From Mustelus asterias (taxonomy: Eukaryota), in NCBI RefSeq assembly GCF_964213995.1, contig NC_135803.1, forward strand, positions 126,852,001-126,916,000: a stretch of 64,000 bases of DNA, given 5' to 3'. How positions within the stretch are numbered: the stretch's first letter is position 1; every line of letters begins with the position of its first letter. This document shows positions 1 to 64,000 of the stretch, one piece after another. Made by a program: the position numbers and the translations under genes. Below the pieces are notes generated by a model. That model was not told the DNA's origin. It saw nothing but the letters and a program-made list of their open reading frames with translations, and ran no database searches.

Positions 1-1353
1 TCTTCAGCAGCCTCCAATTTCATCATTCCTTACATATTCTTGTTTACAATAAACTCCTTGAATGGATTAAGGGGTTGATATTCTGTTGGGCAGACCCATG
101 TGAAGGTATATTTCCTTCTACCGGATGTTTTTCCTACATGTCTGATAAGATGACATTCAAGAGAGGGTTCAAAGAACATAAATAATTCACAATTTCAGAG
201 AGCTGCATTATTTTGTGTGGCGTTTCTTCATTTGGCTGGGGAAGCAGTTACAGTTCAATGTCAAGGTTAACAATCCATTCAAGACTTTAACTGACGAAAG
301 TATGAATGGTTGCTTTGCCACCAGCAATCAATCTCTCAGGGCAGAGTTCAGTATGTGGGTAATGGTTTGACTTGAACCACGGTCACTATTGGAGTGTTTG
401 TATGGCCAATATAATGCTGAATAAAGTATCTAACTAGAAAATGCCTTGCTACATTCAGAGTGTTTCACACGTACATACAAATTGCTGGCTTCTTTCTGAA
501 ATTGCACTCTTTCAAGGAATTCTAGCAGCGTCCCAGTATGTTGATATCAGCATTGCAATGGTTAATGCCAATATAGTCTACTGCATGACATAGCAATAAG
601 AGGCAAGAGGTTGGTCTGGCTCATTTTTACTCATGCTCATTTGTGACCAATGCTGAGCATAGCTAGCAATCCCTTAGGCAAGCCTTGGTTGATCTCTTCA
701 AAGCTGTCATTTTCCTTCTCACACCCGTTCATATTCTGCAATTTCTGGAAACTCACTTCATCATGAAAAATGTTTCCCCATTCTCAGAAAACTAATCAAT
801 TCTGGGACAGGGATGGTACCCTCTCAGCTATATATGGTTTTGTTCTCTCTCTTCCTCTCTGAACCAGTGCCGAGCCAGCTGCTCTGCCACTGCTTTTTAC
901 GCTCAGTATCCATTCTGAAAATACTGGCTCCAATCACTCGCTGCTTTTGTATGTGTTTTCAACTATGTCAAAGCTCAGCAAGGCTCTTGAAATGATGATA
1001 AAGCACAGGCTGCACACGGCACTGAAGTGCACTGACTATCAAGTACTGCTAAAATAGGAAGATCACGAGTTCAGACACATGCTCAGCATCACACAGAAGC
1101 CAGAATTATTGCAGTTAAGTATCTTGGTAGCGCACAAATAGTAATTCACATACTAATTTTTGTTTGAAATCAGCTCCACTAACCCCATATTAAAATCAAA
1201 AGAAACAGAGTAAAATATAAAGAAGCCACATAATTAGTGCAACTTTATAATTAAATAGAAGAGATAATTCCAAATTTGTTTCTTTTCTAATTACATTGTT
1301 TTATTGCTTTTCTTTAAACTGTATGTCAAATAATATAAAACGTCAACGGCTTA

Positions 1354-1936
1354 AGAGTTTAAGAACCGTGAGGTTATGCTGCAACTGTACAGGACCTTGG
1401 TGAGACCACATTTGGAATATTGTGTGCAGTTCTGGTCACCTCACTATAAGAAGGATGTGGAAGCGCTGGAAAGAGTGCAGAGGAGATTTACCAGGATGCT
1501 GCCTGGTTTGGAGGGTAGGTCTTATGAGGAAAGGTTGAGGGAGCTAGGGCTGTTCTCTCTGGAGCGGAGGAGGCTGAGGGGAGACTTAATAGAGGTTTAT
1601 AAAATGATAAAGGGGATAGATAGAGTGAACGTTCAAAGACTATTTCCTCGGGTGGATGGAGCTATTACAAGGGGGCATAACTATAGGGTTCATGGTGGGA
1701 GATATAGGAAGGACATCAGAGGTAGGTTCTTTACGCAGAGAGTGGTTGGGGTGTGGAATGGACTGCCTGCAGTGATAGTGGAGTCAGACACTTTAGGAAC
1801 ATTTAAGCGGTTATTGGATAGGCACATGGAGCACACCAGGATGATTGGGAGTGGGATAGCTTGATCTTGGTTTCAGATAAAGCTCGGCACAACATTGTGG
1901 GCCGAAGGGCCTGTTCTGTACTGTTCTATGTTCTAT
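1354..1936 (+). mobile_element. CR1-type LINE, 5'-truncated 3' end (ORF2 C-terminus plus (GTTCTAT)n tail)
   Basis: ORF 1376-1864 LYRTLVRPHLEYCVQFWSP...RRLRGDLIEVYK...FFTQRVVGVWNGLP is the typical CR1 ORF2 C-terminus; nearly identical to 53388-53970. Confidence 0.95.
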
Positions 1937-2309
1937 GTCAATTAAAATGAATTGCATCTTAAAGTTCAATACACCAGGTTTTCTGTAAAATACAATGCTG
2001 CTCAGAAGCTTCCTGAGTTTTGGAAAGTGCATGCACTATTACATTAATAGTAGCAACAATGTCCCCCCATTAAACTATACAACAGCACAACAACCCAAAG
2101 ACCATGTACAAGTTACTTGCTACACAAAAAAAAAATTAAAGGGACCAGCACACAAAGATATTCCCTGTGTACTCCTAAGAAAGAGAGGGAACACTGGAAG
2201 GAAACAGCACCCCTCAGACCTTATGGTGACCAAATCCCGTCTTCACATTGAGCATACCCTCCATCATGTTGTGTGGCACTATCACCGTGTTAAATGAGAT
2301 AGTCCCAAG

Positions 2310-3303
2310 ACATTGCTGCAGCAGTTCCTCATGGTAGTGTCCTAGACCCAACCATCTTCAACTGCTCATCAATGAAGTTCCCTCCATCATACGGTCAGAA
2401 GTGGGAATATTCGCAGATAGCTGCACAAAGTTTCAGCACCATTCGCAACTCCTCAGTTACCGAAGCAGTCCAAGTCCAAATGCAGCAAGACCTGGACAAT
2501 ATCCAGGCTTGGGCTGACAAGTGACATTTGCGCTAGGCAATGAACATCTCCAACACGAGGGAATCTAACCATCACCCCTTCACATTCAGTGGCATTAACA
2601 CTGCTGAATTTCCCCACTAACAACATCCTGGGGGTTATCATTGACCAGAAAATGAACTGGACTAGCCATATAAATACAGTGATTACATGAGCAGATCAGA
2701 GGCTGGGAATTCTGCAGAGACTAACTCATATCCTGACTCTCCAAAGCATGCTCACCATCAACAAGGCACAAGTCTGCAGTGTGATGGAATACCCCTCACT
2801 TGGCTGGATGAGTGCAGCTCCAGCCACACTCAAGAAGCTCAATACCATTAAGGCAAAGCAGCCTGCTTGATTGGCATCCCATCCACAAACATTTCACACC
2901 TCCACCCCCATCAAATCCCATCAAAGTACAGTAGCAGCAGTGTATACCATCTACAAGATGCTCTGCAGCAACTCACCAAAGCTCCTTCAACACACCTTCC
3001 AAACCTGTGACCTCTTATCACCTAGGAGGACAAAGGCAGCTTATGCATGGGAACACCACCAGCTGCAAGTTCCCCTCCAAGCCAGACACTATTTTGACAT
3101 GGGACTATATTGCTGTTCCTTTGCAGTCCTTGGGTCAAAATCCTGGAACTACCTTCCCAACAACACTGTGGGTGTTCCTTCATTACATGGACTGCAGAAA
3201 TTCAAGAAGGCAGCTCACCACCACCTTTTCAAAGGCAATTCGAGATGGGCAACAAACACCCACCTTGCCAACAACATCCACATCCCATGGATGAATTTAA
3301 AAA
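2310..3303 (+). mobile_element. Degenerate CR1/L2-clade LINE 3' portion
   Basis: Decayed RT motifs (VPHGSVL.P, IFAD) with frameshifts; related copies near 39340-40100(-), 50810-51240(-), 62040-62640(+). Confidence 0.75.
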
Positions 3304-3722
3304 CACTTGCAATTAATCCCAAGTAAAGTTTGGCCCAGGGCCAACTTTCAGAATACTTAAACTCTCAGCAGTAGAGGGTAGGTGCATGTCCATAATTTCT
3401 CATATTGTGAGCTCCTCATTTTGATCATGCGCTACCACTTCACTACAGTCCTCTGAATTCAGCTGGGCAGCAATACTGACTTTCAACTCGACAGCTGGAA
3501 GGCTATGAATTGAGGTCAATGGACATATTGGTTAGTTTGTCAAAGACAGTGGTGACCAGATCATATTGATGCAATAGATTGTGCATTTCGGTGTTAGTTT
3601 GAGTGTGCGCATTTCGTTTTAAAAGCAGCACAGCATTTACATCTGTTAGCAATTTGTGCTGAGATTATCAAACTGGTCGACACGTGGTTTATACTCGCTT
3701 CTTTTGTAAATATACAGACAAT

Positions 3723-4064
3723 TCATAGAAATCATAGAAACCCTACAGTACAGAAAGAGGCCGTTCGGCCCATCGAGTCTGCACCGACCACAATCCCACC
3801 CAGGCCCTACCCCCACATCTTACCCACTAATCCCTCTAACCTACGCATCCCAGGACACTAAGTGGCAATTTTTTAGCATGGCCAATCAACCCAACCCGCA
3901 CATCTTTGGACTGTGGGAGGAAACCGGAGCACCCGGAGGAAACCCACGCAGACACGAGGAAAATGTGCAAACTCCATACAGACAGTGACCCAAGCCAGGA
4001 ATCGAACCCAGGTCCCTGGAGCTGTGAAGCAGCAGTGCTAACCACTGTGCTACCGTGCCGCCCC
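3723..4064 (-). mobile_element. tRNA-derived V-SINE (HE1-like), CR1-type tail
   Basis: Head GGCGGCACGGTAGCACAGTGGTTAGCAC...GGGTTCGATTCC (A/B boxes), V-domain-like core, (TTCTATGA)n tail. Confidence 0.9.
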
Positions 4065-4229
4065 AGTAATTCTTAAGCAAATTTGCATAAATCTTATAAC
4101 ATTAGCCAACGAAACAAATCCTGGTCCAAATAACTCTCATTTTAGCATGCAAGTATATAAAAATAATTACTGCCTTACTATGCAAATTTCCTGAAGCAAG
4201 AAGACTAAATCAAGTGGTTTTTCACTTAC

Positions 4230-4308
4230 GGTGTTTCCAGCAGCTGGGCAATTGTTGGCATGCTTGTTTTCCAGGCATCTGCAGAAAGGATAGACTGCAA
4301 CACAGATA
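4230..4308 (-). CDS. PXK: PXK coding exon 12
   Basis: (V)SVLQSILSADAWKTSMPTIAQLLET(P), aligns to human AVLESTLSCEACKNGMPTISRLLQMP; ag/gt boundaries; 79 nt, phase 1->2. Confidence 0.9.
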
Positions 4309-5731
4309 CTGTAAAAAAAAAAGAAAATTCAGGTTCCATTCCTAAGAATCATCCTGCTTCTTGCGCACCTTTTATTTAATCAAAGCAATCAACAAAACCT
4401 ATATTTAAAAAACAAGCAACTGAAAAACTGTATTTCACACAAATCGATAGACATTGATAACGGAAATAATCAGCGAAACAGATAGTTCAGTAACTTGTAT
4501 CTAAATAGTACAGAAATGTAGAAATGACAGTACAGAAAAAAGCCAATTAACCCATCACATCTGTGCTAGTGCTCATTCTTCAAATGATGTTTTCTCATCT
4601 TGCCTTCAAAAAGATTAGAGAGACTTGCTAGAAAGACTTGAATATCCAGCTCAAGGGGCATAAGCAGCTATTGGATAATAAAAGTCTATGCTGGCATGCA
4701 TTAGAAGATCCATTAATTAGAATGACACAACCGAGCACAACTTGGTATCAGCAGCAGACCCAAATTTATAACACCCTTACATAAACTGAACTAAATCAAG
4801 ATATCGCGGCAGAAAACAAATGCGAACTGTTCCAAAACTATACCTCATTTAGTTTTATACTCAGACAATAACAAGTGAATAACATTTAGAATAAGAAGTT
4901 GTTCCAATTGCCACATCCACTCAAACAAACACTGTGGGCAGGAATCTGGCATCCTATGTAAATACAAAATGTACTCAGTTCTGTAACAGCAAAATTTGAT
5001 TTTGACCTAGCAATTATAAAGGAATAGCAAAAATGCTCAAGTCATGAAGGTCTATACTTGGAGGGAATTTCCCAAGATCTGTTGCCCTGGTCTGCCTAGG
5101 CAATGGAGGCTACAGGATTGGAAAAGTTGCCAAAGAAGCATTGACAAGTTACCAAAATGCACCCTGTAGATAGTACACATAGCAATCATGGTACACTAAT
5201 GGTTAAAGGCGTGGAATTTACAACTGAATAGTTTACAACTGGATAGATGACCAGAGTGAGGGTTGCCTGGTGGCAATAGTCTTATAAAATATAAACAGCA
5301 CAAATCTTGAACTACTCATGTTACAACCTCATCAGTTTGTAAATTTTGCAAATTAAGAATTAAATTAAATTAATTAATCCCACTGTTATCAACATAAAAC
5401 AATACTTCAAATTATTTTATTAATTAAAGCAAAAATGATCAGCATCCTGTTAAGGTGGTCAAAAGACCCCTCATACGAGAATAATGGAAGCAAGACAAAT
5501 GGATGCAGAACCTTGAGCAGTGTCATCCTTCTTCACGTGCATATGTCTGGGAATATTGATACGGTCTAAGTATCACAAAAGCTCAGGGTTTAATTGAACT
5601 TGGAAAGAATCAAAATTCAAGATTGTAAGGGAAAAATACGCACAGGCACATCAACTAAACCATGTAAACCAGGGCTGTAAAGTATGCTAGTAACAACAGT
5701 CAATAAAGGTGAGATATTTTAAAATTCTAAC

Positions 5732-5849
5732 CTATATCTGGTGAGGGAGCAGGTAGAAAGCTGTCCACTGGCACAGAATCTGGCGGCCTCCCATACGTAA
5801 TTTCATACAGTAAATGGCCAAAGGAATATACATCAATAGCTTCTGTAGT
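5732..5849 (-). CDS. PXK: PXK coding exon 11
   Basis: TTEAIDVYSFGHLLYEITYGRPPDSVPVDSFLPAPSPDI; 118 nt, ag/gt. Confidence 0.95.
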
Positions 5850-6995
5850 CTATAAAGTACACATATATAGAACAAAATTATAGCACTATGATCATCCAAC
5901 ATTGCAATATGAAAATTAAACATTTTTTACTTTGAAAGATTTTTGTCAAGGACAAAACAACAAAGATACATTATACAGTCGGCTGACCCCTTCTATTCCC
6001 CCTTTTTCCTTATTTCTAGGGTAGCAAGTTCACCTCTCTACCCTGCCCAAAACTGCACCCATCACTGCTCCTCTGGACTGACATCTTCACCAGAAAACAA
6101 GAGCTTCTAATGCAGGGAACTAAAACCTGAACACAAATCCCTCAGCTCTATGGGAAGCCAGCTTCAGACCACCTGCACACAGGAATTTTTAAAGATAAAT
6201 TTGAGAAATATTTCCTCAAGTATCAGCGTGAAAGATAAAGTGATTACTTTGCCTTTTCAAACATCAGCTGTGAAACTAACTCAATCATTCACAATTTTTA
6301 TTCAATATGACAAATTACAGGGACAAAATTCCACCTTGATGGAAATGCAAAATGAATGGTAGCAAATCAGCCACCTATTACACATCCACCCATTGATGGA
6401 ATGATGGGGTGTGTAACAGGCAGCTGACTTGCTTACACCTCCTTACGCAGTTCCTGAAGTTGAATTTCACCTCATATCCTACAGAGGCCATAATTGTGAA
6501 ACTATCAGTCTCAAAATAGTTCACTGATATTGCAGTTGTGAGCTTGGGTAGGACAGTTGTGCGTGTGAAAATAAAGAATCCAGTCTTTACAGCAATAATA
6601 GTATTTTTAGGTGTAACCTATTATTGTGAGCAACATTGAACTTTAAATTTATTCCAATTTATAATCCACAACATAATAATTTTTTTGTAGACAGACCAAA
6701 GGGTAAAAAAAACTAATCTCAGCCTTAACTGGCATTCAATTCAGCCAGCCTGAGTGAACCGCACCAGTTCTAATTACAGACTGCTAGTTAAGGTACTTCC
6801 TTTCCTAAGAGAGATAAAGCTAAGGCTATAAAAGTGCCTTATTTAGATAATCTAAGTAGCATTAAGTGGATTATCGCAGCACTTCAACTGTAAGCAAAAG
6901 CGATGCAATACAATACAAACCAATAGTAGGGAAGAATGACATGAAACAAAAGCAATAAAAGGTTACAGCTTTGAAAGAATGGAAACATTATTTAC

Positions 6996-7157
6996 ATTGA
7001 TTTTCCTGGACTGCGTATAGTACGGTCTATAATAGCTGGGCAATCCTAGCAATGAATTCTCTAAATCCAGTAATTTACATGCATCTCCATCAAGCATCAC
7101 ATTTGAAGGGTGAAGATGGCCGTATGGGATTTTTTTCTCGTGAAGAAACTTCAATGC
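6996..7157 (-). CDS. PXK: PXK coding exon 10 (pseudokinase catalytic-loop region)
   Basis: ALKFLHEKKIPYGHLHPSNVMLDGDACKLLDLENSLLGLPSYYRPYYTQSRKIN; 162 nt, ag/gt; lacks HRD/DFG as in known PXK. Confidence 0.97.
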
Positions 7158-7294
7158 CTGGAATTAAAATCAAACTGATCATTATAGTGTGCACTTACCA
7201 AAACAGAATAAAATATCTGCACAAAAGTCAAGGAACACTAAATAGAGTTAATAACCAACAATTTTGAGAGAGAACAAGAGCAAAAGCGATTTAC

Positions 7295-7396
7295 CTCAAG
7301 TATTTGTCTTCCAAAAGTTTTAATCTGTTGAAGGTCAAGTCCTTGAATTTTCTTCGGGCTGCAGTATTTCTTCATAAAAGGATCTTTTGGTTTAGC
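7295..7396 (-). CDS. PXK: PXK coding exon 9
   Basis: AKPKDPFMKKYCSPKKIQGLDLQQIKTFGRQILE; 102 nt, ag/gt. Confidence 0.96.
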
Positions 7397-8019
7397 CTTT
7401 ATGCAAAATAAATTACTACTTTTAGCAAAATTACTATTTCTTGGTGGTTAATTATCACATTTTGAAATGTTCTATAAGTGATCCAAAGAACGGACACATT
7501 ATTGGTATGTATTTGACAGTAGTCTTAGCAAGATAGCAACTTAAGAACTGATCCGCCACAAGGGCCAGTTAATACTGGATATTCTTTGTAACCAATTAGA
7601 AATGGAATTAGATTGCAGCTACTTCAAAACGTTTGATCTGGCAGGATTGAAGATGCAAAAAAAAAGCTTTATTCTATATTCATAATGATCTAAAATCCAG
7701 ATTAAATATTTTTGCGCAATACATTTCCAAATAAATTATTACAAGATTACTTGAGAACATTCAGATACCTATAAACCAGTCAGTAACATTTGAAAAACAG
7801 TAAGCTTTCACTAATCTGACTGAATCACCAATTCTCAGTTTCACCAGAAAATAATGAATGCGTGATAAATACTGCTCACAATACAATCCAAATCAACTGC
7901 AACATGGAAATGTGTTCAGTGAGGTCCTCAACTTTGACTAGCTAATTATCTACATAATTCTTCTACACATTAAATTATTTTCAGTATGCCATTTCTTGTT
8001 TCTGAAGGTGTCCTTATCA

Positions 8020-8218
8020 AACTTCCTGCAGTTGAGGCTACCTCGTTGAATGTTTTAATGCAAAGATAGATAGATTTTTGAACAGTAAAGGAATTAGGGG
8101 TTATGGTGAGCAAGCAGGTAAGTGAAGCCAGGTCCACGAAAAGATCAGCCATGATGTTATTGAATGGCGGAGCAGGCTCAAGGGGCTAAATGGCCTACTC
8201 CTGCTCCTAGTTCTTATA
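8020..8218 (+). mobile_element. CR1 LINE extreme 3' fragment
   Basis: ...GGAGCAGGCTCAAGGGGCTAAATGGCCTACTCCTGCTCCTAGTTCTTAT CR1-type 3' UTR. Confidence 0.7.
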
Positions 8219-8531
8219 ACTTGAAGGTGGCTCCCCAGAAATTAATGGATTAGTATAGCTTCATTTTCAACTACACGTAGTGGATTAATATGAGAATTTC
8301 TGGTTGACACATTAGCTCTGCTATTGATTGTCTTCACAGCTGAGCAGAGCTTCAAATGAAAGCATGGTCATAGTTTTCTGAAGAAATAAAATAGCTGAAA
8401 GCAATTTCTATGCCACTGCGCTGCAATATTTGATACCTAATCAAATCCTGTTTGAAAGCTCTGCCAGGAAAGATCTTAGAAACTGTAAAATAGCTTAGTT
8501 TAATTTAATATTTGTATTTGATGGGCCATAC

Positions 8532-8636
8532 CTTGCAGATATAATCTCTTAGTGTTCCTTTTTCATTATACATTCGGATCACAAGTCCTGAAGATTCACT
8601 AGCTGTGGCAAAGGTGACAGGATAGATATACGGGTG
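8532..8636 (-). CDS. PXK: PXK coding exon 8
   Basis: HPYIYPVTFATASESSGLVIRMYNEKGTLRDYICK; 105 nt, ag/gt. Confidence 0.96.
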
Positions 8637-8995
8637 CTAGGGATTAAAATAAAACAGTTTTTCCTCAGACAAGAATTCAACTCTCACTTAAAGTTTATCA
8701 ACAGCTTTGCAGTACTAAAAATAGCCACAATTGATTGCTGCCCTCAGTGGTTTAAGGATCAAAGTAGTGATTAACCATACAGAATGGATGTTTCCAATCT
8801 GATCTTCCCTTATCTTACAATCTACCTTAGCAACTAAAGTGCCAGAAAAAGGATCAGGGGCGGGAGAGAATTATTACAGCAAGAGGCACAAAATTGTTCT
8901 CTCGTGGAAGCGTTAGGATTAGTGGAATCCACCAGAGTTTTCATCACTTATCTAGCAACCCTGGGAAGCACAAACTGATGGATGCCTGATGAGAA

Positions 8996-9346
8996 TCATA
9001 GAAATAGAATCATAGAAACCCTACAGTGCAGAAGGAGGCCATTCGGCCTATCGAGTCTGCACCGACCACAATCCCACCCAGGCCCTACCCCCACACATAT
9101 TTTTACCCGCTAATCCCTCTAACCTACGTATCTCAGGACTCTAAGGGACAATTTTTAACCTGGCCAATCAACCTAACCCGCACATCTTTGGACTGTGGGA
9201 GGAAACCGGAGCACCCGGAGGAAACCCACGCAGACACGAGGAGAATGTGCAAACTCCACACAGACAGTGACCCGAGCCGGGAATCGAACCCGGGACCCTG
9301 GAGCTGTGAAGCAGCAGTGCTAGCCACTGTGCTACCGTGCCGCCCC
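8996..9346 (-). mobile_element. V-SINE (HE1-like), CR1-type tail
   Basis: Highly similar to 3723-4064. Confidence 0.9.
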
Positions 9347-10244
9347 TTCACTCTGAATTCCTCGAGATTGAATATTCTACAAATGGATATTCAACCTAGA
9401 TTCATCCCTGACCAGGAGAAAATAACTTAGGAGAATTTAGAAATATTTAAATTAGAACTTCACTTTTTGGGTTTAAGGAAGTTAAACTTTTTGGTCTCAC
9501 AAATAGTTTATGCAAAGAGTTTCAAAAATGACAATCTGAAATGAGACACTAATCAAATTCAGTACCACGTGTATACAAAACAAACAGAGAGTCTAAAAAG
9601 GTGTGGGCCGGAATCTTACCGGCCCGCCCGTCACGAGAAGCGGAGGGGGAGAGGGGTGGAACATGCAACAATCCGTTGGCCTCGGGCGGGATTTTACAGT
9701 TTTGGGACGAGCGAGGCCGTAAAAGCCAATCCGTGGTGTGAGAATAAAGGTGGTGACCATTCACATCCAGGTTCTTCAGCATAGATGAAACAGCATTCCC
9801 TTAAGGTGTGAGGAAACATGGCTCAGAACGGCATTATTTTAATTTGGTAATAACATGGGCAGCCGAGATCAGGAGAGATAGAAGCCAACAGCTTTTAAAA
9901 TGTAAAAATATAAAACCTAATAGCTTTAAGAATGCAACTTTCATCTTCAGAGAAGCAACTTTTCATCTAAATTACCAATTTGGCATTGAAGGGCCACTGG
10001 GAACAGCATTAATTTTGTAAATGTGTATCTTTATCTATATCTCACTTGCCGAAAGGAACTGCATAATTTTAAACATTGCAACTTGTGGTGTTAATTGATC
10101 AAATTATTCAGCGAAAAACATTAATAAAACAATGAAAAACTTTTCATAGAATTGCTACAGTGCAGAAAGAGGCCATTCAGCTCATCGAGCCTGCACTGAC
10201 AACAATCCCACCCAGGCCATATTCCGATTGTTTATCTTATAAAC

Positions 10245-10404
10245 ATGATGTGGAGATGCCGGCGTTGGACTGGGGTAAACACAGTAAGAAGTCTTATAAC
10301 ACCAGGTTAAAGTCCAACAGATTTATTTGGTAGCAAAGCATGAGTGGCTTTTGCTACCAAATAAACCTGTTGGACTTTAACCTGGTGTTGTAAGACTTCT
10401 TACT
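10245..10404. mobile_element. Penelope-like element stub with fold-back (inverted) structure
   Basis: Inverted arms ~10283-10337 / ~10348-10404; TSD (T)ATCTTATAAAC at 10233-10244 and 10404-10415; same terminal sequence as the GIY-YIG-bearing copy at 58892-59357. Confidence 0.85.
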
Positions 10405-10876
10405 ATCTTATAAACCACAGGGGATTCTCTTCCGCAGAATAAATCTTCCTTAGCCGGAAGAATTTTGGTCTTCCTGCCATCTTTCTTTCACTTCTCCATC
10501 AATTTCTCTGAAGCAACAGGTGGATTTTGTTTGAATTAGCAAAATCTTCTAGTGACAATTTGTCCTCAAGCCTCTCATGGTTTTTCTTTATTTGCCCATC
10601 TATCCAGTTTGGTAACAATGAAGTATCCCACTTAAAATTCAGAAAAGAGTCCTCCATTTCGCACTGCAGTCAAGATGTGCTGAAATTTAACCACTGAAGG
10701 CAGTAAACAAATTACCTCTTAACTGAGGACACGCATGTATGACAGTTGAATTGTAATGTTTACTGGTCAAGTACAACAGTAGTCATACTTTCATAAATTA
10801 ACTGCAAATGTCCAGAATATCTCAAGAACTTTGCAGACTCTGTTTTGCACTGAATTCATTCTGAACGATTACTTAC

Positions 10877-10951
10877 AGACCAAGAAGGTAAAAGCTTCAT
10901 TGCTGATTGAAGATCTTTATCAGACAGAAACCTATCAGGGCCAAGGTCAGC
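10877..10951 (-). CDS. PXK: PXK coding exon 7
   Basis: ADLGPDRFLSDKDLQSAMKLLPSWS; 75 nt, ag/gt. Confidence 0.95.
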
Positions 10952-11519
10952 CTGTAAAACAGATCACAAAACAAATAAAGGTGAAGACCATTGAATCTAC
11001 CCTAGTTCACATATCCAGAAAGACCCAAAGGGACCCTCGTGATTAGCCATAGTGTCCAACTGGTTTTCAAATGTTTCCATTATTCCTCCAATCATAACCA
11101 ATAAGTTCAAACTTGAATAAAGTATATTAAAGTCAGAATTTTCACATAAAAATCATTTTATTGAACAGATGAATAAGTATGTCAATATGTTCATATGTAT
11201 TAACATGGAAAACCATATGTCTGAGTGCACTTCAATTGTTAACATTTCCATTATAAATTCTCATGTACATATTTTCATTAGAAACTGACTATGCCAACAT
11301 GTCATGCTGCATTTAAACTGTCGAAAATTAATTCCAATTGTTGTTTAAGAATTTTTAAAGACCATGCAGAATTGTCAATAAAACAGTGTCATGTCTGAGC
11401 AATTTTTAAATCATAAAATAAATCTTTACCATTGCACATCAATTCTTGATGAGACAACAGTTAAGCTCAGCAGTGCAATTTTCACACTCAGCCCTTTTTA
11501 TTGTGTGTTCTAATCAGGT

Positions 11520-13100
11520 GAACTTGCATACAAACACACGAGCAAGGAGCAGGAGTAGACCATTCAGCCTTCAAACCTGCTCCACCATTCAATAAGATCA
11601 TGACTGATCTGATAGTAAGCTCAAATCTGTAATCTATTTACTCTCGATAACCTATCACCCCCTTGCTTACTAAGAATCTATCTGGTTCTGACTTAAAAAT
11701 ATTCTCCTTCCATAACCGTTTCCAGAAGAGTTCCAAAGACTCTCGGCTCTCTGTGTGAAAACATTCCACCTGATCTCAGTTTCAAATGGGCGACGCCTTA
11801 TTTTTAAACAATGTTCTACATTCTAGATTCTCTCACAAGAGGAAACATTCTATCCACAACCACCCGGTCAAGATCCCTGGGGGTTGTATGGGTACGATTC
11901 TCCCAAGTGTCGAATTCATGTAAAAACTGGAGTAAATCACTGTTTTTTTTTCAGTAGGAGTCTTAAAAAAGAATCTCCCACACTCGTGGCACTGCAGAAT
12001 TTCTCAATGTAAATCCCGTTGAAAAGCTGAGGGCGGGGCCTATTCCTGCAGGAGAGGCCGGCAGCATAGCGCTGAGGGGGCCACTGCACATGCGCCGATA
12101 CGTCAGCGCCGAGATTGGCACACGCGCAGTGGCCCCTGTCTGCCGGCCTCCTGAATGTTGGCCAGCCCCGGGATCACCGCTTTGCCAGCCCTCCAGCCCC
12201 ATCCACGGCCCAATCGCTGGCCCCCCCAAGCCAGTCTCGCACCCCCCCATCTCGATTACGCCCCCACTACCACCCCTCCCCACACCCCACCCAGCAGTCT
12301 GAACTTCCCCCTCCCCAGCAAGCTGAAACCACATGCCGATGGCCAGCCCCAATCGCTGGCCTCCCTCCCTCTGTTACTCAACCCAATTACAGAATGGCAG
12401 TGAGACCCCTCCCACTCCCACCTATCATCCTCACAAAGGCCATGCCCCCCCCCCCCAAATCAGGCCCTACCCCATTAGGCTCCACCCTCTGGACAGTGCC
12501 AAGATGCCGCCTAAACATGCCTGGTGGACAGTGCCACGATGCCCCCAGGCATTGGCATTTGCCCCTTGGGCAGTGCCAGGGCCCAGGCTGGCACTGCCAA
12601 GGTACCAATGGCCAGAGTCACCCCCTCCGGCATCTGACACTCTGGGGGGGCCCCGATTGCTGCCCCCCCCCCCAGCGGGATCGGGCCGCCAGCTCCCGCA
12701 AGCGGGGAGCGACTGTAAACCCCACTGGAGTGAACCACTCCTGGCGGGGTGGGATGGGGAAAGAGGCTAGTGGGCCCAGAGACTTCAGTCCCGGTGTTTT
12801 AACTTCCTGTACAACTGAAGCACAATCTCTATATTTTTGTATTCAATTCCCCTCTCAATTGCATTCCTATTGACCCATCCTTTAACTAAACTTGCCAATT
12901 CACTTTAGTCAATTCGGCTTTCATACCCTCATAATTGCCTGATTTAAGTTGAGAAACATAGTCTGAGACCTACGCCTCTCTCCCTCAAACTGAATGTAAA
13001 ATTCAATCATATTATGGTCACTGCTACGTAGGAGTGCCTTCACTATGAGATAATTAATCACTTCCATCTCGTTGCACAATACCAGGTATAGTGTAGCATG
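11520..13100 (-). mobile_element. Old CR1 fragments interrupted by a GC-rich non-autonomous element (~11891-12800)
   Basis: CR1 3' UTR-like sequence at 11520-11885 and LINE-like sequence after 12800; the GC/C-run-rich insert explains the spurious overlapping ORFs. Confidence 0.6.
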
Positions 13101-13368
13101 AAGAGGCGTTTTGAATTGTTGGCTAATTATTCAATGAAACACTTTGAAAAGTGAAAAACACAGGGAATATCAATCCACAACTTGCAACACTCTAGGATAT
13201 TTCAAACAGAGGAGCTTTGCTAATGAACCCTATATGAACATTCAGTTCAAACTCCAGTTCCTTTGCATGCTGTGCTCAAGACGCCATTACACCAAATAGG
13301 CTACAATGGAGTGAAATTAATAAAATTACCTTGAGTTCAGTGTCTCAGTCATTTGAAATCAGACTTAC

Positions 13369-13442
13369 CCAACTTAGTACTTGCCGTTCTTTGGGCTGAT
13401 CCTTACTTTTTATTAAAAAATGCCGTTTTCTTAATCTCCAAC
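13369..13442 (-). CDS. PXK: PXK coding exon 6
   Basis: (G)WRLRKRHFLIKSKDQPKERQVLSW; 74 nt, ag/gt. Confidence 0.95.
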
Positions 13443-15130
13443 CTTGGGAAAGAAAACAATGAATGCTTTAGATTTTCGTCTATTTGCTCTGATCATTACC
13501 TGTAATAAATCATCTATAAATATTTCATTAATGTTCATGAAAACATTGGCGTTATCATCTTGTCCACAGTACAATATATATTTTAAAGTCAGTCATAATG
13601 CAAAAGTATCAAATTCCAAACCTTTCTTCAGAAATACAATATTTTCCAGAATTACATTCCATGAAAATTAATTCCATTCAATCTCATTGCAGACAAAAAA
13701 ATGACATGGTAAGCCTAAAAAAACAAACATTCAGGTTCAAACCGAGTGTACTTTATTAAAATTGATTTCTGGAGATCAACGTACGCTCTTTGATATCAGA
13801 TGATGGAGAGATTACCTGCAAAAACTAGTTTCAAAGCCGAGCATAAATGCTTATGTATTCACCCAAGAATTGGTCAATACCATTCAAAAGGTTCATACTA
13901 GAAGTCATTTGTACATGTCATAGAAAGGGTTGCCATCTGCTGAACCAGGGAACATTTGCAATCCTGTTCAAAATTCTCTTAAGATATTTATAGCAACTGA
14001 AATGAAAGTTAATTATGAAATTGTAATAAAAAAGAGAACCTCCTATTAATCTTATATAAATTCTTAAATTATACCCCTCATTATTCAGCTTTGGCAGGAA
14101 TTCAAAAACCTTCTTAATATTAATATCGATGGTTCTCTTGCATTGTTCACAAGCTGAAAGTTAAGTTGCACATCTCATGTGGCTAGCAGAATGAAAGTTA
14201 GTTTGAAACTTAGGGTGAAAATGGATGATGCAGAGATTTGCAGCCTATGGGTAATGGGGCCAGATATTATGGGCAAAGTTGTCACAAGAAAGAAAACTTG
14301 GTTAAATAATATTAAATTTGAGAGTGGAGCATAGGTGATCTTAGAAGCAGAGTGCAACCAGAAATGGTAATGAGTGTGGACTAGTCAATTCTAAGACTTG
14401 TAGAAGTCCAAGTATCTGTACATGGTGTGTTTGTAAATAAGTTGCAAATCTTTTCAGGTCATCACTATTCTATTTTATACCAAAGAGCATACAATAATCC
14501 ATTCACCTCAATGTACACTTCACAAAACACTATTATCTTCATGTTGGCTTGCTTTACCCTACAATGCAATTAGAGAGCATTGATTTTGAGGGAATCCAAT
14601 TTGGAAAGAATATTCAAGTTGGGCAGCAAGTTTTAGTATTGATAAATAACCAAAGCAGAAAATCATTTGAGAAGAAAAGTTAGAGATTTTATCTAAAAAC
14701 TGACATACAATTCACAATTAACATTAAATTGGTGCACGGAGTATGATGAGCACAAAAAAACAAGGTTAAAAAATGATAAATGGGGATGTTTACCATCATC
14801 AGGGCTCATCTGCCTAAATGATGAGATAAAAGTTTTCTTTTTGCAGCTGTTAAGGTCCTATGTGAAACAAATTGGGGAAGTTTCAACCCACAGCTATAAT
14901 CAAAAAACTTAACAACTCATTCCTAGTCAGAGACGCTACAAGTGAAAAAAATGTCATTGCAGCTGGGGAAATGAATATTGTCAGGAAAGAACAGATGCTG
15001 ACACCAAATCTGTAAATCTATCTGGACATACTAGAAGCAGGTATATTCCAAACCTTAACTATGACATATCTCTCAATAATCAGAACTATTCACAAAACAA
15101 ATGCACAGACCACACTGTAGATTTACTCAC

Positions 15131-15208
15131 CAATTTCCTTCAGTGGTTCTACCACCTCCCAGTTAGGTTCAGAACGGAAGAACATAGATACCTGCTGTAA
15201 GGCGATTT
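15131..15208 (-). CDS. PXK: PXK coding exon 5
   Basis: (E)IALQQVSMFFRSEPNWEVVEPLKEI(G); 78 nt, ag/gt. Confidence 0.97.
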
Positions 15209-16220
15209 CTGTTTAGTAAGTTAAAGAGAGGGAATTATAGACTGTAAGCTTTTGCATATACATGTTCAATTCGGAACATTGAAAAATAAGAAATCAACAT
15301 CAAACAGATAAATTAGCAACAAAGAATAACTTTTAAAAATGTCTTCCAGTAATTACTCTGCCAGACCTGACAGGAATATGGGACATACAGTAATGAACAA
15401 CTTTGATGTAATGGTTACTATTTGTGGAGACTTGGCCACATTTTTGTAAACCTCTTGCTTGGATCATTGATTCAGCTGCAAGAACCTGAAATACTTTCCT
15501 CTATTCTGTTTATGCCATTCAACTGTAAACAGTGGTTGCCCAACAATGAATGGATAATTTTGATTGGATTGATGAAAATAATTTATGGAATCTCAGTACT
15601 GCTCTAGATAGAATATGTTTTAATAATTTCAAATTTGATCATTAGTGTGTACTGAACTAGCCAATCTCAGCTAGGATAGCAGTGATGGGGCTACAATTGG
15701 ACTCAGGTCCCCAATCTAGTTACTAGCCAAAGTTCTTGAACTTCTGATTGCTATTGAGAAATCTGTTGGTGGCAGATGTGAGCAGATGATATGACAGCAT
15801 TGCCCAAGGCTCAGTGGTAAGACATAAAAGCTCTCAAGTTCAAACACAAAAAATTGTCACTTGTACGAATATTGGTGACTGTTGCCATTTGCAAAAACCA
15901 AAGCCCAGAATAAATTATTGTCTTAACTATAGAAGCCCAAGAGGAGAAAACTTCAAATTGAAATAAGGAAAAAGAACTAAAAAAGTTGAAGCTTTAACTA
16001 TTTTCAGCTGAATTTTAAACAAGATGAACATTTATAAAGGCAATGTGCGTGGGTTAATTAGTTGCTATTATTTTTTAAATGGCATTTACATTTTGAGAGC
16101 TTTGCTACAACAAGAAACTAGAGTACATATTATTTTGTAGAAGATGCAATTTACAATAACCGAGTTCACCATTGAACCAAACATCTGCAAAGCACAAAAG
16201 TCTGTTTCTGTGGTACTGAC

Positions 16221-16407
16221 CAGTGTAGTTAGATGAGTAGTTGATGGGATCAAGAAATTTTTTAACCAGTTCACAGTTGGATAGCATATGCTGTGTTGTG
16301 ATGAAATTCAGATAATTCTGAAGTCCTCGTTGTCTTTCTGCTATGAACTCACGATCCATATTTCCAATGAGTTTTTTGGGAGGTAGAGGTAGGATCAGAC
16401 CTGAGAT
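16221..16407 (-). CDS. PXK: PXK coding exon 4 (PX domain)
   Basis: ISGLILPLPPKKLIGNMDREFIAERQRGLQNYLNFITTQHMLSNCELVKKFLDPINYSSNYT; 187 nt, ag/gt. Confidence 0.97.
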
Positions 16408-17320
16408 CTGTAATAAACTCAAATTTAGTGTAACTGTAAGCATATTGATTACTTAACATGTTCACTTTGTTCTATGTTTATGATTTGTAAAACAAATTTA
16501 AATCTAATTTCACTTTGTTGCATGTTTTTCAACAGCTCATCGCATAATAGTCTTTAAAAGCTCACATTAATAAGATTTTGATAATATTATATTTCATGGA
16601 GTTTTGCATAGGGTGGACTAATGTTTATGAACTTTTAGGTTAGCCACTTATAAAATAGGTCAGTTTGAATTTCTGCTAGACAACCAACAATCAAGTTAAT
16701 TGGGAAACAAGAAGGCAGATTCTTGTGAGAAACTATACTTAATGAATTTAAGACCTCAATGGTGCCACTAAGTCTGAATTCAAAGGGTTTTCTGCTTCGA
16801 ACGCATAGTTAACAACATTTGAGTTCAATAGCTTGACCTTCGGATGACACCTTGGGGGGGGAATTTTCCCACGGGAATTGTAGCGGGTGGGGGAATCCCT
16901 CAAGGTGGGATTTTCTGGTTTTGGGGCGAGTGCAGCAGAAAATCCCACCCTTTATGTTTAAACAAACCATGTATTACCTTAATTGATCTGTACCAGAAGG
17001 AAATCTTTATTTTTTGATATTATGAAAGGAAGTGTTTTTAACTTAGTGGCTTCAGTATCTGTTGGAGCTTGGGTTAAAATATGTCGACAAGAGAATGTGA
17101 CTTTATTTATGACTGTTGTGCCTCAGTTTATGACCCATAAAGCAGGGTTTGCAAAGGTAGGATGACAGAACAACTTAGCACCCAATTGCCAATAAAAGAG
17201 GTGAAATTGGACTATTTCCAAAAATAGGATCCCAGAATAAGAAGTTGTGGGGATAAAAGTTGGAGAACTACTTTTCGTGTTGGCAGTTTGTACCATGGCT
17301 TCAATGGCATATTTATTCTG

Positions 17321-17740
17321 AGTAAGAAGTCTCACAACACCAGGTTAAAGTCCAACAGGTTTATTTGGTAGCAAATACCATAAGCTTTCGGAGCGTGCTG
17401 CTCCTTCGTCAGATGGAGTGGTCTCTGTGCCATTACTGTTGTGTCAGATCAGCCTTTTGATGTTCAAGCCTTATTTGAAATGTTTAGTTTTCAAATAAAT
17501 AAGCTACTAGCTGGCTATAATGGATTTAGAAGCTATTTTTAAGAGCTCAAGTGTTCAAGCCTTATTTGAAATGTTTAGTTTTCAAATAAATAAGCTACTA
17601 GCTGGCTATAATGGATTTAGAAGCTATTTTTAAGAGCTCACAATTTTTCTGATGTTTCACATACATGTTGGACTTTAACCTGGTGTTGTGAGACTTCTTA
17701 CTGTGCTTACCCCAGTCCAACGCCGGCATCTCCACATCAT
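17321..17740. mobile_element. Penelope-like fold-back insertion containing captured host intron sequence
   Basis: PLE termini in inverted orientation at both ends; TSD (CAT)ATTTATTCTGAG at 17308-17322 and 17738-17752; interior 17427-17667 is the reverse complement of 18232-18381 with an internal duplication. Confidence 0.88.
17378..17416 (-). ncRNA. Minimal type I hammerhead ribozyme motif (Penelope-associated)
   Basis: Minus strand reads CCAU-CUGACGA-A-GGAGC-AGCAC-GCUCC-GAAAGCUU-AUGG: stem I CCAU/AUGG, intact CUGANGA and GAAA core, stem II GGAGC/GCUCC, palindromic AAGCUU stem III. Confidence 0.8.
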
Positions 17741-18728
17741 ATTTATTCTGAGACATAGATCATCATTACCTCGGAGACAGAAGAAAACAGACCTTTGCTG
17801 CGCTGCCAGTATTCAAGCAATCCTAGCACCTTGAAGGCAAGATATTTACAGGCTGCCTCACTACTTCTTGTCAAGTATATTTACCTTTTAATAAGTTCTG
17901 CTTAATTACAAATACTAGCCATCTGTACTTTGTTAGGTCAAGCACAATTGAGGACCCAAGTGCTAGAAATTACAATTCAGATCGTAGAATTTTAATTAGA
18001 AGGATTTTATACCTTGGAACCCTCAAATTGTCATATCATTTACATTTTAATTACAACCTTGTCATTTCTAACCACTGTCGCTGCTGTAATTGATTAACAT
18101 TCTCAACTTTATATTTTCGTAAGGGTTTTATATTAAGGTTTACCCTCCTTATGACTTTCAAAATAAATTACGTATATTTGGTCAATGAAATGAACCAATC
18201 CTGAAAAGAGAGCAACGTTAGAAAACTGCAGCATGTATGTGAAACATCAGAAAAATTGTGAGCTCTTAAAAATAGCTTCTAAATCCATTATAGCCAGCTA
18301 GTAGCTTATTTATTTGAAAACTAAACATTTCAAATAAGGCTTGAACATCAAAAGGCTGATCTGACACAACAGTAATGGCACCCTCTAATCTTGTACAGAA
18401 ATTAGTGTTCAAAATATTCATAAGCAATTAAATCCTTAAGACAAAATAAGACTTCAAATATTAGCTTTTACAATAATATTCATTCTGCAGTTTCAAGATA
18501 TGAAATTAATGCGAGCTTTATAACAATTTGGATCTCCATCCAATAAACTGTAGTAACACCTTTTGGATGTCACATTCTAAATTTTACAATCATTTCCAAA
18601 TTCTCACTAGTATTAAGATTTGTTTGCAAATATATTTTCTTAATAGGTCATCATTTTTTCAAACTCCACTAAACTGGTTTGCTCCTGCAGTACATTAAAA
18701 ATAAAGACAAAAGCAATTGACGAGATAC

Positions 18729-18776
18729 CTGTAAACTAGCATTCAGGACATCAAAGTCACTGTATCTTCTGATAAT
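18729..18776 (-). CDS. PXK: PXK coding exon 3 (PX domain RRYSDF motif)
   Basis: IIRRYSDFDVLNASLQ; 48 nt, ag/gt. Confidence 0.96.
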
Positions 18777-19984
18777 CTGCAAATAATCACAAAATATAAA
18801 ATATTCTCTTCACTATAAGTCAGTATGTTTTAGTTTCTAAAGTTTTACAACAATATTGTAGAGATATTTCATACTTAATTTAAAAACTGTTAGGTTCAAT
18901 AAATGATTGCTCATTTGATTTTTTTTTTAAAAAGGAAAAGCTATATTTAACCCTAATGACAAACAATGATGATATTCCTGGGAGTGAAAATATCACCAAA
19001 ATGTAATATCTGCAGAGGAAATGGGTGAAGTAGTGGACTGACAGGGCAAAACTTATCTCTGACCAGTAAACATGCCAGCACAAAACTGCCCTCAATTTGG
19101 CACCATTTGGTATTCAGATACTACAGTATGTCTAGTGTGGGAAATGGAAAATGCCATACTGGCACAATAGGTGTACATGAGACAGAGGCACATTGTTACA
19201 GTAGAGCAGGAGCAATGTTTGATCCTGAAACTGATTGCCTTAAATGGGAAGTTTTGCATTCCCAGCTTTAACATCCCTCACCTTGATCATGATTTTTCTT
19301 TAAAAAAAATCAATCATCCATGGTTAATTGACAGTATTAGTTTTATTATGCAAAATATTCTGGGCATATTTAAAAGGACATCCACATGTGTCAAAACAGT
19401 TACATGTCTCTGACTTTCTGAACAAGACTGGTGCGCAAACTTTGCACAGTGGGAACTCTAGTCCTCTGAATTTCTGAGGGTATTTCCATCGTATACTATC
19501 AGAAATGTACTTTCTTACTTTGAAAATGTCACAGTATAGTAAAGGGTTTCCTTAGTTGAACTTCCCTCTTTTTATTCAAAAAATATTGTGAAGAAATGTT
19601 ATGCAGTACAGATGGTATTTCAAATTCTACATCATGCAGTATGTTTGAAATTCCCAAAACTTTCCTGCACGTCAAAATGGTGTCAGCGTGTAAAATTTCT
19701 TAAGAGTTCAGAGTTACAGTGAGGCAAGGAGTATAAAGGATTTCTGAAAAGGGCACTACTTAGGTTGCCACTTTCCAGTTGTAATATGTAAAGCTGACGG
19801 TTTAGTGTATGAAAACCAGCAGAGTTCTACAAAAGTCTCTAGAAATTCTTTTTGTGGATGTATCTGCAGCAGGGGGTTGTTTGTTCATAGAAAGAAACTG
19901 AATAACTTCAATTAAAACACAAACCGATTTATTATTAACTGTGGACCAAATAAGCCTAATTTCTTATGCGTATTTTATATTTGG

Positions 19985-20385
19985 GGGGGGGAATGGTGGC
20001 ATAGTGGTAATGTCACTGTGGTAATGTCACAGAGGCTCAGACTAATCCTTTGGGGACAGTGGTTCAAAGCGCACACTGGTAGCTGGTGGAATTTAAATAC
20101 ATTTTTTTAAAAAATCTGGAATTGAAAAATCTCAATGGTAATCATAGAACTATCACTCATTGTCATTAAAAACCCATCTAGTTCACTAATGAGCTTTAGG
20201 GAAAGAAATCTGCCATACTTCCCTGGTCTGGCCCACATACAATTCCAGACCTACAGCAATGTGGTTGACTCTTAACTGCTCTCCGAAATGGCCTAGCAAT
20301 CCACTCAGTTCAAGGACAATTAAGGAGTGCAACAAATGTTGGCCTTGTCAATGATGCCTACATTCCATGAACAAACATAAAAACT
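19985..20385 (+). mobile_element. tRNA-derived SINE whose tail matches the LINE family at 2310-3303
   Basis: tRNA-like head, core AAACCCATCTAGTTCACTAATG...GGAAAGAAATCTGCC; related copies ~20540-20805, ~33665-33900, ~35350-35725. Confidence 0.75.
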
Positions 20386-21035
20386 AATAGCAAAGGCAAT
20401 CTAATTAATTGGACCTGGAATGAAACATTATTCTCACATGCAGAAATATCATTTGTTTATTTCAAACTCTGTGCATCTGCAAAAGCCTATTTGAACAAAA
20501 CATAGCATTTGGTGACCACGTAACTACTGGAGTGTCATAAAAACCCATTTGGTTCATAAATGTCATTGAGGGAAGGAAATCTGTCATTCTTACCCTGTTT
20601 GGCTTACATGTGGCTCCAGATCCACATATCTCTCTTAATTCTCAAATCCCTTCTGAAATTGCTCAGCAAGCCACTCAGTTGTACCATACAGCATAATCAC
20701 CACATAAACTGCAGCAACTCAAGATGGCAGCTCACAAACATCTCAGGGCCGATCAGGAATGTACAATAAATACTGGCTTGCCAACAACACTTCGTGAACG
20801 GAAAAAAGTCCAATCTCTTTTACCCATTTCCCTTCTTTAAGCGATTGTTAAGAGCAGCAGGCAGAAAGGCATGGATTAAAATGGCGAAAGTGTTATTAGA
20901 CCAAGCTATGTTATTCTTTAATTAATTAATTTAATTTCACAAAATGATAACAGATGATTTGTAGCCTTTTAAGTCCTGCACAGAGTTAACTGGTAAAACA
21001 TAATAGGTTAAAAAAATTACACTGAAATGGTATAC

Positions 21036-21086
21036 CTGCCAACTGTTTTCTGCTGGAACTCCACGGTGTACACGAATAATATATTC
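21036..21086 (-). CDS. PXK: PXK coding exon 2
   Basis: EYIIRVHRGVPAENSWQ; 51 nt, ag/gt. Confidence 0.96.
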
Positions 21087-21409
21087 CTATAGAAGTAAAT
21101 GAGACATGTAAATAAGAGCAAAGTCAGAACAGAATACCTCATAATTTTAACCAATACAGCACAATGGCCTGAAACAATATCAGTTGAGAATTATAGACTT
21201 TTTAAAAATCAGCCTAATAATTAAAGGTACTCTCTGATGTAGTAATTAAGCAATAATAACAAGAGGTTACAAATAGGTTACAAGTTTAAATTCCAGTCTT
21301 TTGAGTTAATTTGTTGGCAGTTGGGACATTACAATTGGCCTTTAGACCTAGGAAAAAGGAGAGAATAAAAATAAGCCAGAGTTTTAGCTCCTCATCACTA
21401 TCAAAAGAA

Positions 21410-21830
21410 AAGAATTCCTGCATTTATAGTGCACCTTTCACAAGCTCAGGGCATCCCAAAGTGTTTAACAGCCAATTAAGTACTTGGTAAAGCAATCACT
21501 GTTGTAACACAGGAAACGGGGAAGCCAAAATTGGGCACAGCAAGTTCCTACAAACAGCAACATGATGGTGCTCAGATAATTTGTGTTTGTGGTGTTTACT
21601 GAGATAAATGTTGGTCAGGACACTGGTGATAACTCCCTTGCTCTTCTTCAAGATAGTACCATGCAATCTTCTCCAGCTACCAGAGAGGGCAGACCATCTT
21701 ATCCAGAAGATAGCACCTCAGATAGCACACCATTCCCTCTGTACTATAGTGGAGAGTCAGCCTAAATTTTTATGCTCAAGTCTTTGGAGTGTTTCTTGAA
21801 CCCACAATCTTTTGACTCAAGCCATAGCTG
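21410..21830 (-). mobile_element. Deu-domain SINE (SacSINE1/AmnSINE1-like)
   Basis: Minus strand has GAAGAAGAGCAAGGGAGTTATCACCAGTGTCCTG...TTGCTGTTTGTAGGAACTTGCTGTGCCC resembling the Deu domain; other copies 45620-46005(+), ~50490-50600(+). Confidence 0.7.
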
Positions 21831-24039
21831 AAACAAAGTTGATGACATTAAAACACAAACACGGTTAGGCTAGGCTGTGTTATCCTTCATGATTAAATGA
21901 CCTACCAACAATCAGTATCCAATTTCACTTGGGAGTATGGTCACTTAGGTTAAATACCAGAGCATCCATGGGACCATACCTCTGCAAACATCTGCCTCTT
22001 TAACAAAGGAGGGAAGAATGAGGTCTGAATTTTGCCTGCAAGACACTGGCCTAGTTTTTTGCTGAAGGAATTAGAAACAAGGCTAGCTGCATCACCAACA
22101 TCAGGAAGCAAATCAGCTTCTAACATCTGCACCTACCCAGTCAAACAAAGAAATTAAGAAGCTGCTGCACAGTTTGCCCTGCTCAAGCTGCATCACACCA
22201 GTATCTTATCAATAGATTCAGGGTTAAAATCCATGAAGGATGCAAGGTTGTGGTACTTACCCACTCAGCATGCCAGAAAAAGTTAAGGCTAATACATTCA
22301 GGGAAAGTTCATTTTTATCAGCATGATGTGTCTTAATTACTGCCTTCTTTCTAGCCCTGAAAATATCATTTTACAAATGTGGTCTTATTCCTTCAGAATT
22401 ATTACTGGACATTTAAAAATGGGTTTTTACTTTTTAGTTGTCTCTTTTCTGTTTCGCTCAATCCTGGTTTTCTTTACCTGTCTGTCTGTTTTCTCTCTAA
22501 ATTAAATGTTCTAATCTATACCTCCTCGTTTAGAGGCTTCTTCAATCTGACTGGGTGAACAAAGACACTGCTACTGCATGTCTTGTTGAAATAGATTCTG
22601 GATTTCCTGTAACAATCATAAGTTGCCACTCAAAAATCCACAAAGATCTGTGTGAAGCTGTAAATATAATAAAAGGCAAGCACCAGTCTTTCACTGCTCA
22701 CTGTAAAATCAGGGCCATTCCATTTTGAAAAGATTGAATAATGCATTATTTGTCAGCATTGAGCATCCTTAATATAGGGGCACCAACAGCAGATTTAAAG
22801 TATAGTTGTGCCTTAACACTGATTTAACAAGAAGCTTTATAAATCATCCTTTCCGTTGCATCACTATAATTTTTCCATATCAGCTATTATAGCTTCATCA
22901 TATAAAGAAATCCGTATTGTGGGCATGCATCTATTAAGAAGCAGGTGGAGATTATCCTTGCCAGTAGTAGAAATGTGAGACTCTTATTCCATCACTCTGG
23001 CCTGCATCAGGTCCCAAAGCAAATGTAACTGTTTTCTTAACTTACTAAAGAACTCACTCTCCCAACTGCACGGTGGACAATTAAGCATAGAACAATGTTG
23101 CGTTGTAAGCCAACAAGGTCAGAGTTAACAAATTAAGATCATTTTGTAAAAGACTGAGACAAAATGGAGGACTACAATGCATTCACAGAAAACCAAGTGA
23201 GTAAATTGAACTTAAATGGATCAATACTCCTTAAGAAAATATAGTCAAAAAGGAGTGTTCTATTACAATGCTTCAATAATCAATTTATCTCGAATAAAAG
23301 AATAATATTGCATAAGTCTAAAAAGACTGCCACTGCTTGAAGGATGATAAAGTAAATAACAAAAAGGTTGAATAATACAGTGGAGGCACTGATGTTAATA
23401 TGAACATATCCAATAGGAAAGTTAGGTTATTTTGCGCGTGAGGGAGATACTTGAAAAGATAGAGGGAACTTTTAGACTAACCCTGTCAATCAGCTGGCCT
23501 CAGATATCTTTCCACACCCTACCTTTATAACTCCCAAAATAATAATTAAGCCCACAATGAAGCATGTGGCTAGCAAAAATAGCTGTGGTTACAAAACACA
23601 CTGAAAATTGTAACATTTTAAAATTAGACTCCTACTGTCTCCTACATTTCCGTTCCACACACCGTATGAAAGCAAACTGAATGAATATGCCACAATCACA
23701 ACAACAGTACTCTTTTCACAGGACACTCCATCAGAGCAAATTCGTCCCTCCTCCCCACATAGTAGGTAAGAATATTCAACTTTAGTGTGGTTCATCTGTA
23801 TACCACGATTTTCTTTTGTCTCTTTGCCAATATCTCTTGTCCTCGCCTGATGTTCACAAGGGAGTTAAGAGTGCGATGAAGCAGAAAAAAAACAGAAGTC
23901 AGGTTGATAACACAAATGTTGAATATAGAAAGTTCAGAAGGGAAGTGAGAAAGAAAATCAGAGCCAAAAAGAGGTAACAAAGATTATGTTCTTGATATAT
24001 ATTTTTTTTTTCTCAGTCATTTTTATATATATATATGAC

Positions 24040-24925
24040 CAAGAAAATATATATAAGACTTGGGTAAGCAGCATACAATCTTAAAATTTGCAGATAACAT
24101 AAAATTGGAAATATTATGAACTGTGAGGAGGATAGTGATAGACTTCAAGAGGATTGGTGGAAAATACAGACATGTGGCAGACGAAAAATTAATCGGAGAA
24201 ATGTTATGTGATCCATTCCAGTAGGAATAATGAAGATAGGAAATACACGATAAAGGGTACAATTCTAAAGTGGATGCAAGAAGAGAGAGATCTGGGGGCA
24301 TAAGTGCAAAACTCATTGAAAGTGTCAGGGCAGGTTCAGGATGTGGTTGAAAAAGCATAAAGGATCCGGTACAGGATACAAACACAAGGAATTAATTTTG
24401 AACCTTTATATGGCTTTGGTCTGGATTCAACTGGAGTACTGGATCCAATTCTGGGCTCTGTGCTTTAAGGGGGAAGTGAAGGCAGTAGAGAAGGTGCAGA
24501 AATGGTTTACGAGAATGGTTCCAGGGACATAAAAACGTAAAAAATAGGGAGGAGGAGGCCATTCGCCCCTTTGAGCCTGCTCTGCCATTCATTATGACCA
24601 TGGCTGATCATCCAACTCAATAATCTGATCCCACCTTCCTCCCATTATGCTTTATTCCCCTTCGCCTCAAGTGCCTATATTTAACTGCTACTGTTTTGGC
24701 CTCAACTACTTTATGTGGTAGTGAATTCCACAGGCTGATCACTCTCTGAGTGAAGAAATTTCTCCTCATCTCTGTCCTAAACAGCCTACCCTGTATCCTC
24801 AGACTGTAACCCCCTGATTCTAGACAACCCCACCATTGGGAATATCCTTCTTGCATCTACCCTGACTAGCCCTGTTAGAATTTTATAGGTTTCTATGAGA
24901 AACCCTTCATTCTTCTGAACTCCAG
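24040..24925. mobile_element. Two decayed CR1 fragments tail-to-tail (+ 24040-24530; - 24535-24925)
   Basis: LYMALV..QLEY.IQFW on + and FRTEMRRNFFTQRVISLWNSLP on -. Confidence 0.85.
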
Positions 24926-26638
24926 AGGAAACAATATTTACAATGTACAAGATTTAAACTACAATCACTTTCATTTACCTTTAACATTATTTGTGCAATT
25001 TCTGACCATTCAAATATTTTGGTTTAGTTGCAGTTTTGCTAACTTTGCCTTGATAACTGGCTAAAAGCCTTTGCTAAGTTTGATAAGTGAGATTCACTGA
25101 AGATAAAACAGGGCATGTGATGTTCTCTCTCACTCAGATCATTTTACACGATAACCCCCAAAGAGCTCATCCTGGAAACATTTCAAAAGAAGGCCTTTTT
25201 ACTCTTATATGTAGCATTTTCTCCCAATATTCTTTTTGATTTTAGCATAAACACAAGCAATCGAATGAGAGTAAACAATGTAAGAGAAAAGAAAAAGAAA
25301 AACTCTCACTGAATATAGAAACTGGGTAAACAGGAAACAAAATTCAACTGGCAGTTTGACAGATGATGATGCCCAGCAACAAAATCACATGGAACAACTC
25401 CCCTGATGACTCGGAGGTAAGATTATTCTACAATGAACAAATACTTTAAGCACCTTTAACATAACAAAGCATCCCAATGTGCATCACAGGGTGCACATTC
25501 AACAAAATATGACATCAAGCCACATAAGGAAACAATAGGACAGGGTTTGGTTGAGAGGTAGGTTTTAGGAAAGTTGTCTTCAACGAGGAGAAGTAGGTAG
25601 AAAGGCAGAGCGGTTAAGGGAGCGAATTCAGAATTTATGACCTAACACAAAATTTGGACACAAGCAAAGACGACAAAGGAACACATGAAGTGAAAAATAC
25701 ACCACTGGGAGACAGAACACGATTAAAAAGAGTGCAAGGCACTATAAGAACACAAGTTTTCACTTGGAACTCGGGAGCGAAATACTCCTTAGCTTGCTTC
25801 AGATTTTGAACACTACTTTCAAACAGGAACTTCTAAACCTTGCCCCGAGTTCCTGGGGAATTCCTGTGGCAGTGGCATGGTGCACATAAAAGAACTGAAT
25901 TGATTTTTATTAAAAATTTCAAACTTCATTTCCACCAAGGATATTTTTGTAATGATGCCAATACATCAATTTGTTTTCAGAGACCAGTATTTCAGAAAAC
26001 TCCCAGCTGGTTCAAAATTGCAACCTGGCAGGTGGGGTAAAGGAACATAAGGGATTACTAAATAAACTTAAAAACTGTGTACCCAATCAGTTTCACTTCA
26101 GAGAACAACGGGTATATTTCATAGTCAGAAACCTCTAGTTCTGCCGCATACCCAAAGATAGATAGGAAACTGAAAATGACTGTGTCTGTTGAAGAACAGG
26201 ACGCAATGGCCTCTTCCTATGTTGTAACCATGCTGGAATTCTTCCTCCTCTCCATGCTATAAAAAACTTCTTAAAAGGAGGAAGTTCATTTTTAAACTTT
26301 TACTGGCAGAATAATCTCGAAACCAAAATAATGTATACGACGAATACTTTGATTAATTTACAGAAAGGTTAAAAACATTCGGTGGCAATGTAGCATGTTC
26401 TGCAGCAGCATAATTGAAAGTAGTCAGGAAGTTTCTCAATGGATGTGGCCATGAGTGTCTTGAAGCCGAGAATGATTCACAACTTTTTGAATTCCAGTGA
26501 TCCAGCCAACAAATATGGTAATAGAAAAATTTAAAGTCTGGCCCAAAAATAATTCAGTTTGCTGTAATTCTTTGCCCTTACCATTCAAGTACAATTTCTG
26601 TAAAATTATGTCTTAAAAGCCTTACAACAGCAACATAC

Positions 26639-26945
26639 GGGGGACTTGTGGCGCAGTGGTAGAGTCCCTTCCTATGAGCCAGAAGCTCGGGGTTCAAGGC
26701 CCTTTCCAGGACTTGATAGCCATCAAAAGTGTGTTCATAACATGGGATTAGAAACGTGCAAAACCTTCTTATTTCCCTTGGCAGGTGGTACGAGCTGGGG
26801 AGACTCCTGGTCAGCCAGAACCTGCAAAAGGCAATGAAAAATCACTGCAGTACCTTGCCAGGCATAACCATGGACCAACACATGGAAGTCTGTGGTTTGC
26901 CAACACCCTCTTTTTAGGACATGCTATCTGAAGAGAGAGAGGAAG
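26639..26945 (+). mobile_element. tRNA-derived SINE
   Basis: A box TGGCGCAGTGG and B box GGTTCAAGGCC at 26648-26701, followed by a non-tRNA body. Confidence 0.6.
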
Positions 26946-27169
26946 AACAACAATGTTCAAATGAATTGCTCAAGAACAGGTAAATGGAAGATTCAAGTGG
27001 ATCTCTGAAATAGGATAACAGCTTTGGGAGTCATGAATGCCTATCTCTAACTACTTGTTAGGCTAAACTCTCAATAGATTTACAGTCAAATGCTTATCTG
27101 ATGTCACTCAAACTCCCACAATTCTATTTTTTGGCTCAAACCTCATCCCTCCTTAGATGGACTGTATTT

Positions 27170-28500
27170 CACAGAATCACAGTATGGTTACAACATAAGA
27201 GGCCATTGTACATGCTGACCCTACAAGAGCAACTCGACTCATCCTAATAATCCCCCCGCCTTTTGCCTGTTCTCCTGTAAGTCCTTTTCCTTCAGATAAT
27301 TATCCAATTCCCTTTTTAAAACGAAATTGAATCTGTCTCCACCGTACTCTCAAGAAGTTCATTCTAGATCATAACCACTTGTGATGAAAAACATCTCCTT
27401 CCTCATTTTGCCTCTGATTCTTTTGTCAATCACTTTAGTGATATCCTCTGGTTCCTGAACTTTCTTTCGGAGCGTTCGCTGCTCCTTTGTCAGGTGAGTG
27501 GCCACTCCCCTGACGAAGGAGCAGCGAGCGCTCCGAAAGCTAGTGGCTTGTGCTACCAAATAAACCTGTTGGACTTTAACCTGGTGTTGTGAGACTTCTT
27601 ACTGTGTTTACCCCAGTCCAACGCCGGCTTCTCCACATCCTGAACTTTCACCAGTTGGAACAGCATCTGCTTAAGCATTCTGTCAGAATCCTCATGATTT
27701 TGAGCTCCTCTTTCTAATCTCTTCTCAAGTTTCTCTTCTGTAAGGAGAACAGTCCCAGCTTTGCCACGTAACTGGTTCAGGGGATGAGAGACTTCATTCT
27801 TGTATATGTTTTCTGTATCCTCTCCAATGCCTTCTCCCAGAATTAGACACTATTCCAGCTGAGGCTGAACCAGTGACTTATTAAGGTTCGCCATAACTTC
27901 TTCCTTGCTTTTGTTCTCTACATTTCTGTTTGTAAAGCCCAGGATCCCAAATGCCTCATAATCACTTCCTCAACCTGCCCTGCCACCTTCGATAATTTCT
28001 GTACATATGCCCAAAAGTCACAATGCTCCTGCACCTCCTTTAGAATTGTATCCTTTATTTTATATTGCTTTTCTTTGTTATTCTTACCAAAATGTACCAC
28101 TTCACACTTTCCTGCATTAAATTTCATCTGCCACATGTCTGCCCAATTCATGAGCTTATGTCCTCTATAAATCTATGACGGATGAGGAAAATAAATTGCA
28201 GGGCTATGCAGGTAGATCAGAAAAAAATGGGACTGCCTGGAAAGCTCTGCAGAGAGCCAGTACTGACTTGATAGGCTGAATGACATCCTCATGTCATTAT
28301 GACTATTGTTATCCCCATAAGTTCACAATACTTCCCAGTTTTGTCATCTGCAAATTTTGAAATTGAACGCCTAGGTCATTTCATACAGATCAAGAGAAGT
28401 ACTGGTCCTAATACCAACCCATGGGTATCCCCACTATACACTGTCTTCCAATGTGTAAAAACAATCATTACTTTTTCCTGCCACTTAACCAACTTCATAT
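27170..28500 (-). mobile_element. Decayed CR1 LINE fragments
   Basis: WADMWQMKFNAGKCEVVHFGKNN ORF2 motif at 27918-28151. Confidence 0.85.
27464..27639. mobile_element. Penelope-like fold-back stub with head-to-head hammerhead motifs
   Basis: Palindrome centred ~27501; + strand CTGACGA..GGAGC/GCTCC..GAAAGCTA at 27510-27542; TSD TCCTGAACTTTC at 27453-27464 and 27638-27649. Confidence 0.85.
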
Positions 28501-29329
28501 CAGCACCCAACACACTTTCTTAAGTGTAGACGCAGGTTCATGTTTGCAATTTACTTCAGTGAGGTAATAGTCTCAGCATTGGGGACAGGTCACCATCTAC
28601 ACAGTTGTCAAGTCACCCAGGTCATTTTTACAAACTTCTCAGAGATCATTACAACAGCAACACTGACAGAGAGATCTTAAAGCAGATCATTTGGCCATCC
28701 CAGCAGTGTGGTACATTGGAGCATGGGTGAATCAAAGTTCAGAAAAGCAGGGGTGGGGGAGGAGAAATCAAATACCTGAAGCCGTATCATGGTTTCGTTT
28801 TCTTAAACAAGTGTACAGAACATAAATTTACTGATAAACAGAAACAATTTTTTGAAAAGGCAGTTTAGTATTCAGGTTAGTAAAGTTCAAGTTTCAGAAT
28901 AATTCTCCACATTTAAATGGAAAAAAAATCGTCATGACCTTTATTTGATGTTTTTCATTCAATCTGATTGATAAATGCCTGTTTAACTTTCATTTTTGCA
29001 TCAGAATTGCACGTTGAAACAGAACAGAAAGGAAATGCATTGAGCAATGATACCATGAATCATGTGATGCAGTGCTTAATGCTCCATTTTTGTGGTTTAA
29101 GAAAGGCATAAGAAACTGAATGTTCACTGCAAAATAATGCAACACAACAGTGACAGTTAATTCTGTACATCAACCTTATAGTGAATTTTTAAGGTATTTC
29201 AGTACTCTTAGCACCCCGCATTGACTTTGGCTAAGTCTCCAAACCACACAAACCACTCCTACTGTTCTCAGCACACATGTGAAACCCGATCCCATGTCTT
29301 TGGAAGCGTTGTCAGGGGAAACGTAGATA

Positions 29330-29590
29330 AGAAGAAAGGGGCCGAGGAAAGATGTTTCCGGGCTCCAAAGGTAATGATTTCAGGGCAGGAAAAGCAAAAC
29401 GATTGGAGCCAAAAGAGGTCAGCGCCCCAATGAGCTGGACAACGAAGGAGAAGCGTTTTAGGAATATGGTTGTGATTAACAGTATCAAAGATTGCAAGGC
29501 TGTCAAAGGGAATGAAGAGCAATAGTGCAACACAGTCACAACATTTGTCATTTTAACTTTGATTAGAGCTGTGGCAGAAACCTGGTGGAG
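29330..29590 (-). mobile_element. L2-clade LINE RT fragment
   Basis: FDSLAIFDTVNH resembles L2 LDLSAAFDTVDH; further L2-like pieces ~25430-25640 and ~49960-50480 (FVTSSLNYSNA). Confidence 0.6.
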
Positions 29591-29860
29591 TCAAGATTTA
29601 AAACCCCCAAGCACCCCTGTACTTCAGCAGTGGTGTTTTTAGTGTGTGCAATACACTGAAATTATACACTCTTTATACAAACTAAGTTAACTATGACTAC
29701 TCAACGGCATTTTACATCTGTTTTAGCCAACAAGAAACAGATGACAAAAGTACAAATGTATGAATAAACACATTTCTTTTGGCATGGATATAGTAATGAA
29801 GGAAGTGAGTTAAATGGTACCAGTTTGGGGGGGGGGGGGCGTTGGATGTTGTCAGCCCTT

Positions 29861-30132
29861 TGGCAGCAGCAGAGTGGTTAGCACTGCTGCCTCACAGTGC
29901 TAAAGACCCGGCTTGGGTCACTGTCTGTGTGGAGTCTGCACGTTCTCCCCGTGTCTGCATGGGTTTCCTCCCACAGTTCGAAAGACATGCTGCTTAGGGT
30001 GCATTGGCCGTACTAAATTCTCCCTCAGTGTTACCCGAACAGGCGCCGGAGTGTGGCGACTAGGGGATTTTCACAGTAACTTCATTGCAGTGTTAATATA
30101 AGCCTACTTGTGACACTAATATATAAACTTTA
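29861..30132 (+). mobile_element. V-SINE with alternative tail (…GTAAGCCTACTTGTGACACTAATAAA)
   Basis: Same head and core as the HE1-like SINE but a different 3' end; copies 31030-31183(+), 31612-31870(-), 32129-32354(-), 45228-45524(+), 61119-61395(+). Confidence 0.85.
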
Positions 30133-30424
30133 ACAATGCAGGGGTTGTGTAACACGGTTATCAGCAGTTAGTGATCAGAGAGACGGAGAGGATTTCACAA
30201 TCCTCCAGTTGACTAAAGGCAGGCTCTGCCTCCGGCTGCTCCCTGACTGACTGCATTTCCAGCTGAGGGACTGGGACCGCGCTCCGTAACCAGCCAGCCC
30301 GGCCCTGCGCCACCGCACCTCCCAACCGGCATCACCCCGGGCTCCCAGAGCGGGGCAGGGGCCGCGGCCTAGCCGCCTCCTCCTCCTCCTCTCCCCGGGG
30401 CCGGGGGCGGCTCTCCGCACTCAC

Positions 30425-30526
30425 CGTGTGCGACTGTAGGTTTTGGCTGGCTTCGATCACACACGAAAGCTGCACCGTGTCGTCCAACAGCACTTTGCCC
30501 GGGCTCTTCTTCTCCATGAACGCCAT
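30425..30526 (-). CDS. PXK: PXK coding exon 1 (PX domain containing serine/threonine kinase-like)
   Basis: MAFMEKKSPGKVLLDDTVQLSCVIEASQNLQSHT matches human MAFMEKPPAGKVLLDDTVPL...; Kozak gcaATGG; donor GTGAGT; 102 nt. Confidence 0.97.
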
Positions 30527-30675
30527 TGCGAGGCCGGGGGCTCGGCGGGCATGTGTGAGGGGCAGAGCGACCGCCGCCTCGGAGCTGCTTCAACCGGAGC
30601 CTCAAGCCGGGCAGCCCGGCCGGCCGGCACGCACAGAGTCCGCGGGGTCCTACACTCCACCGACTGCCACCCAGA

Positions 30676-30834
30676 GAGCGCTGCTGGCACCTTCCAGCCA
30701 CTGCCGGAGCGCTGCTGGCACCTTCCAGCCACTGCCGGAGCGCTGCTGGCACCTTCCAGCCACTGCCGGAGCGCTGCTGACACCTTCCAGCCACTGCCGG
30801 AGCGTTGCTGACACCTTCCAGCCACTGCTGGAGC
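30676..30834. repeat. 31-bp minisatellite, 5 copies
   Basis: Unit GAGCGCTGCTGGCACCTTCCAGCCACTGCCG starting 30676, 30707, 30738, 30769, 30800. Confidence 0.95.
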
Positions 30835-31399
30835 CTGGTGAAACTGACACATGCACACTGGCAAGTTGCCAAGTCACGATGCTGAACTGCAGCAGTGACC
30901 CCCAGGGTCAACTCTGTGTAGATAACTAAAAGTTACACCTGAAATTACGCCCCGATCCGATCATGTGCCCATTTTGCTAAACTGTCAATGTGCTGTCAGT
31001 GTACTGTCAATCAGTAATAAATGCAAACGTCCGAAAGACGTGTTGGTTAGGTGCATTGGTCATGTTAAATTCTCACTCAGTGTACCCGAACAGACGCCCG
31101 AGTGTGGCAACTGGGAGATCTTCACAGTAACTTTATTGCAGTGTTGATGTAAGCCTACTTGTGACACTAATAAACTTTTTAAAACAAGCATAAATCAGTT
31201 AAATAATCAGAACCAAACAAAGCACACCATACAATCTTACAATAAATTTGAAAATTGATCTTCCCATACACCGAACTATCATTCAAGCAGATTAAGTACA
31301 GCACAGCATATTTAAGAATATGAGAATGTGTTTTTTAAAAATCTTTTCAATGCTTAAAGTAACTCATCCTGGTTACAAAATGTATATTCTAAAGCGACA

Positions 31400-34300
31400 A
31401 CAAAATAAAATGACAAATACACTAGGGAGACTCCATGGATGAATCAAGACTTAAGGGAGCAACTAAAGATGAGGAAAAAGCATACATTTAGTACAAAGAC
31501 AACAGGAGAAGAGCATGATAGGAGAGAATACAAGCCAATCAGAAGTAAAAAAAAACGATCAGGAAAGAAAAGAGGAACCACAAAATTAGATTATCAAGGA
31601 ACATAAAACAATAAATAAAGTTTATTTATTAGTCATAAGTAGGCTTACATTAACACTACAATGAAATTACTGTGAAATTCACCTAGTCACCACACTTCGG
31701 CACCTGTTCGGGTCAATGCACCTAACCAGAGAGGAAACCGGAGCACCTGAGTAAACCCACACAGACACAGGGAGAAGGTGCAAACTCCTTACAGACAGTG
31801 ACCCAAGCTGGGAATTGAACCCAGGTCTCTGGCACTGTGAGGCAGCAGTGCTAACCACTGAGCCACCATGACATATAAAATATTTTGTAGGCACATCGAT
31901 AAAAAAGGAAAGCTGTGATGGGAGTAGGACCATTTCGGAAAGACTGGATAATACTTCAGGGAGCAATAGAGAGATGGCAGAATTATGAAATAATTATTTC
32001 ATTTTAGTATTTACCAGGAAGATAGAACAGGTAGACATAACATTGACCAATGAGATGAACAATGCGATAAATGCATTTAAAATTAAAAAGATGTATCATA
32101 AACTAAACAAACTCAAAGAGGATGACATTTTAAAGTTTATTTATTAGTGTCACAAGTAGGCTTACATTAACATTGCAATGAAGTTACTGTGAAAAGCCAC
32201 ACTCGGGCACCTGTTCGGGTATACTGAGGGCAAGTTTAGCATGGCCAATGAACCTAACCAGCACGTCTTTCGGACTGTGGGAGGAAACCAGAGCACCCGG
32301 AGGAAACAATTGCAGCCACAGGGAGAATGTGTAGACTCCGCCCAGACAGTGACAGGTAGGAAAAATAATTGAATCTTTACTGTAGGAAAGCATAGAAGAA
32401 CATTTAGAAATTATGAACATAATAATGATTAGTCATCATGGATTTTGAATAGGAAAGTCTTGCTTGACCAACTTTATTGAATATTTTGAAGATGAAATTC
32501 AACGTGGGCAAGTGCGAGGTCGTACACTTTGGAAAAAAGAATAGAGGCATGGACTATTTTCTAAACGGTGACAAAATTCATAATGCTAAAGTGCAAAGGG
32601 ACTTGGGAGTCCTAGTCCAGGATTCTCTAAAGGTAAACTTGCAGGTTGAGTCCGTAATTAGGAAAGCAAATGTAATGTTGTCATTTATCTCAAGAGGCTT
32701 GGAATACAAAAGCAGGGATGTACTTCTGAGGCTTTATAAAGCACTGGTTAGGCCCCATTTGGAGTACTGTGAGCAATTTTGGGCCCCACACCTCAGGAAG
32801 GACATACTGGCACTGGAGCGGGTCCAGCAGAGATTCACACGGATGATCCCAGGAATGGTAGGCCTGACATACGATGAACGTCTGAGGATCGTGGGATTAT
32901 ATTCATTGGAGTTTAGGAGGTTGAGGGGAGATCTGATAGAAACTTACAAGATAATGAACGGCTTAGATAGGATGGACGTAGGGAAGTTGTTTCCATTAAC
33001 AGGGGAGACTAGGACGCGGGGGCACAGCCTTAGAATAAAAGGGAGTCACTTTAGAACAGAGATGAGGAGAAATTTCTTCAGCCAGAGAGTGGTGGGTCTG
33101 TGGAATTCATTGCCACAGAGGGCTGTGGAGGCCGAGACGTTGAGCGTCTTCAAGACAGAAATTGATAAATTCTTGATTTCTCGAGGAATTAAGGGCTATG
33201 GGGAGAGAGCGGGTAAATGGAGTTGAAATCAACCATGATTGAATGGTGGAGTGGACTCGATGGGCCGAATGGCCTTACTTCCGCTCCTATGTCTTATGGT
33301 CTTATAACAGAGAGCATAGATGGTGGTAATGCTGTAGATGTGCTTTATCTAGATTTTCAAAAGGCCTTCGATAAGGTGGTCCATAATAGACTAATGAATA
33401 AAGTTAGAGAATGTGGAGTTCCAGACAAGTGGTAGAATGGATTGTTTTCTGACTTCAAGACAGAAAGCAGAAAGTGGAAGTAAAGGGTAGTTATTCAGAG
33501 TGGCAGAAGATTGGAAATGGTATTCCACAGGGATCAATATTGGGACCAGTGCCTTTCACAATTTACATTAACAATTTGGAATCAAAAATGCAACTTCTAA
33601 ATTTGCAGATGGCATCAACTTGGAGGGGCAGAATACTTAATATTTAGGAGAACTGTAGCAAGCTGGGTGAGACAGTGGTGTCATGGTAATGTCATTAGAA
33701 TAATAACACATAAACTTTGAGGGCATGGGTACAAATCCTACCGTGGCAGCTGGTAGAATTTCAATACAATCATTTTTTTAAAAATCTGGAATTGAAACCT
33801 AGTTTCAGTAATGGTGATCATGAAACTATCGTCCATTGTTATAATAACCCATCTAGTTCACTAATGTCTTTGAGGGAATGAAATCTACCATTCTTACCTT
33901 ATCAATCACTGAAAGTTGTGACATAGGTTAGCAAGGCCATAAAACAGCAAACCAAGCACGACGTTTTATTTCTAGGGGGACAGAACTGAAACGTGGGGAA
34001 ATTATGATAAACACACTTAGAGTACTGCAGCATTTCTGCTCATCATATTATAAAAAAGAAGCAATGAAGAGGGTGCGGAGAAGATTCACATGGATTAAAT
34101 GAGAAATGTGTGGGTATACATATCAGGATTCACAGGCTGGGTCTCGTTTCTCTCGAAAAAAGAAGACTGAGGGGGTAACCTAATAGAGGTCTTTAAAATG
34201 ATGAAAAGTTTTGATTGAGTGGATATAAAGAAAATATTTTCTCTTGATGGGGAAGAACACAACTAGAGGACATCAACAAAAGATAGTCACTAAGAAATTC

Positions 34301-34530
34301 AATAGGGAATTCAGAATAAATTTCTTTACCCGGAAAGTGGGAGCAGTTGAAGCGAATAGTCTAAATGCATTTAGGGGGAAGCTAGCAAGCCCTTGAGGGA
34401 GAAGAGAATAGATGGTTATAGTGATAGATTTAGACAAGGAAAGATGGGAGGAGACAAGTGGAGCAAACATACCAGAGTGGACTGCTCAGACCAATTGCCC
34501 CATTTCTATGCCATATATCCTATGTAATAT
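31400..34530 (+). mobile_element. Old CR1 LINE carrying nested SINEs and a younger CR1
   Basis: RT motif SCLTNFIEYFE...ITESIDGGNAVDVLYLDFQKAFDKV is split by the 32491-33305 insert. Confidence 0.8.
32491..33305 (+). mobile_element. Young 5'-truncated CR1 (second subfamily), open ORF2 C-terminus
   Basis: Uninterrupted MKFNVGKCEVVHFG...LYKALVRPHLEYC...FFSQRVVGLWNSLP; (TCTTATGG)n-like tail. Confidence 0.95.
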
Positions 34531-34818
34531 AATCCCATGCAACAATGCAGGTCTCAATGATGAAAAATATAATTAGCAGTTTAAAATTAACAATAAAATA
34601 CCTGAAAATTATTTTGTTTCCTCCTGCACCGAAAACTCTGGATGTAATTTTACACTTGTTTTGAACTGCTTTCAGTTCTGTACAGAGTCACATAATTTGG
34701 TACATCACATTTGCACGGGTTCTCTATTCATCCAATGCTATTCCCTAGCCTTCTCCCTACAATCCTGTATATTCTTCCTTTTCAGATAACATTGAATGCC
34801 TCGATTGAACATGCCGCC

Positions 34819-36158
34819 TGTAAGATTTTCATAATAGTATTATATTTCTAGAGGTTGAGTCTAGAGTAGACTAATGTTTATGAATGTTTAAGTTAGCCAC
34901 TATTAAAATACGTTCGTTTGAATTTCTACAATCAAGGTACTTGGGGCACAGGAAGGCAATTGCTTATGAGAAACTATACTTAATGAATTTACAACCTCAA
35001 TGGTGCTGCTAAGTCTGAATTCAAGGAGTTTTCTGCTTTGGAAGAATAGTTAACAGTATTGAGTTCAATGGATTGAATTTAGGATGACACCTTATGTTTA
35101 ACAAACCATCTATTACTTTACTTGACCTAGTTCAGAACGAAGTCTTTATTTTCTGATATTATGATAGGAAGTGTTCTTAACTTTTGAACTTAATGGCTTT
35201 AGTTTCTGCAGGCCTTGGATTAAAATCTGTTGTGATGTGGAGATATGTTGACAAGAGAACGTGAATATGACTGCTCTGTGCCTGAAGGAAATGCATAAAA
35301 TGTGATTGCAATTAAATGTAAAGTTCTGAGGCATAAGGAAGTAAGAGATCGGGGAGGCAATTATTGCTAGACTATTAAATCAGAAACTCAGCTAACGTTC
35401 TAGGAACCTGGGTTCGAATCCCACCATGGCAGATGGTGGAACTTGAATTCAATAAAAAAAATCTGGAATTAAGAATCCACTGATGACCATGAAACCATAG
35501 TCGATTGTCGGAAAACCCATCTGGTTGACTAATGCCCTTTAGGGAAGGAAATCTGCCGTCCAAACCTGATCTGGTCTACATGTGACTCCAGAGCCACAGC
35601 AATGTGGTTGACTCTCAAACGGCCTCTAAAATGGCCTAGCAAGCCATTCAGTTCAAGGGCAACTAGGGATGGGCAATAGCTGCTGGCCAGCCAGCAATGC
35701 CATGTCCCACAAATGGATAAAAAAAAGTTGCTTACGACCCTTAACTAAAGGGCTGCAAAGGCGGGGTGACACAAGATGGCTTGCACTCTATGTAAGAGGT
35801 GAATTTGGATGATTTCCAAATGGGGTAGTCCAGAATAATGAAAGGTGGGGATAAAAGTTGGAGAATTACTTTCCTTGTTGGCATAGTTTGTACCATCGCT
35901 TCAATGGTGCACTTCTTCTGAGACATAGTTCATCATTATTCTGAGACAGAAGAAGACAGACTGCTGTGCTGTCAGCATTCAAGGCATCTTAGACCCTTGA
36001 GGGTAAAGTATTTTCAAGCTGTCTTCACTGCTTCTTGTTAAGTACGTTTACATTTTATTTAATAAATTCTGTTTAATTCACAACTGTGGTCCCTAATGTT
36101 AGAAATTACAAATTTGGACCTTAGATCTTTTAATTAGAAGGGTTTTATAGCTTGGAAC
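34819..36158 (+). repeat. Long non-coding interspersed repeat (LTR-like, TGT...ACA), copy 2, with nested SINE 35350-35725
   Basis: Starts TGTAAGATTTT, ends GGAACA, AATAAA at 36061; similar to 16570-18020; interrupts a CR1 fragment. Confidence 0.7.
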
Positions 36159-37925
36159 AAACACCTAAGGCAGTGCATTCCAGTCCTTACCCATTTGCTG
36201 TGAGAAAAGGTTTTTCCCTGTGTCGCTTTTGCTTCTTTTGCCAATTGCTTTAAATCTCTTGATTTGGATTATTGATTTGCAATTTTCTGCTACCAAGTAT
36301 CATCCATTTAGAAAGCATCAGAAAAATCAATGACGAATCACTGGCCAGCAGAGAACCATCAATATAAAATTTGAGAACCGAAACAAGACTATTAAGTATA
36401 GAGTACTAAACAGTACTTAGATAGGGAGTAAGTGCAATGTTACTGGAGTGGAATTCATGTGTTTAGTACTTTATAACTGGAACGCGAAAACATAGAGCAA
36501 AATAGGTAGATGGTCCTTTAAGCCCAACAACAATGTTGAAATTAAAATAGAAATTGTTGGTTTGTCACTATTCCCACAGCAAGGATTAATTAAAATGTTT
36601 AGCCTTGTTCAATTGGGAGGAACAGAGTCATAACTATTGCTGAACAAACTCCCTGGTCCCGAACATCTATTTTTACAAGTATGTAGCATTATTGAAGTTT
36701 TGTTTTATATTTTTAAGTTTGCGCTCAGATATTTATATTTCTCCTTTAACCTCATGCGTATGTTCCAATTTGTATTTTACTTTCAGCAGAGTAATTTAAA
36801 TGGGGTTTATATTCTTTGCTTTTTACTTCTTGCATGCTATCTGTAAGAATTCTTCAATCTGATTGGCTGATCAGCCTGCCTGCTGTCTGCCCTGTCGCTC
36901 GATGGCACAGATTCCCTGTAGAAGACATCAAATTCAAAACGACATTGCAGTAAAGGGAAGCAATGCTCTCAATTCCACAAAATCTTTGTGGGCAGCTTCC
37001 TCAAGATCAGTGGCAAACACTGTTCCTTCATCACTGACTGAAGAATACTGGCCATGTTCTGTCTGGTGCATTTTACATTAAGGTACAATTCACAATGAAT
37101 AAATCCAATAGGGAGATGAGAAGAAACATCTTTACTCAGAGGATGGTTAGAATACGGAACTTGCAACTACAGAATGTGGTTAAGGCAAATAGCCTGGATG
37201 CTTTCAGATGAATATTAAATGAGTGCACAAGGGAGAAGGGAATAGAAAGATGTGCTGAAAGGCTGAGATGAAGCAGGACGAATAGGAGACTTATGTGGAG
37301 CATAAACACCAGCAGAGTGGTTGGCCTTTTATTTCTGTTTTGTCTGTGCTATATAATGCTATGTACACTATTATTCTAATGCAGAAGTACTATGAAATTA
37401 TGACTCATGAATTTTTCAAGATTTAACACACCAACATTTTCTGACCTATTTGTGCCATTTTATTGAAACCCTTATTGCAAAGGTACAAGTAAATTATAAT
37501 GGGCCTTAATTTGCTGTCAATATAATAATGACACTTGTCATTATTTATGCACAAATATACAGTGACTTCAAGCAAGGGCAGGTTCATGACTAAACTCAAA
37601 CATCTGGTAGCTACAGTCCTAGATGAGCCACTCTGCCATTAGCTTTACAAAGATGGCACTTCCTTTTCTGTCTCATCATTGAAATACATTGAATGATGTG
37701 AAGTTGCTGTATTTGCATGATAGATACAAACTAAACTTTCCACAGATTTTCATGTCCATTTCAGCCAATTTAATTTCTTAAACTGTGCAATAGATGCTAA
37801 TTACTACTGGCCAACAACAATAATAGCTTAATTAAGTATATTTAACCATTCTTAATTAAGCCTGGATTAGTTGACAGAGATTCTTTCAACAATGTGCTGA
37901 GTAGAAATTATCATGAATTTGATTT

Positions 37926-38250
37926 CATAGAATCATAGAATACCTACAGTGCAGAAGGAGGCCATTTGGCCCATCAAACCAACACCGACAACAATCCCAC
38001 CCAAGTCCTATCCCCGTAACCCCACATATTTGCCCTCCCAGTCCCCCTGACATTAAGGGTCAATTTATCATGGCCAATGCACCTAATCCGCACATCTTTG
38101 GAGTGTAGGAAGAAACCAGAGCACCCGGAGGAAACCCATGCAGACATGGGGAGAACATGTAAACTCCACACAGACAGTGATCCGAGGCCAGAATCGAACC
38201 CGGGTCCCTGGTGCTGTGAGGCAGCAATGCTAACCACTCTGCAACCATGT
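37926..38250 (-). mobile_element. V-SINE (HE1-like), CR1-type tail
   Basis: Similar to 3723-4064. Confidence 0.9.
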
Positions 38251-38990
38251 CACATCAATACAGTGAAAAGTATTGTTTCTCGTGCGCTAGACAAAGTATA
38301 CCGTTCATAGAGAAAGAAAGGAGAGGGTGAAAGATCAACTTATTATGAGGTAGGTCCATTCAAAGGTCTGATGACAGCAGGGAAGTAGCTATTCTTGAGT
38401 CAGTTTGTACATTACCTCAGACTTATGTACCTTTTTCCCGACGGAAGAAGGTGGAAGAGAGTGTGTCTGGGGTACGTGAGGTCCTTGATTATGCTGGTTG
38501 CTTTTCCGAGGTAGCAGGAGGTGTAAACATAGCCAATGGAATGGAGGCTGGTTTGCGTGATGGACTGGGCTTCATTCATGATCCTTTGTAGTTTCTTGTG
38601 GTCTTGGGCAGAGCAGGAGTCAGACTAAGCTGTGATACAACCAGAAAGGACACTTTCTATGGTGCACCTGTAAAAGTTGGTGAGAGTCGTAGTGGACATG
38701 CCAAATTTCCTGAGCCTCCTGAGAAAGTAGAGGTGTTGGTGGGCTTTTTAAACTATAGCGTCAGTGTGGAGGGACCAGAACAGGTTGTTGGTGATCTGGG
38801 CACCGAGAAACCTGAAGCTCTCGACCCTTTCTATTTCATCCCCATTAATATAGACAGGGGCATATCCTCCACTACATTTCTTGAAGTCGATGACTATCTC
38901 CTTTATTTTCCTGACATTGAGGGAGAGATTATTGTTGTCACACCAGTTCACCAGATTCTCTATCTCTTTCCTGTACTCAGTCTCATCATT
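38248..38990 (-). mobile_element. Rex1/Babar-type LINE 3' fragment
   Basis: WCDNNNLSLNV.K.KEIVIDF...INGDEIERVESFRFLG.QITNNL.WS.H motif. Confidence 0.85.
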
Positions 38991-40617
38991 GAAAGAACTG
39001 ACATTGAAAATTAACTGTTATAAATATGGAGTCTCATTTCCTTAGGTTTTGATTTTTAAAATATTCCAAAATTTCTAAATGATGAAATTCCTCGATTTGG
39101 ATTAGTTTTCTCAATGCATGTAGGTTTACATGTCTCAATCATTGAAGCAGATTGTCAAGCTTGGAACTGGCTTATCTAATTGGGAAATGCAATATTTTTA
39201 TAGGGGCTTGAGCAAAGAATTAAATTCCTATTCAGTCAGATGGTCATTGTAGAATTGTCAGTGAAATAATGTTCCACTGATACTAGTACAGAATGACAGC
39301 TGACTGTGCAATTTTGTACCTATAAATAATCTTTATCCTTCATTTATTCATTTGCAGGTTGAGGGTGTCACTTACAAGATCAGCATACAATGCCCATCCC
39401 TAGTTGTCCTTCAGATGTACAGTGAGCATTGAGCTTGAAATAATGCAAATCATGTGTTGAAGGTCTCCCCTTCATGCTGTTCGACAGAGTTTTGAACCAA
39501 CAATGATGAAGGACCAATTCCTCATTCGGATGGTGTGTGACTTGGATGGGACTTTAGAGGTAGTGGATTCCCTTGTGTCTGTTGCTCTAGTTGTTCTAGG
39601 TGTTGGGGGTCATGAGTTTGAGAGGTGTTGTTGAAGGATTCTTGCTGAGTTGCACTTGTGCATCTTGTAGATGGTATACACTGCAGCCACAGTGTGCTGG
39701 TGGTGGATAGGTTGCCAATCAAGTGGATTGTTTTGTTGTAAATAGTGTTGAGCTTTTTGAGTGATGTTGGTTCTTGAGTGTTGATGACCTGCATTCATCT
39801 AGGTGAATGGAGAGTATTTCATGAAACTCTGACTTGTGCCTTGTAGGTGATGGAAAGGAGGCAACATTCACCATGGAACACTGAACCTCTGGTTTCCTCT
39901 TGTAGCCATAGTATCTGTGTAACTGGCCCAGTTAAGTTTCTGGAATGATGACCACTATCACCACCACACAACACTGCATAAACCACCCCCTCCGCACCAC
40001 CCCGCCACAGGATATTGATGTTGGCAGACTCAGCATTAGTAAGGCCCTTTAATGTCAAACGGTGATGGTTAGATTTTCATTCGCTGGAGATGGTAATTAC
40101 CTGTGTAAGATTTTGAGAATTCTACTAATTTTTGTAATTTGTAACATCTATGGATTTTATCCTGTAAGCAGTTTAACATTAAGCGGTTCAGGTCTGACTT
40201 GTTGTTTGCCAATTAGCAATCAAGATGGTCGGGAAAACAGGAAAAGCGGATGTTTGTGAAGAAACAAGCTTGTTTTATGTTTTATGATGGAGCTCATTTG
40301 AGTTGAGCTGAAGCTATCTCAATGACCAAAATATGACTGGGTGTGTGTTTTTGTCAGCTTGAAAAAATGGCTAAAACAGTGTGAATGTAAGAGCACCCGG
40401 AGGAAAGTTATGCAGACATGGGGAGAACATGCAAACTCTAGGATGGCACAATGGCACAGTGGTTAGCATTGCTGCCTCACAGTGCCAGGGCCCGACTCAT
40501 GCCTGAGTGAGGTTCAGTGCTACATTCCTTTGTCCCTTGGCTCTAAAGGGGGATTAGGGGCGAGGGTCTAGGGTTCAGTGAATCAAGCTGAGTCCTATCA
40601 CTGTGAATGAAACATTC

Positions 40618-40860
40618 ACAGTAAGAAGTCTCACAACATCAGGTTAAAGTCCAACAAGTTTATTTGGTAGCACAAGCCACAAGCTTTTGAAGCGCTGCTC
40701 CTTCATCAGGTGAGTGGTAGTTGTGTCCACAAACGGGGTATATAAAGACACAAACTCAATTTACAAGATAATGGTTGGAATGCGAGTCTTTACAGGTAAT
40801 CAAGTCTTAAAGGTACAGACAATGTGAGTGGAGAGAGGGTTAAGCACAGGTTAAAGAGGT
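40618..40860 (-). mobile_element. Penelope-like 3' fragment with degenerate hammerhead
   Basis: Matches 58895-59130; core reads CUGAUGA...AAAAGCUU (GAAA mutated). Confidence 0.85.
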
Positions 40861-41340
40861 TGTCTTTAACCTGTACTTCATCCGTGCCCACACTGTGCCC
40901 CTACAATTCCTTAGCCTTGCAAACCCGCCCCCTACATCTAGGTGTGTCCACAGGATGCAATCAGAGCTGGAAGCAGCCTGCCTGGGTTGCCTTGGCAGGT
41001 GTTCTTTGGTAGACCGAGTCCTAGAGGGCCCCAGCCGACTTTCAGGTGGAACTAGTGTTTTAGCATCACCATTCTGCCCTGTGCTCGAGCTGTGCCGATT
41101 TCAGGGCTCGGCGCTTCCCACGTCTCCTGGAGGGAAGGCCCTAGGCCTCGCTCTGGTGTTCTTGGGCCCCGAGTTACTCCTTGGAATGGAGGGGCAGCTG
41201 GAGTGAGTTCCACAAGCTTCAGTTTTATCTTGCACTGCCAGTCCTAGATGCCCTCCATTGTCTGAAAACTGCAGTTGAAGCCCTCAACCATGGTCCTCAG
41301 GGACTGTGCCATGCATCTGGAGGTGGAGTTCTCCCACCAT

Positions 41341-42155
41341 TTTGATTTGATTTATTATTGTCACATGTATTAGCATACAGTGAAAAGTATTATTTCTTGT
41401 GCGCTATACAGAGCATACCGCTCATAGAGAAGGAAACGAAAGAGTGCAGAATGTAGTGTTACAGTCATAGCGAGGGTGTAGAGGAAGATCAACTTAATGC
41501 AAGGTAGGTCCATTCAAAAGTCTGACGGCAGCAGGGAAGAAGCTGTTCTTGAGGCGGTTGGTATGTGACCTTAGACTTTAGTATCTTTTTCCCGACGGAA
41601 GGTGGAAGAGAAAATGTCCGGGGTGCGTGGGCTCTTTAATTATGCTGGATGCTTTGCCGAGGCAGTGGGAAGTGTAGACAGAGTCAATGGATGGGAGGCT
41701 GGTTTGCATGATGGATTGGGCTACATTCACAACCTTTTGTAGTTCCTTGCGGTCTTGGGCAGAGCAGGAGCCATACCAAGCTGTGATACAACCAGAAAGA
41801 ATGCTTTCTATAATGCATCTGTAAATGTTGGTGAGAGTTGTAACTGACATGCTAAATTTCCTTAGTCTTCTGAGACAGTAGAGACGTTGGTGGGCTTTGG
41901 GAGTGTCAGCATGGGAGGACCAGGACAGGTGGTTGGTGATCTGGACACCTAAAAACTTGAAGCTCTCAACCCTTTCCACTTCATCCCCATTGATGTACAC
42001 AGGGGCATGTTCTCCTCTACGCTTCCTGAAGTCGATGAAAATCTCCTTTGTTTTGTTGACATTGAGAGATTATTGCCACCGCACCAGTTCACCAGATTCT
42101 CTTTCTCATTCCTGTACTCTGCCTCGTCATTGTTTGAGATCCGACCCACTACCAT
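41341..42155 (-). mobile_element. Rex1/Babar-type LINE 3' fragment
   Basis: INGDEVERVESFKFLGVQITNHLSWS...KAHQRLYCLRRLRKF...YRCIIESILSGCITAWYG; tail CATGTGACAATAATAAATCAAATCAAA. Confidence 0.9.
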
Positions 42156-42422
42156 GGATCTGACCTCAAGCCCCAGGCTTTCCACTGCAGACGCCACCCT
42201 TTCAGTGTTGGCCTGGGTGCCATATATCCCAGCAGAACTTGAATGTCATCTATCTGAGAGTTCGCCGTAGTCCCAGATGACCATAGACTGGGCTCTCCCC
42301 TTTGAGGGGGAATACTGACTGGTGGTGATTTAACCTGAGGATCATCTCCTCTGCACAGTGCATGACCAAGCTCTCTACACCTCCATCCCCTATGGGGACA
42401 GGCTGGAGGCTCTCTTCTTCTT

Positions 42423-42718
42423 AGAATCACAGAATCCTACAGTGCAGAAGGAGGCCATTCAGCCCATCAAGTCTGCACCAACCACAATCCCACCCAGGCC
42501 CTATCCCCATAACCCCATGCATTTACTGTAACTAGAGGCAATTTAGCATGGCCAATCCATCTAACTTGCACATCTTTGGACTGTGGGAGGAAATCAGAGC
42601 ACCCACGGGAAACACACACAGACACAGAGAGAATGTGCAAAGTCCTCAGACAGTGACTCAAGCCGGAATCAAACCCAGGTCCCTGGCGCTGTGAGGTAGT
42701 AGTGCCAACGTGCCACCC
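42423..42718 (-). mobile_element. V-SINE (HE1-like), CR1-type tail
   Basis: Similar to 3723-4064. Confidence 0.85.
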
Positions 42719-43164
42719 TTGAACAGAGATCCAAACAGTCTCCATTCACTACCACACTCCTCCACCTGGCTGGATTTGTTCTTGCATTGAATAACTACTC
42801 CTTCAAGCCCACTCACTTTCTTCAAATAAAAGGCGTTGCTATGGACATTCACATGGGTCCCTAGCTATTTGCAGCATACATGGAACATTCCTAATCGAAA
42901 ATTCAACTGCTTTTAGCAACATAAATGCTTAGGTACTAGAGCAGGTCAAAGGCCTGTATTCTTTCTTTGGTGAATGTTTAACTAGCTGATTCCTCAGTCA
43001 TCACCTAGGAGCAACAAACCTGGTCTGTGATGCATTACTTTTCACCTCCCTGAATGGGTGCAGCTGCAACAACAGTCAAGAAACTAAATGTCATTCAGCC
43101 ATAGCTCTCCAACTGCTGGGTATTTCATTAACCAGCCTAAACATTCACCCATTCAATACCAGCA

Positions 43165-44100
43165 TTAGAACAAAGGACTGAGGAGCAGGATATTCGGTCC
43201 TTCAAACCTGCTCTACCGTTTGACAAGACTATGCTCTGAACTCCACTTTCCTGTATTCCCCTATAACACAACTCACTTATCAAAAATCTAACTCAGGCTT
43301 GAATAAATTCGATGACCCAGCCCGCTCTGCTTTCTGGGTAAGATAATTCCACAGCCTAATGACTCTCAGAAAAGATTTCTTCTCATCTCCAACTTAAAAG
43401 GGAGACCTCTTATTTTTAAACTGTAGCCCCTAGTTCTAGACTCCCCACACAAGAGGGATGTCCTCTCAACATCTATTCTGTTAAGTCCCCTCGGGATGTT
43501 ATGTTTCAATATCATCTCTCATTTTTCTAAACTCCAATGGATATAGTTCCAAACTGTTTAACCTTTCTTCAGAAGGCCTTCATCCCAGGAATGAGGCACA
43601 TGAACCTTGACCAAACTGCTTCTAACAGTTATATCCTTTGTCAAATAAGGAGACCAAATGAGTACATAGTACTCCAGATGTAGTCTCACCAAGGCCCTGT
43701 ACAGCTGCAGCAGAACTTCCCTGTTATATTCCATTCCCCTTGTAATAAATACCAAATCCATTTGTAATAACTGCTCATTAAATTTTTGAGATTCACGTAC
43801 CAGGGCACTGAGGTCCCTTTGTACTTGCAGGTTTTGCAATCTCTCGACATTATAGTATATTGCTTTTCTATTCTTCCTGCCGAAGTGGACAAGTTCATAT
43901 TTTTCCACATTATACTACAGTTGCCAATTTTTGACCACTCACTAAACCTATTAATATCCCTTTGTAAGTTTTAACCTCTTCTTGACAACCTTCCTACCTA
44001 TTTTGGTATCATTGGCAAACTTAGTACCTTATGTTCGGCCCCTTTATCCAAGTTACTGGTACAGATTACAAATAGTTGAGGCCCAAACACGGACCCTTCT
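43165..44100 (-). mobile_element. Decayed CR1 LINE
   Basis: VHFGRKN...LLQLYRALVRLHLEYY motifs with frameshifts. Confidence 0.85.
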
Positions 44101-46017
44101 GGCACTCTTTATAGTTTTTGAAGGTTGTCACTTCCCCTATCTGTGTCGATTTTTCCCACACTTCAATGTTTCGTCTTTCCAATCAGGTTTCTTCTGTGCC
44201 ACAGCAAATCAAAATCACAAACATTTTCTGTAGCTTGACAGTAATGTATTATCCCTTCTCCTCTTTCCCTCTCCAGTCTTTGACACACAAGATCAGTCTC
44301 CAATGCATTTCCTTTGGTTTACAGCTCAGTGGAATTGGCCTCATTTAGCTGTCTAATCTTAGTCAGAACATCCCAACCATCAGTAGATACGGAATCAGCA
44401 TCCAGGTGCACACGAACAATACACAACTCTCCCTCTGCAGTTAATTAGGATTTCTATTTTCAATTTCTGGTTGTGAACCTTCTTTGATATTGATGATAAT
44501 GGATTTGTGAAATGTTAAACAATTGAAATTTAATGAGAAAATGCAGTTCTTTATTGTCAAGCTAAACATTTTGAAGTGATGATCTAGTGTTGAAAGCTTC
44601 TGTGAAGTCCAACCCGTCTTTCATATATACACTCCAAATTACAAGGGCAAAAAAATCATTTGAATTCTTGCAATGTAGGCTACGTTTCATTTGAAACCTA
44701 GCCAGCAGTTTGTTCCATTTATAACATACGTAATCTGAAACTTCAGTGATCCTTAGTGCCATCATGTGTACTGTTGATGTATTACAATGACCAAAATGTA
44801 CATTTTCTATTTAAAAGCCATTGAAAATAATGCTATTATTGCCTCTTTTATACTTTTCCATTTCACATTATAGACTAGGAGTACTGAAACCTAAAAAAAG
44901 AGCAGAATCAAATTTCATAAGAACTCTTGATAGACTGTAAAAAGCATTTGGAACAAAATTTCACTAAATAATTTCAACTCCGAAAAGTTGAAATTAATGT
45001 GGAAAGTGTAGTATAATGTATTTTGGATTTACAACTCTGGGAACTCGGTTCAAAATCACTTCCGATTTCTAAGAAGTATTTCTGAAAAGGTATTTTGTTA
45101 AATAAATTGGGCCATCTCACTCAAACTTTTAGTATGCAAAGGAGAATACAAGAAATGCCCCCCTATTAAGATATCCCGATACCAGTCACAAAATAGCTGA
45201 TGTGGAAAATAGAAAAATGTCACAAGTGGCGGCACGGTAGCACAGTCTTTAGTACTGCTGCCTCATAGCGCCAGGGACCTGGGTTTGATTCCCAGCTTAG
45301 GTCACTGTCTGTGTGGAGTCTGCATGTTGTCCCCAGGTTTCCTCCAGGTGCTCCAGTTTTCTGAGTCTGAAAGACGTGCTGGTTAGGTGCATTGGCCATG
45401 CTAAATTCTCCCTCAGTGTATCTGAACAGGTGCCGGACTGTGACGACTCGGGGATTTTCACAGTAATTTCACACGGTGTTAATGTAAGCCTACTTGTGAC
45501 ACTAATAAATAAACTTTAAACTTTATAGTTGGAGGGGCTCCCTTAAGGATGGCATGGAGGAACTTTCTTCAGCAAAAGTACATGAAATATCATTGTATCT
45601 CACAATGCTATACCTCATTTTTCTTGCCTCAGAGTCAAAGGTTCAAGTACCATTCCAGCAATGTGATCACTGTGATGCACCATTAAGGGTTCTGTCTTCT
45701 GGATAAGGTGTTAAAACTAAGGTTCTCTCAAATGACACAACAGACCCCATTGCATTCTTTAAGAATTGGCAGGGGAGTTCTCCTGATATTCTGGACTATA
45801 TATATATATATATCCCACAACCTGCAAAACTAAAAACAGATAATCTGATTACTAATGTTTGCAAGGAGCTTTAATTGGTGCAAATGAGCTACAATACATT
45901 CCTATATTCCAACAGTGACTGCACTTCTATTTCAGTATTTCATTGGCAGTAAAGAACTTTTGGACATCCTGAGGCTATGAAAGGTATGATACAAATGCAA
46001 GGTCCTTTCCAGTACAC

Positions 46018-46654
46018 TGTGAAGTGGGAAAAACATAAAGATGGGTACATAACACATAAAATGGCTGCCTGGCACATAAACAGTCACCTAGGAAAGAGAC
46101 ATTAAACAGGCACTGACTTTTAGTGCAGACAGCTACGTGACATTAAAACATGAAGGACAGTTATTTAAAGTTAAAGATGCAGGAATCAGATCCTGCAGGA
46201 GGCCAGCCAGGGCTTGAGGCAGTTTTTAGGATAAGGACCGATCTAGGACAATAAGGACTGATAGAGGTTAGCCACAAACGGGAACGGGAATACATAAATG
46301 CAGGAAAACCAATTACTGTATGAATAGACCGAAACTAAGTAATTGATAGGGAAAATGTACCCATTCCATGAAACAATGCGATGTTAAAAGCCAATGTCTG
46401 TATATGTCTGGCTGTAACGATGTGTTAAACTATCAATCCTACTCAGTTATAACAATGTGTTAAATGGCTAATGTCCGGGCTATCCATTGTCTGAAAAGTA
46501 TAAAAATGAGCCACTCCTATTGTATCATTGAGAGAAGGGAGCTGCCTAGTGTACTGAGGAGTGCCAGTGCCTTTTCTTCACGAAGCTTCGTTAAATAAAA
46601 CTGTATTGTTGAAACCTTCAAGTCTGACTCCGAAGTGGCAATTTTCCCATAACA
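46018..46654 (+). mobile_element. Candidate solo LTR
   Basis: TGT...AACA ends with imperfect terminal inverted repeat (TGGGAAAA/TTTTCCCA), TATAAAA at 46499, AATAAA at 46594, short U3-like direct repeats; no clean TSD. Confidence 0.6.
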
Positions 46655-46993
46655 ACTGGATGGTAAAAGTGGGAAATGTTTCATAACCCATCATTAATCT
46701 TGATGAGCAACAAGTAAAAGAAAAATATTTTTGAATAACAAAAGCAGCAGCAATCCTTTGAAACAAAAGGTTATCAAATAAAATTCTGCATCATCATAGT
46801 TACAAGACAGACTTTATAATCACTGACATCTGTTATTGCAAATATACTAGCCAAACAATGTGGTTTGAAAATATAGCATTCATTTTCAAATTATTTTGAG
46901 AGTTTTCAGTAGTTTCCATAAAACTCACATTTAAGAACATAAGTATCCAATGAAAACGGTTTCCAAGTTATTTTCCAGTTTCAATGTTAAGAG

Positions 46994-47512
46994 TCATACA
47001 TTTTGATCTCTATCGTCTGGCAGCATGACCTTCACTTCCCCTTTCATTATAACCTTCGTAGTTTCTTTGACAACACATGAAACAGCAATCCAAGCTATGG
47101 ACCTCCTTATTTTAATAACATCCGCAATTGCTGAAACCTGCTCTCCAATATACAAAGGTGCTAGAAAATGGAGTTCCTGAGACAGAAGAGCACATCCAGG
47201 CATTTTGGTTCCCAGAACAGCAGACATTAATCCACAAACCAGTACACCGTGCACAATCGGCTTTCCAAACTTGCTGGCTTTGGCAAAATCTTCACTGAGA
47301 TGTAGTGGGTTCGTATCACCTGTTAACTCTGAAAAGGCAAATACATCACCTTGGGTAAAAGCTTTGGTAAGTTCAGCTCTCTCGCCAACCTGAAGATGGA
47401 CAGACCGAAGAAAGGCATTTTGTAGCATCATGATGCTGCCTGTGCGCCGCTGTCTCATTTTTAATGGGTTTTGAAAGACACGAAGAATAACGCTTTGAGC
47501 ACCAAAAGGCAT
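46994..47512 (-). CDS. HTD2: Mitochondrial hydroxyacyl-thioester (3-hydroxyacyl-ACP) dehydratase type 2, 172 aa, intronless
   Basis: MaoC/hotdog motif [12 protein letters not shown]...FGKPIVHG, close to human HTD2; first ATG at 47512 (the track's 47542 start is TTG); Arg-rich N-terminus with no acidic residue before E44; directly downstream of the RPP14 stop. Confidence 0.95.
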
Positions 47513-47587
47513 TTCCTCAAATTTTACAGTCCAGTTTTCCAAGAAGAGTAGATTATGTCACTTCAAACACCTGAATTGTCAGATATC

Positions 47588-47644
47588 TCAGTTCAACACA
47601 AGTTCTCTACTGTTGCCCGATAGTGCAAGAAGAAATGGGGAGAC
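47588..47644 (-). CDS. RPP14: RPP14 coding exon 5 (stop; exon continues into HTD2)
   Basis: VSPFLLALSGNSRELVLN* versus human VSPFLLALSGNSRELVLD; acceptor tgtatag. Confidence 0.96.
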   Translation of the reverse strand, partial: VSPFLLALSGNSRELVLN

Positions 47645-48529
47645 CTATACAATAGAGATAAAAATGTAATTAATTTTACTAATGAAACAAGCAAGCTGGC
47701 TACTTCAGAATCAGTTTGACACATTTGAAGATCAAGAATACAGCCAAAAATTAGCTTCCTTGTTCCCATCTAGGATTACAGTTTAATGGGTTTTGACCCA
47801 AATTACAGAACTGGGAGGCACAAAGTTAAAATCAACATCTAAGGGCTTCCATATTAATGCACCTTTCTGCCAGAACTGCACCAGTGTTTGATCCAAACAG
47901 ATGTACCTCCCAACAAAAGTGTTCCCTCAATTTCCTCCTGTTCAGTTCACAGACATGGTGCTTGGTCCTGTTATCTGTGAATCACAGGATGCTGCTGGGT
48001 GGGCTGTCACAATCTTACCTCAACCTAGAAACCAGTTTATTCTCTACAGTACAATGTACTAAGAAGAGCAGCGGGGAAAGTCTAGGTCATTGCTTTGAGA
48101 GCAATAAGATCGATTTGTCGAGGTAGGCCTGGTCAGAGAGAGAGAGACATGGAGATGAGAGAGCTAAAGCAAATAATATCAACTATCATAGAACAGGGAA
48201 AATTATAGGTAGATGAATTAAATTTCAAATGGAAGAATCCGAGGGTCCAGGATGGCGGCAAACAAATGAAATGAATGAAGAGACAGAAGCCATAGAACAA
48301 GTGAAAAAACAATCCAAGGAGCCCAGATATATTTCAGATTTTACACCTACTAAAAATTACTTCCCATGACGACTTTGAAATAAAAATGAGAGACATTGGA
48401 TATTTTAATTCATGATTGTTTGAAATGCTGAAAAAGTTGGGTTCTTGTTTTGTTTAGTGAAATGATTCTGTAGTGCTCAATAAGGTTCTGTTTCAGTAAT
48501 CACTAAAGACAAACTATCATACAAATATG

Positions 48530-49510
48530 AACATATGAATTAGGAGTAGGCCACGTGCCCCTTCGAGCTTGCTTTATCTAGGGATGCCTTCATTATGAGA
48601 TCATCAATTAATCCGATCTCATTGCACAATACCAGGTCTAATACAGTCTGCTCTCTGCTTGGCTCCAGAATGTGCTATTCTAAGAAACTATCACAAAAAC
48701 ATTGTTTGAAATCACCAACGCTAACTTTCCCCATCTGATTTTTCCAGTCTACATATAGATTAAAATCCCTCATGATTATCGCCCCACCTTTTTGACAAGC
48801 TCCAATTATTCTTTATATTCTGTCCTACTGTGTAGTTACAATTAGGAATCACATACACCACTTCCCCAAGTGACTTCTTGCCTTGATTATTCCTCATCTC
48901 AACTCAAACTGCTTCTGCATCCTGGTTTCCGAATTCCTCTCGAACGCGCTAATACTATCAATTAACAGAGCCACCACTCCACCTTTTCCAACTTCCTGTC
49001 CTTCCTAAATGTAATGCACACTTCAATATTCAGGTCCCCAATCTCTGTCACCCTGTAGCCATGTCTCTAATGGGCGTCAGATCGTACTTATTAATTTCTA
49101 TTTGCGCAATCAGTTAATTTCTTTTGTTTTGAACGCTACGTGCATTTAGATACAAAGTCTCAAATTTTCTCCTTTTATTATTTTTGTACTATCTGGCCTT
49201 ATCTGTTGATTTAATCTTAGATTTGAACTCTGTCACTTCCTCTCATGGTCTGTTAATCATTTCCCATATTAGTACAATTCTCTCATCTTGTCTCTACACT
49301 TTGGTTTACCACATCTTCCCGAATTTGATCCCTTTCCCCCACCATTTTGTTCAAACCCTCTCTACTTCCCTAGTTATGCGACTCACTATATCACCAGCCC
49401 CAGCATGGCTCAGCTATAGACCGTCCCAATGGTACAGATTCTACTTTCCCCAATATTCCTGCCAGTGCCCCATGAAACCGAACCTACCTCTCCAACACCA
49501 GTCTTTTCAT
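48530..49510 (-). mobile_element. Decayed CR1-like LINE fragments
   Basis: Similar to the LINE-like stretch at 13000-13100, CR1-type 3' end at 48530; no intact ORF. Confidence 0.55.
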
Positions 49511-49795
49511 GCCAATATCATGCAGACATACATGGACTGGATCCTCCCCCTCCAGCCCTCAGCTCCCAATGGATAACTTCCATCTCCCTGCTTAGGCCCC
49601 AGGATGAGACTTAGTACTTGCAGTTAAATGTTAAAAACAGTTTAAGACTTTTAGAAATATATCAGCTCACCAAACTCACACTCTAATGAGGTCGCTCAAC
49701 CATTAGATAACAAGAAATACTGCAGTCTTCAACTTTGTGATTGAAGAGTAACTTGAAAAGATGAACTATCATTTTATAGCAAACACATACAATAC

Positions 49796-49874
49796 CTGTG
49801 TCACTCTGAAAGCACACTTCTGATTTTGATATGATCCCAGAAGGGTCAATGCACTCCACAGCTTCACAAGGCCA
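49796..49874 (-). CDS. RPP14: RPP14 coding exon 4
   Basis: (S)GLVKLWSALTLLGSYQNQKCAFRVTQ; 79 nt, ag/gt. Confidence 0.96.
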
Positions 49875-51383
49875 CTGTAAACAGAAATATTGTCAACAAA
49901 CCTTTTAAGAGTTATGCTTTGACATTTATGTTAGTGTTGCTAGTTTATAACATCTTGAATATACGTAGCAACTTTAAAAACAGAACATTATTCCCAAGTA
50001 CTTCAGAGACAGAATCAAGCAAAAATGCAAAACAGGAGCTATTTTCAGCAACGACCTGAAATTTTGCTAAAGAGTTGAGTTTTAACAAAGGACTTAAAGA
50101 GAGGGAGGTGTAAAGTTGGGAGATTTAGCAAGGGAATTCTAGAGCATAGGCCAGGATTGGGGTGGGTGGAGAATGCAAAAGAGGCAGGAGTCATAGGATC
50201 AGACAGTTCATGCAGTCTGGACAAAAGGCTAAAGAAAGTTACAGAGAAGGGAAAAGTCACAACAGAATTTAAACAGAAGGATAATAATTTTAAATTTTGG
50301 GACGTTTGGTGACCAGGAGTCAATTTAGGTTGTGGAAGACATGGAATATGTTTGAGCACAGCTGGGTGCTGGAAAGGATACTGGCGGCAGTTTTGGCTGA
50401 GCTGAACTTTGCTGTGGATAGAGAATGGAGCATTGGAATAATTGAGGCTGGAGGTGACAAAGGGATAGATCAAGGCTTTTGTCTTTTGGATTAGACATTA
50501 AATCAAGACCTCATCCGCCTGCTCACGTGGGTGCAAAAGATTCCATGATACTATGTTGAAGAGGAGGAAGGGAGCTATTCCTTGTCCTGGTCAACATTAA
50601 CCACATGGACTACAACTGTACAAGATGACAGATCACTACCAACTTCTCAAGGGCAATTAGGGATGGGCATTGAATGCTAGCCTTGCCAGCAACATCCACA
50701 ACCCAAGATTATATTTCAAAAAAAATCAGCAGATGAGTTGAGACGGGGACAGAAGTGGGAGGCAGCAGAGAGAGAGATTAGTTGGTTTTTATGATGGAGA
50801 CACCATTTTTCTTCGCTCATGGGATGGGGTTGTCACTGGCTAGGCCAGCATTTATACCGATACTTAATTGCCTTTGAGAAGGTGATGATGAGCTGCCTTC
50901 TTAAACTGCAGCGGGCAATATGGTGTCGGTACAACCACCGTGCTGTTAGGAAGGGAGTTCCAAGATTTTGACCCAGCAACAGCGAAGGAACATCAATATA
51001 GTTCCAAGTCAGGGTAGTGTGTGGTTTGGAGGGGATTTGTAGGTGGTGGTGCTTGCATGCATCCACTGCCCTTATCCTTCTAGGTGGCAGATGTTGTGGG
51101 TTTGGAAGGTGCTGTTGAGGGGCCTTGGTAAGTTGCTGCAATGTATCTTATAGATGGTACACACTGCTGCCATTGTACATCAATGGTGGAGGGGGTAAAT
51201 GTTTAAGGTGCAGGATGGGGTGCCAATGAAGAGGGCCAGGCCGCAGCGGGCCCCAGGGATGTTGATGCAGTTTAGCTCCAGGAACTTACTTTCTGTATTA
51301 TGGCCCTGTAATATTTAAATGGCTCTTTTTTTTTAATATATGGTTTATATTTTTGATAAATACATTATAAAAAGTAAAAGGTA

Positions 51384-53970
51384 ATATGGGCTGAAGTGAG
51401 AAATAGGAAAGGAGCGGTCACGTTGTTAGGAGTTTACTATAGGCCCCCAAATAGTAATAGAGATGTGGAGGAAGAAATTGCTAAGCAGATTATGGATATG
51501 TGTGGGGGTCACAGGGTAGTTGTCATGGGGGACTTTAACTTTCCAAATATTGATTGGAACCTTTGTAGGTCAAACAGTTCGGATGGGGCAGTTTTTGTGC
51601 AGTGTGTGCAGGAGGGTTTCCTGACACAATATGTGGATAGGCCGACAAGAGGTGAGGCCACATTGGATTTCGTACTGGGGAATGAACCAGACCAAGTGTT
51701 AGATTTGGTTGTGGGAGAGCACTTTGGAGATAGTGACCACAATTCGGTGTCTTTTGTTATTGCAATGGAGAGGGATAGGGCCGTACGGCAGGGCAAGGTT
51801 TACAATTGGGGGAAGAGGTAATTATGATGCGATTAGGCAAGAATTAGGGGGCATAAGATGGGAACAGAAACTGTCAGGGAAAGGCACTAATGAAAAGTGG
51901 AACTTTTTCAAGGAACAAATACTGCGTGTCCTTGATAGGTATGTCCCTGTCAGGCAGGGAGGAAATGGCCGAGTGAGGGAACCATGGTTCACGAAAGAGG
52001 TGGAATGTCTTGTGAAAAGGAAGAGGGAAGCTTATGTAGGGATGAGGAAACAAGGTTCAGATGGCTCGATTGAGGGTTACAAGTTAGCAAGGAATGAGCG
52101 GAAAAAGGGGCTTAGGAGAGCTAGGAGGGGGCATGAGAAGTCCTTGGCGGGTCGGATCAAGGAAAACCCCCAAGGCATTTTACTCTTATGTGAGGAATAA
52201 AAGAATGACCAGGGTGAGGTTAGGGCCGGTCAAGGACAGTAGTGGGAACTTGTGTATGGAGTCAGTAGAGATAGGCGAGGTGATGAATGAATACTTTTCT
52301 TCAGTGTTCACCAAGGAGAGGGGCCATGTTTTTGAGGAAGAGGAGGTGTTACAGGCTAATAGGCTGGAGGAAATAGATGTTTGGAGGGAGGATGTCCTGG
52401 CAGTTTTGAATAAACTGAAGGTCGATAAGTCCCCTGGGCCTGATGAAATGTATCCTAGGATTCTTTGGGAGGCAAGGGATGAGATTGCAGAGCCTTTGGC
52501 TTTGATCTTTGGGTCCTCACTGTCCACGGGGATGGTGTCAGAGGACTGGAGAGTGGCGAATGTTGTTCCTCTGTTTAAGAAAGGGAATAGAAATGACCCT
52601 GGTAATTATAGACCGGTTAGTCTTACTTTGGTGGTTGGTAAATTGATGGAAAAGGTCCTTAGGGATGGGATTTACGACCATTTAGAAAGATGCGGATTAA
52701 TCCAGGATAGTCAGCACGGATTCGTGAAGGACAAGTCGTGCCTCACAAATTTGATTGAATTTTTTGAGGAGGTAACTACGTGTGTTGATGAAGGTAGGGC
52801 AGTTGATGTCATATACATGGATTTTAGTAAGGCAAGGTCCCCCATGGTCGGCTTATGATGAAAGTAAGGAGGTGTGGGATAGAAGGAAAGTTGGCCGATT
52901 GGATAGGTAACTGGCTATCTGATCGAATACAGAGGGTGGTGGTGGATGGAAAATTTTTGGACTGGAGGCAGGTTGCTAGCGGAGTGCCACAGGGATCAGT
53001 GCTTGGTCCTCTGCTCTTTGTGATTTTTATTAATGACTTAGAGGAGGGGGCTGAAGGGTGGATCAGTAAATTTGCTGATGACACCAAGATTGGTGGAGTA
53101 GTGGATGAGGTGGAGGGCTGTTGTAGGCTGCAAAGAGACATAGATCGGATGCAAAGCTGGGCTGAAAAATGGCAAATGGAGTTTAACCCTGATAAATGTG
53201 AGGTGATTCATTTTGGTAGGACTAATTTAAATGTGAATTACAGGGTCAAAGGTAGGGTTCTGAAGACTGTGGAGGAACAGAGAGATCTTGGGGTCCATAT
53301 GCACAGATCTCTAAAGGTTGCCACTCAAGTGGATAGATCTGTGAAGGCGGCCTATAGTGCGTTAGCTTTTATTAACAGGGGGTTGGAGTTTAAGAGCCGT
53401 GGGGTTATGCTGCAACTGTACAGGACCTTGGTGAGACCACATTTGGAATATTGTGTGCAGTTCTGGTCATCTCACTATAAGAAGGATGTGGAAGCGCTGG
53501 AAAGAGTGCAGAGGAGATTTACCAGGATGCTGCCTGGTTTGGAGGGTAGGTCTTATGAGGAAAGGTTGAGGGAGCTAGGGCTGTTCTCTCTGGAGCAGAG
53601 GAGGCTGAGGGGAGACTTAATAGAGGTTTATAAAATGATGAAGGGGATAGATAGAGTGAACGTTCAAAGACTATTTCCTCGGGTGGATGGAGCTATTACA
53701 AGGGGGCATAACTATAGGGTTCATGGTGGGAGATATAGGAAGGATATCAGAGGTAGGTTCTTTACGCAGAGAGTGGTTGGGGTGTGGAATGGACTGCCTG
53801 CAGTGATAGTGGAGTCAGACACTTTAGGAACATTTAAGCGGTTATTGGATAGGCACATGGAGCACACCAGGATGATTGGGAGTGGGATAGCTTGATCTTG
53901 GTTTCAGATAAAGCTCGGCACAACATCGTGGGCTGAAGGGCCTGTTCTGTGCTGTACTGTTCTATGTTCT
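51384..53970 (+). mobile_element. Young 2.6-kb 5'-truncated CR1 LINE (APE + RT ORF2, three frameshifts)
   Basis: GVYYRPP, MGDFN, SDH endonuclease motifs; NYRPVSL, GVPQGSVLGP, FADD RT motifs; TSD AAAAGGTA at 51376-51383 and 53971-53978. Confidence 0.97.
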
Positions 53971-54053
53971 AAAAGGTACTGCCATTGTTTTTTAATTGTT
54001 TAAATCACCATACTGTATTATAAAGTGCTTTCAAATGGTTACGATGCACTCAC

Positions 54054-54130
54054 CTGCTTTGTATTCTCAGTATCGCTGTCAATGTTTCTTCTTCAAATTT
54101 CAATACATCAACAGGCAAGGCAGCTCCAAT
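54054..54130 (-). CDS. RPP14: RPP14 coding exon 3
   Basis: IGAALPVDVLKFEEETLTAILRIQS versus human VDAALPLDILTYEEKTLSAILRICS; 77 nt, ag/gt. Confidence 0.95.
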
Positions 54131-54435
54131 CTGCAAAATCAACATTGTCAGAACGTTAACCTTTAGAGTATGTCAGGTTGGAATTTCAAAGGTATATTCA
54201 AACACATTTTCCAAAGGTGAAAGAGTAAAAATGGCTACTTGCCCTCAAAGTGATTGATAAATTCCACATTAGACTTCTTTGTGCTATGTACTGAAAATGC
54301 AATAAATAAGCACTGGACAGATGATATAGTACAAATAGAGGTTGATTGTTCGTCCTCCAACCTCAAGACGTTTTAAAACATACAATTTGACTTTTGCTTG
54401 CATTTTTTGAAACAGCAGGCAAATTACCACCGCTT

Positions 54436-54733
54436 GCACAGTGACACAGTGGCTAATGCTGCTGTCGGACAGCTCCAGGGACCCGGGTTGAATTCCTGCC
54501 TCGGGTGACTGTCTGTGTGGAGTTTGCATGTTCTCCCCGTGTCTGTGTGGGTTTCCTCCAGTTTCCTCCCACACTCCAAAGATGTGCGGGTTAGGTTGAC
54601 TGACTATGTTAAATTGCTCCTTAGTGTCAGGGGGACTAACAGGGTAAATATGGGGATAGGGCCTGAGTGAGATTCTTGTTGGTGCAGGCTTAATGGGCCA
54701 AATGGCCTCCTTCAGCACTGTAGGGATTTTATG
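54436..54733 (+). mobile_element. V-SINE (HE1-like), CR1-type tail
   Basis: Same family as 3723-4064, opposite strand. Confidence 0.85.
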
Positions 54734-56169
54734 AGTAGTACCACAGTAGCGTGGATGGATAGATGTAGAGGTGATTGCTATGGCCTTATTTCCGCATGTT
54801 AGGTGAGGAAAGCCCCCATTGGGACCATCGGTGTTGTGCTTTTCTTTGTTTTTTGTTAGTTATTCCGGGTCTAAGAAATCCTGTGCTTATCCTATGGTGG
54901 TGCAGACAAACTAAACTTCTTTATCTTGCCATTGGTTCAATTAAATTTTTGTCTCTGATGGACTGAGACAGAGTTTCTAAGTTTTCTCCATGGCCTTAGC
55001 TTTGATGAAAGTCTATCTCCCTGCTTGTAAAGCACAATTTGAAAGAAATGCCCATGTCAGTGTGGTTATCAACTTGCAGTCTGTTTTATCAGCTATAGTT
55101 TTATGCACTATTTCGTGGATTACCACGATTCCTTCACAAAGCCCACTGCTGAAAGGACTTTCAACTGCGGTATGAACACAGCGTTCATCTTTTCATACGT
55201 CTCTGAACTCAATATTGGCTAATTCCCTTCTATTATTAGTCAAACATTTGCTGGTGCCCCAAGCTCTTATACATTGCTCCATGATTTTGTCTATGATAAA
55301 CCTTTTGTCCTTGCTGCGTATTACTGAGGAAAGCTTTACCTGGCTGCCAAGTCTACAAAATATAGAATGAAAATAATTGTCATTGTCCCTTTAGAGCCAT
55401 GGCAACTACTTCATTAAAGCCATGTGTTAATGGAAGGTTTACTATCAAACCTGGTGGCATTTTCCAATTAATTTTACACATTTCACACTTCGCACTAATC
55501 TCTTCCATTCGGCGTACATATTAATCGTCAGCCAGCTGTATCTTTTAGCAGGATTTTTAATCAACTGGCTCTCCTTCTCAGAGAAGGAAATACCAGTTAG
55601 AACCAGGAACCTGACCAAAATGAAACATATTGGCACAATGCAGCAATTTAAACGTTAATCCAGGGATTCTCAAATTAAATTGTCATCTTTTATATAATCT
55701 GTTGAAGTCTATGATATAACTCTTCATAGAATGACCTTAAGTTTCTGACTTCAACTTCAGAGCATGAACTACACCTTCACCCCATTTTTATTTTATTTCT
55801 TCTCATCTTATTCTTCCATTTTTATTACTTTATATTCTTATTTTTATTTCTCCACTTCTGAAATCTCGCTTCCATCTTGCCTTCCCAACTCCCCCTCCAG
55901 GGCCAACTGCCACATTCCTCAGGTTTTCGGCCACGAAAACTTGGTAAAGTCGGATATGAAGCGAGTAGCACGATCCACATTGCCTCTGCGCTGGTTCCCC
56001 CTTTATCAAGGCACGAAAATGGATGGGTTAGGGACTGTGTCCGAAACAGGCGCGACGTCATGCATTTAAATTGACTTAATGGCCTGCACGCCCAACCGTA
56101 CCTTTTTTAGGGGGGGGGGTCCACTGCCACTCTGCTTGAGATTGGTTTGGGGGGGGGGGGTGGAGGGAG

Positions 56170-57010
56170 AGGGGGGCTCCGCTGCCACTCTGCCCGCGGT
56201 CGGTGGAGGGGGGCTCCGCTGCCACTCTGCCCACGGTCGGTGGAGGGGGAGGGGGGCTCCGCTGCCACTCTGCCCACGGTCGGTGGAGGGGGGCTCCGCT
56301 GCCACTCTGCCCACGGTCGGTGGAGGGGGGCTCCGCTGCCACTCTGCCCACGGTCGGTGGAGGGGGGCTCCGCTGCCACTCTGCCCACGGTCGGTGGAGG
56401 GGGGCTCCGCTGCCACTCTGCCCACGGTCGGTGGAGGGGGGCTCCGCTGCCACTCTGCCCACGGTCGGTGGAGGGGGGCTCCGCTGCCACTCTGCCCACG
56501 GTCGGTGGAGGGGGAGGGGGGCTCCGCTGCCACTCTGCCCACGGTCGGTGGAGGGGGAGGGGGGCTCCGCTGCCACTCTGCCCACGGTCGGTGGAGGGGG
56601 AGGGGGGCTCCGCTGCCACTCTGCCCACGGTCGGTGGAGGGGGAGGGGGGCTCCGCTGCCACTCTGCCCACGGTCGGTGGAGGGGGAGGGGGGCTCCGCT
56701 GCCACTCTGCCCACGGTCGGTGGAGGGGGAGGGGGGCTCCGCTGCCACTCTGCCCACGGTCGGTGGAGGGGGAGGGGGGCTCCGCTGCCACTCTGCCCAC
56801 GGTCGGTGGAGGGGGAGGGGGGCTCCGCTGCCACTCTGCCCACGGTCGGTGGAGGGGGAGGGGGGCTCCGCTGCCACTCTGCCCACGGTCGGTGGAGGGG
56901 GAGGGGGGCTCCGCTGCCACTCTGCCCACGGTCGGTGGAGGGGGGAGGGTGGGCTCCGCTGCCACTCTGCCCGCGGTCGGTGGAGGGGAAGGGTGGGCTC
57001 CGCTGCCAAT
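56170..57010. repeat. G-rich minisatellite, ~21 copies of a 37/43-bp unit, inside a GC-rich element (~55980-57375)
   Basis: Unit GGA(GGGGGA)GGGGGGCTCCGCTGCCACTCTGCCCACGGTCGGT; CTCCGCTGCC recurs at 37- or 43-nt spacing (44-45 nt for the last two degenerate units) from 56177 to 56998. Confidence 0.97.
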
Positions 57011-57399
57011 CTGGGGAGGGGCCCGTGATTGGTCTGGCTGGCAGGGACGTGGGGGGATAAAGTAATGTTGTTGGGTGGAGAAATGTCTGTGGGGACCAGG
57101 GGGAGGCATTATAGGCCCGAGAGAGATGTGGCAGGGGAATAACTATCATTTTTCTTTCTTCGCATGTGCAGTTGGAGGCGCCAATTGGAGCTGCAGGGTT
57201 ACAGGCGCGTTAAGCCCCACTCACAGGCTTGTGCAGCACGATTCGGAATCGCTGATATTTTTGTAGACAGAGTGTGTATGGGGGCACTTGAGAACGGGTC
57301 TAAAAGTCGGATCTGAAACACTCCCAGTTTCAAGTCCGCCCAGCACTTCGAATCAAAATGATAAAATAGGGCCCCCCATCTCTTAATGGACACTCGTCG

Positions 57400-57613
57400 C
57401 ATCTTTCTCAGCCTTTATCATCACTATTTACATCCTTTTGTCCAATTACAGACCCCCTCCTCGCACCCTCAGTATTTGTCTTTAGCTCTGACGAAGGATC
57501 GTCCTGATTTGAAACACTGGCTCTATTCTCTCACCACAGAAGCTGTCAGATCTGCTGAGTTTTTCCAGCACTTGGTTTTTGTTTCAGATTCCAGCATCCG
57601 CAGTATTTTGCTT
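57400..57613 (+). mobile_element. Second Penelope-derived short repeat with degenerate hammerhead-like motif
   Basis: CTGACGA-AGGATC...GATTT-GAAAC at 57488-57515; stems I and III imperfect. Confidence 0.5.
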
Positions 57614-58891
57614 CCAGTTTCTGAAATTTGTTAAAGACTGGCCATGCCTTATGGGCATTCAACACACCACCTTTCGTGTTAATTTCACTGAAGACCTCTA
57701 GAACAGGGGTACCCAAACTGTGGGTCACACCCCTTAGGAGGTTATGAGCTCTGAGGCCATAATGACAGCAATGAAGCAGAGACTTAAAGTCTTGGGAGTG
57801 GCTTCGAGGCCACTCCTACAATTCAAAAAACAGAAAACACATTCATGCAATTTCTTAACAGGCTTTTGATGCAGACTGACTCAAAGCCTCATAATTCTTA
57901 GTATCTTGGTGATTTCTACCCCTCCTTTCGCCAGTCACTTAAGTTCTCTTCACTATGACCACTGTATCTCATGTATGAGAATACAGAGTGACATTAAAAA
58001 TGAAAAAGCTTCTGCTACTGCATTTTCTTCACCTGCTGTGCTTAATTGTTCAAACTTTCAGTCACTTTGTATGTATGGAAATTATGAACAGATCACAATG
58101 TTCTCCTCTTGATTATTTATGCTGATTTGCACTCGTTTCCATTGGTTTTTACATCCTAACATACCATTGAATCATAGAATAGTCATGGTGCAGATCATTT
58201 GGCCCAAAATGCCCTTTCAGTTCTCTGCAAGAGCAACTCAGTTAGCCTTACTCCTCTGCCTTTTCCCATCAAGCTGTATTTTTTCCCCTACTGAGCCTTA
58301 TCCAATTTTCTTTTGAAAGTTGATTGAATCTGCCTCTGCCACAGGCACTGTATTCCAGATCCTACTATTTGCTGTGTAAAACAGATTCTCCTTATGTCAC
58401 TCAATATTGGTTCTTTTGCCAATCATTTTAAATTTAGGATCCCCTGGTTGATTATTCTTCTGTCAATGTAGTTTCTATCTACTTTGTCCAAATGTCTCAT
58501 AATTTTGAACACTTCAACTAACTCTTCTCGAAGGAAAATAACTCCTAGTTCTCAAATACATCTGTATAAATGAAGTCCTTCACCACTAGAGCCATTCTCA
58601 GCCATTGCCACAGAGCAACGCCATCAGTGCCGGTTCAATTCCCGTACCAGCTGAGGTTTTCATGAAGGCCCACCTTCTCAACCTTGCCTCTCACCTGAGG
58701 TGTGCTGATGCTCAGGTTAAATACCACCAGTCAGCTCTCCCCCTCAAAAGGGGAGAACAGCCTATGGTCATCTGGGAGACTATGGCGACTTTTTCTCATA
58801 GATCTTTTCTGCACCATCTCTCAAGCTTTCACATTACTCTTGAAGTTTGGAGTCCAGAATTGGGCACAATAATCCAAATGAGGCTAATAAT

Positions 58892-59357
58892 ATTGTAAGA
58901 AATCTCACAACACCAGGTTAAAGTCCAACAGGTTTATTCGGTAGCAAAAGCCACTAGCTTCTGGAGCGCTGCTCCTTCGTCAGGTACGTGGGAGTTCTGT
59001 TCACAGACAGGGTATATAAAGACAAACTCAATTTACAAAATAATGGTTGGAATGCGAGTCTTTATAGGTAATCAAGTCTTAAAGGTACAGACAATGTGAG
59101 TGGAGTGCACGTTAAGCACAGGTTAAAGAGATGTGTATTGTCTCCAGACAGGACAGTTAGTGAGATTTTGCAAGCCCAGGCAAGTCGTGGGGCTTACAGA
59201 TAGTGTGACATGAACCCAAGATCCCGGTTGAGGCTGTCCTCATGTGTGCAGAACGTGGCTATCAGTCTCTGCTCAGCGACTCTGCGTTGTTGAACCCTGG
59301 TGTTGTGAGACTTCTTACTGTGTTTACCCCAGTCCAACGCCGGCATCTCCACATCAG
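58892..59357. mobile_element. Penelope-like element (fold-back) retaining the GIY-YIG endonuclease C-terminus
   Basis: Minus 59292->59194 encodes QQRRVAEQRLIATFCTHEDSLNRDLGFMSHYL*, the typical PLE E..LI..F.T...GLN.D ending; TSD GGCTAATAAT at 58882-58891 and 59358-59367. Confidence 0.9.
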
Positions 59358-59789
59358 GGCTAATAATGTTCCCAAGGAATATTGGTGTAAATTGCTAGAT
59401 TGCATGCATTTGGACAAAACTGGGGATATATATAGCATTTCACTAACTCCGAGTTAACTTATTGAAAACGTTTGGGTGCCTGCCCCGTTTTACCATCAAG
59501 GAGAAATTCCTAACTAATCCAACCACAATGCCAGTGTTGTCATGTGTTCAGCAAATCAAGTTTTCAGTGAGTTCATTTTTTGTGTCACTTCAAAATCATC
59601 TTTCCCATTCGAATTTTAAATGGAATAATTTATCCCTCTTGTTGTTAAACGGCTGCTGCATTCTGCGCGCTGTGCAAGTTCCCCCCTTACAGTATCAGCT
59701 GCCGAGAGCACGGTGCTCGGATAGCGGGAACGGCCTGGAAGGGAAGCGGCAGCACCTGTCAGCGCCACCCCGAGTTACTGCACTCTTAC

Positions 59790-59880
59790 CTCTCCGTGCA
59801 GATCCTTCAGCGCCGAAACGATCAGCTGTTTAAAGTGGGCGGCGTTCAGCCTGAGCCCAGGCCTCCTTTCCTCAAATTCA
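59790..59880 (-). CDS. RPP14: RPP14 coding exon 2
   Basis: (L)EFEERRPGLRLNAAHFKQLIVSALKDLHGE versus human EFQDCGVGLNAAQFKQLLISAVKDLFGE; 91 nt, ag/gt. Confidence 0.95.
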
Positions 59881-59980
59881 CTGTTTAAAAAAGAGAAAAG
59901 AGAGCCTGGAGTGAGTGAGTGAGCGGAGCAGGAGGGACTCGACAGAACCGCTCGGCACCGGGAATCTGCTTTACACTCAC

Positions 59981-60063
59981 AGGCCGACCTTCAGGTAGTG
60001 ATAGTCGCAGGGGTTTCTGGAAACGAGCCGTTCATAGGCCGCGTCCTCGCCCGGGTGGATCAT
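59981..60063 (-). CDS. RPP14: RPP14 coding exon 1 (ribonuclease P protein subunit p14)
   Basis: MIHPGEDAAYERLVSRNPCDYHYLKVG versus human MPAPAATYERVVYKNPSEYHYMKVC; donor GTGAGT; an in-frame upstream ATG at 60159 makes the start slightly uncertain. Confidence 0.92.
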
Positions 60064-60109
60064 GCCGGTAAGCGGCGACTCGCTGACAGGCAGCTCGAGG
60101 CCTCGACCA

Positions 60110-60320
60110 ACGGCGGGCGGCTCACTTCCGGTCACCGTCACCAGGCAACCGCAGGCCATGTGACCATCACTTCCGACCCCCGTTGGCCGTCACATGCGCA
60201 GCCCGGCGTCAACGGCGCATGCGCTGTCCCTCTGCGGGGTTGTCCTCTTGGGAAACGCTGATGGCCAAGCGCATGGGAAGTATTTGTTTCCGGTGTGAGT
60301 GGGGGGTGTGAAGCGGAAAT
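60110..60320. promoter_or_regulatory. RPP14/HTD2 CpG-island promoter with ETS/GABP and NRF1 motifs
   Basis: CACTTCCG at 60123-60130 and 60168-60175; GCGCATGCGC at 60215-60224; CATGCGCA at 60193-60200. Confidence 0.75.
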
Positions 60321-60480
60321 GATTCTAGTATCAACGTTGCTGGATGTAATCACCTTCATTTATTAACCGAATGTTTTACAGAGGGGCAGCACTCTGGATG
60401 GGATTGGGGGGGGGGGGGATAGTTGAAAGTGGAGTGCCACGAGGGGGCCCAGGGGCAGGTGTATGATGGCGGTGTCGGTG

Positions 60481-60950
60481 TAGTGGCGGATTAACCATTA
60501 GGCTGAGTAGGCTTAGGCCTAGGGGCCCGGACAGGAGGGGGGCCCTGAGAGCAAAAAAATCACTAACTGTTCAGGTGAGCGTTCATTTTCGGCACTGAAG
60601 AGGATCAAAATCTATTTGCGCTCAACAATGAGCGATGAGAAACTTAGTCATCTGGCACTCATGCACATTGAATCAGACACGCTTCGATCTGTTGATTTAC
60701 ATGCTGTTATCGACACTTTTGTAAACCAAAAAGCACAAGCTTTTTAAAGTACAAATGTAAAGAAAATGAAAAATAAATGAATAAAAGGGCTGTAATTGAT
60801 TCATATAACTTTATATTATACATGTAGTACATTATACATAGTACAACAATATGTTATCTAACGTCACTTTATTCTATTCATCGAAGGGTGGGTCAGGGGG
60901 CCTTACTAAAGCTCAGCCTTGGTGTCCGGGTGGTAGTTAATCTGCCACTT
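60481..60950 (+). mobile_element. Internally deleted hAT DNA transposon
   Basis: TIR AGTGGCGGATTAAC / GTTAATCTGCCACT (1 mismatch); 60559-60747 encodes ITNCSGERSFSALKRIKIYLRSTMSDEKLSHLALMHIE...*, the hAT C-terminal dimerisation motif. Confidence 0.9.
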
Positions 60951-61565
60951 TGGGGGGGGGGGGGGTGGCTGGTTTCAACCGGTTAAACCAGCAGCTTCTA
61001 ACATCAGAACGGAAAAAGCAAGTGATGAGCAGATGTTTTGCTGAGAGTTACTTGGGTTAGGGTGCGACAAACGTGACCACCAATGGGCAATGGCCAATCA
61101 ACCTAACCAGTTCCAAATGGGCGGCACAGTGGTTAGCACAGCGCTAGGGACCCGGGTTTGATTCCCAACTTGGGTCATTGTGTGGAGTTTGCACGTTCTC
61201 CATGTGTCTGCATGAGTTTTCTCCGGGTGCTCTGGTTTCCTCCCACAGTCTGAAAGACGTGCTGGTTAGCTGTAATGGCCATACTAAATTCTCCCTCAAT
61301 GTACCTGAACAGGCGCCAGAGTGTGACAACTCGGGGATTTTCACAGTAACTTCATTGCAGTGTTAATGTAAGCCTACTTGTGACACTAATAAACTAAATA
61401 TAGAGTCCCTACACTGCAGAGGGAAGCCATTTGGCCCATGTAGTCTGCACTGACTCTTACCCAGGCTTACCTTATAACTCCACGGATTTACCCTGCTAAT
61501 CCCCCATACCTATATATCTTGGGACACTAATGGGCAATGGCCATTCAACCTAACCAGTTCCAACT

Positions 61566-61891
61566 GGGGCAGCACGGTTGGACAGTGGTTAGCACTGTTG
61601 TCTCATAGCGCCAGGGACACGGGTTCAATTCCGATCTCAGGTGACTTTGTGGAGTTTGCACATTCTCCCCGTGTCTGCGTGGGTTTTCTCTGGGTGCTAA
61701 GGTTTCCTCCCACAGTCCAAAGATGTGCAGGTTAGGTTGATTGGCCATGTTAAATTGACCCTTAGTGTCAGGAGATTATCAAGGTAAATATGGGGGGTGG
61801 GGGTTACAGGGATAGGGTCTGGGTGGGAGTTTTGTTGGTGCAGGCTTGATGGGCCAAATGGCTGCATTCTGCACTGTAGGGATTCTGTGAT
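61566..61891 (+). mobile_element. V-SINE (HE1-like), CR1-type tail; inverted SINE fragment at ~61400-61558
   Basis: Same family as 3723-4064. Confidence 0.85.
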
Positions 61892-63194
61892 TAAAAATGA
61901 CAAGGGCCAATGATTAAATATATAGAACTTTAGGCATTTTCTGACATTTGTTAAATCCTTTGAATATCTGAAATATAAATAACAAAATACATTGTTGGTA
62001 ATATCTAATGTTTAACATGTATTCTGTCAGAGAAACTGGCCAAGAATATTTAGGAAATATTAGTATTGGGGAAAACCCTCCATTGGTTGGAGTCATACCT
62101 GGCACAAAGGAAGATAGTTGTTGTAGCCTCTCCACCATCCATAAGGCACAAATCGGGAGTATAATGGAATACTTGCCTGGATGAGTGAGGCTCCAAGAAC
62201 ACCCAAGACGTTCGACACCATCTAGGACAAAGCAGCCCACTTGATTGCGACCCCTTCCACAAACAATTCAATTCCTCCACCACCGATGAACAGTGGCAGC
62301 CATGTGCACCATTTACAAGATGCGCTACAGGAACTCGCCAAGCTTCCTTAAGCAGCACCTTCCAAATCCATGACCATTACCATCTACAAGGACAAGAGCA
62401 GCAAATACCAGGCAACACACTACCTGAAGGTTCCCCTCCAAGTCATCCTGACTTGGAAATATATCACTGTTCCTTCACTGTCACTGAGTCAAAATTCTGG
62501 AACTCCCTTCCTAACAGTACTGTGGGTGTACCTACATCACTGCAGCAGTTCAAGAAGGATGCTGACCACCACCTTCTGTAGGGCAACTAGGGATGGGCAA
62601 TGAATACTGGCTTTGCCAGGAACACCGATATCCCATAAATACATTTCAGAAAAGTACGATTCTGGGTCTGAGCAATGAGAGGCTACAGGTCAAAGCATTC
62701 CTTCCTACTGAACTTTCTCATCTGTTTTGCCTTTACAATTCATATCTGCAGCTTTACTAAATTACTTTGACATTATTTATTCCCCATACTTAGTTGTCCT
62801 GAAGTCATTAAGAGTTAAATCTGTAGTGTGGGAATAGAGCCACATGAAGTGTAGACTGGAAGTCATTATTGAATCTATTTTGAGAAGGGAATTATTGAAC
62901 TAGCAAAAGCACATCTGTTTTAGAAAGACTTTAGTTGAAGAACTTAGTCAAAATAGAATACCACCCCGCCTTCTCAAACCAGGAACCTGCCTCATTCATC
63001 AAGTTTCAGCGCAAACAACATATACAAGGATGCTTAGCATAACAGACTTCTGAAATAATGCACAACAGGTGGTCCTTCAAAGATGTAATAGAATGCAAAT
63101 TTAAATGAACTTTAAAATATGGGATGAATGATCCAATATTAGCTCGTGTAAGGTAATACAGCATGCCTCTTCACACCTGTAATTCTCTTCATAC

Positions 63195-63915
63195 TGTGAT
63201 TATGTTTAAGGGAGCAGTTTTAAAGTTCAGTTTTTTCTTTAGGCAGTCAGTATGGTAGGAATACAGCGCAGATTCTGGGAGAGCAGGTTAATTACTCATT
63301 TTAGTGGTGTTTACTTAGGTGAGAGCTAATGAACTTTTGTTTACAAAGAGAAAAGGGCCCCTGGGGTTTTGATTAAAGGAATGGAAGGTGGGTTTAGCTG
63401 TGCAGGGTCATGTGATAATCTGGTTAATGGGAGGAGCTAGGTATGTAGGAGAGGCAAAACAGCTTTCAATTCTAGCTGAGGTTTGTTTAAAGGCAGGTCT
63501 GAAAAACAGGCTGCTCTGAAACACAAAATCTCAGGAAGCTTTAAGGCTGTTTGCACTCAGCATAGCAAGTATATTTATGGTTGCTAACTGCATTGAGAGT
63601 GGTTTTTGAGTGTGTGTGAATAATGTTGCTTATTTGGAACTGAAATCATGCTAAGTTAGAAATTGGAGTTGTTTGTTTTAATGTTTAAATATCATTCAAA
63701 GGGTAATAGTTAAGCTGCTTCATTTGTTAGCATTGTAGTTAAACTGTGGTATTAAGTAAAGTTTGATTTACCATAAAAGATCCCTGATTTGTCAGTGTAA
63801 TTACTCCTGGAGTGAAGCATCCTATCCTCAAATTTATACCAGCATTTTAAAAAAAATGTTGGGGTCTAGTCTAGCTTCATAATGTAATTTGGGATTCTGG
63901 TCCAAGGCCCTAACA
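63195..63915. mobile_element. Solo LTR (721 bp)
   Basis: TGT...AACA termini flanked by exact 4-bp TSD ATAC (63191-63194, 63916-63919); non-coding interior. Confidence 0.75.
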
Positions 63916-64000
63916 ATACCAAGATCTCACTACACTATTGGGGAAGGTATTGAGTGACAATGGACAAGATGCTTCACATTGAAATGGGGAACACAGTAAG

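Follow-up and report, generated by a model that had tools for sequence, protein, structure and literature searches.

How a piece of host intron came to lie, inverted and partly doubled, inside a transposon insertion in that same intron is the question raised by the locus studied here, which belongs to a window of 64,000 nucleotides (the whole stretch of DNA analysed) from Mustelus asterias. The initial annotation had described a Penelope-like insertion that captured neighbouring intron sequence, and had put forward nascent pre-mRNA of the host gene as a candidate template. Our follow-up confirms that the capture is real and that it recurs in the element family, and it leads us to weigh anew the nature of the template.

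Structure and age of the insertion

A repeat search of the window recovered a 15-nt direct repeat bracketing the insertion and, inside it, inverted element arms (17321-17360 and 17663-17702; Table 1). Contigs from organisms B and D join 17307 to 17738, an empty site that confirms the target-site duplication (TSD); the inverted Penelope termini lie within this single TSD, as annotated. The first 3 of the 15 bases also fit the element tail end and the last 2 the start of the left arm, the commonest length of exact TSDs in the family being 12 nt (35/84). The left arm likely represents cDNA primed at the left target end.

By exact matching, captured segments 1 and 2 are reverse complements of the source over 123/123 nt (18381-18259) and 116/116 nt (18347-18232), respectively, so that the inverted intron copy first reported as free of mismatches stands, except for two extra bases where the segments meet. 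Because these segments overlap in the source, an 89-nt stretch is duplicated in direct orientation (17461-17549 and 17552-17640, 100% identity), in agreement with the single re-priming originally proposed. Matches to the source in the 3.68-Gb genome number three (very common words skipped), namely the source itself and the two captured pieces; the full-length element copies and other loci searched gave no match to the source. The captured piece is thus the copy of a local, single-copy template that had been supposed, and neither element consensus nor a high-copy repeat. The host gene, which we take from sequence likeness to be PXK, lies on the minus strand, as judged from a PX domain (PF00787) at 16240-16422 together with exon order. 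T-A skew in this gene, measured over 1-32 kb at -0.03 to -0.11, is consistent with that assignment, but the four other capture sites tried gave noisy values, and strand skew was set aside as an indicator of transcription.

Table 1. Features of the insertion, its source and the captures found in sister copies (window positions; TSD, target-site duplication)
Feature	Position	Strand	Description
Host intron, PX-domain gene	16408..18728	-	contains insertion and source; source upstream in transcription
Left TSD copy	17308..17322	.	15 nt, including 3 + 2 bases common with element ends; empty site in organisms B and D
Left inverted arm of Penelope pseudo-LTR	17321..17426	-	start is the inner tail end; BLAST against sister copies
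Minimal hammerhead-ribozyme-like motif (predicted)	17378..17416	-	inside left arm; alignment
Captured segment 1	17427..17549	-	inverted copy of 18259-18381; 2-nt microhomology with left arm
Extra bases (AG) at re-priming junction	17550..17551	.	junction crossed by contigs of X1, X2, X4 and X9
Captured segment 2	17552..17667	-	inverted copy of 18232-18347; 2-nt microhomology with right arm
Right arm, 73 nt, element sense	17668..17740	+	contains ~37-nt Penelope tail 17703-17739
Right TSD copy	17738..17752	.	repeat search; empty site
Capture source, single-copy intron sequence	18232..18381	.	480-629 nt right of insertion; once in organism B (X8)
Capture in L011			112 nt direct + 129 nt inverted; left flank
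Capture in L030			177 nt inverted; left flank
Capture in L080			164 nt inverted; right flank; 97.6%
Capture in L082			89 nt direct; left flank; one-armed copy
Capture in L197			97 nt direct; left flank; 90%, old copy

Contig depth in X1 is 70 over the 89-nt piece, 49.8 over the twice-present piece and 23.7 over single-copy flank, and in X2, from the same sample, 49.5, 32.4 and 15.8 for the same three classes. In both, the 3:2:1 ratio fits the predicted copy numbers and puts the 89-nt part, annotated as occurring twice in the insertion, at three times the flank. Read-derived contigs cross two junctions, the middle one and the right one; the middle one is crossed as well in a second sample from the same study. 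For the left junction (17426/17427), support comes from the assembly and from the balance of depths, the displayed contigs spanning two of the three junctions, so that read support extends across most but not all of the structure first described. An assembly artefact could still be sought at that junction, all the more as X1 and X2 probably derive from the source sample of the assembly itself and accordingly speak against assembly error but not for spread in the population; yet with the depth ratio, two spanned junctions, a concordant second sample and five sister events (below), we find such an artefact barely credible.

At position 18304, the window source and both captured copies carry G, as does organism A, while organisms B and D carry A. 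The captured copies therefore share a base absent from B and D, and the capture is younger than that change. Across the family, the identity of captures to their sources follows copy age, with 97.6-100% in young copies and 90% in an old copy (85% tail). A contig from another locus contains a 21-nt near match to capture positions 17447-17467, ten bases before an element arm, probably by chance.

The element family and its local captures

The last 46 nt of the right arm occur in 5,559 exact copies in the genome. Near-intact full-length units of ~3 kb are present at two loci (L047:4068-7040 and L062:4814-7787), the latter with a 765-aa open stretch, which marks the family as recently active. Both encode a reverse transcriptase (RT; RVT_1, E 1e-7) followed C-terminally by GIY-YIG-like and CCHH residues seen by eye in the translation, the GIY-YIG domain itself giving no Pfam match at E 0.01 in these two units. 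A CX4CxxC linker before the GIY-YIG region falls within the CX2-5CxxC pattern given for Neptune and Nematis in PMC8557442, and, as judged from this linker and from the domain layout set out there, the element is a Penelope-like element of Neptune/Nematis type. The pseudo-LTR is in partial tandem and overlaps the ORF start, as seen in L044 and L047, where the tail end marks the beginning of the ORF. The left arm starts at the beginning of the ~37-nt tail, its terminus being found in 76/100 listed copies and a TSD in 80/100.

The predicted hammerhead-like motif comprises a core and two stems, with 94.7% of cells paired and one pair showing a two-sided change (9 copies). In these features it matches the minimal hammerhead described in PMC4209133, and a search of three loci returned no Rfam match for it. 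The predicted cut lies 98 nt from the tail end, and 26/102 short right arms end between -10 and +9 of it, a weak clustering, since the palindromic nature of the motif makes arm ends less sharp. Four more family copies lie in the window (10245-10404, 27464-27639, 40614-40860 and 58895-59356), none with a local capture. Elsewhere, L076, L077 and L085 share an identical 12-nt TSD and several other copies share another, which suggests that one site in a host repeat was hit more than once. Two further entries, L204 and L205, are identical over C3571:11945-12515 and C1:1752930-1753500, likely through a duplicate small contig.

Our main survey covered 100 listed exact-tail copies, the first 100 of the 5,559 and all on contig C1, with flanks of 1.5 kb for 30 and 4 kb for 70. 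A further 99 tails comprise 79 in 1.415 Mb and 20 in 296 kb, 12/32 tails of the latter set being repeats of copies already counted. Not every surveyed tail marks a separate insertion, some being second or internal ones, and old captures below ~88% identity would escape. The scan for internal segments matching nearby sequence, by which the initial annotation had hoped to find further cases, did find them in 4/100 listed copies (L011, L030, L080 and L082; 95% interval 1.1-9.9%) and in 1/99 other tails (L197); local captures recur at about 2-4% of family copies. A set of 70 tiles (700 kb), evenly spaced or next to one another, held few copies and no capture beyond those named.

With the window copy included, all six sources lie 70-690 nt from the insertion, four in the left flank and two in the right. 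The sister captures, of ~90-235 nt and in both inverted and direct orientations, sit at the same arm-junction position as the window capture, and for every captured piece the best match is in its own flank, the repeat matches elsewhere being shorter or weaker. Junction microhomology, to which the initial annotation had drawn attention, amounts to 2 nt at both ends of the window copy, which is near chance, and to overlaps of 0-6 nt in the sister events, while re-priming repeats occur in 3/6 events (6 nt in L080, 12 nt in L082, plus the window copy). Captures are found in 3/7 copies with a tail-primed arm of <=85 nt against 1/93 with longer arms (Fisher p = 0.0008, for a cut-off set after the data had been seen); orientation and side statistics are those of n = 6 events. 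None of the 6 captures shows splice junctions, poly(A) or a distant RNA source, the sources all being local, and none of the 199 other tails surveyed contains a distant, spliced or small-RNA capture.

Several candidates were rejected. Long foreign blocks in L024, L062, L072, L073, L089 and L151 are multi-copy repeats, read as later nested insertions; L088 carries a tandem repeat, L130 a 17-nt piece with its own TSD, and L045, L057 and L126 self-copies of 12-22 nt, and the upstream sequence of L006 is plain flank. A minus-strand match of 139 nt and 97% in L086 lies inside a repeat and was left uncounted as ambiguous. That copy is a complex rearrangement in which each arm has a tail and is followed by an identical 68-nt target stretch, in inverted orientation, with ~2 kb of another repeat inside. 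The pieces inserted at the arm junction in L044 (3900-3926, 26 nt) and L087 (3916-3957, 41 nt) come from the beginning of the element ORF, which lies downstream of the RT start, and thus represent jumps onto element sequence and not host captures. The Rfam U2 match in L030 was dismissed as an RNA switch because the U2-like stretch belongs to the local source. A ~320-nt repeat unit with a U2-snRNA-like start, possibly a U2-derived SINE, is found in tandem inside a Penelope copy (L177:8250-8890) and also at L030:700-898.

Joining of the two arms

Canonical Penelope elements (Craig 2021, PMC8557442; Frangieh 2024, PMC11167929) resemble the present family in their inverted 5'-truncated arm and 30-40-bp end tail, in the two RT start sites that bound this tail and in the cutting and extension of both target strands. 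They differ in that arm joining, local capture and matched arm ends do not figure in the descriptions excerpted. As the anole element cuts and extends both strands and starts reverse transcription twice, the two arms may be understood as two target-primed cDNAs that need joining. The steps that complete Penelope insertion after cDNA priming await validation according to PMC11167929, and this family provides an extensive natural record for their study.

Both arms end <=5 nt from the same element position in 41/113 two-armed copies (L004-L173 and the window copy), a fraction that constrains models of the Penelope inverted structure; 5,000 shuffles averaged 6.0 such copies and never gave more than 15. 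Matched ends are found in L011, L030 and L080 but not in the window copy (77/144). We infer that the two cDNAs often terminate by run-off at a common RNA end; the resulting ends, being of the same sense, would be unable to pair, so that a bridge is required. Matched ends might alternatively arise by self-priming (PMC3846280) or by hairpin trimming, though the 160-235 nt of host DNA that separate the arms are harder to reconcile with either route.

We consider it reasonably probable that the window contains a young Penelope-like insertion whose arms were joined via copies of flank DNA, made at integration by a stopped cDNA priming on the exposed flank; the arms, TSD, empty site, exact local copy, 89-nt repeat and recurrence are the observed elements of this account. 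The element protein would cut both strands and prime two cDNAs, one per tail end, as it does in vitro for the anole Penelope (PMC11167929). The tail-primed cDNA would stop after 73 nt, and its 3' end would fold back to the same strand, on the resected right flank 480 nt off, through a 2-nt exact and an 8/11 loose match. A low-processivity polymerase would then copy 116 nt, slip back 89 nt and copy 123 nt, after which a 2-nt match would join the product to the left cDNA and fill-in would fix the structure. For this polymerase, a repair enzyme of the host, of polymerase-theta or SD-MMEJ kind, is likely, being a somewhat better candidate than the element RT, from which sequence alone cannot separate it.

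Consistent with such bridging, the capture lies exactly at the arm-arm junction within one TSD, the insert is, as expected of a templated insertion, a copy of sequence near the break, and short re-priming repeats with small overlaps are reminiscent of SD-MMEJ (PMC5728401). The end of the right-arm cDNA matches the source start at 8/11 nt, a score equalled by 9/5,972 nearby sites, at a comparison length chosen post hoc and more weakly at other lengths, whereas the left-arm cDNA end matches at 3/11. The difference speaks weakly for synthesis on the minus strand that set out from the right arm. This upholds the polarity argument of the initial annotation, as does the position of the host gene on that strand. 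Since the minus strand is of pre-mRNA sense and is also the one bared by resection of the right flank, the window locus cannot decide between DNA and RNA, as had been acknowledged from the start in the view that the minus DNA strand fits equally well. The sister events tilt the reading towards a DNA template, with their sources within 700 nt, on both flanks and in both orientations, their re-priming repeats, the absence of spliced or distant sources, and L082. Orientation is itself no test, because any single captured segment fits the resected-strand model once the priming end is chosen. Several observations sit uneasily with the DNA-bridging account: the direct-then-inverted capture in L011 needs at least one template on a strand that resection would remove, the templates, of 90-180 nt, lie at greater distances (70-690 nt) than most reported ones, the element-internal jumps in L044 and L087 would suit RT switching, and the evidence comprises six events in all, with microhomologies of only 2 nt at the window locus.

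The pre-mRNA template put forward in the initial annotation implies that the element RT jumped from its own RNA to nascent host pre-mRNA and re-primed once, the product then being joined to a second cDNA. At the window locus polarity and position fit, with a minus-strand gene and a source on the upstream side with respect to transcription; one such case has been reported for L1 (PMC10191854), jumps to downstream sequence of the element itself occur in L044 and L087, and L011 could be accounted for if both cDNAs had copied one and the same bottom-strand template. However, the source of L082, whose host is a soluble guanylate cyclase gene on the minus strand, lies on the downstream side and would need priming from a bare target end, and the lack of distant, spliced or small-RNA captures in the surveyed tails also weighs against an RNA template, so that the pre-mRNA jump appears unlikely and is not our preferred reading. 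Near L011, L030 and L080, Pfam identified no host exon in 87 ORFs (from the 140 best of 1,082), and introns can be long. We also think it rather unlikely that, more generally, the Penelope RT makes two run-off cDNAs with unpairable ends and itself jumps to any local nucleic acid, nascent pre-mRNA included, writing hundreds to thousands of local intron duplications as a fossil record of RNA-templated germline break sealing.

Even less probable is a scar of later repair, in which the inverted arms form a hairpin or cruciform, its centre breaks and flanking sequence patches the break. This too predicts the junction position of the capture, and three other young two-armed captures lie between arms with equal ends (69/67, 73/72 and 342/343), the most hairpin-prone form; against it, L082 has one arm only, the arms of the window copy are unequal, capture divergence matches element age, and a break at a hairpin centre usually trims the two arms unequally.

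Relation to templated insertions in other retroelements

Local templated inserts are already known for L1, L2 and R2 and, within our searches, are newly met here in Penelope elements, for which the open-access literature yielded no description of local capture. The initial remark that in-cis capture had not been described accordingly holds for Penelope in the literature searched but not more widely, since DNA fold-back and pre-mRNA versions are both described for human L1 (PMC10191854). There, Nam 2023 reports fold-back inversions of 52-220 bp (0.3% + 0.1% of events) and one co-inserted neighbouring pre-mRNA. Zumalave 2024 (bioRxiv 10.1101/2024.08.27.596794) reports 22 templated insertions among 3,598, the tumour inserts being <250 bp with templates within 15 bp of the site; Mendez-Dorantes 2024 (PMC11702581) adds three L1 templated insertions and PMC13174262 describes RNA chimeras at L1. 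Like the L1 inserts, for which a DNA polymerase is proposed, the present captures copy near-target host sequence into a retrotransposition event inside the TSD; unlike them, they belong to the Penelope class, are germline and fixed, lie between two inverted arms and use templates 70-690 nt off instead of within 15 bp. The rate of 4/100 listed Penelope copies compares with 22/3,598 for L1 (p = 0.005), where the pipeline was not aimed at such inserts.

Similar likenesses extend to other systems. The 5' extra nucleotides of the zebrafish L2 element ZfL2-2 (Yamaguchi 2014, PMC4245944) are flank-derived, lie at the inner junction and were proposed to provide a stable join before ligation, but they amount to several nucleotides only and occur in one-armed LINE insertions. 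In R2-protein snap-back junctions (PMC11371274) and in SD-MMEJ of the snap-back and trans types (PMC5728401), a cDNA or break 3' end primes on itself or on nearby sequence, giving an inverted copy with short matches and repeated priming; these systems are, however, engineered, and the SD-MMEJ examples excerpted use templates within ~30 bp. Among Penelope elements, pseudo-LTRs of Adineta vaga (Arkhipova 2013, PMC3846280) enclose unrelated sequence inside a TSD, which was read there as in-trans mobilisation to new sites, with no adjacent source named in the excerpted account.

The family record comprises the 5,559 exact-tail copies, of which ~220 (95% interval 61-552) would contain a local capture at the observed rate, and many older copies; scored against gene annotation, these would test DNA against nascent-RNA templating on a number of events well above that of the L1 tumour sets. 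Penelope activity is, moreover, a source of small local duplications, both inverted and direct.

Follow-up and report, generated by a model that had tools for sequence, protein, structure and literature searches.

Background

By what route does a shark make HTD2, a mitochondrial enzyme of fatty-acid synthesis, when the open reading frame (ORF) for this protein lies close behind the stop codon of RPP14, an RNase P subunit that serves in tRNA processing, seemingly in the same transcript? The question is raised by a stretch of 64,000 nt of the Mustelus asterias genome (contig NC_135803.1; hereafter the window), in which an earlier note had recognised the bicistronic arrangement of other vertebrates. 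The human RPP14/HsHTD2 locus was reportedly described as bicistronic, and as kept from fish to humans, by Autio et al. in 2008. The human bicistron encodes products of 124 and 168 aa and is stated to have been conserved for more than 400 million years (PMC4705651, PMC5932603, PMC11837024, PMC8509007); the novelty of an ancient linkage, as presented in the earlier note, was therefore overstated, such an age being already in print. In the rat, translation of HTD2 is supported by ribosome footprints and peptides (PMC4419486, PMC6825209). How the human bicistron is translated had not been investigated, according to a 2016 review (PMC4705651). The ATG of human RPP14 lies in exon 2, the inclusion of which is cut 11- to 23-fold by loss of TRNAU1AP or PRPF39 (PMC13408128, published in 2026), and the exon-2-skipped RNA is predicted in the same paper to encode HTD2. 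The notion that one human mRNA encodes both proteins thus holds as regards the bicistron itself, but it is incomplete, for an HTD2-only RNA also arises there from skipping of the AUG exon (PMC13408128).

The two genes of the window

The RPP14-HTD2 unit of the window comprises the following features.

59800 to 60300, no strand: CpG island (GC 0.60, CpG observed/expected 0.95), the putative promoter common to RPP14 and HTD2
59981 to 60133, minus strand: RPP14 exon 1 as seen, with leader, AUG at 60063 and 83 coding nt (60063-59981)
59881 to 59980, minus strand: RPP14 intron 1, 100 nt, GT-AG
59790 to 59880, minus strand: RPP14 exon 2, 91 nt, both ends present in contigs, with a TGA at its start in a shifted frame
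54054 to 54130, minus strand: RPP14 exon 3, 77 nt, with an internal AUG of weak context that opens a 2-codon ORF
49796 to 49874, minus strand: RPP14 exon 4, 79 nt
47588 to 47644, minus strand: coding part of RPP14 exon 5, with AG acceptor, 18 codons and TGA at 47590-47588
47513 to 47587, minus strand: spacer, exactly 75 nt, with no ATG and no scanned poly(A) hexamer
46994 to 47512, minus strand: HTD2 ORF, 172 aa, intronless, a single stop-free frame
46620 to 46993, minus strand: probable 3' UTR, minimum extent, from contigs by arithmetic

RPP14, a protein of 128 aa, is encoded on the minus strand by five coding exons (387 nt) separated by four GT-AG introns. The extent of exon 1 is taken from a contig of run X20, colinear with the genome from 60133 to 59981 and without a loose 5' end. 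Human RPP14 (6ahr_H) is matched in order by exon 1 (residues 2-24), exon 2 (31-54), exon 3 (56-78) and exon 4 (81-106, E 4e-9). The protein model spliced from all five exons does not differ from P0122, named by NCBI as RPP14 of Mustelus asterias, which in turn matches residues 4-127 of 6ahr_H with E 4e-52. Pfam PF01900 is above cut-off for the whole protein, single exons giving a weak match to it in one of four cases (exon 4). As for HTD2, its ORF matches the human protein (3ir3) with E 4e-50 and the MaoC family PF01575 with 64.5 bits (gathering cut-off 27); the motif D66-x-N68-P69-x-H71 is invariant in all 22 aligned sequences, D66 and H71 presumably being the catalytic residues, and the N-terminus is basic (6 R/K and no D/E over 36 aa). 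Domain and motif are those of the MaoC/hydratase-2 hot-dog dehydratases (PF01575; 3ir3, 1iq6), and the same activity is predicted for the shark protein. Judged by sequence, the upstream ORF is an intact orthologue of RPP14, and the downstream ORF is an intact orthologue of HTD2, on the same strand and close behind the RPP14 stop. The coordinates given in the earlier note were reproduced: the last RPP14 exon ends with TGA at 47588, and an intact, intronless HTD2 begins 75 nt further on.

The CpG island around the first exon is the sole such island in the unit. A scan with consensus patterns placed ETS-like motifs at 60175 and 60130 and an NRF1-like motif at 60224, with no TATA motif in this promoter. 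Within RPP14 intron 2 a GC-rich 43-nt minisatellite (56159-57013, about 21 copies, 96% matches) forms the GC peak at 56-57 kb and imitates a CpG island in the GC profile. Fragments that I take to be LINE-like, with reverse transcriptase and endonuclease, lie at 51400-53950, 1355-1864 and 32468-33226, one of them within RPP14 intron 3. Three isoform models of shark RPP14 (P0124, P0126, P0128) carry extra segments of 41 and 9 residues where exons 3 and 4 meet, or a changed C-terminus; the 41-residue insert looks, in my estimation, like exonised repeat sequence.

Relatives, neighbours and age of the pair

When 21 HTD2 proteins are placed in a tree, that of the window groups with 13 others from sharks, rays and the chimaera Callorhinchus (support 100/100), apart from 7 bony vertebrates. 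All 7 bony-vertebrate entries have two residues following K-M/I-P that are missing from the chondrichthyan ones. Downstream of HTD2, exons of PXK map on the minus strand from 21095 to 4229, and its first exon presumably lies at about 30500-30700, minus strand, in a CpG island at 30000-31000. Beside this island sits a 31-nt tandem repeat of five copies (30676-30834), and a perfect 91-nt tandem duplication in a PXK intron (17461-17640) reflects either a recent duplication or an assembly artefact. On human chromosome 3, ABHD6, RPP14, HTD2 and PXK are given together at one locus in the text of PMC8385949. Shark and human share the same orthologues in the same order, with HTD2 placed in the RPP14 unit's 3' part and PXK next, and the product sizes are alike (128 and 172 aa in the shark, against the human figures above). 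The identification of the locus as the shark orthologue of vertebrate RPP14-HTD2 is therefore borne out by the place of HTD2 in the chondrichthyan clade, by PXK as the next gene on the same strand and by contig extents that fit a shared RNA (see below). Likewise, an origin of the linkage no later than the jawed-vertebrate ancestor, as the earlier note had proposed, is supported by the window taken together with papers on human and with three fused gene models of teleosts.

The latter belong to a set of 15 longer RPP14 matches, among which RPP14 is fused to a MaoC domain in three (P0133, P0134 and P0140), all of them teleost models and none from a shark; such fusions imply that both genes are adjacent there. 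Other public models fuse RPP14 to ABHD6 in three bats (P0129-P0131) and to PXK in birds and a turtle (P0138, P0139, P0141-P0143). Fused models of this kind are likely annotation errors or read-through at a compact locus. The earlier worry that automated annotation could drop one of the two ORFs did not materialise, both proteins being in the public protein collection (RPP14 as P0122, HTD2 as P0001). Among 14 named chondrichthyan HTD2 entries, 4 (a catshark and three batoids) are called 'ribonuclease P protein subunit p14 isoform X1' by NCBI, and the Callorhinchus entry has a UniRef name that begins likewise; these would be gene models sharing exons with RPP14. Caution is hence due with fish annotations, several of which mislabel HTD2 as an RPP14 isoform or fuse both.

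No jawless or invertebrate species is named among the best 120 of 269 HTD2 matches, and 266 RPP14 pattern matches in metagenome contigs gave no confirmed locus. In a limited collection of literature, where absence does not imply absence from print, no paper was found naming RPP14 with cartilaginous fish, and none of the papers on RPP14 plus HTD2, among the matches listed, is on fish by its title.

The spacer

The spacer contains no AUG (47587-47513), as previously noted; since 133 of 593 local 75-mers are also without ATG, this is no signal by itself. The accompanying remark that no convincing splice acceptor is present holds loosely, the four AGs that would open an exon within the spacer having 8/17 pyrimidines versus 9-14/17 at real acceptors, while the lack of a CpG promoter near HTD2 is plain (no CpG in the spacer, and an observed/expected ratio of 0.05 over the 500 nt before the HTD2 ATG). 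Both ORFs are in one frame and are separated by three in-frame TGA, namely the RPP14 stop and two in the spacer, by which a read-through or fusion protein of RPP14 and HTD2 is ruled out. The fold of the spacer region is not unusual (z -1.45; 17 of 200 shuffles fold equally well), and Rfam returned no match across 44000-64000.

Read from a GTG at 47570 (47513-47570, minus strand), one frame of the spacer is similar to an N-terminal extension of 16 aa that several HTD2 entries of batoids possess. The likeness score was reached by 0 of 2000 shuffles for P0015, by 3 of 2000 for P0009 and by 28-89 of 2000 for P0016-P0018. As found in the window, the frame does not run in phase with HTD2 and is interrupted by two stops, and four further batoid entries (P0010, P0011, P0013, P0014) begin at the same Met as the shark protein. 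The frame may be a decayed older HTD2 start; if the annotated batoid starts are right, an AUG-free spacer would not be universal.

A shared transcription unit

Four of the 22 listed runs (X1, X18, X20 and X22) were aligned, to 59400-60950 only, and are regarded as RNA on account of their spliced joints, not of their run records. The joint between exons 1 and 2 is found in three of the four. Beyond exon 2, also in three of the four, a loose end is identical with the opening 30 nt of exon 3 (54101-54130), and the contigs continue past exon 2 for 1181 nt (X18), 1181 nt (X20) and 993 nt (X1). Counted from exon 2, 213 nt are taken up by exons 3-5 and 807 nt lead to the HTD2 stop; the extents thus fit RPP14, the spacer, HTD2 and a UTR of 186-374 nt, a fit by arithmetic in which the letters were read as far as the first 30 nt of exon 3. 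The share of words from 46000-47700 is 0.89 in X18, 0.76 in X20 and 0.32 in X1. A contig, it should be said, is not a single molecule, its depth is a poor measure and true starts are invisible in it; the want of cover over 60010-60213 in X18 may be due to filtering or assembly trimming. From the contig extents and the annotation taken together, it is very probable that RPP14 and HTD2 belong to one shared transcription unit.

The contigs of X18 and X20 both stop 1181 nt past exon 2, at about 46620, just upstream of which there is no scanned poly(A) hexamer, the first AATAAA being at 44555. None of the 13 hexamers scanned occurs in RPP14 exon 5 or in the spacer; an ATTAAA at 47465, within HTD2, could give rise to some RPP14-only RNA.

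Splicing variation at intron 1

In three runs the contigs follow the genome without a break from 60100-60133 across the RPP14 AUG. The AUG seems, accordingly, to lie in the first exon and not in a skippable internal cassette, though a very short upstream exon may exist. A joint of the human skipping type is absent from the four runs, and exon 2 has no loose end on its 5' side. Skipping of exons 2-4 was also considered: the RPP14 AUG stays in place in all seven combinations, with no ORF left shorter than 37 codons. This is where shark and human differ, the human RPP14 AUG lying in exon 2 and that of the shark in a CpG-island exon followed by a first intron of 100 nt, with no upstream exon in the three covering runs.

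The splice donors of RPP14, scored from base frequencies, reach 2.0 for exon 1 (CCT/GTGAGT, weak), 6.5 for exon 2, 8.1 for exon 3 and 1.3 for exon 4. Within exon 1 a further candidate donor appears in one of the runs:

59983 to 59991, minus strand: alternative donor AAG/GTCGGC, 8 nt ahead of the main one, the exon then ending with base 59989

Its joint to exon 2 (59989/59880, GT-AG) is seen in one of the four runs, X22, at a depth of 31 versus 82 for the canonical joint. This run comes from a related organism (H) and was aligned at 85% likeness; there, the contig of exon 1 stops precisely at 59989, as expected of a branch. The joint occurs in a single contig, the shorter arm of which has 24 letters, with the flag 'between: not known', and is absent from both runs of organism G and from the run of organism A. 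The donor scores just 0.2, and it is supplied by K-V codons that are the same in all 7 shark RPP14 entries; as these codons are fixed by the protein, the donor may be cryptic. When exon 2 is joined to it, a TGA follows right after codon 25, the frame being computed on the sequence of the window.

Intron 1 is retained in contigs of two of the four runs (X18 and X22) and spliced in three. When it is kept, the RPP14 frame of the window stops after 28 codons, within the donor. In X22 another contig reads from exon 2 into intron 2 (59400-59819) at a depth of 51, being either unfinished RNA or an early-ending form; in view of this contig, the retention of intron 1 in the same run (depth 26) may be unfinished RNA too. 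After the stop of either truncated ORF, a single weak AUG, with an ORF of 2 codons, precedes the AUG of HTD2.

Possible routes to HTD2

The reading that I favour, with a probability of about 0.42 for the model as a whole, combines the shared unit with reinitiation on intron-1 variants. One CpG-island promoter would drive one transcription unit, the last exon of which would hold the end of RPP14, the 75-nt spacer and the whole HTD2 ORF. The fully spliced RNA would give RPP14, and HTD2 would come mainly from RNAs with an altered intron 1, in which either the -8 donor is used or the intron is kept. In these, an upstream ORF (uORF) of 25 or 28 codons would replace the RPP14 ORF of 128 codons; the 40S subunit would then resume scanning, pass the weak 2-codon AUG of exon 3 and start at the HTD2 AUG, 376-475 nt further on. 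Variation at intron 1 in the shark would be the counterpart of skipping of the AUG exon in human. Reinitiation after short uORFs is documented in mammals, where permissive uORFs usually have fewer than 30 codons and a long ORF is seldom followed by reinitiation (PMC5972666); after the 128 codons of RPP14 it should accordingly be infrequent. The shark candidate shares with such cases a uORF of fewer than 30 codons placed several hundred nt before the main AUG, 25-28 codons being near the upper limit; it differs in that splicing would create the uORF, out of the cut-short beginning of a real protein. As in the TRNAU1AP/PRPF39 switch (PMC13408128), the choice of splicing at the AUG exon would decide on RPP14 while the alternative RNA keeps HTD2. 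However, skipping of the human cassette removes the AUG, whereas the shifted donor or retained intron of the shark candidate keeps it and truncates the ORF, so that reinitiation or leaky scanning is still needed. Moreover, the early stops lie before three junctions; should they lead to decay, as they may, the variants would merely tune RPP14.

Leaky scanning is nearly as likely as reinitiation on intron-1 variants. According to this explanation, which deserves serious, if still tentative, consideration, HTD2 is translated from the fully spliced bicistronic mRNA, and the intron-1 variants are either noise or targets of decay that do no more than tune RPP14. Just three AUGs precede HTD2 on the canonical RNA: that of RPP14 lacks a G at +4, the other two lack a purine at -3, and the AUG of HTD2 has a G at -3. 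The canonical joint is also the deepest in X22 and the sole spliced form in X20 and X1, and leaky scanning and/or reinitiation were called likely for human RPP14/HsHTD2 in the review cited above (PMC4705651). On the other hand, the RPP14 AUG does have its purine at -3, and synthetic human bicistronic mRNAs give about 1000 times less protein from the downstream ORF, a very low output (PMC11751868). Nor are out-of-frame AUGs depleted in the RPP14 coding sequence (2 observed, 2.5 expected, P 0.50 by synonymous shuffling; P 0.22-0.50 across three shuffles; no internal Met in RPP14), so the statistics give no sign of selection for scanning.

Two other routes would dispense with the RPP14 AUG altogether. 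An unseen splice could skip it, joining straight to exon 2 either a donor GAA/GTGAGC at 60126 or a short upstream exon. The site at 60126 scores 2.4, against 2.0 for the real donor of exon 1, and leaves just 8 nt up to the longest 5' end observed (60133), a stretch too short to show up in a contig; skipping of the AUG is, after all, what human cells do (PMC13408128). Yet the four runs contain no such joint, exon 2 is devoid of a loose 5' end and the site coincides with an ETS-like promoter motif, all of which makes this route improbable. More improbable still is a separate monocistronic HTD2 RNA, arising from a non-CpG promoter in intron 4 or from a spacer acceptor such as the one at 47570, with most RPP14 RNA ending early. 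In its favour, the AGs of the spacer are just slightly poorer in pyrimidines than the exon-3 acceptor, the ATTAAA at 47465 is available and the spacer is conserved enough to match the N-termini of ray HTD2 proteins; but the contigs run unbroken for 993-1181 nt past exon 2 in three runs, where a common branch at exon 5 or the spacer would tend to break them, and there is no CpG promoter near HTD2.

Reinitiation on intron-1 variants can be extended into an evolutionary proposal, one that I consider doubtful as it stands. Sharks would lack the skippable AUG exon of mammals and would switch between RPP14 and HTD2 at intron 1, where use of the -8 donor or retention would create a uORF of 25-28 codons that licenses reinitiation. 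The weak donor of the AUG exon would have been kept as a control point since the jawed-vertebrate ancestor, possibly governed by the same U1-linked factors (PRPF39, TRNAU1AP), and the human cassette would be a later rewiring.

Conclusions

To sum up, the arrangement is mostly what was to be expected, the shark locus moving a known vertebrate linkage one branch deeper in a way already implicit in public annotation. Translation of both ORFs has been demonstrated in mammals, while the shark locus is known from DNA and RNA contigs. Its value lies in the route to HTD2 and not in the arrangement itself. Sharks may choose between RPP14 and HTD2 by a splicing step unlike that of human; and since the shark gene seems to be without the human cassette, it provides a natural test of whether a splice switch is needed for HTD2 or whether the full bicistronic mRNA is enough.
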